DNA of 64,000 nucleotides from Shigella phage Sf22. Below, one piece after another: positions 1-64,000 of the stretch (its first letter is position 1; each line of letters opens with the position of its first letter). The stretch lies in sequence record MF158045; one strand, 5' to 3'. The translations under genes were made by a program, and so were the position numbers. Under the pieces are notes generated by a model. That model was not told the origin of the DNA. It saw only the letters and a program-made list of their open reading frames with translations, and ran no database searches.

Positions 1-2
1 GT

Positions 3-833
3 ACTGTAATGCCAATAAACATTAATGCTTCCGGTTTGATGAATGTTAATGGCGTTGCAACATTTGGTCGTTCAGTCACAGCCAATGGTGAATTCATTAG
101 CAAGTCTGCAAATGCTTTCAGAGCAATTAGCGGTGATTACGGATTCTTTATTCGTAATGATGCTGCTAATACCTATTTTATGCTTACTGCATCCGGTGAT
201 CAGACCGGTGGATTTAATGGATTACGTCCTTTGGCTATTAATAATGCATCTGGCCAAGTAACGATTGGTGAAGGCTTAATCATTGCCAAAGGTGCTACTA
301 TAAATTCAGGTGGTTTAACTGTTAACTCGAGAATTCGTTCTCAGGGTACTAAAGCATCTGATTTATATACCCGTGCGCCAACATCTGATACTGTAGGATT
401 CTGGTCAATCGATATTAACGATTCAGCCACTTATAACCAGTTCCCAGGTTATTTTAAAATGGTTGAAAAAACTAATGAAGTGACTGGGCTTCCATACTTA
501 GAACGTGGCGAAGAAGTTAAATCTCCTGGTACACTGACTCAGTTTGGTAACACACTTGATTCGCTTTACCAAGATTGGATTACTTATCCAACGACGCCAG
601 AAGCGCGTACCACTCGCTGGACACGTACATGGCAGAAAACCAAAAACTCTTGGTCAAGTTTTGTTCAGGTATTTGATGGAGGTAACCCTCCTCAACCATC
701 TGATATCGGTGCTTTACCATCTGATAATGCTACAATGGGGAATCTTACTATTCGTGATTTCTTACGAATTGGTAATGTTCGCATTATTCCTGACCCAGTG
801 AATAAAACGGTTAAATTTGAATGGGTTGAATAA
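3..833 (+). CDS. 34: Long tail fiber proximal subunit gp34, C-terminal fragment (5-prime end lies outside window)
   Basis: ORF open to window start with no in-frame stop upstream of the first Met; sits directly upstream of 35-36-37-38 in T4 order. Confidence 0.55.
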   Translation, partial: TVMPININASGLMNVNGVATFGRSVTANGEFISKSANAFRAISGDYGFFIRNDAANTYFMLTASGDQTGGFNGLRPLAINNASGQVTIGEGLIIAKGATINSGGLTVNSRIRSQGTKASDLYTRAPTSDTVGFWSIDINDSATYNQFPGYFKMVEKTNEVTGLPYLERGEEVKSPGTLTQFGNTLDSLYQDWITYPTTPEARTTRWTRTWQKTKNSWSSFVQVFDGGNPPQPSDIGALPSDNATMGNLTIRDFLRIGNVRIIPDPVNKTVKFEWVE

Positions 834-841
834 GAGGTATT

Positions 842-1957
842 ATGGAAAAATTTATGGCAGAGTTTGGACAAGGATATGTCCAAACGCCATTTTTATCGGA
901 AAGTAATTCAGTAAGATACAAAATAAGTATAGCGGGTTCTTGCCCGCTTTCTACAGCAGGACCATACGTTAAATTTCAGGATAATCCTGTAGGAAGTCAA
1001 ACATTTAGCGCAGGTCTTCATTTAAGAGTTTTTGACCCTTCCACCGGAGCATTAGTTGATAGTAAGTCATATGCTTTTTCGACTTCAAATGATACTACAT
1101 CAGCTGCTTTTGTTAGCTTCATGAATTCTTTGACAAATAATAGAATTGTTGCTATATTAACTAGTGGAAAGGTTAATTTTCCTCCTGAAGTAGTATCTTG
1201 GTTAAGAACCGCCGGAACGTCTGCTTTTCCATCTGATTCTATATTGTCAAGATTCGACGTATCATATGCTGCTTTTTACACTTCTTCTAAACGAGCTATT
1301 GCATTAGAACATGTTAAACTAAGTAATAGAAAAAGCACAGATGATTATCAAACTATTTTAGATGTAGTATTTGACAGTTTAGAAGATGTCGGAGCTACCG
1401 GGTTTCCAAGAAGAACGTATGAAAGCGTTGAGCAATTCATGTCAGCGGTTGGTGGAACTAATAACGAAATTGCGCGTCTACCAACTTCAGCTGCTATAAG
1501 TAAATTATCTGATTATAATTTAATTCCTGGAGATGTTCTTTATCTTAAAGCACAACTATATGCTGATGCTGATTTACTTGCTCTTGGAACTACGAATATA
1601 TCCATTCGATTTTATAATGCATCAAATGGATATATTTCCTCAACACAGGCTGAATTTACCGGGCAAGCTGGGTCATGGGAATTAAAGGAAGATTATGTAG
1701 TTGTTCCAGAAAACGCAGTAGGATTTACGATATACGCGCAGAGAACTGCTAAAGCTGGTCAAGGCGGAATGAGAAATTTAAGCTTTTCTGAAGTATCAAG
1801 AAACGGCGGTATTTCAAAACCTGCTGAATTTGGCGTCAATGGTATTCGTGTTAATTATATCTGTGAATCTGCTTCACCTCCGGATATAATGGTACTTCCT
1901 ACGCAAGCATCGTCTAAAACTGGTAAAGTGTTTGGACAAGAATTTAGAGAAGTATAA
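842..1957 (+). CDS. 35: Long tail fiber hinge connector gp35
   Basis: 371 aa (T4 gp35 about 372 aa); synteny between 34 and 36. Confidence 0.75.
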   Translation: MEKFMAEFGQGYVQTPFLSESNSVRYKISIAGSCPLSTAGPYVKFQDNPVGSQTFSAGLHLRVFDPSTGALVDSKSYAFSTSNDTTSAAFVSFMNSLTNNRIVAILTSGKVNFPPEVVSWLRTAGTSAFPSDSILSRFDVSYAAFYTSSKRAIALEHVKLSNRKSTDDYQTILDVVFDSLEDVGATGFPRRTYESVEQFMSAVGGTNNEIARLPTSAAISKLSDYNLIPGDVLYLKAQLYADADLLALGTTNISIRFYNASNGYISSTQAEFTGQAGSWELKEDYVVVPENAVGFTIYAQRTAKAGQGGMRNLSFSEVSRNGGISKPAEFGVNGIRVNYICESASPPDIMVLPTQASSKTGKVFGQEFREV

Positions 1958-1962
1958 ATTGA

Positions 1963-1986
1963 GGGAGCCTTCGGGTTCCCTTTTTC
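1963..1986 (+). terminator. Hairpin with UUCG loop plus T-run between genes 35 and 36
   Basis: GGGAGCC-TTCG-GGTTCCC followed by TTTTTC. Confidence 0.55.
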
Positions 1987-1988
1987 TA

Positions 1989-1996
1989 TATAAATA
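1989..1996 (+). promoter_or_regulatory. T4-type late promoter (TATAAATA) for gene 36
   Basis: Exact TATAAATA about 24 nt upstream of the gene 36 ATG. Confidence 0.7.
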
Positions 1997-2019
1997 CTAT
2001 TAAAATAAAGGGGCATACA

Positions 2020-2679
2020 ATGGCTGATTTAAAAGTAGGTTCAACAACTGGAGGCTCTGTCATTTGGCATCAAGGAAATTTTCCATTGAATCCAGCCGGT
2101 GACGATGTACTCTATAAATCATTTAAAATATATTCAGAATATAATAAACCACAAGCTGCTGATAACGATTTCGTTTCTAAAGCTAATGGTGGTACTTATT
2201 TAAATAAAGTAATTTTTAATAAAGGAATGACTGTTCCTGGCGCAGGGTCAGGTGACAATGGTATTTTTGCTGGTCCTGGTGATAATGCCACGTATGATAC
2301 TACAAATATGGATATTGTTTCGTGGTATGGTATTGGTTTTAAATCATCACAAGGATCAGCAGCCAGAACTGTGGTAATTAATACACGTAATGGCGATATT
2401 AGTACAAAAGGCGTTGTGTCGGCAACTGGTCAAGTAAGAAGTGATGCGGCTGCTCCTATAGCAGCGAATGACCTTACTAGAAAGGACTATGTTGATGGAG
2501 CAATAAATACTGTTACGGCAAATGCAAACTCTAGAGTGTTGCGTTCTGGCGACACTATGACAGGTAATTTAACGGCGCCAAACTTTTTCTCACAGAATCC
2601 AGCATCTCAACCTTCACATGTTCCACGATTTGACCAAATCGTGATTAAGGATTCTGTTCAAGATTTCGGCTATTATTAA
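2020..2679 (+). CDS. 36: Long tail fiber distal connector gp36
   Basis: 219 aa (T4 gp36 about 221 aa); preceded by late promoter TATAAATA; synteny. Confidence 0.8.
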   Translation: MADLKVGSTTGGSVIWHQGNFPLNPAGDDVLYKSFKIYSEYNKPQAADNDFVSKANGGTYLNKVIFNKGMTVPGAGSGDNGIFAGPGDNATYDTTNMDIVSWYGIGFKSSQGSAARTVVINTRNGDISTKGVVSATGQVRSDAAAPIAANDLTRKDYVDGAINTVTANANSRVLRSGDTMTGNLTAPNFFSQNPASQPSHVPRFDQIVIKDSVQDFGYY

Positions 2680-2687
2680 GAGGACTT

Positions 2688-5600
2688 ATGGCTACTTTAA
2701 AACAAATACAATTTAAAAGAAGCAAAACCGCAGGAGCACGTCCTGCTGCTTCAGTATTAGCCGAAGGTGAATTGGCTATAAACTTAAAAGATAGAACAAT
2801 TTTTACTAAAGATGATTCAGGAAATATCATTGATCTAGGTATTGCTAAAGGCGGTCAAATTGATGGAAATGTAACTATTGATGGAACTTTACGCGTCAAT
2901 GGACCAATAAACAACTTTGGAAATTTTTCTACAAGTGGTACTATTACGGCAAGTAATATTGTTTCTGCTACAGTATTCAGATCAACATCCGGTTCATTTT
3001 ATACAAGAGCAATAAATGATACTGCAAATGCCCATCTTTGGTTTGAAAATACGAATGGATCGGAGAGAGGGGTTTTATATTCAAAACCACAGTCTGAAAA
3101 TGAAGGCGTAATTACAATGCGCGTTCGCCAAGGAACCGCAGCAGGGGCTCAAAATTCAGAATTTCATTTCATTTCTACTGATGGCGGTATCTTCCAGGCA
3201 CGCAAATTAACTGCTTTAACTTCTATTAGTACACCAACTATTAGTGTTAATTTAATTAATCATGATTCTAAAGCCTTTGGACAATACGATTCACAATCAT
3301 TAGTTCAGTATGTTTATCCTGGAACCGGTGAAACAAATGGTGTAAACTATCTTCGTAAAGTTCGAGCTAAATCAGGTGGAACTATTTACCATGAAATTTG
3401 TACAGCTCAGACTGGGCTAGCTGATGAAGTTTCTTGGTGGACTGGTAATATACCGTTATTTAAACTATACGGTATTCGTAACGACGGTAGAATGATTATT
3501 CGCAATAGCTTGGCCATTGGTACTGTGACGGAAGGGTTTCCGTCAAGCGATTATGGAAATACTGGGGTAATGGGAGATAGGTATTTAGCTCTTGGCGATA
3601 ATGCTTCTGGACTTAAATGGGTTCGTACTGGCGTTATTGACTTAATGGCTAACGGTATTTCTGCGGCGTCTATTATTAATAATGGTATTAACAGTACTAA
3701 AAAATTAATGGTTGGTTATAGTCGAGATTCTGGTTCTACTTGGGATTTCCCAAATAACAACCAAGCAATGTTTACTGCGCGTACCGATGTTGATGGTAAT
3801 AATAACGGTGATGGTCAAACTCATATCGGTTATAGCAGTAATTCTAAAATGTATCACTATTTCCGTGGTACAGGTCGTATGTCCGTTAGTATGGGCGATG
3901 GACTTCTTGTTGAGCCTGGCATTTTAGATATTAAAACTGGTTCAAATTCATTAAATTTGCGTGCTGATGGTACTGTTGCATCTACTCAAGAAGTTAAGCT
4001 TAATAATGGGTTATTCTTTAATAGTAGTTCTTCTAACGCCGGTCTTAAATTTGGCGCTTCTTCTTCTATAAATGGAACTAAGACAATACAATGGAACGCA
4101 GGCACCCGCCCGGGTCAGAACAAAAGCTATGTGACCATGAAAGCATGGGGCAATGCATTTGAGGATAATACTAATAAAAACAGAGAAACTGTATTTGAAT
4201 TAGGCGATGGACAGGGTTGGCATTTTTATTCACAGCGCGTTGCTCCTGCAGCAGGTTCTACTGCCGGTTCTGTTGAATTTGCGATGGCCGGTAGTTTATT
4301 AACTTCTGGTTCTATTACAACAAGATCTTCCCTGAATGCTGATAATGGATTGTCTGTAAATGGACAAGCTAAATTTGGTGGAACGGCTGATGTATTAAGA
4401 ATTTGGAATGCTGAATACGGTGCTATTTTCCGTCGCTCAGAAAGTAATCTTTATATTATACCGACTCCTAAAGATGCTGGAGAATCGGGCGGTATAAGTA
4501 ATCTTAGACCATTGATAATAGAACTGAACACTGGCACAGTTAAAATGTCGCATGATGTTCATTTAGGAGATTCTGGATCTGGTACAGGACTTTTACAAGT
4601 AAGTAATAGTCTTAAAACTATTAAAATGATATGTCCAGTAACTATTAATGAACGCAATGCAGCGCTTACCCTGGATTCTCCTTCATCTTCTTCTGCTAAT
4701 TATTTACAGGGTTCTAAAGCTGGAACTAGATCATGGTACGTTGGTCTTGGCGGCGCTGGAAATGATTTATCTCTTTATAGCCAATCTTATGGACATGGTC
4801 TTGTTATAAGTGATAATTTCACGTCAATCACTAAGCCTCTTAAAGTCGGCAATGCCCAATTAGGAACTGACGGTAATATTACCAATGGTTCAGGAAACTT
4901 TGTCAACTTAAATACCACGTTAAATCGTAAAGTTAATTCTGGATTTATTACTTATGGAGCAACCTCTGGATGGTATAAGTTTGCAACAGTAACAATGCCA
5001 CAATCCACTTCGACGGTCTTCTTTAAAATAGTTGGAGGTTCTGGATTTAATAGCGGATTATTCACACAATGTAATATTGCTGAAATTGTTTTACGTACTA
5101 GTAATGAAAGACCTTCTGACTTAAATGCTGTATTATACACAAGAACAACTGGAATGTATAGCGCAGCATTTAGAAATATTGCAGTTAACAATGTCTCTGG
5201 AAATACATATGACATTTATGTTTATGCTGGAACATATTGTAATCAACTAGTTTGTGAATGGTCATGTACCGAAAATGCTACTGTTAGCGTTATTGGTATT
5301 AACTCATCTACCCAATCACCTGTGGATGCTCTTCCAGATACAGCAGTTGATGGGCAAGTTGCTAATGTTCTTAATAACTTGGTTGATCGTGGTAAAGTTA
5401 AGCGTTATGAAGCCGATTCTGAAATAGCTATTAATAGCCAAACCGGTATTCGTATCAGAAGCAATGCCGATAAAACTGGTTCTGTGGCTACAATGTTACG
5501 AAATGACGGTGGCAGTTTTTATATTCTGTTTACAGATAAAAATGCCACTGATGGCGCAGCAACTGTTAATGGTGATTGGAATAGTAAACGTCCTTTCGCA

Positions 5601-6377
5601 ATTAACTTAACAACCGGCGAAGTGATGATGAATAACGGCATAGCTGTTCGCAGCGCTGCTTTATTCTATAATAGCATAAACGTCAAAGATAATGGTTCTA
5701 TTAACTTTGATAAGTCCGGCGCTAACCCGAGAAACATGCGTATATTCCATGCAGGTGATGGCACTCGTGGTAATCGCATTGAAATTGCTGATGAAACAAA
5801 CTATATTGCTTACTTCCAAAAATTACCTGGTGGTCAAAATCAGGTTTCATTCAATAGTGCTACACTTTCTGGATTAACACAGTGTAATCAATTTGGTGTT
5901 AACACAACAAACGCACTTGGTGGAAACAGTATAACATTTGGTGATACTGATACTGGTATTAAGCAAAATGGCGATGGATTATTAGACATATATGCGAACA
6001 ACGTGCAAGTGTTCCGTTTCCAAAATGGTGATTTGTACTCATATAAAAATATAAATGCTCCAAACGTTTATATTCGTTCTGATATTCGTTTAAAATCTAA
6101 CTTCAAACCTATCGAAAATGCACTTGATAAAGTTGAAAAACTCAATGGTGTCATTTATGATAAAGCTGAATACATCGGTGGAGAGGCAATTGAAACTGAA
6201 GCGGGTATTGTAGCTCAAACGTTACAAGACGTTTTACCAGAAGCCGTCCGTGAAACAGAAGACAGCAAGGGTAATAAAATACTCACTGTTTCTTCTCAAG
6301 CCCAGATTGCTCTTCTGGTTGAAGCTGTGAAAACGCTTTCTTCTCGTGTAAAAGAACTTGAATCTAAACTTATGTAA
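2688..6377 (+). CDS. 37: Long tail fiber distal subunit gp37 (T2-type, with C-terminal chaperone-like segment)
   Basis: 1229 aa, Gly/Ser/Asn/Thr-rich fibrous composition; follows gp36; longer than T4 gp37 (1026 aa) as in T2-type fibers. Confidence 0.9.
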   Translation: MATLKQIQFKRSKTAGARPAASVLAEGELAINLKDRTIFTKDDSGNIIDLGIAKGGQIDGNVTIDGTLRVNGPINNFGNFSTSGTITASNIVSATVFRSTSGSFYTRAINDTANAHLWFENTNGSERGVLYSKPQSENEGVITMRVRQGTAAGAQNSEFHFISTDGGIFQARKLTALTSISTPTISVNLINHDSKAFGQYDSQSLVQYVYPGTGETNGVNYLRKVRAKSGGTIYHEICTAQTGLADEVSWWTGNIPLFKLYGIRNDGRMIIRNSLAIGTVTEGFPSSDYGNTGVMGDRYLALGDNASGLKWVRTGVIDLMANGISAASIINNGINSTKKLMVGYSRDSGSTWDFPNNNQAMFTARTDVDGNNNGDGQTHIGYSSNSKMYHYFRGTGRMSVSMGDGLLVEPGILDIKTGSNSLNLRADGTVASTQEVKLNNGLFFNSSSSNAGLKFGASSSINGTKTIQWNAGTRPGQNKSYVTMKAWGNAFEDNTNKNRETVFELGDGQGWHFYSQRVAPAAGSTAGSVEFAMAGSLLTSGSITTRSSLNADNGLSVNGQAKFGGTADVLRIWNAEYGAIFRRSESNLYIIPTPKDAGESGGISNLRPLIIELNTGTVKMSHDVHLGDSGSGTGLLQVSNSLKTIKMICPVTINERNAALTLDSPSSSSANYLQGSKAGTRSWYVGLGGAGNDLSLYSQSYGHGLVISDNFTSITKPLKVGNAQLGTDGNITNGSGNFVNLNTTLNRKVNSGFITYGATSGWYKFATVTMPQSTSTVFFKIVGGSGFNSGLFTQCNIAEIVLRTSNERPSDLNAVLYTRTTGMYSAAFRNIAVNNVSGNTYDIYVYAGTYCNQLVCEWSCTENATVSVIGINSSTQSPVDALPDTAVDGQVANVLNNLVDRGKVKRYEADSEIAINSQTGIRIRSNADKTGSVATMLRNDGGSFYILFTDKNATDGAATVNGDWNSKRPFAINLTTGEVMMNNGIAVRSAALFYNSINVKDNGSINFDKSGANPRNMRIFHAGDGTRGNRIEIADETNYIAYFQKLPGGQNQVSFNSATLSGLTQCNQFGVNTTNALGGNSITFGDTDTGIKQNGDGLLDIYANNVQVFRFQNGDLYSYKNINAPNVYIRSDIRLKSNFKPIENALDKVEKLNGVIYDKAEYIGGEAIETEAGIVAQTLQDVLPEAVRETEDSKGNKILTVSSQAQIALLVEAVKTLSSRVKELESKLM

Positions 6378-6379
6378 AA

Positions 6380-6407
6380 GAGGGCTTCGGCCCTCTAAGG
6401 ATTTTTA
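6380..6407 (+). terminator. Hairpin with UUCG loop between genes 37 and 38
   Basis: AGAGGGC-TTCG-GCCCTCT then T-rich run; may act as attenuator or RNA stability element. Confidence 0.5.
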
Positions 6408-7202
6408 ATGGCAATTGTAGGTGTTCCTGGCTGGATTGGTGAATCTGCCGTGAATGAAACTGGACAGCGTTGGATGGATGCTGCGATGAGAGCAGTTCGT
6501 GTTTCAGTTCCTGGTTGGATGAGCTCAATGGCTGGGCAATCTAAAGAAGTATATTATAGCATTGGTGCTAGCAATTCTTACAATAAAGACACACTAATAA
6601 ATTATCTCAAATCTCAAGGTAGTACTCCTGTTGTTGTTACTATTACTGGTAACCTAGTTTCTTCATCTGCAAGGCAACCTTGCTTAGATTTTCCTAGCTC
6701 ATTAACTAATGCTTATGTAACGCTTATTATAAATGGCGGTGTAACAGTATATGGTCGCGGAGGACGCGGCGCGCAAGCGGGAAACCAGGCGGGTGAAGCT
6801 GGTGGTACTGCAATTAACAATGGTATAGGTACTCGTCTACGAATCACTAACAATGGAGCAATCGCTGGCGGTGGTGGTGGTGGCGGCGCCCAATCAACTG
6901 ATAATGGATGGGGAGGTAAATATGTTTCTGGCGGCGGCGGCGGACGTCCTTTCGGAGCTGGTGGTAATAATGGAGCAAAAGCTCCGGGTGCATCAGCATC
7001 TTTAACATCTCCAGGCGCAGGTGGAAAAATGTATTCCGGCGTTGGATACTACGGTGGTGACGGTGGTAATGTTGGTGAACGAGGTAAGGATGCGGTTAGA
7101 TTGAACGGCTATTCGAACTCACCTGGCGCAGCAGGTAAAGCTGTTACTGGTAACGCACCAACATGGACTAAGGTTGGTACAATATATGGTTCAAGAGTAT
7201 AA
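6408..7202 (+). CDS. 38: Receptor-recognising tail fiber adhesin gp38 (T2-type, glycine-rich motifs)
   Basis: 264 aa with several poly-Gly blocks (GGGGGGGAQ, GGGGG) separated by variable segments; immediately downstream of gp37. Confidence 0.85.
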   Translation: MAIVGVPGWIGESAVNETGQRWMDAAMRAVRVSVPGWMSSMAGQSKEVYYSIGASNSYNKDTLINYLKSQGSTPVVVTITGNLVSSSARQPCLDFPSSLTNAYVTLIINGGVTVYGRGGRGAQAGNQAGEAGGTAINNGIGTRLRITNNGAIAGGGGGGGAQSTDNGWGGKYVSGGGGGRPFGAGGNNGAKAPGASASLTSPGAGGKMYSGVGYYGGDGGNVGERGKDAVRLNGYSNSPGAAGKAVTGNAPTWTKVGTIYGSRV

Positions 7203-7208
7203 TTTTTG

Positions 7209-7216
7209 AATAAATA
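7209..7216 (+). promoter_or_regulatory. Possible late-promoter-like box (AATAAATA) upstream of t
   Basis: One mismatch to TATAAATA, about 19 nt before the t ATG. Confidence 0.3.
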
Positions 7217-7234
7217 TCCTTAAAAGGAGGGTCT

Positions 7235-7891
7235 ATGGCAGCACCTAGAATATCATTTTCGCCCTCTGATATTCTATTTGGTGTTCTAGATCGCTTGTTC
7301 AAAGATAACGCTACCGGGAAAGTTCTTGCTTCCCGGGTAGCTGTCGTAATTCTTTTATTTATGATGGCGATTGTTTGGTATAGGGGAGATAGTTTCTTTG
7401 AGTACTATAAGCAATCAAAGTATGAAACATACAGTGAAATTATTGAAAAGGAAAGAAATGCACGCTTTGAATCTGTCGCCCTGGAACAACTCCAGATAGT
7501 TCATATATCATCTGAGGCAGACTTTAGTGCGGTGTATTCTTTCCGCCCTAAAAACTTAAACTATTTTGTTGATATTATAGCATACGAAGGAAGATTACCT
7601 TCAACAATAACTGAAAAATCACTTGGAGGATATCCTGTTGATAAAACTATGGATGAATATACAGTTCATTTAAATGGACGTCATTATTATTCTGACTCAA
7701 AATTTGCTTTTTTACCAACTAAAAAGCCTACTCCCGAAATAAACTACATGTACAGTTGTCCATATTTTAATTTGGATAATATCTATGCTGGAACGATAAC
7801 AATGTACTGGTATAGAAATGATCATATAAGTAATGACCGCCTTGAATCAATATGTGCCCAGGCGGCCAGAATATTAGGAAGGGCTAAATAA
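7235..7891 (+). CDS. t: Holin T (lysis, lysis-inhibition sensor)
   Basis: 218 aa; N-terminus MAAPRISFSPSDILFGVLDRLFKDNATGKV and one N-proximal TMD match T4 holin as I recall it; strong SD AAGGAGG. Confidence 0.95.
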   Translation: MAAPRISFSPSDILFGVLDRLFKDNATGKVLASRVAVVILLFMMAIVWYRGDSFFEYYKQSKYETYSEIIEKERNARFESVALEQLQIVHISSEADFSAVYSFRPKNLNYFVDIIAYEGRLPSTITEKSLGGYPVDKTMDEYTVHLNGRHYYSDSKFAFLPTKKPTPEINYMYSCPYFNLDNIYAGTITMYWYRNDHISNDRLESICAQAARILGRAK

Positions 7892-8164
7892 TTATTTGTT
7901 CGTATACATCTCTAGATATCGATATACACCCTCAAAACCCTCGTTGAATTCGTCGATGAGGGTTTTCTTATCTTCTTGAGTTAATTCAGAAACAATTTTA
8001 CGGAATGAATTCTGATTTAATTTTCTACCTTCATGCGTTACTCCAATCTCATTCAGAAATGCAATAAAATTAGCACGATTCTCAACAATATCTTCTCTGG
8101 AAAATTTAATCAAAATAGACGCAACAGTAATAATTTCACGAACTGTATCAATGTTTTTATTCAT
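7892..8164 (-). CDS. asiA: Anti-sigma70 factor AsiA
   Basis: 90 aa, MNKNIDTVREIITVASILIKFSREDIVENRANFIAF matches T4 AsiA as recalled. Confidence 0.95.
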   Translation of the reverse strand: MNKNIDTVREIITVASILIKFSREDIVENRANFIAFLNEIGVTHEGRKLNQNSFRKIVSELTQEDKKTLIDEFNEGFEGVYRYLEMYTNK

Positions 8165-8170
8165 TAACTA

Positions 8171-8329
8171 TACCACTCAATTAGTTGACTTTGTTATAAT
8201 ATCATCAGACGCTTGATTTGTAAACTGGTCTGTGTTATTTTCTTCAAAAATTTTTTCTACGAATTCTTTGAACGACTCACGTTCCTGAGCTACATTATGC
8301 TCAATTACCATTTCAAGATTATGACTCAT
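8171..8329 (-). CDS. Small hypothetical protein (52 aa)
   Basis: Manual minus-strand translation MSHNLEMVIEHNVAQERESFKEF...; start ATG overlaps arn stop (ATGA). Not in ORF track (under 60 aa). Confidence 0.4.
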
Positions 8330-8604
8330 TCGAAATAATCTTCAATTTCGTAATCATGGACATAAATCATTATAGTTTTTAATACATCATCGATACTTTT
8401 TCCTGGAGCTGGAATTACGTAAAAATATCCTGCTTTTGAGAGGTCTTTATAAGTTCCAATCAAGAAATCATTATTCTCGAGATGTAGTTCTTCAACTAAT
8501 TCATTGACAATTGAGTGGTATAAATTTGGTAGAAACTTATATAGCTTTTCTAGAATATCAATTTTGATTGTATATTGAACCACGGATTGAGAATCAATAA
8601 TCAT
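8326..8604 (-). CDS. arn: Anti-restriction nuclease Arn (McrBC inhibitor)
   Basis: 92 aa, position between asiA and motA and sequence consistent with T4 Arn. Confidence 0.85.
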   Translation of the reverse strand: MIIDSQSVVQYTIKIDILEKLYKFLPNLYHSIVNELVEELHLENNDFLIGTYKDLSKAGYFYVIPAPGKSIDDVLKTIMIYVHDYEIEDYFE

Positions 8605-8687
8605 AGACCTTCCCCTTATGTTTCTGTTTGCGATTAGATTCTTTAAACGCTTTCTTCTTATCCTTATGAACAGAAGCTTTATTAAAA

Positions 8688-8906
8688 TTATGTTTTGCGA
8701 CTAAATTGTTCATAGTGCTGAATTACCTCTCTTAAACATTTGCGTGTGAATGAAAACTTTTTAGCTACACCACATTCAAATATATGTTCTCTTAAATCAC
8801 GTGTATCGGTATATCCCATCTCAACAATAAAATGCCGTATTAAATTTTTATCTTTATCATTGAGAGAATTAAAATAGTCAGATTTTGAATTAATTTCCCT
8901 GGCCAA
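8688..8906 (-). CDS. Hypothetical protein (72 aa)
   Basis: ORF track; in arn-motA accessory cluster. Confidence 0.5.
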   Translation of the reverse strand: MAREINSKSDYFNSLNDKDKNLIRHFIVEMGYTDTRDLREHIFECGVAKKFSFTRKCLREVIQHYEQFSRKT

Positions 8907-9186
8907 ATTGAATCACCTTCAGTTGACGTTTTAATTCTTTTATCATTTCTTCGTTCATCGCAATATAAAGATCGCGTAAAGCAGGTTTTAGCATTCCATT
9001 TATTGGAGAACTAAATGGACATACATAATCTTTTCCTACGAGCTTTTTGGTGAATTCCATATTACAGAACTTAAATCCCGGTTCATTGGCATAAATTCCC
9101 CAATTAGTTGACATCATTTTATTGGCATATTCCAATGCCTGGATTTGATTCATAATTCCATCAATTTGAAACTTTTTAATATTCAT
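8890..9186 (-). CDS. Hypothetical protein (98 aa)
   Basis: ORF track; tightly packed with neighbours on minus strand. Confidence 0.5.
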   Translation of the reverse strand: MNIKKFQIDGIMNQIQALEYANKMMSTNWGIYANEPGFKFCNMEFTKKLVGKDYVCPFSSPINGMLKPALRDLYIAMNEEMIKELKRQLKVIQFGQGN

Positions 9187-9647
9187 TAGTAAAGGTCCTC
9201 AGAGTAAAGTTCTTTTTCACTACCACCGCGTTCAATACGTACTTGTCCGGCGTAAGTTGCAATAATCATTGCTTCTTCACGTGTCCAATAATTACTATAT
9301 TGGTCAATAAACCCTTGGTCATCATCACAAACTTGCTGAGTAACTAATTGAGGTTTAACTACATCTAAAACTTCTGCCATATCTTTAGAATAATGACGAG
9401 CACCTGGAATAATAAGAGTTCGTCCATCTTTTAATTTAAAACGGTTGGCTGCGCAAACAATTCGTCGTTGATATTTTTGATTTTCGTCCCAATATGCAGA
9501 CTGCCAACAGATTTCAGGAACTTCTTTCAGAATATCTTCTTCTGTGCATTTATAACCATGCGCTTTAAATTTTTCAACAAGACTTTCTGGAGTCTCACGA
9601 GATAAAGGAACATTCAACATTTTTAAACGATTAATAAATGGGTTCAT
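9186..9647 (-). CDS. Hypothetical protein (153 aa)
   Basis: ORF track; stop/start overlap with neighbours. Confidence 0.55.
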
Positions 9648-9973
9648 TTAAACCATCCTTTAATACGCTGCCACAAAGTTTTCTGTTGAGCTTTGTTAAC
9701 ACCAATTGAGCGAATAACTGGTTGAGATTCCTGGAATTCTTTATAATCAGCAAGGTAAATTTCATAAGCCGCTTGAACAAAAGTACTGATCGCTGCCATA
9801 AAGTTCTTGCGAATTCCCATAGAGGCTTCAGAACCGCCACGGATGATTAAATATTTACCAGTCTTAATCTTTACGATACTTCCAAGATAAGCTCCATGGT
9901 ACCAGATATCCCAACCCTCTTGAGTAGGTTCTGCACAACGACGAAGTTCATTGATAATTTCTAACTTGTTCAT
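9644..9973 (-). CDS. Hypothetical protein (109 aa)
   Basis: ORF track; 4-nt overlap with downstream ORF. Confidence 0.55.
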
Positions 9974-9983
9974 TATTTATTCC

Positions 9984-10619
9984 TCACAGTTCAGATGCTA
10001 CAGTGATTACAGCTTCAATGTTTTCTGCTGAACGTTTAATGTCAAGATACACATTACCGTTTTTAGCGATTTTACATGACATTCCGATATCAGTAAATTT
10101 CTGAATATGATGTTCCATCATTTTGTATCCAAAAATTCGCATATTTCCATTATTGTTAATTTCAAAATTACGAATTCCGTGAGTGCGTTTTTCTAAAATA
10201 GCGAGATAGTTACTGCGATAAGTTTCAACCTTTTTAAGAACAAATCCATTTTCATCTAAAAGTTTTAACATGAAGTCTTTATCTTCTTCCATATCAGAAG
10301 TAATCTCACGAGATTTACGAGTTGCTCGTTTTTTCAGCAGTTCCGGAGCATTTTCCTGTGCGTATAAAGTTGCTGCGTTTGAAATAATATCCTGAGCTTC
10401 ACCAGTAATGATTAATCCATCACCAGATTTCTCTACCAGGCCCTTTTTAATCAATACACCAATATTACTATTAACTACTGCGTTACCTAAATCTGGATGC
10501 ACCTCACGAACTTCTGCAGCTGTAATGAAATCTTTCTTAGCAATAGTAATTAAAATCGCAGCAGTTTTTTCATTCAGAACATCGTTAGAAGCTTTGATGA
10601 TGTAAGTTACTTTAGACAT
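9984..10619 (-). CDS. motA: Middle transcription activator MotA
   Basis: 211 aa, N-terminus MSKVTYIIKASNDVLNEKTAAILITIAKKDFITAAEVREVHPDLGN matches T4 MotA as recalled. Confidence 0.95.
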   Translation of the reverse strand: MSKVTYIIKASNDVLNEKTAAILITIAKKDFITAAEVREVHPDLGNAVVNSNIGVLIKKGLVEKSGDGLIITGEAQDIISNAATLYAQENAPELLKKRATRKSREITSDMEEDKDFMLKLLDENGFVLKKVETYRSNYLAILEKRTHGIRNFEINNNGNMRIFGYKMMEHHIQKFTDIGMSCKIAKNGNVYLDIKRSAENIEAVITVASEL

Positions 10620-10660
10620 TTTCTAATCTCCGTAATTCTGTATCAGTAGTTGATAGTTGT

Positions 10661-10690
10661 ATAGTACCACAGTATGCTTTGGTTGTAAAC
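10661..10690 (-). promoter_or_regulatory. T4-type early promoter upstream of motA
   Basis: Minus strand GTTTAC, 18-nt spacer, TACTAT. Confidence 0.65.
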
Positions 10691-10699
10691 CGTTTTGTG

Positions 10700-10739
10700 A
10701 AAAAAATTTAAAATAAAAAGGGAGAGCCGAGGCTCTCCC
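10700..10739 (-). terminator. Intrinsic terminator-like hairpin downstream of gene 52 cluster
   Basis: Minus strand GGGAGAGCC-tc-GGCTCTCCC followed by U-rich tract; lies just upstream of the motA promoter. Confidence 0.6.
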
Positions 10740-10744
10740 TAAAA

Positions 10745-10894
10745 ATTACTGCATGACTGTGATAACTGTCATGATAACACGTTGAATTCCGAACGCAAGA
10801 AGACCTCCTGCTACGGCTGGAACAACGCCTAAACCCGCCAGTAAAATGCTACCAGATACTAATGCCGCGCTTGTAATACCTATGAATGGACTCA
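10745..10894 (-). CDS. Small hydrophobic membrane peptide (50 aa), translationally coupled to gene 52
   Basis: Manual translation MSPFIGITSAALVSGSILLAGLGVVPAVAGGLLAFGIQRVIMTVITVMQ; ATG overlaps gene 52 stop (ATGA). Confidence 0.5.
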
Positions 10895-12220
10895 TTTGAT
10901 TTCCTCTAAATCTTTGGTGTATTCTGTAACTACATCAGTAGTTTTCCAATATTCGTTTTCTTCTTTTTTAGCTTTAGCTTCTTCTGCAAGTTTCTTTGCT
11001 TCGTCGGAAGTCATATGAAAAATATTCATTCCGACTAGTTTATCAACATAAGAAGAATACATCTCAATTTTAGAAAGTTCTTCAGTCAGTTCTTTACGAG
11101 TTTTACCCTGTACAACAATTTCACCTGAAATTACTTTCTTAATGAAATGTGCCTTGGCAAAGGCTAAACGAAATGCTGATTCAGTTTCTTTAATTTTGTT
11201 ATCAATTCGTTTTTGGACATAAGTTTTACGAACTTCAACAAAGTCTTTAATTAAATCAACTACGTTATCGTAAACTTGTAGCTTTCCTTTCTCATTAATG
11301 ACTGTAATATTTTGGGAACGACGCTCAATCAACCCGAAGTCTTTCATAATTTTTGCATGGCGTTCTTCTTCGTTATCGCTCAAAGAATATTCTTTACGGA
11401 ATTTAACTTTGAATCCAAACCCGTGCTCACCGCAAGCATCATCCCATGTAATGAAGCCTTTATCTTCAAGCGGGTCTAAGATTTTACTCACATAAGTTTC
11501 ACGATCATACTTATACGGAATCTCGGTGATATGCATTTGAGTTCGTGAAGTAAACTTATATGTTCCACGAATTTCATATTGCCCATCAATTTCAACGACT
11601 TCACCACGAAATTCTGGGAATTCTACCTTCGGTTTAGTTACTTTCTTTCCTTGAAGAGCTTGCAGTACAGCTTTCTTAACAGAAGAAACACTATGAGGAA
11701 GAATGTAAGTTGCATAACCAGTTGCAATACCGGAAACACCATTAAGAAGAACAGTAGGAATAATAGGCAAATAGAAAGCAGGCGGAATGTGTTCTTTATC
11801 TTGATGTACCGGAGCATATTCAGTATCTTTATATACGTTATAGAAATTTTTACTTACACGAGCAAAAATATAACGACTTGCCGCTGCCTTTTGGACAGTA
11901 CGAGAACCAAAGTTTCCTTGACCATCTAACAGAGGAAAGTTATTATTCCAAGTATTAGCCATCAAAGCACCTGCATCTTGTGCAGAGTTTTCGCCATGGT
12001 GATATCCAAGGTCCGCTACACCGCCTGCAATAGAAGCGAGTTTGTGAAACTTATCTTTATTTCCTCGTGCCAAATCAAGAGCTCGAGCAATAACAAATCG
12101 TTGAACTGGCTTAAATCCGTCAATCATATTTGGGATAGCACGATTTTCAACCGTGTACATAGCATAAGCCAGTGCTTCATTATCAATGATACTTTTTAAA
12201 TCGCGATTATTCAGTTGCAT
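10892..12220 (-). CDS. 52: DNA topoisomerase II medium subunit gp52
   Basis: 442 aa (T4 gp52 442 aa); GyrA/ParC-like N-terminus (GFKPVQRFVI). Confidence 0.95.
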   Translation of the reverse strand: MQLNNRDLKSIIDNEALAYAMYTVENRAIPNMIDGFKPVQRFVIARALDLARGNKDKFHKLASIAGGVADLGYHHGENSAQDAGALMANTWNNNFPLLDGQGNFGSRTVQKAAASRYIFARVSKNFYNVYKDTEYAPVHQDKEHIPPAFYLPIIPTVLLNGVSGIATGYATYILPHSVSSVKKAVLQALQGKKVTKPKVEFPEFRGEVVEIDGQYEIRGTYKFTSRTQMHITEIPYKYDRETYVSKILDPLEDKGFITWDDACGEHGFGFKVKFRKEYSLSDNEEERHAKIMKDFGLIERRSQNITVINEKGKLQVYDNVVDLIKDFVEVRKTYVQKRIDNKIKETESAFRLAFAKAHFIKKVISGEIVVQGKTRKELTEELSKIEMYSSYVDKLVGMNIFHMTSDEAKKLAEEAKAKKEENEYWKTTDVVTEYTKDLEEIK

Positions 12221-12357
12221 AAATTTACCATACTAGTGAATGTAGTGCCATAATAACATCAGAAATGAAAAGCACGACTTGAATTAATCCGAACATTACT
12301 CCATAATATAGTGCTACCAATAAAGTAGCAAGGGCTAATGAATAGCCCAAGATTTTC
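12221..12357 (-). CDS. Small hydrophobic peptide (about 45 aa)
   Basis: Manual translation MIKKILGYSLALATLLVALYYGVMFGLIQVVLF...; abuts the next small ORF. Confidence 0.35.
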
Positions 12358-12516
12358 TTAATCATTAGTAGATAACAACACAAATGTTAAATATGCACAC
12401 ATACCCTGGGCTAAAGCTTGTGAAAACACACTGCTAGCATCGATACAGATAGTTAAAACACATGCTACTATCCAACAAATAAATGAAATAACTCCTAATA
12501 ATTTTGCGATATTCAT
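12358..12516 (-). CDS. Small membrane protein (52 aa), paralog of adjacent ac-like ORF
   Basis: Internal Met start MNIAKLLGVISFICWIVACVLTICIDASSVFSQALAQGM preceded by SD GAGGAG; the ORF-track 62-aa start is probably artefactual. Confidence 0.5.
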   Translation of the reverse strand: MNIAKLLGVISFICWIVACVLTICIDASSVFSQALAQGMCAYLTFVLLSTND

Positions 12517-12526
12517 AATATTCTCC

Positions 12527-12682
12527 TCAACTATTTTTAGAACCAATGTACGCGAATAATGATAAAATCGCTAATACACCCTGAGCTGATGCTTGCAAAA
12601 ATACTGAAGTTTCTCCAGTTATTACTGTTCCGATGCATAAAAAGAACCAACAGAAAAAGGCTATACCGTGAACAAATTTCAT
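12527..12682 (-). CDS. ac: Small membrane protein (51 aa), ac-like by position
   Basis: Manual translation MKFVHGIAFFCWFFLCIGTVITGETSVFLQASAQGVLAILSLFAYIGSKNS; located between stp and 52 where T4 ac lies; size as I recall for T4 ac. Confidence 0.45.
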   Translation of the reverse strand: MKFVHGIAFFCWFFLCIGTVITGETSVFLQASAQGVLAILSLFAYIGSKNS

Positions 12683-12689
12683 ATTTTCC

Positions 12690-12770
12690 TCACTGGCGTC
12701 CGAAGACGCCTTTGGTTTTAAGATTGTTACGATAAAACTGCATCACATGTTCGTTATGGAAATTACTCAT
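12690..12770 (-). CDS. stp: Stp peptide (activator of host PrrC anticodon nuclease / restriction-alleviation peptide)
   Basis: Manual translation [26 protein letters not shown], 26 aa, matching T4 Stp as recalled; ATG overlaps ndd stop (TAATG). Confidence 0.9.
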
Positions 12771-13213
12771 TAATATGCCTGCAAAACAAATTTAAAGTTA
12801 TCAGCCAACATACGGTTCATTTCTTCAAGTGTTTGATACTCAGAATGATGATTACGAGTAAACGCTAAAGCTAACTGACCTTTTCCAAATCCCGTCGTCA
12901 GAGGTTTCATCTTAGAAGCAGGCAGATAAAACACCGTGTATACCATATTATTATTTGCAATAGTACGCGCAAGTTGAGACCGTCGTTGACGAATATGACT
13001 TAAAACCGCGCTGAATCCTTGCTTAGAACGCTGATTACCTACATAAAATCGTGCAGATACACATGAACCATCGAATTCACTTACTAAAAAGTAAAATCCA
13101 GGTTTAGACAAAATGTCTTTGTGTGGAGTTCCCAAAAACCACTCACCGCCCTTGATTGTACCAATAACAGTAGCGCCTGCGTTGTTCAGATCAGTAACAG
13201 CCATATATTTCAT
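12770..13213 (-). CDS. ndd: Nucleoid disruption protein Ndd
   Basis: ORF-track 163-aa frame; internal start [33 protein letters not shown] resembles T4 Ndd N-terminus, so the start was moved to 13213. Confidence 0.85.
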
Positions 13214-13273
13214 TTTAATTTCCTCTAAATTATTTTCTACTCCAAGGCCGCATGAATACATACGGCCGATAAA

Positions 13274-13489
13274 TTAATCGTCGCAGTCGACGCTCAATTC
13301 CCAAAACTCTTCTACAGTATAAGTTTCAGTATCATTTTCAATACAGAAACGTTCATTACTGTTATTTGCTAAAGTAGCGTTAACTGTCGGTTTCTCGCTA
13401 GTGCTCTTAAGAGGTGAAATACGAATTAACTGATCACCGTTATCTAAACAAAAAATTTCACCAACTTTTACATCTTTAAAACTTTTCAT
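13274..13489 (-). CDS. Hypothetical protein (71 aa)
   Basis: ORF track; in ndd-denB accessory cluster. Confidence 0.5.
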   Translation of the reverse strand: MKSFKDVKVGEIFCLDNGDQLIRISPLKSTSEKPTVNATLANNSNERFCIENDTETYTVEEFWELSVDCDD

Positions 13490-13604
13490 AATTCACCTCA
13501 AGGAGTATAAAATCCAAATGCAGTTGTTGACCATCCCATCCAATATGGGAAATTTGCACCAATGTAAAACATAAGAATATAAAACCAACCGCTCAACAAA
13601 TTCA

Positions 13605-13823
13605 TCATTTTACACCATTCCAAATTGTTTCAACTACGGATTTTAAACCATTTTGATGAATATCCATTCCGACTACCGCCATCAAATAGATTCCAACTAC
13701 AACTGAACCTAAGGCAAAAATCAGCATGAAAATGAATAAAGCCGGAAAAATATTATCGAAAAACCATTCAATAAATGTAAAAGCACTACGTTTACGCTTC
13801 ATATTTTCCTCACATAAATCCAA
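13605..13823 (-). CDS. Small membrane protein (up to 72 aa)
   Basis: ORF track; hydrophobic segment FPALFIFMLIFALGSVVVGIYLMAVVG. Confidence 0.45.
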   Translation of the reverse strand: MDLCEENMKRKRSAFTFIEWFFDNIFPALFIFMLIFALGSVVVGIYLMAVVGMDIHQNGLKSVVETIWNGVK

Positions 13824-13923
13824 AGTAAACGTTTAATACATCAATCATTAAAACGATTGGGAATATACTCAAAACTATTAGTATTATAACTACATTCCAT
13901 ATAGCTTTAATAATCTTTTTCAT
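13810..13923 (-). CDS. Small membrane peptide (37 aa)
   Basis: Internal start MKKIIKAIWNVVIILIVLSIFPIVLMIDVL with SD GGAGG; the upstream part of the ORF-track frame overlaps an early promoter. Confidence 0.45.
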   Translation of the reverse strand: MKKIIKAIWNVVIILIVLSIFPIVLMIDVLNVYFGFM

Positions 13924-13951
13924 TTTCTGTTCCTCCGTAGTTGATAGGGTA

Positions 13952-13981
13952 ATAGTACCACGGAAGAACAGTCTTGTAAAC
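13952..13981 (-). promoter_or_regulatory. T4-type early promoter upstream of small membrane peptide ORF
   Basis: Minus strand GTTTAC, 18 nt, TACTAT. Confidence 0.55.
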
Positions 13982-14166
13982 AACTTTTTTAAAAATATTC
14001 GTAATAAATGTGAATACCAACTACTACCGCTGAAACCTGTGCAACCCACCACGCGCAAGCAATAAGTACAGAATTCAAAATTTTCATAATAACCTCATTA
14101 CAAAAGTAAATGTTAAACAAATTACTGGAATACTAATTAACCAAACAAAACACCACCATAATGAAC

Positions 14167-14442
14167 TCATAGCTCAATCTCAGCGATTTTCATTTCATTA
14201 CTATTAATAGCCTCTTTAAGACTATCTGAAAGAATTACATTCCAGTGGTCATTCATATGACCATTAACTAAGCGTGTAATTTCTTCAGGAGTTGAAAAAT
14301 AAGGCTGATCAGACTCCCAATGCGATAATCCTAAGCGAGTATAAATCATGCCTTCATCATCGCTCGAATATTCAACTGACACAAACTCATCAGTTATTTT
14401 ATGTTTAGCGTAATAAAATTTAAATTTCATTTTATTCTCCAA
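14167..14442 (-). CDS. Hypothetical protein (91 aa)
   Basis: ORF track; early promoter immediately upstream. Confidence 0.55.
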   Translation of the reverse strand: MENKMKFKFYYAKHKITDEFVSVEYSSDDEGMIYTRLGLSHWESDQPYFSTPEEITRLVNGHMNDHWNVILSDSLKEAINSNEMKIAEIEL

Positions 14443-14467
14443 ATCCGTATCAGTAGTTGATAGTTGT

Positions 14468-14497
14468 ATAGTACCACGGTCCTTGTGGTATGTAAAC
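14468..14497 (-). promoter_or_regulatory. T4-type early promoter upstream of ORF 14167-14442
   Basis: Minus strand GTTTAC, 18 nt, TACTAT; same leader motif as the motA promoter. Confidence 0.6.
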
Positions 14498-14512
14498 TGT
14501 TTTGTGAAATTT

Positions 14513-15070
14513 TTAAATGGAAAGATACCATCCGCTGTAGTTGCTTTTTCTTACAACTTTACGAAGGTCTTCTCTGTCACCGATGAACTTCGGAGTGTAC
14601 TGGATGACACCTGGATGAATTTCTTTAGTGTTGAATATAATTATACAGTCAGCGACTTGATGATTTAGAATGGGCCCTAGATTTATTCCAGAACCATATG
14701 GATACTCTCCGCTGCATCCTGTTGTTACCGAAATCCAACGCGAGTCAGTTTGATGTGTCTTAACTTCTACGCGAAGCCCGCAGTATTTTGGATGCGCCAA
14801 TACATCCCATGCATATGTGTACGGATCATCGACATCTTCTTGGCCTTTATTGACATATCCGCTTAGCCAATCTGCCACAAAAAACTCTGCGTACACAGCG
14901 ATACGGCATCTTTCGATAACTTCTGCCTTATCCTGATTTGGATTTTGTTTTAAAGAGTATCTTGCTGTATCAGCAATTTTGACCTTCATTTCACTAGTCA
15001 AGTCACTGTTCGATAGGGTAAATGTCGGAATCTGAAATAGTCTCCGTAAACCCGGATTCGTTTTCTGCAT
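14513..15070 (-). CDS. denB: Endonuclease IV DenB
   Basis: 185 aa (T4 DenB 185 aa); position between ndd cluster and rIIB. Confidence 0.8.
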   Translation of the reverse strand: MQKTNPGLRRLFQIPTFTLSNSDLTSEMKVKIADTARYSLKQNPNQDKAEVIERCRIAVYAEFFVADWLSGYVNKGQEDVDDPYTYAWDVLAHPKYCGLRVEVKTHQTDSRWISVTTGCSGEYPYGSGINLGPILNHQVADCIIIFNTKEIHPGVIQYTPKFIGDREDLRKVVRKSNYSGWYLSI

Positions 15071-15099
15071 TAAACTTTCCTTTATGTCGGAATCATAAT

Positions 15100-15130
15100 T
15101 TCTCTTAAAACAAAAGGGCCGAAGCCCTTA
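15100..15130 (-). terminator. UUCG-loop hairpin downstream of the 64-aa ORF
   Basis: Minus strand AAGGGC-UUCG-GCCCUU plus U-rich tail. Confidence 0.5.
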
Positions 15131-15132
15131 TT

Positions 15133-15327
15133 TTATTTGAATTGTGCGATTCTTTTCTCTAGACACTCAGCATAAGATTTCATTGAGATGAACTGTGAAA
15201 GCAGCAGTTCTTGCTCAACTGCACTAACCGTTAGAAACTTTGTGCTTTCTAAAAATTTGCTCAGTGCATTAATTTTGAGCATTAATTGATCGTATTCTTC
15301 TTTTACTCGTGCTTGATAACCTAACAT
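15133..15327 (-). CDS. Hypothetical protein (64 aa)
   Basis: ORF track; flanked on both sides by near-identical GGGCCGAAGCCC hairpins. Confidence 0.5.
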   Translation of the reverse strand: MLGYQARVKEEYDQLMLKINALSKFLESTKFLTVSAVEQELLLSQFISMKSYAECLEKRIAQFK

Positions 15328-15346
15328 AATTTTCCTTAATATGATA

Positions 15347-15362
15347 AGGGCCGAAGCCCTTA
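15347..15362 (-). terminator. UUCG-loop hairpin downstream of rIIB
   Basis: Same AAGGGCTTCGGCCCTT element as at 15114-15129. Confidence 0.5.
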
Positions 15363-16298
15363 TTTAAATTGTTCAGTAACGTCTTCAACTACTTCGTATT
15401 GGCAGGTACGCATTTTAGCATCGTTGTAATCAATCGGAATTGATACTACATCACGCGGATGTACTTTAACTTTTACAACTCGGCTGGTTGAACTGCCAAA
15501 GTGACGAATATAAGATTTAGAACACACATGCAGACCACGAGAACAAGTTTGTGTATCATCGTCATTTACACGAGTACGTGGCATTTTAACTACTTTACCA
15601 GGACTGTTATCAAAGGTATTTGAGTGACAGTCAAAGTAATTGCTACGAACTACTTTCCAAGCATAGAAGTAACCATCTTCTGTAATTTCAATATCGTTTG
15701 CTACCAAGAAATCAAAGAGTCGAGATACCGCTTTCTGGCTTGGGTTTTCCAGCAGATTTTCCAAGAACGGAAAATAAAATTCAAAGTTTTCGCCTTTTTC
15801 CATCGAGTCAAGAATACGATCAACCAAACCAGACCGCAATTCGATATTTTGATAGAACAAGCTTCCACCTTCAATTCGAACATCGCCGGAAATATATTTT
15901 TCAACAGCGCGACGAACATTAATTTTTTGTGCCGCTTCTTCCAACTTATCTGCTACGAGCAGATTAAGAATTTCCTGGAAGTTTGAATGAGTATTAGGAG
16001 TTGCGTTATAAGTTACGCCATCAACAGTAATTGAAATGAATTTTTTAGATGCATTCCAAATAATGTCAGATTTAGCAACTGGAGCAATAACTGCATCGCT
16101 ATTAACTTTAACTGTAATATCACCGCTAATAGTAACTTTAGGGTGTTTAGCTTCTTCAGCATTTTTCAAAACACGACGGATTGTGTCAACCGATACATCC
16201 TTCCAATAAGCTAATTCCTGCTGAGTGTAATTACCACTTGAATACAGTTTAACAATTTCAGCTTGTTCGTTTTTGGTCAGGCATTTAATATTGTACAT
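15360..16298 (-). CDS. rIIB: rIIB protein
   Basis: 312 aa (T4 rIIB 312 aa); directly downstream of rIIA. Confidence 0.9.
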   Translation of the reverse strand: MYNIKCLTKNEQAEIVKLYSSGNYTQQELAYWKDVSVDTIRRVLKNAEEAKHPKVTISGDITVKVNSDAVIAPVAKSDIIWNASKKFISITVDGVTYNATPNTHSNFQEILNLLVADKLEEAAQKINVRRAVEKYISGDVRIEGGSLFYQNIELRSGLVDRILDSMEKGENFEFYFPFLENLLENPSQKAVSRLFDFLVANDIEITEDGYFYAWKVVRSNYFDCHSNTFDNSPGKVVKMPRTRVNDDDTQTCSRGLHVCSKSYIRHFGSSTSRVVKVKVHPRDVVSIPIDYNDAKMRTCQYEVVEDVTEQFK

Positions 16299-16309
16299 AA
16301 TTTTCCTTA

Positions 16310-18487
16310 TTAGGCCGCAAGGGCCTTCATAGTTTTGGCGATTTGGGAAACTTCATCATCACTTAAAGAGTTGCGATATCCGATGAAGTCGGAAACAATA
16401 CGGAATTTCTTGGTAAACTCAGCAACCATTTTATCACTATTTTTTGAAGCATTACGTGATAATTCATCAAAAAGATTAGTTACCGTCCAGATGTCATGAC
16501 CGATGGTATCTTTTCCACCATTAAAATATACACCACGCAATGAACTAACTATATTAGCGAGTCGTGTATATTCTTCAGAAACTTCATCTGTACTGAAGTA
16601 CTTCATCATAAAATCTAGTTCAGGATACTTGATAATTTTATCAATATATCGTTGAGCTGAACTTGAATAACCTACGTACTTATCATAATCTACATCATCA
16701 AAAGCATCTACATATAAATCACGCAAAGCTTCAAAAATACATTGGCACTGACCGAGTTCTTTTACCTTTTTCTGTAAAAGCGGACGAATAACATAAAATT
16801 CATTAATGCCAATAAGATTAGCCATACGAATCAAAATATTCATAGATGGATGACAAAGAGATGTAGTACCATCCATAGAGAAAATATCAGAACGATGCAT
16901 ATACGCTACATACCCAGTAATTTCATCTGCTTCTGATGTGAGCGTAAATAATTCCTCTTTTTCCCAGCGCCCGTCTTTAATTTCAAACTTAAATGCTGTA
17001 GCAGCTTTAGGACGAGGAGCTTTACTTTTAACTATCTTTGGAATATAGCTTTTAACTAAAGCTTCAATTTCTGACAAATAATGAATGTTAACTTCATCAC
17101 TTTCAAACATCGCCATAATATCAGGAAGCAAATCAATCTGCGATTCTACTTCTGGATTAATAAACAGAAGGCGTTCGTTGTGATGAATATTCAAAGTGTT
17201 ATTAAATTCACTATCATCTAGCGCATGTGCTAATCCACGGACAATATTAACACGATTTTTAATATTATCAATAACGATATTAATTTTTGTTGTATTAATA
17301 CCAAACAGACGATAACTTGACGCAACGGCTGATGTTTCATGACTTTGCTTAATGCGTTTCAGTCGAGGGTCAAGATTTACTTCATACACAACTCCTGCAT
17401 TGCATAACTTACTGTCAGGTTCAAACATGCTCTGCATCTTTTTATATGACAGATTTTTAGTCGTGAATTTGACTGAATTACTAATCATATAATCTCGAGC
17501 AGAATACCCCATCTTCATTAATTCGCGATATGCGTGACGAGGAGATGTAGATTCTTTAAATCGTTTTACATCTTCATTAAATGCTTTCTCACTGAGTTCT
17601 TTAACTCGTTCAATGATATTTTTACGAGTGCGATCATCTAGTGAAAGAGCCTCGCGAGATGGAGCAATATCAAGTGAACCCATTGGAAACTTAATGTAAT
17701 TCACTTCATTGCGAATGCTTAGCCAGTTACGGTCTCTAATAACACCATCGATAGGATAAACAATACCGCCATAGATAGCATATAATCCACCACGATCAGG
17801 CCAGTATCTTTCTGGATTTACACCATAATAATCATCAAAATCAGGAAAATAATCAATTTCGCGGTCAAGACCATTAATGATAGCCAAATCTTTGAACGGT
17901 CGCATGATATAAGAAACTTCATAAGCAAAGTTTCTAAAGTCTTTTTCTTCAACTGGAACTACGATTTCAATACCAGTTTTATCATCTGGACCCATTTCTT
18001 TTACGAATGTAGGTTTAATCTGTGGGCCATCACCATCCATGTAAGCTACATAACCACGAATTTCACCTTTATGATACGAAGTAATACTAAACGTATCAGT
18101 ATAACTAAACGGAGATTTAGAACCTAAACCAAATCCGCCAATAAAGTCATTAGATTCAGCCTTAGATGAACTGAAGTATGAATTATACAGCCCAGGAGAA
18201 TTATCATCACCCTGAATATCAAAATCACTCATACCCGGACCAAAATCTCGACAAACAAATCGTGGATCTAATCGTCCTGGAACTTGAATGATAAATTTTT
18301 CAGGATTTCCATTAAGTGCATGAGCATCAATCATGTTAGTAATCAATTCACGGACTACTGCGCGAATCTTGTTTGTATACAAATCAGATGACAGAATTTT
18401 AAATACTTTAGGATTTGCTGCGATGCTAAATGCTTTTGATTTAGAACCATTGCCAAGAATTGTTTCTTTTTCAGTGGTGATAATCAT
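16310..18487 (-). CDS. rIIA: rIIA protein
   Basis: 725 aa (T4 rIIA 725 aa); ATPase-like N-terminal region; synteny. Confidence 0.9.
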
Positions 18488-18497
18488 AATTTCCTCA

Positions 18498-18701
18498 TTA
18501 ATTCATATTACGTTTAATAACTTCAGCAACTTCTAGTAGTTCATCTTTAGTTGCGGTGTCGGATTGAATTTTATCTCTAATATCTTTAAAGCGGTTTTTA
18601 AATTCTTCGGCTTCTCCCATATCGAAAAAGCGTTGAATGATTCTATATTCTCGATGAACTGCTTTATCAAAAAGTTCTAAATTTACTCTATATGATTTCA
18701 T
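18498..18701 (-). CDS. rIIA.1-like small protein (67 aa)
   Basis: ORF track; strong consensus early promoter upstream. Confidence 0.6.
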
Positions 18702-18727
18702 TTCAATATCCTCATTTGCCCAATTAA

Positions 18728-18756
18728 TTATACCACATCCTTGTGGTAAAGTAAAC
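18728..18756 (-). promoter_or_regulatory. T4-type early promoter upstream of rIIA.1
   Basis: Minus strand GTTTAC, 17 nt, TGgTATAAT (perfect extended -10). Confidence 0.75.
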
Positions 18757-20576
18757 TACTGGCTCATCCATTCTTTACGAAGGTCAGCATTATCTCCCAT
18801 GAGCATTTCAAAAAGCTCTTTCCAATTCTCAGGAAGTTTAACAACATCATATACTGGATTTTGAATCATCTCACGATATTCAGATTTTTCCAAAGAGCCA
18901 AGTCCCTTAATATAACGGATGCTATGTTTAGGTAGAGCATCTTTGGCACTCTCATATTCAGCGACTGTATAAAACCATTCTTGTTTTTTACCGACCTGAG
19001 CGATGATTACAGGAGTTTTGACAAAGCGAATTCGTCCTTGCTCAAACAATTCTGGCCAATTACTAAAAAATCCGAGCAGAGAAGGATAAATGCTTCCTAA
19101 ACCATCATGGTCAGCATCAGTCATAATAGCAATATTATGATAATTCAAGTTTTCAGCTTTTTCACCGAGAACTAGACCAGTGATTGCGCAAATATCAAAT
19201 AATTCTTTGTTTTTAAGCATATCTGCATAAGACATACCCCAACTGTTGAGAACTTTACCACGCAATGGATAACCACCGTGAAGTTCTTTATCACGAACAT
19301 CAATAAGATATCCGATAGCCGAATCACCCTCAGTCAAGAAAAGAGTAGTATCAGCATCTTTACCGCAAAGATTCGCTTTGATATGTTTATGAACTTTAGC
19401 TTTAGAAGCCTTTTTAGCTGCTTTAGTTTCAGCTGCTTTTTCTGCTGCCAATTTACGGGCCAAGGCAGCTTCAATAATCGGCATTAAAATTGCTTCATTA
19501 TTTAGAATAGCGCGTGAAATCTTTTTAGCATCAAGCTGAATATGACTACGAATTTCGCCAAATGGAGAAGTCAAACGCTCTTTAGTTTGAGAATCAAATC
19601 GCATGTTTTTCATATCACGGACAAACATAACGATAGTCAAACATTCTTTGACACGTGCTTTAGTTACATCAATTTTGAACTTACGTTTGATTTGTGGAAT
19701 AAGGTCTTCACAAATATCATCCATAACACAGTCAATGTGATGGCCACCATTCTTAGTGTGAATGTTATTCACATAAGTTAATTGGCGAAATCCATCCGGT
19801 GAACGACCAACCGCAATAGAACAATTTTCTTGTTCTTGAACAATAGCATGTTCATCATACTGTCGTGCATATTTCTTAAAATTGCCCTGAACCTTTTTAC
19901 CATTAAAGGTAAATTGAATATCAGGATAAACTACTGCAAGTGTCTGGAGACGATCCAGTGTAATGTCAAGATAAACTTGGGACAGCTCATTAGTTTCAAA
20001 TGACATAAAATCTGGAATGAAAGTAACACGAGTTCCTTTCCATTTTCCAGGAATAGTTTCCCAGGATTTATTTTCCATGCCATTTGAACAACGAACTACA
20101 ATATTATTTTGACCATCGCCAGTTTCACCGACAAACATCACAGAAAAAATGTTAGTTAAACTAGAACCAACACCATTCATACCACCGGTGACACGTTCTT
20201 TATCATCACCAAAGTTACCACCCGCTTTTGGAATAGTCCAAGCAGCAACTGGACCAGGAATTTCTTCACCGGTAGGTGTTTTAACCATCGCTTGTGGAAT
20301 ACCACGACCGTTATCTTCAACTGTTACTTGATTGTTTTTGATAGTAACATTAATTTTATTTGCGAATTTAAACTTAGTACGAATACCTTCATCTACTGAG
20401 TTATCGATAATTTCATCAATAAGCTTAACAAGACCAGGTACATACTGAACACTTTCCCATTTACCAAACAGAAAGCGCTCATGCATTTCATTAGCAGAAG
20501 AGCCAATATACATGCCGCTACGCTTTTTGATATGTTCAATATCGCTCAGAATTTTAATTTCATTCTTAATCATCAC
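18756..20576 (-). CDS. 39: DNA topoisomerase II large (ATPase) subunit, uninterrupted gp39/gp60 equivalent
   Basis: 606 aa, GHKL ATPase plus Toprim-like regions in one frame; T4 splits this into gp39 and gp60. Confidence 0.9.
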   Translation of the reverse strand: MMIKNEIKILSDIEHIKKRSGMYIGSSANEMHERFLFGKWESVQYVPGLVKLIDEIIDNSVDEGIRTKFKFANKINVTIKNNQVTVEDNGRGIPQAMVKTPTGEEIPGPVAAWTIPKAGGNFGDDKERVTGGMNGVGSSLTNIFSVMFVGETGDGQNNIVVRCSNGMENKSWETIPGKWKGTRVTFIPDFMSFETNELSQVYLDITLDRLQTLAVVYPDIQFTFNGKKVQGNFKKYARQYDEHAIVQEQENCSIAVGRSPDGFRQLTYVNNIHTKNGGHHIDCVMDDICEDLIPQIKRKFKIDVTKARVKECLTIVMFVRDMKNMRFDSQTKERLTSPFGEIRSHIQLDAKKISRAILNNEAILMPIIEAALARKLAAEKAAETKAAKKASKAKVHKHIKANLCGKDADTTLFLTEGDSAIGYLIDVRDKELHGGYPLRGKVLNSWGMSYADMLKNKELFDICAITGLVLGEKAENLNYHNIAIMTDADHDGLGSIYPSLLGFFSNWPELFEQGRIRFVKTPVIIAQVGKKQEWFYTVAEYESAKDALPKHSIRYIKGLGSLEKSEYREMIQNPVYDVVKLPENWKELFEMLMGDNADLRKEWMSQ

Positions 20577-20600
20577 TTATCCTCGTTTGGTTTCGGGAAT

Positions 20601-20625
20601 ATTATACTCCGGTAATCATAAAGCT
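20601..20625 (-). promoter_or_regulatory. Possible middle/early promoter upstream of gene 39
   Basis: Minus strand imperfect MotA box AGCTTTA, 12 nt, TATAAT. Confidence 0.35.
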
Positions 20626-20641
20626 AAAGGCCCGAAGGCCT
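20622..20641 (-). terminator. UUCG-loop hairpin downstream of lipoprotein ORF, upstream of gene 39
   Basis: AAAGGCC-TTCG-GGCCTTT (minus-strand reading). Confidence 0.45.
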
Positions 20642-20642
20642 T

Positions 20643-20912
20643 TTATTTAAAACGAATAGTTGAATCCTTAAAGAACAGCCCAGAACATACTGTTCCTTCT
20701 ACTTTCTGCCCAGTAGGTCCAACAGCACGAAATCCAGTATGTTGGAAATCATTTTCAGAGCAACCAAACCAATTATATCCAGTGATTTCAATATTAGTAA
20801 AACCGCTTGATGACAAAATTTTGGTTGCATTATCAGCATCAGTACATCCTGCTAAAGACACTGCTAATACTAATGCTGCGATAGAACGATTAATATATTT
20901 CATAATTTTCAC
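20643..20912 (-). CDS. Putative lipoprotein (89 aa)
   Basis: Signal peptide with lipobox LAGC (AALVLAVSLAGCTD). Confidence 0.55.
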   Translation of the reverse strand: MKIMKYINRSIAALVLAVSLAGCTDADNATKILSSSGFTNIEITGYNWFGCSENDFQHTGFRAVGPTGQKVEGTVCSGLFFKDSTIRFK

Positions 20913-21280
20913 TTAAATTTAATGGCTTGAAGAAGACTAATAATTCTCAAGCGACTTCTTTCATCTTTAACTGTAAAAGAAAGAGGGTCACCAGATTTCA
21001 TAGTAATAGTACATTCAAAATCAAAATCTTCGGAAACTTCTTTGAAGAAGTCAAATTCTTCATCATAAATTAGAACATTACTCTGACAACTATGAAGAAT
21101 TTTTCCATCATTTCCGGATGCTGTACTAATCATTGTAACATTATGACCTTTCATATCTTCAACGATAAATTCGCTTGTAGATATTACAGCATTAATAGAA
21201 CCATTCCTATAAATAGCAGACATTAGATATTTCTTTTCTTCGCCTTTGCGAATACGATACTTCTTACCGATTTTAAACAT
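20909..21280 (-). CDS. Hypothetical protein (123 aa)
   Basis: ORF track. Confidence 0.5.
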   Translation of the reverse strand: MFKIGKKYRIRKGEEKKYLMSAIYRNGSINAVISTSEFIVEDMKGHNVTMISTASGNDGKILHSCQSNVLIYDEEFDFFKEVSEDFDFECTITMKSGDPLSFTVKDERSRLRIISLLQAIKFK

Positions 21281-21282
21281 AA

Positions 21283-21459
21283 TTATCCTTTAAGTAAGTC
21301 GTAAAATCCACCATTCACATGCTTAGGAGCAGAAGGCCGACGAATAGACAGACGATGACATTTAGGGCAAACATCATTTTCTCGTTCAGAAATCTTTTTA
21401 ATTTTTTCATATTCATGCCCGCAATCTTCGGATTGGCATTTATAATCATACATTGGCAT
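21283..21459 (-). CDS. Small zinc-ribbon protein (58 aa)
   Basis: Manual translation MPMYDYKCQSEDCGHEYEKIKKISERENDVCPKCHRL... with CxxxxC...CxxC spacing. Confidence 0.45.
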   Translation of the reverse strand: MPMYDYKCQSEDCGHEYEKIKKISERENDVCPKCHRLSIRRPSAPKHVNGGFYDLLKG

Positions 21460-21461
21460 AA

Positions 21462-21887
21462 TTATTCCTTAAAGTGAGCTTTCAACATCTGATACAAGGA
21501 CCATGCCTGTTCATTATTTTCAATAGTAACTTTCATGACTGGGAATTCTGTGAAATCTTCTATTTGTTCTTGCTCTTTCTCTTCCTGCTCTTGCTCTTCA
21601 ACTGCCTGATATGGATTTTCCACTTCATCAAAGAACTCGGCTTCGTTAGTAGAGAGCCAGATAAAGTTTTCGTCAAGGATATCACCATGTGTTGCATATC
21701 CAATTGTGCCAGTAAATGACATAATTTTAGTAGGACGACCAAGATGGTCAACATCTAAAATTTTAAAAGGATGCATACCTAAACGTCGTGCATAAATTCC
21801 ATTATCAGTATGGTCTTTAATAAAAGCTTCTTGAGCTTGTTTATTTTTAAATTGATACCATTTATTAACTTCAAATTTAATAGCCAT
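21462..21887 (-). CDS. Hypothetical protein (141 aa) with acidic [11 protein letters not shown] tract
   Basis: ORF track. Confidence 0.5.
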
Positions 21888-22102
21888 TAATAAATTTCCT
21901 TCCAGTAAGTTGTGCCATCTTCAGTAATTTCACGAAATACACCGTAAATTGGTTGTTTATCACCAACCTTTTCATACACATAAACCGAAGTCAAGTGAGT
22001 AAACTTAACGGTATGTTCCTTTTGAACCACTACCAAATCTGGATCAAATAATACATCTTCAAATTCGTCATTAGTGCAATTCTGAACAATTTTACGTTTC
22101 AT
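21887..22102 (-). CDS. Hypothetical protein (71 aa)
   Basis: ORF track; stop/start overlap with upstream ORF. Confidence 0.5.
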
Positions 22103-22208
22103 TACAATTTCCTCATTAATTAAACATTGGAGCGATACGTTTCAGAAGAGTAGCAGCACCTTTAGCGAATTTTACATCATGAAAAACAGTTTCTTCTTCT
22201 GTAACAAC

Positions 22209-22397
22209 TCAAACTTTAATATTTTCACAATCCCAATTTTTACGAACAATCTTCAAAAGCTGCAGTAAATCTTTACATTCAGCAATATCGATAACACATC
22301 CACGAGAATCTTCCATTATCGCACGATAACCGTAAGCCATACCATAATCATTAAAAGATTGCTCGATGATAATTAAGTTTTCCATTTTATTCTCCAA
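22209..22397 (-). CDS. Hypothetical protein (62 aa)
   Basis: ORF track; leader contains a 13-bp inverted repeat. Confidence 0.45.
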   Translation of the reverse strand: MENKMENLIIIEQSFNDYGMAYGYRAIMEDSRGCVIDIAECKDLLQLLKIVRKNWDCENIKV

Positions 22398-22408
22398 GTT
22401 GTTTTCTG

Positions 22409-22451
22409 TATCAGTAGTTGATATTGATATAGTACCATAATCAACTACTGA
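22409..22451. repeat. 13-bp perfect inverted repeat with 17-nt loop
   Basis: ATCAGTAGTTGAT at 22409-22421 and ATCAACTACTGAT at 22439-22451. Confidence 0.85.
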
Positions 22452-22482
22452 TGTATATAGTTTTATGAAAAAATTTTAAACT

Positions 22483-22974
22483 TTATGCATAGCGAGCTTT
22501 GCTGTAGTGTTTAATCCAACTTTCAGGAATGACTTTGTATGTTCCTAAAAATACCGCGTTGTATAACTTAACGCCATCTTCTACCCATTGATCAGTAATG
22601 TATGCACACATAGCGCGAGTACGGTTAACAACACCTTCCTCACCTTCAGTAAATTCAAACTCATAAGGAGCAACGAACTTGATAGCTTGACCGAGTTTCC
22701 ACTTAAAGTCTACACCTACATGCGAAGTATCAATCGTTTCAATTCCTTTAGCGGGAACAGCTTTCAAAAACGCAGGCTCAAGAAATTTCCATCGAACATA
22801 ACCAAACTGAGGTTTAGACATTCCATCTTTAGGAATGATACGCACTTTTACTTCAGAATCTTCATCTTTAACACCATGTTTAAGCTGAATGCTTACGACT
22901 TCAACCAATTTTCCTGCTGCCTTAGAACGGGATTTATCAGATACACGAGCAATTTCACCGATATTAATATTCAT
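22483..22974 (-). CDS. Hypothetical protein (163 aa), possibly MotB-like by position and size
   Basis: ORF track; consensus early promoter upstream; C-terminal domain shared with the neighbouring 145-aa ORF. Confidence 0.5.
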   Translation of the reverse strand: MNINIGEIARVSDKSRSKAAGKLVEVVSIQLKHGVKDEDSEVKVRIIPKDGMSKPQFGYVRWKFLEPAFLKAVPAKGIETIDTSHVGVDFKWKLGQAIKFVAPYEFEFTEGEEGVVNRTRAMCAYITDQWVEDGVKLYNAVFLGTYKVIPESWIKHYSKARYA

Positions 22975-23018
22975 AATTATCTCTCACTTGTTAAAAAGAT
23001 TTTATACTCCACGGGACC

Positions 23019-23048
23019 ATTATACTCTGGTCCCAAGAGTTTGTAAAC
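23019..23048 (-). promoter_or_regulatory. T4-type early promoter upstream of ORF 22483-22974, -10 inside an inverted repeat
   Basis: Minus strand GTTTAC, 18 nt, TATAAT; TATAAT lies in the loop of GGGACCA/TGGTCCC (23013-23034). Confidence 0.65.
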
Positions 23049-23485
23049 TAGCTTACACGAACATTAATCACTGCGCTGCGAGGAACTACAGAGTACTCTC
23101 CAGCATGAACTACGTTCAGAAGTTCAACACCATCTTCAATCCACTGATCAGTCACCCATCCACCCACAGGATTCGCGAATGGACGACGAATATAAACTGC
23201 CTTACACAGCAGATCAGTTGGATCTTCAGGTTTTTCAATTTCTGTCAATAGACTAAAATCTTTTTCATAAATAATAAGCGGTGATACCATTCCATAATAG
23301 TTTCTAATTTCAATATACATCATACCGATAAGAATTCCGCTATTAACACTAATAACAGTAAAAGGATATCCGCCAGTTAAACCAAGAAGTTCACAAAACT
23401 TATTATGAGCTGTATTAGACAGTACCGAAAAATTCTTAATTTCATCAAATTTTTTCAATTGATAAACAGCATTATTTTTAATCAT
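23048..23485 (-). CDS. Hypothetical protein (145 aa), paralog of 22483-22974
   Basis: Shared C-terminal motif VTDQWIEDGVELLNVVHAGEYSVVP vs ITDQWVEDGVKLYNAVFLGTYKVIP. Confidence 0.5.
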   Translation of the reverse strand: MIKNNAVYQLKKFDEIKNFSVLSNTAHNKFCELLGLTGGYPFTVISVNSGILIGMMYIEIRNYYGMVSPLIIYEKDFSLLTEIEKPEDPTDLLCKAVYIRRPFANPVGGWVTDQWIEDGVELLNVVHAGEYSVVPRSAVINVRVS

Positions 23486-23495
23486 AATTTTCTCT

Positions 23496-24038
23496 TTAAT
23501 CTAAGGTAATAAAGCCTTTTAATTCGGCATGGGATTTACGGAACATTACTTGGTGCCCGCCAATGATAACTTGATCATCTGGAACTTCGTATACAGCGAG
23601 ATAAAATCCTTTAGAAGATAATTCTTCACGCTCTTCTCGTGTGAACCATCTCATCATATCATATTCGCTAGCGAAAGCAAAATGATAAAGAGCTATAAAC
23701 CATCCTGGAATATAGTGATCTACGCCTACATATTCTTCTTTCTCAAAATTAGTATTAATTGCTATATTAGCATTTTTAACTAATAATTTGTCTTCGTGTG
23801 GAAGAGGAATTCTTTTATTATCATTACTATGATGCATAAAATTAGGTCTGTCATAACCTACGTGTAATAACCACTCTTCGCTCCATGAATCTATTATACT
23901 CCTGTATGGCGTTATTTGAACACAAAGATCTCGACGTATTGTTATAGCATCTTCATAATTAAGAATACTAAACGATGATTCAACACGATAAATTTTCATT
24001 TTATTATCCTCAGTAGCTATGGTGTTATAATACCACAA
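23496..24038 (-). CDS. Hypothetical protein (180 aa)
   Basis: ORF track; early promoter upstream. Confidence 0.5.
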   Translation of the reverse strand: MWYYNTIATEDNKMKIYRVESSFSILNYEDAITIRRDLCVQITPYRSIIDSWSEEWLLHVGYDRPNFMHHSNDNKRIPLPHEDKLLVKNANIAINTNFEKEEYVGVDHYIPGWFIALYHFAFASEYDMMRWFTREEREELSSKGFYLAVYEVPDDQVIIGGHQVMFRKSHAELKGFITLD

Positions 24039-24056
24039 CTAACCGAGGAAGTAAAC
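24027..24056 (-). promoter_or_regulatory. T4-type early promoter upstream of ORF 23496-24038
   Basis: Minus strand GTTTAC, 18 nt, TATTAT. Confidence 0.6.
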
Positions 24057-24062
24057 AACTTT

Positions 24063-24746
24063 TTATCGTTTAGTTGGAAGAGATAGAGGATCGCATTCTT
24101 CCTCTGACGGAGCATCTTCAAGACCCATAGCATATCGCAAAGCATACTTCATCATCAGGATGTCTTTCGCACAGTCATGAATAGAATCATGTGCAACGAA
24201 TCCATCTAAAGTTCCTTTTGGAAGAGGACACGTGGTCATATCACGAACAAGCAGAAGTGCTTCAATTCTGGTACGAATATCACGCTGATTCCAGAATTTA
24301 CATGGTTCTAACTTAAATGTATCAAGCTCATTCTCGGAAACGCCATTAAGACGTTGAATATCGCGAATGAGATCGACTAAAATTGGAAAATCAAACGACA
24401 TTCCACGGCACCAGCCTTGAGATTTCCAAGGATCGATATTATGTGCATTGATGTAATCGTTGAATTTTGCAATACCATCAATGGTGCTTACATCTTCATC
24501 GGATGGTGCAATATTTTTTCGAGCTTCAGGAGACTGATTTTTCCACCATTCGATAGTGCTTTTAGTAAAAAGACGATGTCCTTTTTGGCTTTTTAAATCA
24601 AATTTGATTTTAATGCCACGTGAAACTAGTTCATCGAATGATTCAACTACTTCTGGGTTAGGGTCAAAAGCAATTACAGCCAAATCAATAACAGCTGCTT
24701 TTTCACCGCTTCCCATTGTTTCAAAATCTATAATAAAATCAAACAT
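24063..24746 (-). CDS. dexA: Exonuclease A DexA (DnaQ-like 3-prime to 5-prime exonuclease)
   Basis: 227 aa (T4 DexA 227 aa); N-terminal DFETMG-type exonuclease motif; adjacent to dda. Confidence 0.85.
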   Translation of the reverse strand: MFDFIIDFETMGSGEKAAVIDLAVIAFDPNPEVVESFDELVSRGIKIKFDLKSQKGHRLFTKSTIEWWKNQSPEARKNIAPSDEDVSTIDGIAKFNDYINAHNIDPWKSQGWCRGMSFDFPILVDLIRDIQRLNGVSENELDTFKLEPCKFWNQRDIRTRIEALLLVRDMTTCPLPKGTLDGFVAHDSIHDCAKDILMMKYALRYAMGLEDAPSEEECDPLSLPTKR

Positions 24747-25003
24747 TAAATTTTCCTCGCTAAATCACGAATTTGGCCTACAGTATAGTCTTGAATATAA
24801 ACTTTATTAATAGGCTCATCAATAAATTTTGCCATAGATTCAATATCTTTTTGTATCTCTTCAAGACTGTATACTATCTTTAAAGCTTTTTCGCGAATAG
24901 TAACATTATCAGGTCCTGAATTTTCTTGAATGACAGCTTTAACATTTGCCATAAGAGATTTAAACTGGTACCAACTTAATTCAATCATTAATAATCGCCT
25001 CAT
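24746..25003 (-). CDS. Hypothetical protein (85 aa), member of tandem paralog trio
   Basis: ORF track; shares a LEEIxxDI ... VxIxDYxxGxI pattern with the next ORF. Confidence 0.5.
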   Translation of the reverse strand: MRRLLMIELSWYQFKSLMANVKAVIQENSGPDNVTIREKALKIVYSLEEIQKDIESMAKFIDEPINKVYIQDYTVGQIRDLARKI

Positions 25004-25241
25004 AAAGATAGCTAATTTCGCCTAAAACGTAATCATTGATTGTAACAGTTTTCACTTCACCACAAAAGAATTCTAACGCAATTAAATCTCGTTCAATTTC
25101 TTCTAATTGAAGCATCAACTTACTAGATTCAATTTTTACAGTTTCACGATTTTTACCATGAGCAATTTCATAAATTTCGCTAACTTTATCCTGAAGAAGA
25201 TAAAACTGATCTTTAGTTATTTCCACGAATAGCTTCCTCAA
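24981..25241 (-). CDS. Hypothetical protein (86 aa), member of tandem paralog trio
   Basis: ORF track; similarity to neighbours. Confidence 0.5.
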   Translation of the reverse strand: MRKLFVEITKDQFYLLQDKVSEIYEIAHGKNRETVKIESSKLMLQLEEIERDLIALEFFCGEVKTVTINDYVLGEISYLYEAIIND

Positions 25242-25473
25242 ATTTAATTAGTAATTTACAGACACTTTCATCTAGTGTAATTACCGTATCTGTATTACTG
25301 TGATATGATTGTTTTTCAATTCGTTTAATTGCTAATATAGTATCACTTATAAGATAAAGCTTATGAAGGAGCTCAGCTCCTGTTACCATAACATTAAGAT
25401 TATCTTGCTTATTAGTATGCTTCCTTATACCATCTATTAGACGATTTAAATATTTTGAATTGATGTTAATCAT
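25213..25473 (-). CDS. Hypothetical protein (86 aa), probable third paralog
   Basis: ORF track; same size class and weaker similarity. Confidence 0.45.
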   Translation of the reverse strand: MININSKYLNRLIDGIRKHTNKQDNLNVMVTGAELLHKLYLISDTILAIKRIEKQSYHSNTDTVITLDESVCKLLIKFEEAIRGNN

Positions 25474-25479
25474 ATATCC

Positions 25480-26799
25480 TCACACATAAAACACATCATA
25501 ACGACCACGAGTGACACCTACATAAAGAAGTTGCTGAGCTAATTCAGCATCTGCATAATGAATACAAGGCGTATAAATGAAAGCACGGTCTACAGACATA
25601 CCCTGAGCTTTATGGAATGTTGATGCAGGAAGTGCTTTCACTTTACTGAACTGTGATTTAGCATCCCAAAAATCACTCCATGGAGCTTTTCCGCCTTTGT
25701 TCCAATTTTTATAAGTTTCTGCCGTTTTACCTAAAAATAGGTTAAACTTATATAGCTCTTCATCAGATGAAATTATTTTAATCTTTTCACGATAATATTC
25801 ATCATCGCCGTAAGTTTCTACTGTTAAATCCCAATGACGAATTAAGTATTCTCCAGGAACACCACGAGCTTTAACAAACGTTGATGTATACTCTGCTTCT
25901 ATAATACGAACTAATTGTCCATTATTAAAAATAATTTCTGATACAGGCTTTCCATCAATTTTATATGTTTTAATTAATGGTTCCTGCATTACAATAATTT
26001 CACCGACAATAAAATCTTTATCAGTTTCAAAAATCTTTTTACGAATAATGCTATTTAACTTGTCAACAGATTTATTCGTAAATGCCATTACGCGATTTTC
26101 AAACAAATCATCTAGAGATTTGACGATTGAAAAATAATTTACCATAAAATCGCGTAAAGCGGTATCACCAGTAAATCCACGTACTCCATGCCCGTCAACA
26201 ACTTTATCATAAATCCACTTACCGTTGCGAACATCAGTAGCTACATCAATAATAGGAGCATTACTGCGTTTAACTTCAGTGAGTTCACACTGATAAAAAT
26301 CTTTATGTGTAAAGAATGGACTGATATAAGCAGTGTTTTCTCCTGGGTCAACAGGTCTAATTTGCTTATTATCGCCTATTCCAATTATAGTACACCACGG
26401 TGGGATAGTTGAAAGCAAAATTTTGAAGAGCTTTCTATCATACATTGACACTTCGTCGCAGATTAATACCCTGCATTTAGCTAAATCTGGTACTTCTTTT
26501 TGTTCAAAAAGAACGTTTTCTTCATACGTAACTGGGTTAATTTTAAGAATACTGTGAATAGTACTCGCTTCTTTCCCCGACAGTTTTGAAAGAATCTTTT
26601 TAGCTGCATGAGTAGGAGCTGCTAAAATAATACCAGTTTCACCCGTAGATATTAAAGCTTCAATGATGAATTTTGTAAGAGTAGTCTTACCAGTACCAGC
26701 AGGTCCATTAATAGTTACATGATGTTTCTTTTCTTTAATAGCCCTCATAACGATGTTAAAGGCATTTTTTTGGCCTTCTGTCAAATCATCAAATGTCAT
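25480..26799 (-). CDS. dda: DNA helicase Dda (SF1B)
   Basis: 439 aa (T4 Dda 439 aa); Walker A GPAGTGKTT. Confidence 0.95.
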   Translation of the reverse strand: MTFDDLTEGQKNAFNIVMRAIKEKKHHVTINGPAGTGKTTLTKFIIEALISTGETGIILAAPTHAAKKILSKLSGKEASTIHSILKINPVTYEENVLFEQKEVPDLAKCRVLICDEVSMYDRKLFKILLSTIPPWCTIIGIGDNKQIRPVDPGENTAYISPFFTHKDFYQCELTEVKRSNAPIIDVATDVRNGKWIYDKVVDGHGVRGFTGDTALRDFMVNYFSIVKSLDDLFENRVMAFTNKSVDKLNSIIRKKIFETDKDFIVGEIIVMQEPLIKTYKIDGKPVSEIIFNNGQLVRIIEAEYTSTFVKARGVPGEYLIRHWDLTVETYGDDEYYREKIKIISSDEELYKFNLFLGKTAETYKNWNKGGKAPWSDFWDAKSQFSKVKALPASTFHKAQGMSVDRAFIYTPCIHYADAELAQQLLYVGVTRGRYDVFYV

Positions 26800-27107
26800 C
26801 GGAAAGTCCCTGCAATTGGAATACTAACAATACGCCCAGTATCTAGAATTCGTTGATATAATCTTTGTGTATCTACATCAGGCTTAACATGTTTAACTTC
26901 TATTTTATTAAACCAAAACTTGCGTGGAGTCTCAACTAATCTTGGAATTCCTTTACCTAAAGCTAATCGATACTGCTCTTTAAGAGTAGTAAATACTTTA
27001 TCAGCAATATTCCATTCAAAAAATACAGCAGGACGATGTTCATCAAGCGGAACTGGCGCCGTAAATCCGTCTTTGTCTCGGTAAACTATCGCATATACAT
27101 AAACCAT
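26796..27107 (-). CDS. Hypothetical protein (103 aa), dda.1-like by position
   Basis: ORF track; overlaps dda start. Confidence 0.5.
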   Translation of the reverse strand: MVYVYAIVYRDKDGFTAPVPLDEHRPAVFFEWNIADKVFTTLKEQYRLALGKGIPRLVETPRKFWFNKIEVKHVKPDVDTQRLYQRILDTGRIVSIPIAGTFR

Positions 27108-27108
27108 A

Positions 27109-27855
27109 TTATCCTCGGATAAGTTTAAAAATTGAACAATTCAGCGGATATCCTCTTTTCAGTTTAAGTTTATCAATAAAAGACAAGTTTTGATACCGCT
27201 CTACACCTTGAATAATTTTATCACACATATCATATTGCATTTCTGCTTCTGACAACTTTTTCACAGTTTTCCAATCCGAGCCTTTAAGAAGAACGTTCAG
27301 TTTAACAACTTCAGCGCCTTCTGCTATGCGAGAACCATCAATACGAGCTTTAAGTGCTATAATTCTTAGCTTAATGTCAGAGGTCTGTTTTGATTTAGAA
27401 AGCTGAGAAATGTGTTCAATTCGGTTTTCACGTTTTTTCTGTATAGCTTTAATTTGATTATAAGTCTTTTTGATTTTAGCCCATTTCTTTTCATCTAAAT
27501 TTAGTTTATGAACTTTTTTCGCAGATGAACGACCAATTCGCAAAGCAAATAAATCACGCTTTTCAATCAACTCTTCTAAAGTATAATCAGAACGAAATGT
27601 ATTATACTTTTTCTTTACTGCAATAACATTCCCTTTAATGTATCCAACGTTATTATCAAAACGTTCTAATGATAATTTCTCTCCTTCAATACGATTATCA
27701 AAAGGTTCTCCCGAGTAAGCGCAAACTTTCTGATCTAAAATGTTCTTAATGTAATTGAAGTCTAAGTTAAAATCTTTAGAACGTCTTTTTGCAGATGCCT
27801 GAGTATGCTCTAAACGACGTTTAATTTTACGAATTTGATTATTAGACAGTTTCAT
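27109..27855 (-). CDS. srd: Srd-position protein (248 aa), lysine-rich, with degenerate HNH/EndoVII-like motif
   Basis: Position between dda and modA as for T4 srd; segment CAYSGEPF...LSLERFDNNVGYIKGNVIAVKKKYNTFRSD resembles an HNH core lacking the Cys ligands. Confidence 0.45.
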   Translation of the reverse strand: MKLSNNQIRKIKRRLEHTQASAKRRSKDFNLDFNYIKNILDQKVCAYSGEPFDNRIEGEKLSLERFDNNVGYIKGNVIAVKKKYNTFRSDYTLEELIEKRDLFALRIGRSSAKKVHKLNLDEKKWAKIKKTYNQIKAIQKKRENRIEHISQLSKSKQTSDIKLRIIALKARIDGSRIAEGAEVVKLNVLLKGSDWKTVKKLSEAEMQYDMCDKIIQGVERYQNLSFIDKLKLKRGYPLNCSIFKLIRG

Positions 27856-27890
27856 ATTTTTCTCACATCTTACGGACGATTGACTACTAT

Positions 27891-27920
27891 ACTATAACAT
27901 TTTTACTTTAACTTGTAAAC
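27891..27920 (-). promoter_or_regulatory. T4-type early promoter upstream of srd-position ORF
   Basis: Minus strand GTTTAC, 18 nt, TATAGT. Confidence 0.55.
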
Positions 27921-27933
27921 AACTTTATGTAAA

Positions 27934-27960
27934 AATGCTTTAAAAATTTCATGGTATAAT
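27934..27960 (+). promoter_or_regulatory. Plus-strand MotA-box plus extended -10 promoter-like element, antisense to modA
   Basis: Plus strand AATGCTTTA (MotA box), 12 nt, TGgTATAAT. Confidence 0.4.
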
Positions 27961-27977
27961 GAATCTAAGTCCTTCCA

Positions 27978-28580
27978 TTATAGATTAAATCCTTCAAAAT
28001 CAAGAGTATAGATAGTGTATGTTGAATACTTTTTGTACTCATATCTATCTGCAATTTTAAATACACTTCCAGCTGGTATCATTACTTCTTGTTCATCTGA
28101 AACTAATTCCATATTACGATAACGATGGCTATCCGGAAACTTAAAGTTTGGATTGTATTCTTTACAGCGTAGAGCTTTTATAGCATACTCCTGGAAATTG
28201 AATACCATAGGAGCTTTGAATTCAAAAATAACTTGTGTGTTATACTCTAAACCGGAAGCAAAATGTAGAGCTATATTTTTATCATATGAAGCTGATACTA
28301 CTTTATCAAATGTAATAATATCAATTCCTTGATTTAATATTTGTTTAGTCTCAACTGGAACACCTCTCCAAAGAGGTTTATCGTTTGGAACCAAACGAGA
28401 TTTGATTATTTCATTTAACCAAGTATGGTCATCTGGCTTATTAGTAATACAATGAATTAAAAGTTCAATTTCAGATAAATTAAACCCTTCAGAAAGTAAT
28501 TCTTCACGAATAGAAGCACGCACCGATGCATCCATTGATTTTATTTTAAAATCTTTTAGTTGCATTACTGAGTATTTCAT
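27978..28580 (-). CDS. modA: ADP-ribosyltransferase ModA
   Basis: 200 aa (T4 ModA 200 aa); ART-like R...S...E-x-E pattern (LWRG, QEVMIPAG). Confidence 0.8.
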   Translation of the reverse strand: MKYSVMQLKDFKIKSMDASVRASIREELLSEGFNLSEIELLIHCITNKPDDHTWLNEIIKSRLVPNDKPLWRGVPVETKQILNQGIDIITFDKVVSASYDKNIALHFASGLEYNTQVIFEFKAPMVFNFQEYAIKALRCKEYNPNFKFPDSHRYRNMELVSDEQEVMIPAGSVFKIADRYEYKKYSTYTIYTLDFEGFNL

Positions 28581-29200
28581 TCAACTACCTCAATATCATA
28601 AACTTTAAATGTTCCAAATGAATCGTGTAATTTTTCTTTTGAAATAGAAGTTATTTTATACTTTCCAATTGGAATCATCCATTCTTGTTCATGTACAATC
28701 ATCATTAAGTTATCAGTACGCTCTGAATCTAATCCATCAGTATCTTCATACGTGTACTTAAACTCAGTATTAGGAGAAGAAAGTATAATATCGCTGATAT
28801 GGTCAGAGTAATTAAAAGCTTTATCAGTTTTTAAACGAAGTATTGTTTCAGTGAAATATTCAGCATAAGAAAAAGAACACGCTGTATGCAAACTAGTAGT
28901 AAATGAATCTACCCTGTTCGTTGAAAACACTTCTCCAACTTGTAAATCTTTAATAAGTTCTTTTGTCGATTTTGATATACCACGATATAACTGATAAGGC
29001 GATTTAGTTAAATGCTTTTTAATGATTTTATTCAATTGCCGATGAAGAGCTTCATTCTTTTTAGCTTCCATACATTGCCAAAGAACAGACTGCTCAAAAT
29101 CAGTAAATTTTTCACAGACCTTTTTATACATATCATATTGAAAATCAACGCTTTCAGCTTTTATAGATAACTGTTCAACATCTGCAAGATTAATAATCAT
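28577..29200 (-). CDS. modB: ADP-ribosyltransferase ModB
   Basis: 207 aa (T4 ModB 207 aa); paralog of modA (LYRGIS, QEWMIPIG); early promoter upstream. Confidence 0.8.
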   Translation of the reverse strand: MIINLADVEQLSIKAESVDFQYDMYKKVCEKFTDFEQSVLWQCMEAKKNEALHRQLNKIIKKHLTKSPYQLYRGISKSTKELIKDLQVGEVFSTNRVDSFTTSLHTACSFSYAEYFTETILRLKTDKAFNYSDHISDIILSSPNTEFKYTYEDTDGLDSERTDNLMMIVHEQEWMIPIGKYKITSISKEKLHDSFGTFKVYDIEVVE

Positions 29201-29226
29201 GATAGCCTCCGTATACTTCAGAAGCT

Positions 29227-29256
29227 ATCATATCATCGTTAGAAAGGAAAGTAAAC
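29227..29256 (-). promoter_or_regulatory. T4-type early promoter upstream of modB
   Basis: Minus strand GTTTAC, 18 nt, TATGAT. Confidence 0.6.
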
Positions 29257-29267
29257 AACTTTTTGAA

Positions 29268-29450
29268 TTATTTTGCCCAGGGAGCCCAGGGCGGAGGGTC
29301 AAGATGGTATGAAGCTAGTTCTTCTAGAAGAGCATCTGGGGCTTCAATTCCATAATTCTGTAATACTATACGGTACTCTTTCTTATAATCACTAGAATCA
29401 TTCTGGATATTCGTAGAATGATTATCTTCTAACATCTCAAATAAATCCAT
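29268..29450 (-). CDS. Hypothetical protein (60 aa)
   Basis: ORF track. Confidence 0.45.
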   Translation of the reverse strand: MDLFEMLEDNHSTNIQNDSSDYKKEYRIVLQNYGIEAPDALLEELASYHLDPPPWAPWAK

Positions 29451-29458
29451 ATTAATTC

Positions 29459-29929
29459 CTAGCGATAAAAACCAAAGTGACGATTAGCTTCAACAATCTT
29501 TCTTTCTTCTTCAGACATTCTCCAGCGTAGTCCAACATCAAAATGAGCCCAGACCATCTTAACAAATGCGTTTATATCTTTAATATCTTCAATAATGAAT
29601 GTTTTACTTTTAGAAGGTTGACTCGCTAATTTAACTTTATCGTCTTCAAACATGTCAAAAAGACCATATTCATGAGCTCTTTTATAGCCTTTAATAGTTA
29701 AAGCTTCAGAAGAAGAAAATGGTGAATCTGTATTCTGCAAAATATCTTCAGTATGCTTTATAATTAGAATAACATTTTCTGGATATTTTCTTTCTTTTAT
29801 ATCTTTAATTAAAATATCCGGATTTTCTGCTAAAGGAATAATTAACGAGCATTTTTTATCAAGTGTATTTACTGATTTACCTTCTTTAGACATAAATTCT
29901 ATTGAATATAATTTTGCTACTTCAATCAT
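29459..29929 (-). CDS. Hypothetical protein (156 aa)
   Basis: ORF track. Confidence 0.5.
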
Positions 29930-30082
29930 GTGATTTCCTTTTGCCTACTAATGGACCGTCAGGAATTTTGTTTTCCTGAATGTATTTCTCATTTTCTTCC
30001 ATCATTTTACTACCGATTTTAAGAAGCAAATCTAAGGCTTCATTTGCTTTAGCTTTAGCCTCTTCTAACGTCATGTTCTTGT

Positions 30083-30286
30083 TCATGATTTATCCCCATA
30101 GATATCTCTCATCAATTTAAGTGCTGAGCGTTCTAATTTCTTTTCTTTCTCAGCACTAATCATTGATTTCATCCATTCTTCCGATTCGTTCTGCATTTCT
30201 TTATTTGCCTGTTCAACCCAACCATCGTCAATATACATTGAGTTTGGTCTACTGAACCATTCAAGCATCTTCTTCAGAACTTTCAT
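30083..30286 (-). CDS. Hypothetical protein (67 aa)
   Basis: ORF track. Confidence 0.45.
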
Positions 30287-30746
30287 TTGTTTTACCTAAA
30301 ACAATAGTAGGAGCATCGTCAAATTCATGAATTTTTAGCAATTTTGGATTTAAATTATTCCATACATAATAAATAAAGTATGATAAAGCATCTTCACTCG
30401 CAATTATAAATTTATTTCCTTCATTTATTTTCCAGTCATATACTGAATCGTACGAATAAAAAGATAAAGGATTACCATTATATTGTTCTGCGCTAACATT
30501 AATGTATTCGGATTTAGTAAATGCTTCAATTGCTCTAAACGGACTATTTGGCACAGTTTCAATAATTCCGATCTTTTTAAGTTTTATTTCAACATCTTCT
30601 GGAACTGGCATTGAAACGAAATTTTCTACGAGATACATAGGGTTACAATAACCCTTATCAATCACTACGGCTACAGTAATTGGAACATCTTTAGCAAACG
30701 ACATGCTATTACTGCTAATATACATTTCAAACAAAATCGCTTCCAT
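30261..30746 (-). CDS. Hypothetical protein (161 aa)
   Basis: ORF track. Confidence 0.5.
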
Positions 30747-30754
30747 AATTTTCC

Positions 30755-31249
30755 TCAGTCACAAGATGTAGATGAACAACCAGAATCACAAGAACTTCCA
30801 CATGAATCACCAGTCCAAGAACTAACAGCCGTGACTGTTATAATAGGAGCGGTATCGATATAGCTTTCTGAACGTCTTGAATCTAAATGTTCTTTTAACT
30901 TTTTAGAATTCAATGGAAGCGCACCTGCACCAACATTACCAGCTTTTTCTGGTTGACGAATAATTTCTTCCATCGTATCGTCGCTCGCATAAACATTAGT
31001 ATCATATGAATCAGAACTAGACTGTGTATTAGATGATGTAGTAGGTACTGACCAGCGCCAAGGATTTTTATAATATTCTTGGGCTTCTTCATAAGTCATA
31101 GTAACTGCTTCTACTGTTCCATCTCCCATATAAACATATTCAACTACAGTTAAAGGAAGATAGTCATTTGAAATAGGAACTACACCTTCTCCCGGAGTTG
31201 TAGAGAAAAAATCTGTAAAGAAATTTTTAAACCAATTAAAGATAAACAT
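30755..31249 (-). CDS. Hypothetical protein (164 aa) with Cys/Ser-rich C-terminal tail
   Basis: ORF track; C-terminus [17 protein letters not shown]. Confidence 0.5.
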
Positions 31250-31455
31250 TACAAAAAGCCTCTTTTGAATTCGACCTGCTTCTCACCATAATCATATCGA
31301 ATCTCTGCGTTAAATTCAACAGAACCATCTGCGTACATCATAAATGAATGCACAACAACTTCTGTAGACCATGGTTGCAATTCATATTTCTTCATTACAT
31401 GCCGTGAAATGATAATATCTAAATCTTCATTTGGTTTAATCCAACGATTTAACAT
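31249..31455 (-). CDS. Hypothetical protein (68 aa)
   Basis: ORF track; consensus early promoter and UUCG hairpin upstream. Confidence 0.5.
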   Translation of the reverse strand: MLNRWIKPNEDLDIIISRHVMKKYELQPWSTEVVVHSFMMYADGSVEFNAEIRYDYGEKQVEFKRGFL

Positions 31456-31481
31456 AGTGCTCTCCTCTATAAGATAATTCT

Positions 31482-31511
31482 ATTATACCATACTCATTTT
31501 GATATGTAAAC
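31482..31511 (-). promoter_or_regulatory. T4-type early promoter upstream of ORF 31249-31455
   Basis: Minus strand GTTTAC, 18 nt, TGgTATAAT. Confidence 0.7.
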
Positions 31512-31520
31512 CATTTAAAT

Positions 31521-31545
31521 GAAAAAGGACTCCCGAAGGAGTCCT
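31521..31545 (-). terminator. UUCG-loop hairpin downstream of soc
   Basis: Minus strand GGACUCC-UUCG-GGAGUCC then U-rich tail; followed by an early promoter. Confidence 0.55.
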
Positions 31546-31553
31546 TAAATTAT

Positions 31554-31811
31554 TTAACCACCTACACCTGGTGTAGGTGTAACAGTCCAAAGACCTTCAT
31601 TAGCAGTGATCCATTCAGTACGCTGATTTTCTTCATATACTGTAGAATATGCTGCTTTTTCAGAAGGGAATGTCTGATAATGAGCACCAGAAATTTTGTG
31701 AACATCAGAATAAAGAGGGAAAGCTACAGAAATTTCTTTACCCTGAATTGTACCACCATCAACTGCTTGGTCAAATGTTTTGATATTAACATAACCGCGA
31801 GTACTAGCCAT
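31554..31811 (-). CDS. soc: Small outer capsid protein Soc
   Basis: 85 aa, MASTRGYVNIKTF...KEISVAFPLYSDVHKISGAHYQTFPSEKAAYSTVYEENQRTEW matches T4 Soc as recalled; late promoter TATAAATA upstream. Confidence 0.9.
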   Translation of the reverse strand: MASTRGYVNIKTFDQAVDGGTIQGKEISVAFPLYSDVHKISGAHYQTFPSEKAAYSTVYEENQRTEWITANEGLWTVTPTPGVGG

Positions 31812-31827
31812 GTAATTCTCCTTTTAT

Positions 31828-32037
31828 TTAAATTACATGATTATTTATAATAAATTCTCGCGGAACGTTAAAATACCCGATTTTAGTTAATATAACAACA
31901 TCACCGTTAATAATTACCGGAGAATAATCTTCTGGAGCATTAAATTTCCAATGGGCTCTAATATTATATCCATCAGAACCAAATGCTCGAGTAGCCGGTC
32001 TCCCGGCTTTTTGCCACGCGTAGAAATCAAATTTCAT
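31828..32037 (-). CDS. Hypothetical protein (69 aa)
   Basis: ORF track. Confidence 0.45.
   Translation of the reverse strand: MKFDFYAWQKAGRPATRAFGSDGYNIRAHWKFNAPEDYSPVIINGDVVILTKIGYFNVPREFIINNHVI
31842..31849 (-). promoter_or_regulatory. T4-type late promoter (TATAAATA) for soc
   Basis: Exact TATAAATA on minus strand about 30 nt upstream of the soc ATG. Confidence 0.7.
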
Positions 32038-32228
32038 TTTGAATGCTCTATAATTAATTTTAAAGCTTCTTCACTGACAAAAATTTCGTCAGGACCTTCT
32101 ATAACTTCAACCATACGAAGTTGATTAGTTAAGAGCTCACATACGAGCTCCTTGTTATAATCTTTAAATAGCTGGTCAATACGTTTCTTGTGGGCTTTCT
32201 TAAGCTGGCGTTTATTTAAACGAGCCAT
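32034..32228 (-). CDS. Hypothetical protein (64 aa)
   Basis: ORF track; stop/start overlaps on both sides. Confidence 0.45.
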   Translation of the reverse strand: MARLNKRQLKKAHKKRIDQLFKDYNKELVCELLTNQLRMVEVIEGPDEIFVSEEALKLIIEHSK

Positions 32229-32746
32229 TAATAACCTCGGTCTTGACGAGCGAAGTTTTCAGCATTTTTCAGATAATAAAGTTTAAAGATTTCTTCAGCC
32301 GTAAGACCGAGACCTTGGAACATGTTCAGAACGAAATGAAGAATATCAATCATTTCGAATTTAATTTCCAACTGGTCTTGTGGAGACAAATCAGTAATTA
32401 AAGTTTCACGACGTTCACCATGTTGAGCTTTCCAAGGCTTCCATACAGCAGATGCATCTTTTTCGCCATTGCTCATACCACCAAGAGAAGTCAATAGTTC
32501 GCGGAATTCATCATCAATATAATCTTTCTGATTACGCAGCCAATCAACAACTTCACCCGCAGTAGCCAAATCATCAGGATGACGGTTATATTCAGGTTTA
32601 TCTTTAGCTAAACGAACCTGAAGAGATTTCTGCATATCAAGCATAACTTGCAGCGGGTCTTTTTCATCACCGAGAATATCCCAGTATTCATTTTGAGCTT
32701 TATCAGCGCCTTCAATCAGTTGTGAACATTCATTAAAGTATGCCAT
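32228..32746 (-). CDS. 56: dCTP pyrophosphatase gp56 (MazG-like)
   Basis: Internal start MAYFNECSQLIEG gives 172 aa (T4 gp56 171 aa); the ORF-track 5-prime extension is unlikely. Confidence 0.8.
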   Translation of the reverse strand: MAYFNECSQLIEGADKAQNEYWDILGDEKDPLQVMLDMQKSLQVRLAKDKPEYNRHPDDLATAGEVVDWLRNQKDYIDDEFRELLTSLGGMSNGEKDASAVWKPWKAQHGERRETLITDLSPQDQLEIKFEMIDILHFVLNMFQGLGLTAEEIFKLYYLKNAENFARQDRGY

Positions 32747-32817
32747 TATTTTTCCTTTCAATTCATGGGTTAGTAGATTAATTATACAATAAATATATAA
32801 AGCAATAAGGAGGACAT

Positions 32818-33018
32818 ATGGTACAAAAATTAATGGCACTTGTTAATGCCATAAAAGGTAATAAAAAACGTATAGCTTTTACTATTTCTGCTATGGTAGG
32901 AATTTTACTCTGGAACTTTATTCTATCACCTGTTGCAATTGCGCATGGTATTAATATTCCAGTAGTTACTCTTGATACATTTGTAGATTTAGCATTTGCT
33001 TTAGTTGGGTTGATTTAA
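32818..33018 (+). CDS. Small membrane protein (66 aa) on plus strand
   Basis: Strong SD AAGGAGG 6 nt before ATG; two predicted hydrophobic helices; only plus-strand ORF with a good RBS in the early region. Confidence 0.5.
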   Translation: MVQKLMALVNAIKGNKKRIAFTISAMVGILLWNFILSPVAIAHGINIPVVTLDTFVDLAFALVGLI

Positions 33019-34043
33019 ATCTTAGCATATTTAGATAGCCGCATTTTAGCCATCAACCCTTGGGCAATATTATTTTTCATATATTCCATAATTTGTTTAG
33101 GGGTTGCACCTTCCTTTCTAATCATATCATTGACATCTTTTGATTTCCAGGGAGATTTATCCCAAAACATAACCCTTTCTCCTGCATCAACTAATTTAGT
33201 CATTCGCTTAATAGTGTCAGGATGACGAGGTTCATTATCTAAAACCCACACACGTCTATCTTTAAATGGAACAACTTCTAGGTCTAATTGACCACCCGTA
33301 ATAGCTATACCATTTTCAATAAAAAGTGAATCTATAGGTCCTTCTAGAACATATACATCACCATCTTTAACTCGTTCGACTCCATAGATTTTTGTTGCTT
33401 CAGGATAAGCTTTGATGGTGATATATTTTTGAGGAGCATCTTTCTTTAATGCACGTCCTTGAAAAGACTCAGCTTTTCCATTAGCATTATAAATTGGAAT
33501 AACAAGACGAGGCTCAGAAATTTCCTTTTTGTATGTTCCTGGTGCTATGCTATTAACTAATTTAGGCCATTCGGTTGTAAACCAAAGATATTTCCATTTA
33601 TCCTTTGGAATACAACGAGCTTTTACATATTTTATAATTGCATGGTCTTCCGCCAGTTTATCTAATCGAACACATGACGGAAGAGATTTAATTATTTTCT
33701 TCTCAGGTTGTTTAGGAAGTTCTTTAGGTTTTTCTACTGGACGACTTTTACCTTTTTCTTTTCTTATTTCAAAGATATACTCACGATATAAATCAGGTTC
33801 AAACTCCTTTAAATATATTCCGATTGGTGCATGATAGTTACAGTTATAACAATGAATATTTCCTTCATTATTATCACCATAATACCATCCACGAGCTTTA
33901 TTCTGGTCGGTTTTTGAATCTCCACAAACAGGACATCTAAACCGTAATTTAAAAGTTGAACTATTATTTACTTGTGTGAATTTAGGTAAATGAGCTAATG
34001 CACGGTATGCAAACTCATTATCAATCCAAGGTATTGATGACAT
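33015..34043 (-). CDS. 61: DNA primase gp61
   Basis: 342 aa (T4 gp61 342 aa); N-terminal zinc ribbon CPVCGDS...CYNCNYH. Confidence 0.9.
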   Translation of the reverse strand: MSSIPWIDNEFAYRALAHLPKFTQVNNSSTFKLRFRCPVCGDSKTDQNKARGWYYGDNNEGNIHCYNCNYHAPIGIYLKEFEPDLYREYIFEIRKEKGKSRPVEKPKELPKQPEKKIIKSLPSCVRLDKLAEDHAIIKYVKARCIPKDKWKYLWFTTEWPKLVNSIAPGTYKKEISEPRLVIPIYNANGKAESFQGRALKKDAPQKYITIKAYPEATKIYGVERVKDGDVYVLEGPIDSLFIENGIAITGGQLDLEVVPFKDRRVWVLDNEPRHPDTIKRMTKLVDAGERVMFWDKSPWKSKDVNDMIRKEGATPKQIMEYMKNNIAQGLMAKMRLSKYAKI

Positions 34044-34046
34044 TTT

Positions 34047-34211
34047 TACTCTTCTTTTTCTTTAGATTCCTCTTTTTTCTTTTTAGGAATCTGCTCAGGG
34101 CCTTTATTTACTACAGCGCCTGACGTTGTTCCAGTAGAGATATTTTCAGGATTACCACCTGAATCTCCAGCGACCATATCTTCTTTAATAAATTCTTTAT
34201 ATGTTTTCATA
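34047..34211 (-). CDS. Small hypothetical protein (54 aa), Lys/Glu-rich C-terminus
   Basis: Manual translation MKTYKEFIKEDMVAGDSGGNPENISTG... Confidence 0.35.
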
Positions 34212-34256
34212 TTAACCTCTATTCATAAAAGCATTAAAAATTTGGTCATCAATAGA
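34211..34256. repeat. 46-bp direct repeat, copy 1 (3-prime end of 61.1-like ORF)
   Basis: ATTAACCTCTATTCATAAAAGCATTAAAAATTTGGTCATCAATAGA, one mismatch to the copy at 34569-34614. Confidence 0.9.
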
Positions 34257-34568
34257 TGGAATAGCAACCTTTTCGGCATCATTTAGCAAATCATTAATTT
34301 CATCAGATAGCATAACACATGTGCCTTTATTTCCTGTAATTGTTACTGCACAATTACGAACGTTTTCTTTATCAAATTTTAGGTTAATATTTTCGTAGTG
34401 AAAATCCTTTAATGCCGAATATATCTTTAAAATGAAATTGTCTTTTACTACAATAAACCCAACTTCACTATTAAAACGTGGTTCATGGAAACTGTAATAA
34501 ACCTTTTCATCTATAAAATCGTATGAAATTTTTTCCATTTTTAAATATGAAAATTCAGAACTATACAT
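34212..34568 (-). CDS. Hypothetical protein (118 aa), 61.1-like
   Basis: ORF track; C-terminus SIDDQIFNAFMNRG shared with the next ORF. Confidence 0.5.
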   Translation of the reverse strand: MYSSEFSYLKMEKISYDFIDEKVYYSFHEPRFNSEVGFIVVKDNFILKIYSALKDFHYENINLKFDKENVRNCAVTITGNKGTCVMLSDEINDLLNDAEKVAIPSIDDQIFNAFMNRG

Positions 34569-34614
34569 ATTAACCTTTATTCATAAAAGCATTAAAAATT
34601 TGGTCATCAATAGA
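34569..34614. repeat. 46-bp direct repeat, copy 2 (3-prime end of 61.2-like ORF)
   Basis: Near-identical to 34211-34256. Confidence 0.9.
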
Positions 34615-35196
34615 AACATTTACTTTAGACTGTTTTTCAGATGGCAATTCATATCCACATATTACAATTTTATGATCAATATTAAAATACACAGAAGCAA
34701 TATGATTAATGATATTTTCAGTGAAGTCTAAATCGACATCAATATCTTTTTGACCAAAGCCCAAAGGATAAATAATGCGAGTAATTCGATTATCTTTAAC
34801 AAAGATTCCACCGACATACTCTGTACTGCGTTTAAAGTCTACACGCCGACGAAATGAAAAATATTCAGGCTCTCTATGAGCTCGGCTCATAGGACACAAC
34901 GAGTAACTAGAATAAGAGATGTCAAATCCTACACCTTCGATATGAGCCAAAGTGTTATGATTAAACCAATTATAATCGTACGCCAAATCCATTAGATTAT
35001 AATATGTAAAAGGCACCGGATTAACATCATTAGTCACAAGCATGTAATTAGCAACTGCTATAATTTCATTGTTTTTAACGAATACAAACCGTGATTGATG
35101 CGAATGACCTGGACCCGCGTTTTCACGATTAATGATATAACACTGGGCACCTTTATATTTGTATGTATCTTTGCACTTGTGCATTTGATAGAGCAT
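34570..35196 (-). CDS. Hypothetical protein (208 aa), 61.2-like
   Basis: ORF track; C-terminus SIDDQIFNAFMNKG shared with the previous ORF. Confidence 0.55.
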   Translation of the reverse strand: MLYQMHKCKDTYKYKGAQCYIINRENAGPGHSHQSRFVFVKNNEIIAVANYMLVTNDVNPVPFTYYNLMDLAYDYNWFNHNTLAHIEGVGFDISYSSYSLCPMSRAHREPEYFSFRRRVDFKRSTEYVGGIFVKDNRITRIIYPLGFGQKDIDVDLDFTENIINHIASVYFNIDHKIVICGYELPSEKQSKVNVSIDDQIFNAFMNKG

Positions 35197-35489
35197 TATT
35201 CACCTACCACTTCAGCGATGATATTTTTGTTATTAAAGTTTTTATCGCAATACAGAACATAATTATACTGCATTACACCACCAGACTTAAGTTGTTTTTG
35301 CACTTCAGCTTTCATTTCAGGACGATCACGCTCAACGATATTCATAATATCCGCTTCAATTTGAGTTTCAACTTCAGTCTGATCCGCAGTCATAGACCAT
35401 TCGCACAAATCTTTATCATAACCTGCCATAGCAGGCTGAGCAGCACAAGAAGCTAAAGCAAAAATTGTGGCAAAGATAAATTTTTTCAT
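35196..35489 (-). CDS. sp: Spackle periplasmic protein (superinfection exclusion, gp5 lysozyme inhibitor)
   Basis: 97 aa with signal peptide MKKFIFATIFALASCAAQPAMA; position between 61 and 41; T4 Sp is 97 aa. Confidence 0.75.
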   Translation of the reverse strand: MKKFIFATIFALASCAAQPAMAGYDKDLCEWSMTADQTEVETQIEADIMNIVERDRPEMKAEVQKQLKSGGVMQYNYVLYCDKNFNNKNIIAEVVGE

Positions 35490-35549
35490 GATAATCTCCT
35501 CAGTAGTTTATGTTTATATAGTATCTCAATTTCCAACAAAAATAAACAG

Positions 35550-35849
35550 TTATTTTAAAACTTCTGCGTAATCACATGTTACAAACTGTTTCTCTAGCTT
35601 AACGATCTTACGAAAATACCTTTTACACTGACGAATCTGTCGCTTCGTAGGACGTACAGCAAACTTAATAAATTCCACTAGACCAAATGGAGGACTTTCT
35701 TCTGCTGGAATATCTAACACCAATTCCCACGTATCTGCAATAAGTGCTTTGAATTGCGTATTTTTCCTGACGTTATACGGAGTAGGTTTAAATAAAACAA
35801 TATGCATATTATCCTCGGCAATCCACTTCGCACACTTTCTTGTCATCAA
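35550..35849 (-). CDS. Hypothetical protein (99 aa), 61.4-like
   Basis: ORF track; position. Confidence 0.5.
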   Translation of the reverse strand: MMTRKCAKWIAEDNMHIVLFKPTPYNVRKNTQFKALIADTWELVLDIPAEESPPFGLVEFIKFAVRPTKRQIRQCKRYFRKIVKLEKQFVTCDYAEVLK

Positions 35850-35991
35850 TGAAAGCTTTAACTAATGCTTTATTAACTTCAGCATACTGAGTAGTAGCCC
35901 ATTGAACGTCATCTTTCATCATTGTGGTTTCTTTAGTAAACATGCTTTCATTCTTAAACCACCCCATAAAAACTACCTTTACCAATTCCAT
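35809..35991 (-). CDS. dmd: Dmd antitoxin (inhibitor of host RnlA/LsoA toxins)
   Basis: 60 aa, MELVKVVFMGWFKNESMFTKE...; size and position adjacent to gene 41 match T4 Dmd. Confidence 0.8.
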   Translation of the reverse strand: MELVKVVFMGWFKNESMFTKETTMMKDDVQWATTQYAEVNKALVKAFIDDKKVCEVDCRG

Positions 35992-36049
35992 AACAATCTC
36001 CTCATTTAACCAACAAGACTACTATACCATAGTCTCGTCAGCTTGTAAA

Positions 36050-37477
36050 CTAAAATTTTAATTCATTCGCCAAAGCATCTAACTGAGCTCGAGTCGATTC
36101 GTTTCTTTGATAGCGATTCTGTTCAGCCTGAATCTGTTGTGAACCTGCTACCTCACTCACTTCAGTTGGAGTAGAATCTTGTTCAATTTCTACCCATTTC
36201 TGATTTCCCTTTTGAACACCCATCAAAAACTTATTCCACTTATTCTTATCGCCATATCGTGATTTGATTTGCTTAATGAGTTGTTGTTCAGCAGCTGCTA
36301 GCTCCTCGGTTTCAATGACCGCAAGCATAAAATCAGCTGTTGCTGGAAGACCAGCAGATTCTGCAATATCGCTCATGTTAACATCAGAAGAGTCCCAAGC
36401 TTGTTTACCGACCTGTGCTGCAGTCCAAAGAACAGTTTCGGTTTCAACAGCCAGAGCACGCAATTCCTCTGCGATAGCTTTAACAGTTGTGTAACTATTT
36501 TCTGAATAAACTCGGATGCGACAAGATTTACAAATACCCAGATAGTCGACAATAATGATTGTTGGAACAAAATTCTTTTTGAGCTTTAATTCATTTAAAA
36601 GTGATCGAAATGTATTAGCATCTGCTCCACCAGTAGGGTACTGTTTAACGATTAAACGACCAAGAGTAGATTTCTCACGCCATTTTTCCATTTTTCCTTT
36701 ATACTCGGCGTAAGAAATATGTCCATCATCAATATCGTCAAGAGAAACATCGAGCATATTAGCATCAATACGTTTAGCGCAGACTTCTTCTGCCATTTCC
36801 ATGGAGATATAAAGAACGTTATGACCAAGCTGCAAATAATCTGCTGCTAATGAACAAAGTCCTAATGATTTACCAACGTTAACGCCAGCCATTAAAACGT
36901 TCAGTGTTCCAGTCTCAGCTCCGCCTTTAGTAATTTTGTTTAGAATTCTGAGTTTAAATGGAACCTTACGAGCTTTATTCATATAAGATAGCCAACGCGC
37001 TTCGTAGTCATCCATCCAATCATGACCAACGTAACTATCAAATGAAATTGATAATGCTTGGCGCATGATGTCAGGAATAGCACCAACATCCGGCATTTTC
37101 TTATTTCGTTTTTCCGGAGGAAGTTCAGCATTAGTTTGAATTTCGATTATTTTAGACGTAGCATTAAACATCGCCCTTTGCTGAACATATTTTTCTGTTT
37201 CTTTTACTAACCAACTGTGGTCTTCCGGAGAATCAGCTAGTTTTGAAATAAGTGTTTTTACACCAGAATATTCTGTTTCAGTAAATGAACTATTTTCTAA
37301 TGCAACATTTAACGCATTAATAGATGGAACGCTATGGTACTCATTAACATGAGATTTAATTAATTTGAATGTATTTTTAGCTGGACCACTTTCAAAATAT
37401 TCTGAATCCATATATGGCCAAACTTTTGAAAAATAAGCTTGATCAAATATAAGATGAGAAAGAATAATTTCTACCAC
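36050..37477 (-). CDS. 41: Replicative DNA helicase gp41 (DnaB-like)
   Basis: 475 aa (T4 gp41 475 aa); Walker A GVNVGKS. Confidence 0.95.
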   Translation of the reverse strand: MVEIILSHLIFDQAYFSKVWPYMDSEYFESGPAKNTFKLIKSHVNEYHSVPSINALNVALENSSFTETEYSGVKTLISKLADSPEDHSWLVKETEKYVQQRAMFNATSKIIEIQTNAELPPEKRNKKMPDVGAIPDIMRQALSISFDSYVGHDWMDDYEARWLSYMNKARKVPFKLRILNKITKGGAETGTLNVLMAGVNVGKSLGLCSLAADYLQLGHNVLYISMEMAEEVCAKRIDANMLDVSLDDIDDGHISYAEYKGKMEKWREKSTLGRLIVKQYPTGGADANTFRSLLNELKLKKNFVPTIIIVDYLGICKSCRIRVYSENSYTTVKAIAEELRALAVETETVLWTAAQVGKQAWDSSDVNMSDIAESAGLPATADFMLAVIETEELAAAEQQLIKQIKSRYGDKNKWNKFLMGVQKGNQKWVEIEQDSTPTEVSEVAGSQQIQAEQNRYQRNESTRAQLDALANELKF

Positions 37478-37486
37478 ACTTACTCC

Positions 37487-37849
37487 TTAAAAGAATTTAA
37501 ACTTTTTCTTTGACCTTTTATTAAATGCATCTTGTAGTTGCATTGTAATACATTTTTCTACATGAGGAGCTAACTCAGCTTTTCTTTCTTGGTCAAGAAC
37601 AGCAAAGTCCATTACAACCTTTCCATCAACCCAATCCAGTTTAGTTACATACACTATATGTGTAGAACCATCTTCTAGTTTAATGACAATCTCCTGGATA
37701 ACATTTTCCATGGCAGATTTAATTATCTTAAGAGATTCATTAAAAAGACGTTCTTTTCTTTCTTCTTCCCCCTCCGAAGAGGGGGATTCATCGATAATTT
37801 CTAGATCTAAATCTAAATCATCTTTATTCATTAAATTCTTCCATATCAC
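37487..37849 (-). CDS. 40: gp40-like protein (head vertex assembly chaperone) by position
   Basis: 120 aa between 41 and uvsX. Confidence 0.6.
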   Translation of the reverse strand: MIWKNLMNKDDLDLDLEIIDESPSSEGEEERKERLFNESLKIIKSAMENVIQEIVIKLEDGSTHIVYVTKLDWVDGKVVMDFAVLDQERKAELAPHVEKCITMQLQDAFNKRSKKKFKFF

Positions 37850-39005
37850 TTAACTGCTCGAGGTCAGTTTCTAAATCAGCTGCTGATTTACTTTTACTTT
37901 CTGGAGATTTAAATTTTTCAACCTTTGAGTTAATCAATTCATCAACTTCCGCTTCAACAATTTCATTACTATCAATAGCACCTAACTGATAAGCACGCTT
38001 AATAGCATCTCGGAATGGTTGATGCTTAAATAAAGGACCCCAGAATGTAGTGCAGTTAGTATCTTTTGCACGCCAAGATTTTTCTTCGCGAATCATCTCG
38101 CCAGTTTCTTCGTCAAGAAATTCACGCGCATACCAACCATTTTTAGGTTTTACTACAAATCCTAATTCTAGAGCCATATCTAACAATCCAGAATAAGGAT
38201 CGATACCACCGTCAAATTTAACATCAATAAAGAATTTACTTTTTTCTTTAACGGTACGAGATTTTTCTACATTTAGAACAAATTGATACCCCTGAAGATC
38301 AGAACCATCTTTAATCTGACGCTTACCGATAATGAATACAGTATCAGCCGAATACATTACGCCTGTACCACCTGTCATCACGGTTTTACTAAACATTTCA
38401 ATTGTTTCAATTGTATGGTTAACCGCAACACATGGAATATTTTTAATGCTAAAATAAGGAGTAACAATACGGAATAATGACTTCAGTGATTTAGCACGAG
38501 TCATATCTGCCACAGATTTTTCATTCAAGGCATCTTCAGTTTCTTTCTTAGAAGCCATATTACCGATTGAGTCGATGAATACAATAACTTTTTCACCGCG
38601 CTCAATAGCTTCAAGCTGATTCACCATATCAATTTTCAGCTGTTCAACTGACTGGATTGGCGTATGAATTACTCGTTCCGGGTCAACTCCCATGGATCGC
38701 AAATAAGCTGGAGTAATACCAAATTCGCTATCATAGAATAGACAAACCGCGTCAGGATATTTGTTCAAATACGCCGCAACCATAGTCAAAGACATATTTG
38801 ATTTAAAGTGTTTAGAAGGACCTGCAAAAATAGTTAAACCAGACTGCATGCCGCCATCAATCGCACCAGAAATAGCAATATTAAGCATTGGGATTTTTGT
38901 ACGGATTACATCCTTTTCATTAAAGAATTTAGATGTAGTCAGTTCAGCAGTCATTTTAGAAGTGGAAGCTTTAATCAAACGGGATTTTAAATCTGCAATA
39001 GACAT
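37824..39005 (-). CDS. uvsX: Recombinase UvsX (RecA-like)
   Basis: 393 aa; RecA-fold nucleotide-binding loop (GPSKHFKS); synteny. Confidence 0.95.
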   Translation of the reverse strand: MSIADLKSRLIKASTSKMTAELTTSKFFNEKDVIRTKIPMLNIAISGAIDGGMQSGLTIFAGPSKHFKSNMSLTMVAAYLNKYPDAVCLFYDSEFGITPAYLRSMGVDPERVIHTPIQSVEQLKIDMVNQLEAIERGEKVIVFIDSIGNMASKKETEDALNEKSVADMTRAKSLKSLFRIVTPYFSIKNIPCVAVNHTIETIEMFSKTVMTGGTGVMYSADTVFIIGKRQIKDGSDLQGYQFVLNVEKSRTVKEKSKFFIDVKFDGGIDPYSGLLDMALELGFVVKPKNGWYAREFLDEETGEMIREEKSWRAKDTNCTTFWGPLFKHQPFRDAIKRAYQLGAIDSNEIVEAEVDELINSKVEKFKSPESKSKSAADLETDLEQLSDMEEFNE

Positions 39006-39082
39006 TCATTTTTTCCATAGGCATCATTATATTTTCCTCACTGGTTAAAGATAGAGTAATTATAACACAATAAATTTAGGCA

Positions 39083-39931
39083 TTAATCAACTGCTATTGG
39101 ATGAATAGCATTAAACTTATGAAATGCTTCTGATTTTTCTTTACGCGAAACACACATGCGAAGAACCTTTAATGGCTCGTCTTCTTCACCCAACGATTTT
39201 CGTTTTTCAATATTAGAAGTTTTCCAACGAGCTTGCTCTGGAAACTCTCTATTGATTTGCTCAAGCGCTCTATTATGTTTAGAATTACTACGAATTGAAC
39301 TGCACCCGCCAGGAGCTTGTGCTTTTCCAGATACAACCAGATATTTGAACAAGGCCAAATGCGGATAACCTTGATTAATTAAATTGAGAAATGCATACAT
39401 ATCTTCGCACAAATCAATTTTTCCATACCCAATTTGTTCTGTCGTAAGTTTTCCGAGGTCATACCATGTATTCGTGAATCCATATGAATTTTCACGATAA
39501 TTACCCCAAGATGAAGTAATTTTAAAAATAGGTAGACGAGCATGGCCATGATAATACCCACAATCCATGGCATCCTCAACATATTGAATCAATTCATAGA
39601 ACTGTTCACGGGTTAATTGATTGACTTTATCTACACAACGACGGTCATCTCTTTTTCGCATTGAACTCATACGAATAGTAGTATCATCGTCAATCATCCA
39701 GATTCGTTGACCTGTATACATATCAGTAATTGCTTTACGAGTACCGGCAATTCCGTTTACATCATCAGGAATAGTTATAATTTTAGCTCTAGACCCATAA
39801 GCGTCATGATAAGCTTTTTCTTCATGTTCACGCACTACAATATGGGGTTCATAATCAGTCGGAAACATATTAAGGGCAGAAACTGCCCCTACACGCTGAT
39901 AACTTGGAATTACGAATTGAATCATTTCCAC
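39083..39931 (-). CDS. Putative glycosyltransferase at the beta-gt locus (candidate beta-glucosyl-HMC alpha-glucosyltransferase of T2/T6 type)
   Basis: 282 aa; DxD-like motif IWMIDDDTTI; occupies the uvsX-42 interval but does not resemble T4 beta-gt (351 aa). Confidence 0.5.
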   Translation of the reverse strand: MEMIQFVIPSYQRVGAVSALNMFPTDYEPHIVVREHEEKAYHDAYGSRAKIITIPDDVNGIAGTRKAITDMYTGQRIWMIDDDTTIRMSSMRKRDDRRCVDKVNQLTREQFYELIQYVEDAMDCGYYHGHARLPIFKITSSWGNYRENSYGFTNTWYDLGKLTTEQIGYGKIDLCEDMYAFLNLINQGYPHLALFKYLVVSGKAQAPGGCSSIRSNSKHNRALEQINREFPEQARWKTSNIEKRKSLGEEDEPLKVLRMCVSRKEKSEAFHKFNAIHPIAVD

Positions 39932-40662
39932 TCACCGTTATAATCTTTTTTCACAATATGAGTTTCGCCAGTATTCCACCAATGATCAACCAAGTAAAAA
40001 TGACGAGAATATACATGAAGACTTCCAACATTCCATATAATAGAACCCGCTTTATACTGACGAGTTGAATCGCCTGCATTCAAATCAGATACTAATTTAT
40101 CTAATACGTATTTTTGCCATGCATAATCATTACGGAATCCGAAGACCACGTCATTTGAGCGCATGCTTACTACTGCATTGACTTTCTTATCACGAATCAG
40201 GTACTGTACTGTATTAGTACACATGAAATCTGACATACCATCTTTATTGTAGTCAAATTGCATGGATGGACGAGTATAAATCATGATACCACGTCGAGAA
40301 TCAGGATTTTGACCAAGTTCAGCTAAACACATATCATACTGGGCATAGTTATCTTCTGACCAAATAGCCCAACCATAGTTCGAGTTAATTTCGCCTTTAG
40401 AAGATGCTACTTGTTGCCAAATCTTCGGTGTTTCACCTGGAATATCTTTAACAAACAAGCTCTTAGATTTATACCATTCAAGTTCACGCTGAATGTATTC
40501 ATCATTAAGAGCGCCAAAAATAAAGGGTTCATCTGCTACAAATGATGCGCCAATAATTTCAATAGTTTTAACGCCAGTTTTATCAACTACGAAATCTTTT
40601 TCTTTTAATGCAAGCCCCAAATGAAGACGGATTTCTTCAACTGTCATAGAGTCACTAATCAT
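39922..40662 (-). CDS. 42: dCMP hydroxymethylase gp42
   Basis: 246 aa (T4 gp42 246 aa); synteny. Confidence 0.9.
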   Translation of the reverse strand: MISDSMTVEEIRLHLGLALKEKDFVVDKTGVKTIEIIGASFVADEPFIFGALNDEYIQRELEWYKSKSLFVKDIPGETPKIWQQVASSKGEINSNYGWAIWSEDNYAQYDMCLAELGQNPDSRRGIMIYTRPSMQFDYNKDGMSDFMCTNTVQYLIRDKKVNAVVSMRSNDVVFGFRNDYAWQKYVLDKLVSDLNAGDSTRQYKAGSIIWNVGSLHVYSRHFYLVDHWWNTGETHIVKKDYNGEWK

Positions 40663-40667
40663 TTAAA

Positions 40668-40817
40668 CCTCAATTGATACATTCATATTTAAATTGTAAC
40701 AGTAATAAACCCCACCCTATGATAAGAGTTGGAATCATAGCAGGAACTGTTACGCTATAGTATATACTTATTATAACCATCAAGATTAAAAGCAACACTG
40801 TTATAATTTTGCTTTTC
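40668..40817 (-). CDS. Small membrane peptide (about 49 aa)
   Basis: Manual translation MKSKIITVLLLILMVIISIYYSVTVPAMIPTLIIGWG... Confidence 0.35.
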
Positions 40818-41067
40818 ATTCTTTCTCTCTGATGATAATTACCTGATTTGGCTGTGCAGACTTTTTAGTTTCACCAGCAATTGACCAAATAAATGTAATA
40901 AACCAACCAATAATTGACCAGTTAAACAGTAAAGATGTGAAAAAGATTCCTACTGTCGATTTTGACCCACGCATCAAGGCGATAAACCATGGAAGCATGT
41001 ATATAATAATAGCCAACACACCTGAAACTAAAACCATAAAAATTGAACCTGCTACTAAAGTTTCCAT
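40816..41067 (-). CDS. imm: Immunity protein Imm (superinfection exclusion membrane protein)
   Basis: 83 aa, two TMDs; T4 Imm is 83 aa; position between 42 and 43. Confidence 0.8.
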   Translation of the reverse strand: METLVAGSIFMVLVSGVLAIIIYMLPWFIALMRGSKSTVGIFFTSLLFNWSIIGWFITFIWSIAGETKKSAQPNQVIIIREKE

Positions 41068-41074
41068 GTTTTCC

Positions 41075-41446
41075 TCACTTAGTCAAATTTTTTACACATG
41101 AATTATAAGAATTCACTACATACTCCATCGGAGCATTTTTACCAGTACGCCATTGGTAATTATTAGCCCAAATTTCGGCGCAGTAGTTTTCAATTTTTTC
41201 TTCGCGTGTAATTACATCAGAATTACGATATGCTTGAGCAGATTCATCTGGACGAATAGCTTCGTCAAAATTCGCCTGCATTTGTTCGACTGTTTGCTTT
41301 GGAGCTTCTTTATAACACTTGACATTAGGATTATAAAATTTGCTTGAACAGTTTACAATTTTTCCTACATCAGACTGATTTACTACCGGTCCTTGAGCTA
41401 CACAACCAGTAAGACCTAATGCAATAACCAAAATAGCGATTTTCAT
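41075..41446 (-). CDS. Putative lipoprotein (123 aa), imm.1-like
   Basis: Signal peptide with lipobox LTGC (MKIAILVIALGLTGCVAQ). Confidence 0.55.
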   Translation of the reverse strand: MKIAILVIALGLTGCVAQGPVVNQSDVGKIVNCSSKFYNPNVKCYKEAPKQTVEQMQANFDEAIRPDESAQAYRNSDVITREEKIENYCAEIWANNYQWRTGKNAPMEYVVNSYNSCVKNLTK

Positions 41447-41456
41447 AATAATTTCC

Positions 41457-41705
41457 TCAAATGCAAGTAGTAATTACTCCAGTAGTGCTTATGCAGGTAT
41501 TACCCATTTGCACACCTAAAGATCCATTTGTATTCACATGAAGATTATCATCAATTTTAACTGATATTTTACCATTAGTGTGAATAACGGTGCTAGATTC
41601 AATCACAGGTTGAGTATCATTTTCAACACTAACAAATGGAACTGCTGCTAATGCAACTAAACAAACTGCTAAGCATCCCATAACAATTTTCATTTTATTC
41701 TCCAA
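41457..41705 (-). CDS. Putative secreted/membrane protein (82 aa)
   Basis: N-terminal signal-like segment MKIVMGCLAVCLVALAAVPFV; early promoter upstream. Confidence 0.5.
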   Translation of the reverse strand: MENKMKIVMGCLAVCLVALAAVPFVSVENDTQPVIESSTVIHTNGKISVKIDDNLHVNTNGSLGVQMGNTCISTTGVITTCI

Positions 41706-41727
41706 ATCCGTATTAGTTGATAGTTGT

Positions 41728-41757
41728 ATAGTACCATGGAAGAACAGTCTTGTAAAC
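41728..41757 (-). promoter_or_regulatory. T4-type early promoter upstream of ORF 41457-41705
   Basis: Minus strand GTTTAC, 18 nt, TACTAT. Confidence 0.6.
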
Positions 41758-41844
41758 AGTTTTGTGAAAATTTTTTAGGGAATTCTAAAGGTCCAGAATC
41801 ATCTGTTTTTCATAAGTATAGATTTATATTACTTGTATGAAAAA

Positions 41845-41860
41845 GGGACCCGGAGGTCCC
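41845..41860 (-). terminator. Hairpin downstream of gene 43
   Basis: GGGACC-tccg-GGTCCC (minus-strand reading). Confidence 0.45.
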
Positions 41861-41873
41861 CAGATTTATTCTA

Positions 41874-44570
41874 TCAGCCAAACAGGAAGTCTAACGAAGC
41901 TTTTTCTTCATAGTCCATACCAGCCGATTCACACATACCCGCAAGCGGTTTAACAAACGATTTTTGGAACAAAGTTGAGTAGTCAATCCAAGACAGTACG
42001 TCAGAACGAATTTCTTTTGGAAGTTCTGTGCCCGACGGCCAAGCAATACACTTGTCACCAAATGGATTTCCTTCACGTAATGGAAGAACCATTACTTTAT
42101 TTCCATCCAAAATTGGAGCTACACCCAGACCATTAACAGCTCGACGATAAGTTAGCACACCACGAATATGGAACGGGCATTTAAATCCTGGCCAACCTTT
42201 ATCATCATATTTCGCTATATCGTTCGCAGTTTTTACTTCAGCAATAACTTTATAGTCAAGTTGACGATATTCTTTCTCGAAGTTCTTGTAATATTCTTGG
42301 ACAGACTCTTCACCTTCCTGAAGAATACGACGAATACTTTCTTCGAGAGCTTCTTGCACTGCTTTTGGTGTTGAACTCTGCTGAGTTTCCATACCCATGA
42401 TTTTTAGATGCGGTTCAGCAAATCGCTTATCTTCCATATCATAAACGTTCAGAGCATAACGCTTTTTCGCTTTCCAAAATCCGCCAACGCCTTTTGAACC
42501 AAGTGGAGGGCAAGAAATAGCTTCACGGTCCATATGCATCAGATGCTCGCGGTTATTCATATAATCACATAACTCACGATATGCAACATCAATCATAGGT
42601 TCCATCTTTTTCTTACCGAACTGATTCATGAATTCAACTAAATCGTTCTGCTCTTTGAATCGGTCAAGACCAACTTTTTCAATAACTTTATCTACACAAA
42701 CATATACCGAATCAGTATCACCTGCTGCGATGAAATCTTCGCCATTAGTTCCACATACTTTATTCAGATACTCATTAATTTTACGAGCAATCCACTGAAT
42801 ACCGACTTGACCAAAAATTGTAATAGCAGTAGCATTTCGCAAATCATAGTAGCGGAAATGAATATTACCAAGAGCACCGTAAAGGCTGTTAATAAGAATT
42901 TTACGGTTCAGCTGATTTGTATTAGCAAGTGTAGCCGCTTTTTCACATTCTTCAATCAAACTATTGAGAACAGATTCAGTATAATTCGATAGTTCATTTA
43001 AGAAATCATCACTGAACTTAACATATCGTTCAACTTCAGGTTTAGTTGAACAAGACCCTGCGCCTTTCATAATAATCTTTTTAATAGCTTCGGCATTCAT
43101 TTCTTCAGCGAACATTTTCTTTTTCCAATCTTTACGCTGGAAAAATACTTTAGCGATTTCCTTTGGAATGATACCTTCTTGATGCTTATCATACATCCAT
43201 CCATTCGGAGAACAAGAATATTCATCACTCGGTTTAGGAGCTGTTCCTGCGATATATTCATGAATTGGATGAACTTTAAACTGCCCACGAATAGTCTCAG
43301 GACTAATGTTAACCTGACGAATAATGCTCGGATACAGAGACGTCAAGTCAAAACTCATAATATATCGACGAGCAATTGGTTTAGGTTCAAACACAAATGC
43401 ACCCGGAAAACTCTGTTTAACATGCGAACCTTGTTGAGGAATAACCTTATGTTCACCTTTCAATGAGTTAAAAATAATAGCATCCCAGGTTTTAATAGGA
43501 CTCATTACACCGGAAAAAGGCATTTTAGCGTAATAAGACATACTTAAAACTAGATCGATAAACCCGCGAATTTTATCAATTGCTTGAACTGATTCTACGT
43601 CAATGATGTTATAACTAATGTATCGTTGATGATTAGTCTCACGAAGTTTATTAATAGGACCGTCGTATGGTAATTTACCTTTTTTGGTTTCATGTTGAGC
43701 AACTGATTCCAAAGAGAATGACGGCAAATTAGTAAAAGCGAATTTCTTGTACAAATCTAAATAATCAAGAATAGATACGCCATCAATAGAATAAATTTCT
43801 TTGCTACCGTACATATTTTGAATTAATTTAGATTTTACTCGACCGATTGGAGAGAAGCGTTTCATACTACGTTCACCGAGAACCATTTTAACGCGATTCA
43901 TGATATACGGAACGTCAAATCCCTCAATATTCCAACCGGTAAAAATAGCAGGTCGTTTCTGTTCCCAAAGATTAATATATTCCATGAGCATATCACGCTC
44001 ATTATCGAATGGCATATAAATTACTCGGTCAAGAATTTCTTGAGGAACTTCATCACCACCTTCACAGTCAAGCTTAGCAGCTAACTTTGCATCCCATTTT
44101 GATACTGAACCATACATTGAATTCAAAAGGTCGAAAACATAAAAACGATCATCAATTGAATCGTAATGAGTGATAGCATCAATTTCATATTCAGCTTTCA
44201 TTGGGTCAGGAAATTTATCACCAGTAACCTCAATGTCACAGTTAGCTACACGAACAAATTTTCGGTCATAAACAATTTCTGAACCGTATGTATCACTGAT
44301 ATAAGCGAGTTTAAAATCGTTCATACCGAGAGCTTCGAGACCGATGTCTTCCATTCGTTTCATCCAATCTCGAGCATCTTTCATTGATGAAAATTTTTGA
44401 GGAGCGCAATTTTTACCATAGATGTCTTTGTACTTTGACTCTTCCTTACAATGCCTAAACATAGTCGGAAGATATTCTACTTCACGAGTACGTTCCTTTC
44501 CGTTTTCATCAATATAACGTTCAACAATGTTATTTCCGACTGTTTCGATAGAGATATAAAATTCTTTCAT
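41874..44570 (-). CDS. 43: DNA polymerase gp43 (family B)
   Basis: 898 aa (T4 gp43 898 aa); polymerase motifs SLYGALG and AAGDTDSVYV. Confidence 0.97.
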   Translation of the reverse strand: MKEFYISIETVGNNIVERYIDENGKERTREVEYLPTMFRHCKEESKYKDIYGKNCAPQKFSSMKDARDWMKRMEDIGLEALGMNDFKLAYISDTYGSEIVYDRKFVRVANCDIEVTGDKFPDPMKAEYEIDAITHYDSIDDRFYVFDLLNSMYGSVSKWDAKLAAKLDCEGGDEVPQEILDRVIYMPFDNERDMLMEYINLWEQKRPAIFTGWNIEGFDVPYIMNRVKMVLGERSMKRFSPIGRVKSKLIQNMYGSKEIYSIDGVSILDYLDLYKKFAFTNLPSFSLESVAQHETKKGKLPYDGPINKLRETNHQRYISYNIIDVESVQAIDKIRGFIDLVLSMSYYAKMPFSGVMSPIKTWDAIIFNSLKGEHKVIPQQGSHVKQSFPGAFVFEPKPIARRYIMSFDLTSLYPSIIRQVNISPETIRGQFKVHPIHEYIAGTAPKPSDEYSCSPNGWMYDKHQEGIIPKEIAKVFFQRKDWKKKMFAEEMNAEAIKKIIMKGAGSCSTKPEVERYVKFSDDFLNELSNYTESVLNSLIEECEKAATLANTNQLNRKILINSLYGALGNIHFRYYDLRNATAITIFGQVGIQWIARKINEYLNKVCGTNGEDFIAAGDTDSVYVCVDKVIEKVGLDRFKEQNDLVEFMNQFGKKKMEPMIDVAYRELCDYMNNREHLMHMDREAISCPPLGSKGVGGFWKAKKRYALNVYDMEDKRFAEPHLKIMGMETQQSSTPKAVQEALEESIRRILQEGEESVQEYYKNFEKEYRQLDYKVIAEVKTANDIAKYDDKGWPGFKCPFHIRGVLTYRRAVNGLGVAPILDGNKVMVLPLREGNPFGDKCIAWPSGTELPKEIRSDVLSWIDYSTLFQKSFVKPLAGMCESAGMDYEEKASLDFLFG

Positions 44571-44630
44571 AGATATTCCTTAGTTTATAGCCCGAGTTAT
44601 TAGGCTCTTGATATATTATACTCCAAATAA

Positions 44631-44645
44631 GGGGCCGAAGCCCCT
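44631..44645 (-). promoter_or_regulatory. UUCG-loop hairpin in regA-43 intergenic leader
   Basis: GGGGC-TTCG-GCCCC (minus strand) just upstream of a TATAAT and the gene 43 RBS. Confidence 0.4.
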
Positions 44646-44648
44646 TGC

Positions 44649-45017
44649 TTAATTACCAATCGTATATTTAGGAACGAGTTTCCATTCATGTTTTTGTTTA
44701 AAAGAAATAACTCGGAAGTTATTAGTTAAATCTTTCATAAAAGTTCTTTGACCAGGAACGATTTCAATCAGTCCCCAATCTTCTAACAACCATGCAATCG
44801 AATCACGACGAACTTCATCTTCTTCTGTCATTTCAACTTGACGGCCATCCATACGAAGCATTTCTTTAAAATGAACGATATAGTATAGTCCTTTTTTCTG
44901 AAGAATATGACAGGACTGATACAGAACTTTATCTTTATTATTAGCAATTCCCATACGAGTCAAAGTTTCTTTTACTTTCAGAAAATCTTCAGGTTTTTTA
45001 AGAGTAATTTCAATCAT
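44649..45017 (-). CDS. regA: Translational repressor RegA
   Basis: 122 aa (T4 RegA 122 aa); synteny 43-regA-62. Confidence 0.9.
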   Translation of the reverse strand: MIEITLKKPEDFLKVKETLTRMGIANNKDKVLYQSCHILQKKGLYYIVHFKEMLRMDGRQVEMTEEDEVRRDSIAWLLEDWGLIEIVPGQRTFMKDLTNNFRVISFKQKHEWKLVPKYTIGN

Positions 45018-45018
45018 T

Positions 45019-45582
45019 TTACCATTCCAATGCTAGTTTTTTGAGTTGTTTCTGTTCTTTTACGTTCTTAGTCACTTCTTTCAAAAAATCATCCGTGACT
45101 AATCCTTTAAGTTCTTTTAATACTAAAGGTAGTTTTCCATTTTTAGTAAGAATTGATTTATAGTTAATTGCATCATTTGTATTAACTTGATACCGCTTAG
45201 CAAGTAACTTAATAATCAATACTTCGGTGGAATCTTCGACCAGTTTTGCCCATTTACCATATCTTTTACCACGAGGAACTGCAGCCATCAGATAATTAAA
45301 ATGGGCTTCATCACTTAAACCTGATCCAATTAAATTCATAGCATATACAGCTGGCATGCACTCTGGAAATTGTGATAATGCATTTTCGACCATGAATTTT
45401 GAATAATCTTTTTGAGCAATAGAGCATTTAGTTTTATTATTAATAGCTCCAATTATTTCAAAAAATTCATTTTCAGCTTTTTCTTTAAAAGAATCAGCAG
45501 CGGATTGGACAGCTGTCCAATCTTTTGAATACCAAGCAACTTGATGCTCGTTTAATTGAATATCATCTTCAAATAAGCTCAT
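45019..45582 (-). CDS. 62: Clamp loader small subunit gp62
   Basis: 187 aa; synteny. Confidence 0.9.
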
Positions 45583-45583
45583 A

Positions 45584-46558
45584 TCACTTCCACTGCATTT
45601 CGCATGCTAATTGAATGAAAAGATAAACTAAATGTAATTCAGTGTTAGCTGCAATTCCATGATACTGATTATTTTCACCAACAATTTCGTACATACGAAT
45701 AATACTTTGTGGAGTTACACGTGAATAGATTTCTTCGGCAAGTTTACCCACGAACCACGAATAATCAGCTGCATATTTTGGTGCTAAAGCTCTGAGTTGT
45801 TTAACATCTTTATTTTTGAGAGACTCAAGAACATCATCAATAGCACCACGATCGTTAGTAACCAGTGATAAAATACCAGCATCCAAAACACCTTTAGATG
45901 AATAACTATCGAGCTCGCCAATAGTTTTACGAAAATCAGGAAAATTCTTTTTAACCAAAGCTGCTACAACTTTCATATCAGCTATAGCAATACCTTCATG
46001 TTTACAGATTTCAGTCAATCGACGAATCATCTGCTTCATCATTTCAATTTTATCTTCATCGGTCGGTTGACCGAACGTAATAACTCGGCAGCGTGACTGA
46101 AGTGGTTTAATAATACCATCAATATTGTTAGCAGTAATAATAATACTACAGTTCGAACTATAAGCTTCCATAAAGGAACGAAGATGTCGCTGAGACTCTG
46201 CTAGCCCTGAACGGTCAAATTCATCAATAACGATTACTTTTTGACGACCATCAAATGAAGCTGCACTAGCAAAATTAGTCAAAGGACCACGAACGAAATC
46301 AATTTTACAGTCTGATCCATTCACAAACATCATATCAGCATTTACATCATGACACAATGCTTTTGCTACAGTTGTTTTACCTGTTCCTGGAGAAGGAGAA
46401 TGAAGAATAATATGTGGAATTTTACCTTTACTTGTAATAGATTTAAAGGTTTCTTTATCAAAGGCGGGAAGAATACATTCATCGATAGTAGATGGACGAT
46501 ATTTCTGTTCAAGAATGTGTTCTTTTTCATTTACGGTAATCATAATTTCCTCATTCAA
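45584..46558 (-). CDS. 44: Clamp loader ATPase subunit gp44 (AAA+)
   Basis: 324 aa; Walker [11 protein letters not shown]. Confidence 0.95.
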
Positions 46559-46577
46559 GTTTTAGTGTAAATTATAA

Positions 46578-46591
46578 AGGGCCGAAGCCCT
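46578..46591 (-). terminator. UUCG-loop hairpin between genes 45 and 44
   Basis: AGGGC-TTCG-GCCCT (minus-strand reading). Confidence 0.4.
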
Positions 46592-46594
46592 CTA

Positions 46595-47281
46595 TTAAAA
46601 ATCGTGGGTAGAATCAGCTTCAAGAGCTACTACATAATTCGCGTGTTCACCTTCAAATTTAGCAGCACCTTGTTTACCTTTTGCCCAGAGCAGAAGTTTA
46701 TAATTTCCTGGTTGCATTTTCATATTTGCCATATTGATAATGAAATTAAATGTATTTTCACCATCATAATCACCAAGAGTCAAAGAATATTTAACACGGG
46801 TAAGAGCAGAATCTTCTACTTTATTAAAACCGTTAATTACGATTTTACCTTCTTTTACCGTGATAGCAATTGTATCAATCTGCAGACCACGAGATACACG
46901 CAACAGCTGTTGAAGGTCTTCAGCTTTAATTTCAGTAACAACAGATGCTACCGGGAATGGAATTGGTTTATTAGGAGCAACTACTGTACTCGGATCGGCT
47001 GCTGGCCAAAAAATTGTTGAACGGGCATCAGCAATTTTAATATTACCATCTTCTGACTGGGAAATTTCTGCATCGTCATTAACTAGAGACAGAATACCGA
47101 GAAAACCGTTCAAATCGTAAATCGCTACATCAAAATCAATAGTGTCAGAAATATTTGCTTCCGCATAAGTTGTACCATTAACTGCGCGAGTCATAATAAA
47201 TTGACCGGATTTAAGCATAATACCAGAGTTAATAGTAGCGAAATTTTTAAGCAGAGCAGTAGTATCTTTAGACAGTTTCAT
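46595..47281 (-). CDS. 45: Sliding clamp gp45
   Basis: 228 aa (T4 gp45 228 aa); MotA-box middle promoter upstream. Confidence 0.9.
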   Translation of the reverse strand: MKLSKDTTALLKNFATINSGIMLKSGQFIMTRAVNGTTYAEANISDTIDFDVAIYDLNGFLGILSLVNDDAEISQSEDGNIKIADARSTIFWPAADPSTVVAPNKPIPFPVASVVTEIKAEDLQQLLRVSRGLQIDTIAITVKEGKIVINGFNKVEDSALTRVKYSLTLGDYDGENTFNFIINMANMKMQPGNYKLLLWAKGKQGAAKFEGEHANYVVALEADSTHDF

Positions 47282-47310
47282 GTAATTTCCTTCAATTCAA
47301 ATGAGATTTA

Positions 47311-47335
47311 ATTTTATAACTAATTTAATAAAGCA
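47311..47335 (-). promoter_or_regulatory. MotA-dependent middle promoter upstream of gene 45
   Basis: Minus strand MotA box TGCTTTA, 12-nt spacer, TAAAAT. Confidence 0.65.
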
Positions 47336-47336
47336 A

Positions 47337-47726
47337 TTAACGATTAAAATCAGCCGCAATTGTTTCCGCAACAATTTGTGCAGCAACAATTAGGCGTTCA
47401 TCTGCATTACCGCAATAATCATCTTCAAGGCGTTCACCACATGAAGTCATAATAAATTTAGCACCGGCGTTTAGAGATTCTGTAGTATGTTTGCGCATTA
47501 GTTCAATCCATTTATTACTTACTTCACGATCGATAGCTTCATAATACGCATGACGAGCAGGTGCAGATTTAATTTTGTTCTGAATAACTTCCATTGCGTT
47601 ATCAGAAAGAGACAAAACCCATGCTCGACGGATTTTATTTTGGTTTTGTGGATTTGATTCAGAACGCACGTGTTTTGGCTGAATATCTTTTACATCAACA
47701 GTATAATTCACAGTAATTTTAGTCAT
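47337..47726 (-). CDS. rpbA: RNA polymerase binding protein RpbA
   Basis: 129 aa; position between 45 and 46. Confidence 0.8.
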
Positions 47727-47735
47727 AATACACCT

Positions 47736-47924
47736 TTAGTCATAATAATCAGTAACAGTCCAAGCTTCATTTCTATTGGACATTATTTTTGTATATTCTG
47801 CTTTAAATGCATTCCTAAGCATATATTCAGTAACTATATGCTCTTCATTAGAAAAATTATTTCTCAGAATATATCGTTTTATTTCAGGAATAGTTAATAG
47901 ATGCTGTCCAGTTGAATATTCCAT
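47736..47924 (-). CDS. Hypothetical protein (62 aa), 45.2-like
   Basis: ORF track; position. Confidence 0.5.
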   Translation of the reverse strand: MEYSTGQHLLTIPEIKRYILRNNFSNEEHIVTEYMLRNAFKAEYTKIMSNRNEAWTVTDYYD

Positions 47925-47979
47925 GTTTTTCCTCCATAGAGATTATACTCTAATAAATTAAAGCATAATCTCTTATAAA

Positions 47980-49662
47980 TTAAACCATTACAGTAAATCG
48001 ACCAACTTTCTTCATTTGAAGATGCTGACCGTATGCTTGCGGGTCATGGTCTCTATGTGAAATAACAAAAACATTAGTATTTTTTAAACTATCTAAAATA
48101 GTTGAAATAGCTTTTACACCTTCAACGTCGGTCGCTGAATCAAAAACTTCATCAAGAATTAGTGTGTTTATTTTAACACCTGAAACTTTTTCAGCAATAT
48201 CACGCCAAGTAAATAAAAGAGCAATATCAATTCGTGCTTTTTCACCTTGACTAAATGAAGCATAACTAAAATCTTCACGACCACGGGATTTAATTGTCTC
48301 ATTAAATTCTTCATCTAATGTAAACACATAATCCGCTTCCATTATTTTAAGATAATGGTTAATCTGCTTATTAAATAATGGAATGTACTTTTTAATAATA
48401 GCACCTTTAATACCAGAATCTTTGAGCATGTCAGTCAAAATTCCTCTGTGGTATTTTTCCATTACTAAATTAGTTTTTGTCTTAACAATTTTATCAAGTT
48501 CTTCTTGAAGCAGTGCTATTTCATCAGCATGGTCAATAAACTCGGATGATGCTTTTTCTATAGCTGCTTTAACTTTTTTAGCTTTATCTACCGTCGTGAT
48601 TAGAGATTGCTTTTTATTGCAAATATCATTTGCCAACGTCTGCTGGGTTTTAATATTATCTCGGTATTCATCAACAAGAACTTTTAAATTATCACGATGT
48701 GTTGAAAGCTGTTCAAATGAATGCGTGCATTCAGAAACTTTATCTTTAATTTTAGAAACAACTTTATCACCGGAACTTAATTGTGACAAACAGGTTGGAC
48801 ATAATCCACCTTCGTGATACATATTAATGACTTTATTATACGAATCAATTTTTGATTTAATTAAAAATGCTTCTTGACCGATTTTATTAAATGCATCAGT
48901 CGGGTCTTCATCCAAAACAATATTAACTAATCTTTCGTTAGCTTCTTCTATTTCCGATTTTAGCGTTCTAGCTTCTTTTGCCAAATCATCATACATATTT
49001 TGAAGACGTGTAAGGTTGTCACCCGTTAATTTTTTCTGGCGTTCAACGTTATCATTATATATTTTAATTTGTTGGATAATACTATCTTTTTTAACATCAA
49101 GCACTTGGTTTTGTGAATTTAATTCACGTATTAGTGCTTTATTAAGCTTATCCATTTCAGCTAATGTTCCTACCTCAAGCAGGTCTTCCACAAGCTTTCT
49201 TCGCGCAGGGGTCGACAAACCCATGAAAGGGGTATACCCTGCTGTACCAAGGACAACAATCTGCTTGAAACTGGCATATGACATTCCGATAAGCTGTTCA
49301 AATTCTGCTTGGAAATCTTTACTGCTGGCAGATTCATTAAGACGTGTACCGTTAACGGTGATTTCGAAAACGTTTGGTTTTTGTCCTCTTTTGATATAGT
49401 ACTTTTTCTCATCATATTCCATCCACAGTTCAACTAAAAGTTCTTTCTTATTTGTGCTGTTTATTAATTGACCTTTCTTTACATCACGAAATGGCTTACC
49501 AAAAAGCCCAAATGTGATGGCTTCTAGCATAGTAGACTTACCACCGCCATTTCGTCCAGTAATAAGAGTTTTTTGAACCTTATCTAGTTGAATGTCAATA
49601 GGATTTCCACCTACTGACATTATATTTTGATACCTAACTCGGTTTAGTTTAAAATTCTTCAC
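47980..49662 (-). CDS. 46: Recombination nuclease subunit gp46 (SbcC/Rad50-like)
   Basis: 560 aa (T4 gp46 560 aa); Walker A GRNGGGKST; coiled-coil middle. Confidence 0.9.
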   Translation of the reverse strand: MKNFKLNRVRYQNIMSVGGNPIDIQLDKVQKTLITGRNGGGKSTMLEAITFGLFGKPFRDVKKGQLINSTNKKELLVELWMEYDEKKYYIKRGQKPNVFEITVNGTRLNESASSKDFQAEFEQLIGMSYASFKQIVVLGTAGYTPFMGLSTPARRKLVEDLLEVGTLAEMDKLNKALIRELNSQNQVLDVKKDSIIQQIKIYNDNVERQKKLTGDNLTRLQNMYDDLAKEARTLKSEIEEANERLVNIVLDEDPTDAFNKIGQEAFLIKSKIDSYNKVINMYHEGGLCPTCLSQLSSGDKVVSKIKDKVSECTHSFEQLSTHRDNLKVLVDEYRDNIKTQQTLANDICNKKQSLITTVDKAKKVKAAIEKASSEFIDHADEIALLQEELDKIVKTKTNLVMEKYHRGILTDMLKDSGIKGAIIKKYIPLFNKQINHYLKIMEADYVFTLDEEFNETIKSRGREDFSYASFSQGEKARIDIALLFTWRDIAEKVSGVKINTLILDEVFDSATDVEGVKAISTILDSLKNTNVFVISHRDHDPQAYGQHLQMKKVGRFTVMV

Positions 49663-49922
49663 AAAAGATTCCTTTTAATGTATCTTTTAGACCATTCTAT
49701 CATATCATCATAATCTAAAAAGTATTCATCAAATTCAGCCATGCAAACAACGCCTTGTGCTGTTTTTGATGTGATATAAATTATTCCAACATATCTAGAA
49801 TCTTCTTCGGTATAATCAATGTTTGCTATGAATTCATCATTAATGTCAAATGTCGAAAACTTCACAGTATGCATCCTTAATACAAGATACAGCCATATCT
49901 TGTAATGATTTAGGTGTGTCAT
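49659..49922 (-). CDS. Hypothetical protein (up to 87 aa), 46.1-like
   Basis: ORF track; overlaps the next ORF in another frame, so the true start is probably internal. Confidence 0.4.
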   Translation of the reverse strand: MTHLNHYKIWLYLVLRMHTVKFSTFDINDEFIANIDYTEEDSRYVGIIYITSKTAQGVVCMAEFDEYFLDYDDMIEWSKRYIKRNLL

Positions 49923-50109
49923 TATCTAAAATGTTGAAGTTAAAAGATACAGCCCAGTCAGTGCAGACTGTAACCTTTTTAATACAATTATCTTCAACCT
50001 CTAACGGTTCAAACCAATATTCAATAATTTCTTTATGACCAATATCATCTTTTACTTCGCATTCAAAATGCTGACTCATCATAACATTTTTAAATTCATC
50101 AAAAGTCAT
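49846..50109 (-). CDS. Hypothetical protein (87 aa), 46.2-like
   Basis: ORF track; 4-nt overlap with gene 47. Confidence 0.5.
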   Translation of the reverse strand: MTFDEFKNVMMSQHFECEVKDDIGHKEIIEYWFEPLEVEDNCIKKVTVCTDWAVSFNFNILDNDTPKSLQDMAVSCIKDAYCEVFDI

Positions 50110-51125
50110 TGCGTTGCCTCTACATATAACTGATTTGCATATTGAATAAGTGCTTCGCGGTCAGAATCAGTGATGTCTGGAATTGCATTAATGTATTCTT
50201 CCATCAACGTCTGAAGAGATTGAACTTCAACTTCTTCACTGTCATCTGACTCGACAGAGTTATCAATCTTTGACACAACTCGTAACGAATGCACAACTTT
50301 TTCTAGTTCAGATTCGAACTTCGTTAGATTTTTGTCTACTTCAGTTACTATAACACGTACTGATAGATTTGTAAAATCTTTATAGTCAATTTTTCCTTTA
50401 AATGGATAATGAATTCTACGATGCCAGGTAGTGTTGTTTGGAATAAATTCCATTCGTTCTGTTTCTGTATCAAACATCCAGAACCCACGAGGGTCATTCT
50501 CGTCACCTGCAGTTAGTGTCCATGGTGTCCCAATATATCTGACGTTTGCAGCCTCAGAAATAGTATGGAAGTGACCAGACCACACCTCTTTATAAGTCTT
50601 AAGGAAATCAGGTTCAAGACCGTGAGATTTCATTCCTTTATAAAAATAAAATCCATTCAGTTCCCAGTGACCAACACAAAAAGAAGCAGAAGAAGTTTTT
50701 ATGTGCTCGAGAATTTCACCAGTATTTTCTTCACACATCCAAGGAATTAAATCAATTAAACATCCGTCAAAATCTACTGTAGTAGGCTTATCATATACTT
50801 TAACATTAGGATATTTAGCCAAAAGCTCAGTAGAGGCATTTGGAGTTAAAGTATTTTTAAAGTGCATATCATGGTTTCCTACAACAGTATGCAGGGTAAT
50901 ACCAGCATCATCAAGCATTTGAACTATTTCACGAGCGAACTCCATAGTTTTATGTGTGATTGCTTTTCGCACATCAAAAATATCGCCGTATTGAATCCAT
51001 GTAGTAATTCCATTTTTCTTAGAATATTCTATTGCTTGTTTAATTCCATCTAACTGAATGGATTGAACCCACTCATCATCGGCTTTAACGCCTAAATGCC
51101 AATCACCTAAATTTAAAATTTTCAT
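50106..51125 (-). CDS. 47: Recombination nuclease subunit gp47 (Mre11/SbcD-like)
   Basis: 339 aa (T4 gp47 339 aa); N-terminal phosphoesterase motif LGDWHLG. Confidence 0.9.
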   Translation of the reverse strand: MKILNLGDWHLGVKADDEWVQSIQLDGIKQAIEYSKKNGITTWIQYGDIFDVRKAITHKTMEFAREIVQMLDDAGITLHTVVGNHDMHFKNTLTPNASTELLAKYPNVKVYDKPTTVDFDGCLIDLIPWMCEENTGEILEHIKTSSASFCVGHWELNGFYFYKGMKSHGLEPDFLKTYKEVWSGHFHTISEAANVRYIGTPWTLTAGDENDPRGFWMFDTETERMEFIPNNTTWHRRIHYPFKGKIDYKDFTNLSVRVIVTEVDKNLTKFESELEKVVHSLRVVSKIDNSVESDDSEEVEVQSLQTLMEEYINAIPDITDSDREALIQYANQLYVEATQ

Positions 51126-51287
51126 ATATCAAGAACCGTCATTGAAATGCAAAATAAAATTATTGAAATAAATCCATCTGGAGTGCTAAAGAACCCAATC
51201 CAGCATGCTCTAGTGAATAGATAAAATGCAAGAAAAAGTATCACATATCCAAGAAATATCATTATATCAAACTCCGTATAAAGCTAA

Positions 51288-51303
51288 AGGGCCGAAGCCC
51301 TTT
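51288..51303 (-). terminator. UUCG-loop hairpin at 3-prime end of a-gt
   Basis: AAGGGC-TTCG-GCCCTT overlapping the a-gt stop codon. Confidence 0.45.
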
Positions 51304-52504
51304 ATTTTGTAATAATGTCAAACTGTTCTTTAAAGCAGAAGCTTGAATCTTGATGCTGATACAAAAATTCATATGCTTTTTCTCGCTCACGGTCATAAAG
51401 AGCTCGGTCAGATGACAGTTCTTTAATACGCTCGAATGTTGATTCCATATCATTTTCATCAAACCAAACGATACCGCTATCATGCGAAATTAGCGGAGTA
51501 TTATCAACACGGAATTTTAAATTTTCGCCAGTAGATTTCCAAAATACCGGAATTGTTCCACATGCACCAAGCTCGAGATGAGTATATTCTAAAGAGCGCT
51601 GTAGATATTTTTTATCCAACTTACTCAGCTGATAACCAAAACCGGATTTACTCATACGTTCAAGCATTTCGCTATTTACATAACGGTCAAGAATTTGCGT
51701 TGGCAAATTAGGAGCAATTTTAATTTGGTCTACTTGATGAAGACGATAATACTCGTATGGAATTCCTTTTTCTTTAATAGGAATGAACGCTGGAGAACGT
51801 TCCAGACCTTCCATAATAGTACTTAGTCCTGCAGGTTTAAGATGTTTTTCATGAAAATCAAACATCTGATAAAAACCTTTCCATGTAGTCGTACGACCAA
51901 TCCAACGGTTGATATTCATGTTAATTTCAGAAACATCTTTCCAGTAAGTTGACCGAACCTTCGCAATATCCATAGGAGGCTGAAAGTTATATACTGTCGG
52001 TGCTTCTTCAATATCATCAAACAGAGAAACAGTTTCTGGATACCATTCTTTCATCAGAACTTTATTAAAATCACCATTATCAGAATGGCTAAAAATAACA
52101 TCAGCTCGACGAACAGTTTCTTCTAATCCCAAATTTCGACGCAAAGAAAGAGAAGAATGGTCATGCTGATAAACTACAACACGAACCGAAGGTTTAATGT
52201 TATCAATAATTTTTTTATAGTTATTAATAGTGTCTTCTTCAACCGAAGTAGCAGGAACTGAATTGATAATTAGAATATCACAATCATTTACCAGCTTAAG
52301 TGTTTTATCATATTCTTTTGCCAATAAAACCGGAATTGAAAATGATTTATAATCATGCGCGCAATTACGAGTAAATGATTTATCTTTAGCATAAACCAAA
52401 GTCACTTCATGACCATTTTTAATAAACCAATCACGTTGCTCGAGTGAGAATTTTGTTACACCACAACCTTCAAGACCTCGAGCCATAAAAATACATACTT
52501 TCAT
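51302..52504 (-). CDS. a-gt: Alpha-glucosyltransferase (HMC-DNA alpha-glucosylation)
   Basis: 400 aa; N-terminus CIFMARGLEGCGVTKFSLEQRDWFIKNGHEV matches T4 AGT as recalled. Confidence 0.9.
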   Translation of the reverse strand: MKVCIFMARGLEGCGVTKFSLEQRDWFIKNGHEVTLVYAKDKSFTRNCAHDYKSFSIPVLLAKEYDKTLKLVNDCDILIINSVPATSVEEDTINNYKKIIDNIKPSVRVVVYQHDHSSLSLRRNLGLEETVRRADVIFSHSDNGDFNKVLMKEWYPETVSLFDDIEEAPTVYNFQPPMDIAKVRSTYWKDVSEINMNINRWIGRTTTWKGFYQMFDFHEKHLKPAGLSTIMEGLERSPAFIPIKEKGIPYEYYRLHQVDQIKIAPNLPTQILDRYVNSEMLERMSKSGFGYQLSKLDKKYLQRSLEYTHLELGACGTIPVFWKSTGENLKFRVDNTPLISHDSGIVWFDENDMESTFERIKELSSDRALYDREREKAYEFLYQHQDSSFCFKEQFDIITK

Positions 52505-52528
52505 TTAATATCCTCTTTGTTTTGGTTT

Positions 52529-52552
52529 ATTTTACCAAAAATTTATAAAGCA
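52529..52552 (-). promoter_or_regulatory. MotA-dependent middle promoter upstream of a-gt
   Basis: Minus strand TTGCTTTA, 11 nt, TAAAAT. Confidence 0.55.
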
Positions 52553-52557
52553 ATATA

Positions 52558-52571
52558 GGAGCCGAAGCTCC
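52558..52571 (-). terminator. UUCG-loop hairpin upstream of a-gt middle promoter
   Basis: GGAGC-TTCG-GCTCC (minus-strand reading). Confidence 0.4.
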
Positions 52572-52747
52572 TATCCGCATAATACGCCATACAGAGGCTC
52601 GTTAGAACTTTTAAATTTTATGCGCTTATATTTTATAGTTCCTTCTGCTTTAGCTTTATCATGAGACTCTTTAAAGCGTCTCATCATTTCCTCTTTAGAG
52701 GAACGAATTTTATTATAATCTATTTCAGAAGTCTGGGTGTTCATCTT

Positions 52748-52954
52748 TCATAGTTGCCACCATTTTTTGACTTGATAGGAATCAACCCACACTTTCATAT
52801 TAGGGTCTGCTCTTACAATAGGAGGATTAACTTCTTTAATTGAACTATCATGGTATTCTTTTTCAGAAATTTTCACACAAAGATGACCATTCAAAGATTC
52901 AGTAAATCCTGCATTAATTTTAAGACGCTTGAATTTTACGTGTGTAAGCATCAA
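52748..52954 (-). CDS. Hypothetical protein (68 aa)
   Basis: ORF track. Confidence 0.45.
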   Translation of the reverse strand: MMLTHVKFKRLKINAGFTESLNGHLCVKISEKEYHDSSIKEVNPPIVRADPNMKVWVDSYQVKKWWQL

Positions 52955-53237
52955 TCATATCCTCAATTTGCGATCTAGTAGTCTTCCAAAGAATACTGAT
53001 GAGTTCATCGTTATATGGCTGTTTTAGAATATCCCGACTTTTCTTGATAGCATATTCGTATTGAGCAAAATTATTGTTTTCAGCTGCGATCTGAGCGTGC
53101 TTATAAAGACGATTCAGTTCGCGTTTGTTTTTAGACAATAACTTATTTGCTTTTCTTTCTGCTTCAAGACGGTTCTTTTCTTCAATAGAAGAAATAAGCT
53201 TTTCCACTTCATCATTAATTTCGGGTTTATCAGTCAT
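52920..53237 (-). CDS. Hypothetical protein (105 aa)
   Basis: ORF track. Confidence 0.5.
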   Translation of the reverse strand: MTDKPEINDEVEKLISSIEEKNRLEAERKANKLLSKNKRELNRLYKHAQIAAENNNFAQYEYAIKKSRDILKQPYNDELISILWKTTRSQIEDMIDAYTRKIQAS

Positions 53238-53238
53238 A

Positions 53239-53457
53239 TTATTTCTCTAATATAAAATAAAAATCATCATCTGTTAAATGATACCGATAGTTTAATTCTA
53301 CACCATTAGATTTAAAAGCGGTATCATACGGATTTTCTGGATCAATATCAATGTCAAGAGCTAAAACTTCCCTGAGATACATTTTAAGTAAATAGGGAAT
53401 AGCTTCAACTTCAGGTATTTCTTCCAAGAATCCGGAGAGGTTAATCGTTAGCCTCAT
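53239..53457 (-). CDS. Hypothetical protein (72 aa)
   Basis: ORF track. Confidence 0.5.
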
Positions 53458-53998
53458 ATAAAAAATCCAAACTAGGAGAATCGTCTACAACACTTTTCTT
53501 TTCAGCCCCCGGTGTTCTATAGGTTGATTCTTCGTAATGCGTCATTTTATCGTAGATGTCTTGAATAAAAGTTTCATCTACTAACGCAACCATATCGTCG
53601 TCACGACTGTCATAGACATTGTGAACGAAGTAACTGTATTTCTTTGCAACTTCCTTACGTTCTTTTTTAATACGTTGGACGAATGCATTAAAACAAGCTT
53701 GAGTTATATATGCATGTGGGTTTTTATATTTCGTTTCATCAAAATTATGAAGCCCCTTAATAGAAGCTTCTATACCATCTGCAATCATTTCTTGTTTCCA
53801 GGATTGGGTGTATCCTGAAAAGTTGAAACGTTTAGATAAGCCTTCTGCGATAAGCATAATGGCCAATCCGATAGTATCATTCTGACGAACTACTTTATTT
53901 GGGTCTTTATTATTTGCTAATTCTGTTTTCCAATCAATAATAGCTTGTAAAAGCTCTTTATTGTTTACGTAATTATATTTAGGCTTAGTTTCTGACAT
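53441..53998 (-). CDS. 55: Late-transcription sigma factor gp55
   Basis: [24 protein letters not shown] matches T4 gp55 N-terminus as recalled; start set at second Met (185 aa). Confidence 0.9.
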
Positions 53999-54076
53999 TT
54001 TCACCTCTTAGCTCAATTCATAGATCTATTATATCATAATATTTGAAGATCTATCTTAAAGCATAGAGGATATCAG

Positions 54077-54346
54077 TTATCTAAGTAAGCAGTATGCTTG
54101 GAATACTTTCTCCATCATCTTTTTAAATTCATGAATATCTATATAATGACTAGTTAAATCAGCATGATATAAAAAGTCTAAAAACTTTTCATGTGTGCTA
54201 GCATATTCACTTTCATTTAATTCAGAAACATGGCTTTCCCAATATCCAACACCAGTCTTATTTGGGAAAAATGAAATTTTCATGTATTGGTCAACATAGA
54301 AAATGCCATAATTTTCAATAGTAATAGAAATATTAATAAATTTCAT
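54077..54346 (-). CDS. Hypothetical protein (89 aa)
   Basis: ORF track. Confidence 0.5.
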   Translation of the reverse strand: MKFINISITIENYGIFYVDQYMKISFFPNKTGVGYWESHVSELNESEYASTHEKFLDFLYHADLTSHYIDIHEFKKMMEKVFQAYCLLR

Positions 54347-54558
54347 ACATTCATCAACTTAGCCGCTTCAAGAGCTGCATCTAATGAATCAAATTGATCA
54401 ACATATTCAATCAATTCGCCGTAATTGGCATATAACCACCATTGGCTAAATTCATACTCAAGGATGAATCCGTTTCCTTCAATTTGAGTTAAACCAATGC
54501 CATTTGTATTTACTTCATACCCAGCAAGACGTAAATCGTTAATAAGAGCTTCGTTCAT
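54343..54558 (-). CDS. Hypothetical protein (71 aa)
   Basis: ORF track. Confidence 0.5.
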   Translation of the reverse strand: MNEALINDLRLAGYEVNTNGIGLTQIEGNGFILEYEFSQWWLYANYGELIEYVDQFDSLDAALEAAKLMNV

Positions 54559-54560
54559 AA

Positions 54561-54887
54561 TTATACCTTAGTAATTTTCAGGTCTGCAAATTTTTTCTTG
54601 CGTTGATTTTTCATGCGACGAATAGTTTTATCGGAAATTTCATGCTTTTGATAAGCTTTAGATTCTACGCCAAAAGCTTTAACATCAAATTCCGACAAGA
54701 TATATTGAACCAGCAATTCACGGACAGTATTACGTCCAATCTTCTGATCATTCTGTTTCATCGTCTGATGAAGCTCTTTTTCCCATTTATCCAAAATTTG
54801 AGGAGTTACAATATCGCCTTTTTCTAGCAAAGAAACTACTTTATCATATGCGTAAGAATTAATGACGTTTTTAATTTGAATAGTCAT
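54561..54887 (-). CDS. Hypothetical protein (108 aa)
   Basis: ORF track. Confidence 0.5.
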   Translation of the reverse strand: MTIQIKNVINSYAYDKVVSLLEKGDIVTPQILDKWEKELHQTMKQNDQKIGRNTVRELLVQYILSEFDVKAFGVESKAYQKHEISDKTIRRMKNQRKKKFADLKITKV

Positions 54888-54926
54888 ACATTATCCTCAA
54901 TTACGTTAAAATTTTATTATCCAAAA

Positions 54927-54942
54927 AGGGCCGAAGCCCTTA
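54927..54942 (-). terminator. UUCG-loop hairpin between ORFs 54940-55140 and 54561-54887
   Basis: AAGGGC-TTCG-GCCCTT. Confidence 0.4.
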
Positions 54943-55140
54943 GCTAAACTTTTTGGCGCCCTTCCAGCCTTCATACATCATTGCGGCTGATATTAATATT
55001 GCTCCTGAGCAACTTGAATATTTGTGATTCCAAAACCAGTTTAGAAAAACTTCGTCATCAATACCTTGTGCTATCATATTTTCAAAGAACTGACGACGAG
55101 CTTCGGCAATTCGCTGCGATAATTTAGATTCAGGATTCAT
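54940..55140 (-). CDS. Hypothetical protein (66 aa)
   Basis: ORF track; UUCG hairpin upstream. Confidence 0.45.
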   Translation of the reverse strand: MNPESKLSQRIAEARRQFFENMIAQGIDDEVFLNWFWNHKYSSCSGAILISAAMMYEGWKGAKKFS

Positions 55141-55272
55141 TTAAATTTCCCAATTACCATTTTCATCAATGAATTTAATCCAGTCATTTACTGACCACTT
55201 AGTTGTATCGCCTTTTGGAGTAACATTTAAAGTATATAGCCCTTGCTTAAAAAGCATTCGTTTGATATTCAT
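55141..55272 (-). CDS. Small hypothetical protein (about 43 aa)
   Basis: Internal start MNIKRMLFKQGLY with SD GAGGAA; the ORF-track 71-aa frame overlaps its neighbour. Confidence 0.35.
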   Translation of the reverse strand: MNIKRMLFKQGLYTLNVTPKGDTTKWSVNDWIKFIDENGNWEI

Positions 55273-55279
55273 AATTTCC

Positions 55280-55573
55280 TCAGCTGTAACGATAACACTC
55301 GTTTGATTTACGTTTAGCAACTCGTTGAGAAGTATTATAATCAAAATCATCGTCAATGTAAACTGATTTTTTCAACTTTCTTACTTCACCACGTAATTGG
55401 CGATTTAGCTCATCTTTAACTTCTGAATCAATACCTTTCATTCTACGCCATTTATCTGAGCGAAAAATGTTTTCAACCATATCTTTATGACTTACCCCAT
55501 CAGGAGCTTTACGCTTTCCGAAATAGTCATAATCACGAACTTTCAAGTCTTTACGACGATACGTTTTACCCAT
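55280..55573 (-). CDS. Small basic protein (about 97 aa)
   Basis: Internal start MGKTYRRKDLKVRDYDYFGKRK; highly basic. Confidence 0.4.
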   Translation of the reverse strand: MGKTYRRKDLKVRDYDYFGKRKAPDGVSHKDMVENIFRSDKWRRMKGIDSEVKDELNRQLRGEVRKLKKSVYIDDDFDYNTSQRVAKRKSNECYRYS

Positions 55574-55748
55574 GGAGTTTAATTTCCTTAGCAACTGAAC
55601 TAAATGCAGCACGATCGCAAATCATGCGTTTATGTAACTTGAGTATAATATAGCAAACTTCAAAACTATTTACATGAGTAACACGAACAGCATTACCATT
55701 AATGAGATAATACTGTCCCTTTTTAATTTCTTTATCAACCACAACCAT
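55566..55748 (-). CDS. Hypothetical protein (60 aa)
   Basis: ORF track; consensus early promoter upstream. Confidence 0.5.
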   Translation of the reverse strand: MVVVDKEIKKGQYYLINGNAVRVTHVNSFEVCYIILKLHKRMICDRAAFSSVAKEIKLHG

Positions 55749-55777
55749 ATCAATTCCTCAAAAGTAATTCATATGTT

Positions 55778-55807
55778 AATAATACCATGGTTTGAACTTG
55801 TTGTAAA
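55778..55807 (-). promoter_or_regulatory. T4-type early promoter upstream of ORF 55566-55748
   Basis: Minus strand GTTTACA, 18 nt, TGgTATTAT. Confidence 0.6.
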
Positions 55808-55905
55808 CAACTTTGTGAAAATATTTTAGGGAATGACAAGAAGGGAACGATAGCTTAGAATGGTAATATACAGAATGCGAGAAAGAAAGGCCCAGAGGGC
55901 CCGTC

Positions 55906-56214
55906 TTAATCTTCTATGATATCTCTATCATATCCAAGTGAAATGAGAGTTTCTTTGAAGTGTTTAATGTTCTTTTGCCTAGAATCATTAATGAAAATGA
56001 CCGGATACCGAATATTAAGAGATGTGAATCCGGCGCGTTTGGCAAGAGATACAATCAGTGGACGATCATACTCAATCTTACCATTATTAGTAAGAACTTT
56101 ATAGAAAGTAAAAGGAGCATTGAGCTCCTTTAGAAGTTTTGTAACTGATTGACATCCAGGACAACGACCTACTTCATCTGGAATTCCATAGACTTCAATC
56201 TTATTTTGTTTCAC
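55906..56214 (-). CDS. nrdH: Glutaredoxin-like protein NrdH
   Basis: 102 aa with redox motif CPGC near the N-terminus; adjacent to nrdG/nrdD. Confidence 0.7.
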   Translation of the reverse strand: MKQNKIEVYGIPDEVGRCPGCQSVTKLLKELNAPFTFYKVLTNNGKIEYDRPLIVSLAKRAGFTSLNIRYPVIFINDSRQKNIKHFKETLISLGYDRDIIED

Positions 56215-56216
56215 AA

Positions 56217-56429
56217 CTATTCCTTACTAAGAGCAGCATTCAGCTTGTTAGTAATTTTATCCAGACGCTCATTGAACTCACTAGAAGATAAGCCCTTTTC
56301 TGGAGAAATTAAACTAATCACGAAAAATATAGCAATAAAAGGAATAAGGAAAATAGCTCCAACTGCCATAAACAGAAAGAATGTTACAGTTGTAAGAAAA
56401 TCAGCTAAACCTTTACGAAATTTATACAT
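56217..56429 (-). CDS. Small membrane protein (70 aa)
   Basis: ORF track; two hydrophobic helices. Confidence 0.45.
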   Translation of the reverse strand: MYKFRKGLADFLTTVTFFLFMAVGAIFLIPFIAIFFVISLISPEKGLSSSEFNERLDKITNKLNAALSKE

Positions 56430-56544
56430 ATTTTACCCTTAATTGATTAACCAAGCATTGATAAGCACTAAACTATATTGCGAATAAAATTCTGGACCAA
56501 AATGAAAAATCATATCATTTATAGTATCCATAATGTAATTCAAT

Positions 56545-57015
56545 TTAATCATGTGTCCACACCCCATCGGTATTTGACCAAAGTCGCTGATTATCTGATC
56601 CTCGCCACAGCTTTTTGGTCGGAAGATTTTTCTCATACTTCCCATCAATAATAACATCAACATATTTAAGCATTTCTAGTTGTTTAATATCTTCAAACTT
56701 ATATCCTGTCCACAACCAAATGCTTTTACTGGGATAAAGATTTTTTACTGTTTGAACGATGCAATGAATAACATCTCGGTTATCAGGATAGAGAGGGTCT
56801 CCTCCAGTTATAGTTAATCCTTCTATATAATCATTATTCAAACATTCAATTAATTGCTCTAGTGTTTCACCAGTGAATGGAATACCATTTCTAGCATTCC
56901 ATGTTGATTTATTATAACACCCTTCACATTTATGCAAACAACCTGTAACGAAAAGAACGACCCTGCAACCAGGGCCATTCACAAAATCACAGGGATAAAA
57001 TCTATCGTAATTCAT
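56545..57015 (-). CDS. nrdG: Anaerobic ribonucleotide reductase activating protein NrdG (radical SAM)
   Basis: 156 aa; radical SAM cluster motif CLHKCEGC; overlaps nrdD stop. Confidence 0.9.
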   Translation of the reverse strand: MNYDRFYPCDFVNGPGCRVVLFVTGCLHKCEGCYNKSTWNARNGIPFTGETLEQLIECLNNDYIEGLTITGGDPLYPDNRDVIHCIVQTVKNLYPSKSIWLWTGYKFEDIKQLEMLKYVDVIIDGKYEKNLPTKKLWRGSDNQRLWSNTDGVWTHD

Positions 57016-58829
57016 TGGTGTTTAACCCTATGCATGATTTCTTTATTTTTACCGAGATTAAATCCGCGCTCGTTCGGATTTCCCAAATAACCACATGTTC
57101 TTCTTATGGTATTCATCTTTTTAGGATCAGTTTCTCCACAAATAGAACAAACAAATCCGTTTTCAGTAGGAGTCATTTCATGGGTACTTCCACATGTAAA
57201 ACATTTATCTACTGGCATATTAACACCAAAATAATCTAAATGTTGTGCAGCATAATCCCATACGGCCTCAAGACCTTTTAAGTTATTTTTCATATCAGGA
57301 AGTTCAACATAAGAAATGTGACCACCTGTCGCAATGAAATGATATGGCGCTTCACGAGAAATCTTTTCAAACGGAGTAATATTTTCTTCTACTGAAACAT
57401 GGAAACTGTTAGTGTACCAGCCTTTATCGGTAACATCTTTTACACTTCCATATTTTTCTGTATCAAGTTTACAGAAGCGATAACAAAGGTTTTCAGCAGG
57501 AGTCGAATATAAACTAAAAGCAAATCCAGTTCTTTCAGTCCACTGTTTAAGATGAGCATTCATTTTAGTTAAAATTTCTCGTCCAATATCACGACCGACA
57601 AGAATATTCAATTCGTGAATACCAATGTATCCTAAAGACACTGAACTTCTACCGTTTTTAAATAACTCAATTATGTCGTCATCAGGTTTAAGACGAACCC
57701 CGAATGCACCTTCTTGGTAAAGAATAGGAGCAACAGTAGCTTTAACTCCTTTTAAGGAACTAATTCTACACATCAAAGCTTCAAAACATAAATCCATTCG
57801 TTCATTGAATAATTCAGCAAATTTCTGTTCATTGAACTGTGTTCCAATATAAGAATCTAACGCGATGCGAGGAAGATTCAGTGTTACAACACCAAGATTA
57901 TTACGTCCATCAAGAATTTCATTACCAGTCGAATCTTTCCATACGCTCAAGAAACTACGGCATCCCATCGGAGAAACAGGAACAGATGAACCAGTGATAG
58001 CTTTATTGTTCTTAGCTGAAATAATATCAGGATACATCCTTTTGCTTGCACACTCTAGAGCAAGTTGCTTAATGTCGTAATTCGGATCGTCTTTATAAAG
58101 ATTAACGCCTTCTTCAACGAACATAACAAGCTTAGGGAAAATAGGAGTTATTCCATCACGACCAAGACCTTTAATACGATTTTTCAGAATTGCTTTCTGA
58201 ATCATTCGTTCAGTCCAGTCAGTTCCCGTACCAAATGTAATTGTTACAAAAGGCGTTTGTCCGTTTGAACTAAAGAGAGTATTTACTTCATATTCATAAG
58301 CTTGGAATGCATCGTATACGTCTTTTTCTGTTTTAGATTGAGCATAATTCAACGCATCAGCGATTTGCCATTTTTCTGCATCCTCAATATGTTTTGCATA
58401 GGTGCGTTTAACATAAGGAGAAAGTACTTTATCTACATTCGCAAAAGTCGTTCCGCCATATTGATGGGAAGCAACTTGCGCAGTAATTTGTGCCATAATT
58501 GCAGTAGCAACGCCAATTGATTTAGGAGTTTCAATCTGTGCATTACCAAGCTTAAATCCGTTCTCAAGCATTCCTTTTAAATCTACTAAACAGCAATTAG
58601 TAAATGGAAGAGCAGGGGAATAATCAATATCATGGAAATGAATAATTCCGCTTTCATGCGCTTTCATAATAAAAGACGGGACCATATTTTTGGCAATGTG
58701 TTTAGACACAATACCAGCCATAAGGTCCCGTTGAGTTGGAAAAACACGAGAATCTTTATTAGCATTCTCGTTTAAAAGGTCTTTATTAGTTTTATGAATC
58801 AATCCTTCAATTTCTTTTTCAATTGTCAT
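57012..58829 (-). CDS. nrdD: Anaerobic ribonucleoside-triphosphate reductase NrdD (uninterrupted)
   Basis: 605 aa; C-terminal glycyl-radical motif RTCGYLG and zinc ribbon CFTCG...CSICG; single continuous frame. Confidence 0.95.
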   Translation of the reverse strand: MTIEKEIEGLIHKTNKDLLNENANKDSRVFPTQRDLMAGIVSKHIAKNMVPSFIMKAHESGIIHFHDIDYSPALPFTNCCLVDLKGMLENGFKLGNAQIETPKSIGVATAIMAQITAQVASHQYGGTTFANVDKVLSPYVKRTYAKHIEDAEKWQIADALNYAQSKTEKDVYDAFQAYEYEVNTLFSSNGQTPFVTITFGTGTDWTERMIQKAILKNRIKGLGRDGITPIFPKLVMFVEEGVNLYKDDPNYDIKQLALECASKRMYPDIISAKNNKAITGSSVPVSPMGCRSFLSVWKDSTGNEILDGRNNLGVVTLNLPRIALDSYIGTQFNEQKFAELFNERMDLCFEALMCRISSLKGVKATVAPILYQEGAFGVRLKPDDDIIELFKNGRSSVSLGYIGIHELNILVGRDIGREILTKMNAHLKQWTERTGFAFSLYSTPAENLCYRFCKLDTEKYGSVKDVTDKGWYTNSFHVSVEENITPFEKISREAPYHFIATGGHISYVELPDMKNNLKGLEAVWDYAAQHLDYFGVNMPVDKCFTCGSTHEMTPTENGFVCSICGETDPKKMNTIRRTCGYLGNPNERGFNLGKNKEIMHRVKHQ

Positions 58830-59299
58830 TTTAAACTCTTTCTAAGCTGCTTCTTAAATGAAGCTATTAATTGTGTTTTAGTGTCAGATTCATTATATTC
58901 AAATCCTCTTTGAAGCATCTCAGCCATCATTTCCTCTTTTCCTAAACGAGAAAATTCCTTTGATTTATCTCCAACGAAGTTAGGGTGAATATTATTTTGG
59001 GTGTAATCGGATTTTAAATAAGTAAGTAAATTTTCTAGCCATTCAAGATAATCAACGCCTTGTCCCTTTAAGCCAGAACGATTAAATTTATGCTTCATTT
59101 GACCTTCCGCAGCATTGCAGAGATTACAGAGCAATCCACGTACCTTTCCTGCTTTTGGTCCATTTAATTCATGGTCATGGTCAAGGTGATTAGCTTGAAC
59201 ATCAGGATTTAGTTCTCGTTGGCAAATTAAGCATTTACCGTTTTGTGCATTATAAAATTTTTGTTTTTCTTCTTTATATAATTTGCCAGTCAATAACAT
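58826..59299 (-). CDS. 49: Recombination endonuclease VII gp49
   Basis: 157 aa; MLLTGKLYKEEKQKF...CLICQ...HLDHDH...LCNLCN matches T4 EndoVII as recalled. Confidence 0.9.
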   Translation of the reverse strand: MLLTGKLYKEEKQKFYNAQNGKCLICQRELNPDVQANHLDHDHELNGPKAGKVRGLLCNLCNAAEGQMKHKFNRSGLKGQGVDYLEWLENLLTYLKSDYTQNNIHPNFVGDKSKEFSRLGKEEMMAEMLQRGFEYNESDTKTQLIASFKKQLRKSLK

Positions 59300-59348
59300 A
59301 ATAAAACCCTTACCTTAAATAGATAAGGGTATTTATTATTTTCAAGTA

Positions 59349-59813
59349 TTAAAACGCTCGGTCAGAAAAAGAAATTTGAGTTTCAAGCCATTCAATATAT
59401 TCTGCCGCGGCTTGCATTAAATTTCCTTCATAATCATCAATATCTTTTTTCAACGCCGATTTAGATAATGCATATGAAATTCGTTCACCCTGAAATCCAG
59501 CTTTAGGTTTATGAAGAACTTGATCAATTCGTTCTACAACTTCTTCAATTTCGCCATTTTCTGCGGATTCAGTATTCCACAAGCACCAATACGTAATTGG
59601 CTTATCATAGATGTTAATAATCTTTCCATCAGAAAGTTCAATTTCAATAATTCCAGTATCAGGTTCTATATCATCTTCGCATTCTTTTGCAAGTTCACGA
59701 ACTTTAAAGACAGTACCTGCACTAAGTTCCGGCCAGTAATTACACAGCCCTTTATCAGCACGATTAATTCTAAACCACTTATCTACTGCAATCATGTCCC
59801 ATCTCCATATCAA
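59349..59813 (-). CDS. Hypothetical protein (154 aa), possibly Pin-like by position
   Basis: ORF track; downstream of gene 49 where T4 has pin. Confidence 0.4.
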   Translation of the reverse strand: MIWRWDMIAVDKWFRINRADKGLCNYWPELSAGTVFKVRELAKECEDDIEPDTGIIEIELSDGKIINIYDKPITYWCLWNTESAENGEIEEVVERIDQVLHKPKAGFQGERISYALSKSALKKDIDDYEGNLMQAAAEYIEWLETQISFSDRAF

Positions 59814-59918
59814 TTAAGTCATTTATTGTTGGTTCATTATATACTGTTTCTTCATCAGTGTAAACCGGTTCTTCCGGCTCTGGCTCTACAGTTTCCCATC
59901 TAGCCGCCCACCAGGGTT

Positions 59919-60239
59919 TTATAGCGTAATCCATTCTCGTACTGTCTGAGTTACTACACGTTCATGGGGCTCGACTAGTTCAACAGTCGGAACTGCATAA
60001 TACCAGTCAGAATGATAAGAACCTGACCGAGATTCATTTACAGCCACATGTACATTATGTTTTGGACTAAAGTAAACACACTGACGATATTGACATTTAC
60101 CATCTTGCACCCAGTCTTCTATTTCGACAGGTTTAAGATAATCGGAAAAATCGAAATCATAGTTTTCCGAAAATGCATCATGGTCTTCAATGATTTCGCT
60201 CAGAACTGCATCAACATCTAATTTATTTTCAATAGTCAT
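59919..60239 (-). CDS. Hypothetical protein (106 aa)
   Basis: ORF track. Confidence 0.5.
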   Translation of the reverse strand: MTIENKLDVDAVLSEIIEDHDAFSENYDFDFSDYLKPVEIEDWVQDGKCQYRQCVYFSPKHNVHVAVNESRSGSYHSDWYYAVPTVELVEPHERVVTQTVREWITL

Positions 60240-60422
60240 TTTTCACCAATTAATTTCGCAATTTATTAAGTTCTTCATCATCAATCCAGGATTCTAGTCC
60301 TGATGGCAGGGCACATTCAATTTCCCAAAGAAGTTCTTCAATTTTCTGAAGACGTTCTAGTTCTTCGGCTGGAATAGCAACCATTGACGGAGCTCGTGAT
60401 ACATTAATATCGTAAATCATAT

Positions 60423-60638
60423 TTACCCCAATTTAACCATACAATCGCCGTATTTCCACTTAGAAATAGACTTTTCACCATTAGAATAATAAACTTCGAG
60501 TTTAGCACGATTATTTTTAATTTGAATAACCTTTGCTGTCATCAAAGTTCCATACCCATAATAAACTGCAACTTCATCACCTACATATACCGCGCTTCCA
60601 CGATAATCATGGATATAATCAGTTCCTTCGAACATCAT
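60423..60638 (-). CDS. Hypothetical protein (71 aa)
   Basis: ORF track; 4-nt overlap with nrdC. Confidence 0.5.
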   Translation of the reverse strand: MMFEGTDYIHDYRGSAVYVGDEVAVYYGYGTLMTAKVIQIKNNRAKLEVYYSNGEKSISKWKYGDCMVKLG

Positions 60639-60898
60639 TTAAAGTATTCTCGCAGTTGGTCAAATCCACCAATATGACTTCCATCAGGAGCAAATACCTG
60701 AGGCATTGTCAAGCCGATTTGAGTATCACGACCTAGTTTAGTCAGAAGCTCAGCGATTTTCTCATCATCAAAAACACCTTTTTCCGGCATAATGTTGATA
60801 AATTCAAACGGCTGTTTCTTCACAGTCAAAAGACGTTTTGCATTATCGCAATACACGCATTTATGAATGTTGCTATCATAACCATATACTTTAAACAT
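60635..60898 (-). CDS. nrdC: Thioredoxin/glutaredoxin NrdC
   Basis: 87 aa; redox motif CVYC; matches T4 NrdC as recalled. Confidence 0.85.
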   Translation of the reverse strand: MFKVYGYDSNIHKCVYCDNAKRLLTVKKQPFEFINIMPEKGVFDDEKIAELLTKLGRDTQIGLTMPQVFAPDGSHIGGFDQLREYFK

Positions 60899-60899
60899 A

Positions 60900-61142
60900 T
60901 TATTCCTTAATTCCTAGTACTTGTTTAAAAGTCTCGTCGTAATCAAGACTTTGGCCCGTTTGTTCTTTATGTTTGTATATAATATCACTTACTTCTGATA
61001 GCATATTTTTATATGAACGAGTTAAAGCAGATTTAAGCACGCTGTATCTATCAGGAAATTTACCATGTTCATTATAATAAGCTATTGCTAATTCACGGAC
61101 TGCCTTTTCAGCAGTCTCCATATATTCTTTACGCTTGGTCAT
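60900..61142 (-). CDS. Hypothetical protein (about 80 aa)
   Basis: Internal start [18 protein letters not shown]; the ORF-track 133-aa frame overlaps the upstream ORF. Confidence 0.4.
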
Positions 61143-61446
61143 TTTCTTCTCGGTCAAATCGGTGTTTACAATGGCGACATTTATAACGAAGATTATTAGT
61201 CTGCCAATGGACCAATTGCACCTGTTCAGTTCCACATTCAGGGCAATTAGGAACGTTTTTAGAAGCCCTTTCGCGACGTTCAACCATAGCCATAATAGCA
61301 TCCCATGCTGGAGGTTTAAAGTCTAAATCATCACAACCATGAATCTTTCCACGCATTTCCAGATCGTCTTCTTCACCAGCCATAATAATTTTAATTAGAC
61401 TGGAATTACTTGAAGCTGCAATATCTTCTAATAGACGCTTTTTCAT
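61129..61446 (-). CDS. Zinc-ribbon protein (105 aa)
   Basis: ORF track; C-terminal CPECG...CRHCKH four-Cys pattern. Confidence 0.5.
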
Positions 61447-62372
61447 TTCAATACCTCAATAGCATTACGTAAACCATTTGCTTTTGCATTAAGAGCTTTT
61501 AACAATTTGGTGTGTTCGGCAATCTGGGCTTCAACTTCAATCAAACGGGCATTGAGATATTCACGTTCTTCACTCAGATTATCAACCTTTTCTACTTTAG
61601 GTTCTTTTACAACTGTCTTATATGTATTAGGGTTCTTCAGTTTAATTAGAATGCGTGAACTGTATAACATTGAACCATTATCTTCGGTTTCGTCATACAT
61701 TTCCACTACGTCCATAATTTTTAACATCATGCGGAGTTTATAAGACAACGAACGAATAGTTTTGTTGTGCTTATTAATTTCTTTAGCTGTCATGGTGCCA
61801 AGATTACGTGAGTAATAATAAGGAACCTGGATATTAATTAATACTGATGAACCACCTGGCTTGTGTGTTACTTCATCAGCAATAACCCAGTCCTTAACAT
61901 GAACTGTATTTGTACGGTCATCGCCCGCGGTAAATAGTTTGCGAGCATGCTTAAAAAGCATATTCACTTGGTCATTGAATTGACAAGCAAATTTATCAGC
62001 AAATTTAGTTTCAGGAATGGTAGAAAACCAATCAGCCAAATGAGTCTTTTTAACATCATTAACAATAGTAAATTCAACCAAATCGGTTATAGATGTCTCA
62101 GATTTAATAAAGCTCGGCTTCATAAAGTTTTTAATGTTCTCATGAGCTACAGTAGAAGATAACATACGAGAACGTTTAAACCATTCAAGCAAATTGCCTA
62201 ACGAATGAGAATAAGCGTTTTGAGTATCTTTACAGATATGATTTTCCTGACCAACATATTGAAGGAAATCACGAAGAATATTATTGATTACTGCTCTGTG
62301 CCCGATCTGATAATTACGGTGTTTAGTAATAAGACTGTCAAAATAATCAATATAATGTTTACGAGTTTTCAT
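61443..62372 (-). CDS. Hypothetical protein (309 aa) with C-terminal coiled-coil
   Basis: ORF track; heptad-like C-terminus; nrdC-distal region. Confidence 0.55.
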   Translation of the reverse strand: MKTRKHYIDYFDSLITKHRNYQIGHRAVINNILRDFLQYVGQENHICKDTQNAYSHSLGNLLEWFKRSRMLSSTVAHENIKNFMKPSFIKSETSITDLVEFTIVNDVKKTHLADWFSTIPETKFADKFACQFNDQVNMLFKHARKLFTAGDDRTNTVHVKDWVIADEVTHKPGGSSVLINIQVPYYYSRNLGTMTAKEINKHNKTIRSLSYKLRMMLKIMDVVEMYDETEDNGSMLYSSRILIKLKNPNTYKTVVKEPKVEKVDNLSEEREYLNARLIEVEAQIAEHTKLLKALNAKANGLRNAIEVLK

Positions 62373-62424
62373 ATTCTTCTCACTTGGTTAATGGTTTATA
62401 CTCCGAGCCATCCTTGGCTTTAAA

Positions 62425-63426
62425 TTACTTAATTAACTGTAAAGCTTGTTCAAGACGATCAAGACGATTAACGGATTCTTCCCAAATCTTTTTAGCCTGC
62501 TCATATTCTTTCTGCGCTTTATTAGAAATTTCTAGAACTTCTTTATAAGCTTTTTCTAATGCAATAACTTCTGGACGAATTTCTACCGGTTCAGGTGAAT
62601 CATCAAGACATTCCATTAGTTCCTCAAGGGTAGTTTCTTCTTTAGGAGTATTCACAATTTCATCACATTTTTGTTGGTAAATTTCTTTACTAGTAGGTGA
62701 ATAAGCACATTTCACTTCACGAAGACTAATTACAATTTTATATCCTTCCCATCCGCATATATTCTTAAAAGGATATGTATGAATATTTTCTACTGTTTCC
62801 ATACAAAGTAATGCAGTCTCTAACTGACGAGTTATAGTGCTAGCAATTGAGAAAAATTTATTAATATTCTTTTGGTTAGCGTTTGGTGTAAAAAATCCAT
62901 AATTCACAAAAATAGCTACTTTATTTTCATCAAGCTCATATTCTTTTACGATAATCATATCAGAAGCCAAAGGATGAATTTGACGATAATCGCCATAACA
63001 TAATTTAGAAGCTGATTTTAGAATTTGTCCTTTGAAAAGTCTGAAATTACTAATCCAACGACGAGTAAAAATATTCTCAGGGTCTTCTTTATTATTAAGA
63101 TGATAAGAATTAACATCACCGAACCAATTATATCCTACTACATCTTTGGTTCGTTTAATTTCTTTCCCAAAATTACCAAGAATATCCCGATTAACCAAAT
63201 ATGAAAGAAGACGAGACTCTTTAAAAGTTTTCTTGATAACATCTTTATCTACACGGCTAGAAATTTTACGAATTTCATGAATAAATTTAGTAGAAGAAAC
63301 AATACTTGCATCAACACTATTGAGCCATTGATTGATAATAGAAAGAACGATATTTTGACCAAACATCGGTATAGCTTTATCATCAATAACGCTATTGAAT
63401 GATTTGATATATTCGTTACGAGTCAT
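62425..63426 (-). CDS. Hypothetical protein (333 aa)
   Basis: Start at MTRNEYIKSF preceded by SD GAGGAG and a consensus early promoter; the ORF-track 5-prime extension runs through the promoter. Confidence 0.55.
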   Translation of the reverse strand: MTRNEYIKSFNSVIDDKAIPMFGQNIVLSIINQWLNSVDASIVSSTKFIHEIRKISSRVDKDVIKKTFKESRLLSYLVNRDILGNFGKEIKRTKDVVGYNWFGDVNSYHLNNKEDPENIFTRRWISNFRLFKGQILKSASKLCYGDYRQIHPLASDMIIVKEYELDENKVAIFVNYGFFTPNANQKNINKFFSIASTITRQLETALLCMETVENIHTYPFKNICGWEGYKIVISLREVKCAYSPTSKEIYQQKCDEIVNTPKEETTLEELMECLDDSPEPVEIRPEVIALEKAYKEVLEISNKAQKEYEQAKKIWEESVNRLDRLEQALQLIK

Positions 63427-63454
63427 ATTAATCTCCTCAGTAGAAAGTAAGAAC

Positions 63455-63484
63455 ATTATACCACATCCTTGTGGCAAAGTAAAC
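63455..63484 (-). promoter_or_regulatory. T4-type early promoter upstream of ORF 62425-63426
   Basis: Minus strand GTTTAC, 18 nt, TGgTATAAT; nearly identical to the promoter at 18728-18756. Confidence 0.75.
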
Positions 63485-63948
63485 TAGTTCAGTGCATTTA
63501 GTGCATTGTTCAGTTTAGAACGTTGCTTCGTGAGATTTTTGACTTTTTCTTGTGCTTTTTCTAGCATCTTTTCAGCTTCTAACACTTCATTGGTCGCTTT
63601 AACGAGTTCATCATCTACTGCCTTAAGGGACTTCTCAATCGCATCCGCGTGCCATTTTTCAACAGGTTTAAGACTCGGATTTTCAATAGGAAGAAAATTC
63701 ACTTTATTGAATTTCCATGCATCTTTATTACCTGAACTATACATCCAAAATTTAGGATCATTTGACGAGTAATTAGATAAATTTAAGTTATCTTGCACTT
63801 CCTGCTTTTTCTCTTGCGGGACTTCGTCCTTTCTCAAAAAATCGTATTTAAATGAAACGATCATATCAAGTTCATATGTTGTCGTATCTAATTTAAATCG
63901 TTCGAAATGCGGCGAAATCTTAGATTGAACAGCAGCAACAACATCCAT
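63484..63948 (-). CDS. Hypothetical protein (154 aa) with coiled-coil C-terminus
   Basis: ORF track; in-frame stop upstream of the Met, so it is complete within the window. Confidence 0.5.
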   Translation of the reverse strand: MDVVAAVQSKISPHFERFKLDTTTYELDMIVSFKYDFLRKDEVPQEKKQEVQDNLNLSNYSSNDPKFWMYSSGNKDAWKFNKVNFLPIENPSLKPVEKWHADAIEKSLKAVDDELVKATNEVLEAEKMLEKAQEKVKNLTKQRSKLNNALNALN

Positions 63949-64000
63949 ATACTTAAATGCTTCTGTCAGCTGTGATTTAAGACATTCACAAATTGAAAGA

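Follow-up and report, generated by a model that had tools for sequence, protein, structure and literature searches.

Intron-free nrdD in a segment of Shigella phage Sf22 without homing-endonuclease insertions

The nrdD gene of Shigella phage Sf22 is very probably the common intron-free allele of T2/IME09-like Tequatrovirus phages, situated in a segment of replication and nucleotide-metabolism genes that lacks homing-endonuclease insertions. The stretch of DNA analysed here (hereafter the window) covers 64 kb of the roughly 167-kb genome (record MF158045), and neither a homing endonuclease, whole or fragmentary, nor a group I intron was found in it. This endonuclease-free layout appears to be the majority layout of the group, to which the 15 endonucleases of T4 would be the exception. 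The configuration of the window is thus already known and ordinary.

The window consists of T4-like phage DNA (Tequatrovirus) with a G+C content of about 35%. It opens with the end of tail-fibre gene 34, and tail-fibre genes, among them T2-type versions of 37 and 38, occupy the plus strand at 1-7890. The minus strand carries, in order, t, asiA, motA, 52, rIIB, rIIA, 39, dexA, dda, modA/B and soc, followed by 56, 61, 41, uvsX, 42, 43, 45, 44/62, 46, 47 and a-gt, and finally 55, nrdH, nrdG, nrdD, 49, pin and nrdC, up to nrdC.4/5. The nearest database records (GiZh, KRT47, Kha5h and NR1) are 95-99% identical and stand in a mosaic relationship to the window. The Shigella phage KRT47 (MN781580, Tequatrovirus ime09) has an nrdD of 1818 nt that is 100% identical to ours, and its gene order matches that of the window in the fused gene 39, soc.1/soc.2, the lack of dam and the continuous nrdD; both have an 843-nt glycosyltransferase gene after uvsX, and neither has mobB or mobC. 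However, the 6 kb surrounding nrdD are only 98.3% identical between the two and the window has an additional 118-aa ORF (34212-34568), the window being a mosaic of several relatives. The similarity of this ORF to AdfA (anti-DarT factor, T4 61.2) is confined to the C-terminal half of that protein; the ORF directly adjoins a full-length AdfA gene (34570-35196) and is present at that position in neither T4 nor KRT47. The dam methyltransferase gene, which T4 carries between genes 56 and 61, is missing at 32786-33015, T4 Dam gave no tblastn match in the window, and KRT47 likewise lacks dam at this place. We considered the missing dam and the missing T4 beta-gt as signs of an unusual phage and rejected this, since both are shared with KRT47 and are therefore lineage traits. 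Further, T4 49.3 has its place taken at 60250-60638 by a pair of short ORFs of 56 and 71 aa; the 56-aa product matches a PHROG labelled as antitoxin and, weakly, the T7 gp5.9 RecBCD-inhibitor family.

The large subunit of the anaerobic (class III) ribonucleotide reductase is encoded by nrdD at 57012-58829 on the minus strand, as a single 605-aa ORF with an ATG start and without an intron. Its product contains the full-length NRDD catalytic domain (Pfam PF13597, positions 1-562 of 562, E = 1e-170) and a Gly_radical domain (Pfam, E = 2.5e-25), and the translation displays the glycyl-radical motif IRRTCGYLG (RxCGY) near the C-terminus as well as a C-terminal four-cysteine zinc site, CFTCG...CSICG (CxxC...CxxC). 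With the NrdG activase encoded next to it, catalytic domain, glycyl-radical motif, zinc site and activase, by which a class III NrdD is recognised, were all found. Aligned to the spliced nrdD of T4, the gene has the same length of 1818 nt and 97.7% nucleotide identity (42 differences), and 603 of the 605 amino acids are identical, with V65F and V338A as the only differences. The initial annotation had described nrdD as one continuous 605-aa frame, and the ORF, the Pfam matches and the alignment with spliced T4 nrdD all agree with this description.

The neighbours on both sides are tightly joined to nrdD. Gene 49 upstream (58826-59299, minus strand) encodes endonuclease VII, a Holliday-junction resolvase with 156 of 157 amino acids identical to T4, and nrdG downstream (56545-57015, minus strand) encodes the activase, with matches to Fer4_12 and Radical_SAM in Pfam and CLHKCEGC (CxxxCxxC) in its translation. 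Both overlap nrdD by 4 nt in ATGA-type fashion, gene 49 with its stop at the nrdD start and nrdG with its start at the nrdD stop. Given these overlaps, neither splicing nor a mobile gene lying in between would come into play, and NrdD would be translated directly as one 605-aa polypeptide from an unspliced mRNA.

The nrdD/nrdG overlap is also the empty site of T4 mobC (T4 42917-43534, absent here). In T4, mobC is flanked by a 14-nt direct repeat, ATGAATTATGAYAG (T4 42900-42925 and 43525-43550), and MobC and NrdG share the start MNYDRIY; the window has a single copy of the repeat, located at the overlap. This suggests that mobC may have been inserted by recombination at the 14-nt microhomology. 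Identity to T4 nrdG is only 45-85% over the first ~300 nt but 100% over the last 170 nt, and the NrdG protein is 80% identical overall versus 99.7% for NrdD. The sharp mosaic boundary beside the place of mobC in T4 could mark a MobC target or a conversion tract.

The T4 nrdD gene (sunY) has the same neighbours, with 49 upstream and nrdG downstream, but differs from the window in three respects, namely a 1033-nt group IA intron with I-TevII, an exon tract linked to this intron, and mobC between nrdD and nrdG. We placed the T4 splice junction by the group I rule (a U at the end of exon 1, a G at the end of the intron), which locates the intron at 44815-45847 of NC_000866, after coding nt 538. 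The corresponding insertion site in the window lies unoccupied at 58291-58292 on the minus strand, after gene nt 538 and equivalent to T4 NC_000866 44814|45848; comparison with T4 by blastn showed that the 1033 nt are absent, with zero leftover bases. A search of the window against Rfam at the gathering threshold returned no RNA family, the T4 control locus giving Intron_gpI with 105 bits. The same insertion site in nrdD of phage 215Ecol030PP carries a 479-nt group I intron (record positions 1371-1849, Rfam 71 bits) that is ~73% identical to the core of the T4 intron, whose endonuclease ORF has decayed to a mere remnant, and which is followed by a downstream exon flank of a third variant.

Beside the empty site, a 40-nt tract (58254-58293, minus strand; gene nt 537-576) concentrates nine of the 42 nucleotide differences from T4, at -1, +8, +11, +14, +15, +17, +20, +35 and +38 relative to the insertion site. 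All nine are silent, and such a concentration within 40 nt was reached in one of 200,000 permutations (p about 5e-6). T2 (MH751506) likewise has a continuous nrdD of 1818 nt adjoining nrdG and gene 49; between gene nt 430 and 653 it matches the window at every base, among them the nine that set the window apart from T4, and it differs at 38 scattered nucleotides elsewhere in the gene. Because the sequence of the window at the cluster is that of T2, the nine differences are no peculiarity of Sf22, and this silent T2-type variant at the empty site is common to the window and hundreds of intron-free relatives. When the spliced T4 junction was used as a query, 610 records with a continuous gene were found with a best identity of 96.5%, and the T4-type junction was present in none of them. 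In the phage collection searched, the T4-type flank was strictly tied to the intron, occurring only in intron-carrying phages. Two of these, EC128 and fPS-2, whose backgrounds are different, carry the T4 variant from -1 to +20; at +35 both show the window/T2 base, as does EC128 at +38.

The cut made by I-TevII reportedly falls 13-15 nt downstream of the intron position, a region that the 40-nt tract presumably covers. Repair then has to take the stretch between cut and intron from the donor, with variable end points of the tract beyond it. Such co-conversion of flanking exons is a documented hallmark of homing by double-strand-break repair (PMC2988022, section 5). The T4-type bases would accordingly represent an exon tract copied along with the intron during double-strand-break repair, which would explain why they are seen only in phages that carry it. 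Judged from these alignments, the cluster appears to belong to the alleles that bear the intron, as a co-conversion tract whose ends vary, rather than to the window. The mixture of flank types in EC128 and fPS-2 further indicates that T2-type alleles like that of Sf22 probably served as natural recipients, and the window allele would be expected to act as a homing site, being cut and converted in a co-infection with an intron-carrying relative.

The same cluster could also be read as evolved immunity, in which the nine silent substitutions make the site a poor substrate for I-TevII and thereby keep the intron rare in the group, an explanation that we regard as improbable. The substitutions do fall within a 40-nt stretch to which the reported cleavage positions (+14 and +15) belong, and the T4-type target occurs in no intron-free record. 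Yet the obligatory co-conversion between insertion and cleavage sites explains this linkage without any resistance, and the combination of T4-type proximal with window/T2-type distal bases in EC128 and fPS-2 is what would be expected from homing into a T2-type allele. Moreover, crosses of T4 x T2 standardly use T2, identical to the window at the site, as the recipient (PMC2790892, PMC2988022). It is similarly improbable that the T2-type site has been selected as refractory to I-TevII, so that population-wide immunity rather than lack of exposure would hold the intron at a few percent of Tequatroviruses.

The intron is one of six selfish insertions in the matching region of T4, the others being the mobA/gene-60 cassette, segF, segA, mobB and mobC. 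Synteny by blastn showed all six to be cleanly missing from the window, with short junctions or unrelated small genes instead. The large topoisomerase subunit is encoded by an undivided gene (39 fused with 60, 606 aa) at 18756-20576 on the minus strand, as seen from blastn synteny; 51 nt at 19105-19155 stand where T4 has a 1.1-kb cassette (T4 2806-3911) with the gene-60 bypass, 60.1 and mobA, and neither the 50-nt translational bypass of T4 nor 60.1 nor the mobA remnant is present, an arrangement shared with KRT47. At the place of T4 segF, two small ORFs of 69 and 64 aa (31828-32228, minus strand) correspond to soc.1 and soc.2 of T2-type phages. T4 segA and beta-gt are replaced by a short spacer after uvsX and a 282-aa glycosyltransferase gene (39083-39931, the whole region being 39006-39931 on the minus strand). 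The product of this gene matches weakly to a TET-associated glycosyltransferase (TAGT), its KRT47 counterpart is annotated as a putative beta-gt, and it may be the second glucosyltransferase of the T2/T6 type. The mobB place downstream of a-gt (52495-52520, minus strand) has ~24 nt instead of T4 37817-38679. At the mobC place nrdD and nrdG overlap directly by 4 nt, and at the place of the nrdD intron nothing is inserted.

Four independent searches of the window converged on the same negative result. The 15 T4 endonucleases, compared by tblastn with the six-frame translation of the window, reached a best E-value of 0.028, inside gene 47 (gp49 as a control: 9e-106), and GIY-YIG queries reached 0.27. 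Custom HMMs trained on the Mob and Seg proteins of T4 were searched against the 1642 six-frame segments with a length of 20 aa or more; the best E-values in the window were 0.11 for the Seg and 1.7 for the Mob models. As a positive control, every Mob and Seg protein of T4, down to the 37-aa remnant of MobA, was recovered by these HMMs (E-values of 1e-10 to 1e-126). Pfam, applied to all stop-to-stop segments with a minimum length of 40 aa (coding strand) or 60 aa (opposite strand), found no HNH, GIY-YIG, SegE_GIY-YIG, NUMOD, LAGLIDADG, Hint or intein family in the window. The sole domain of the HNH/His-Me-finger superfamily was the Endonuclease_7 domain of gp49; we rejected it as a homing endonuclease, as it belongs to the resolvase endonuclease VII, nearly identical to that of T4. 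The ten ORFs without a T4 counterpart, scanned singly against Pfam (E <= 1) and PHROGs, matched conserved T4-like families of small accessory proteins and no endonuclease family.

The sensitivity of Pfam was gauged with known endonucleases. Scanned singly, nine of ten T4 endonucleases matched endonuclease families, SegF going unrecognised; for SegF-like genes, the exclusion came from tblastn and from the Seg HMM, which includes SegF. In a spike-in with 950-aa concatenates, MobB, MobE, SegB and I-TevII were found, and MobD and the 37-aa MobA remnant were lost (2 of 6). Since Pfam on concatenated ORFs loses weak HNH matches, the negative result rests on tblastn, custom HMMs, Pfam and synteny jointly. 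A very divergent type of endonuclease could escape Pfam, a gap that is closed only by synteny and the single-ORF scans. These limits for SegF, MobD and the MobA remnant, together with several small ORFs without known function in the window, give some room to the idea that one such ORF is a homing endonuclease of a family absent from T4 or weakly modelled in Pfam. We nevertheless consider this exceedingly unlikely, as the window aligns to non-endonuclease genes of T4 except for the tail-fibre genes and ~3.5 kb of short inserts, the insert ORFs (among them 20909-21280, 25213-25473, 34212-34568, 41457-41705, 54077-54346 and 60250-60638) encode products of 56-164 aa that fall into conserved accessory families of T4-like phages and show no nuclease motif, and the careful annotation of KRT47 contains none. 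The initial annotation had reported no recognisable GIY-YIG or intact HNH ORF where T4 carries mob and seg genes, and had proposed a profile search for GIY-YIG, HNH and LAGLIDADG domains; that search found none in the window, and tblastn, HMMs and synteny likewise bear the statement out.

The same annotation had also called the segment unusually free of selfish elements, which did not hold up. About 690 phage records have an nrdD at least 90% identical to that of the window; the T4 nrdD intron is present in 25 records, many of them T4 isolates, and the other T4 elements occur in 32 (mobC), 26 (mobB), 26 (segA), 50 (segF) and 41 records (mobA/60.1 cassette), many of these being copies of T4 itself. 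Set against ~690 relatives, elements found in 25-50 records make their absence commonplace: at each of the six sites the state of the window is that of more than 90% of relatives. Likewise, among the best 30 matches to the nrdH-nrdC region, an endonuclease is listed in only one, and the annotation of KRT47, which has the same layout, lists no homing endonuclease from rIIA to nrdC.5. The impression of unusual emptiness fails because T4 was taken as the norm. Published censuses show T4 to be an outlier in endonuclease content (PMC2988022, section 15; PMC2993671, Table 5). Whole-genome counts are 15 for T4, 11 for T6, 8 for RB3 and 4 for RB32, two each for RB14, RB15 and RB18, one for T2 and none for RB26 and RB69 (Petrov et al., Table 5, PMC2993671). 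RB26, T2, RB14, RB15 and RB18 thus resemble the window in combining few or no endonuclease genes with T4-type gene order (PMC2993671, Table 5), their counts referring to whole genomes and ours to 64 kb of Sf22, whose remaining DNA may carry endonucleases. The neighbourhood of nrdD is an endonuclease hotspot in some phages and is empty in the window; different annotated homing endonucleases lie immediately downstream of nrdD in EC128 (record 3606-3633) and immediately upstream in fPS-2 (record 1-772).

The empty sites might alternatively stem from secondary loss, in which a lineage that once had the intron and free-standing endonucleases was later cleared of them by precise deletion. A cycle of invasion, decay and loss is the accepted model (PMC2988022), and the decaying intron at the same site in 215Ecol030PP would fit it. 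However, remnants were found at none of the six sites, the flanks in the window are T2-type and not of the intron-linked T4 type, and the empty state prevails in more than 90% of relatives at every site, which makes such a history very unlikely for Sf22. The common intron-free allele in its endonuclease-free setting remains our preferred reading.

Both the empty sites and the intron-linked exon bases are already part of the literature on intron homing in T-even phages, and the significance of the present case is small. It illustrates how poorly T4 serves as a reference for the load of mobile elements; in T-even-type phages, an nrdD without an intron and a replication module without endonucleases are the rule. 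The window offers a clean example of six empty sites, in comparison with which the exon bases beside the T4 nrdD intron appear to have been inherited together with the intron.
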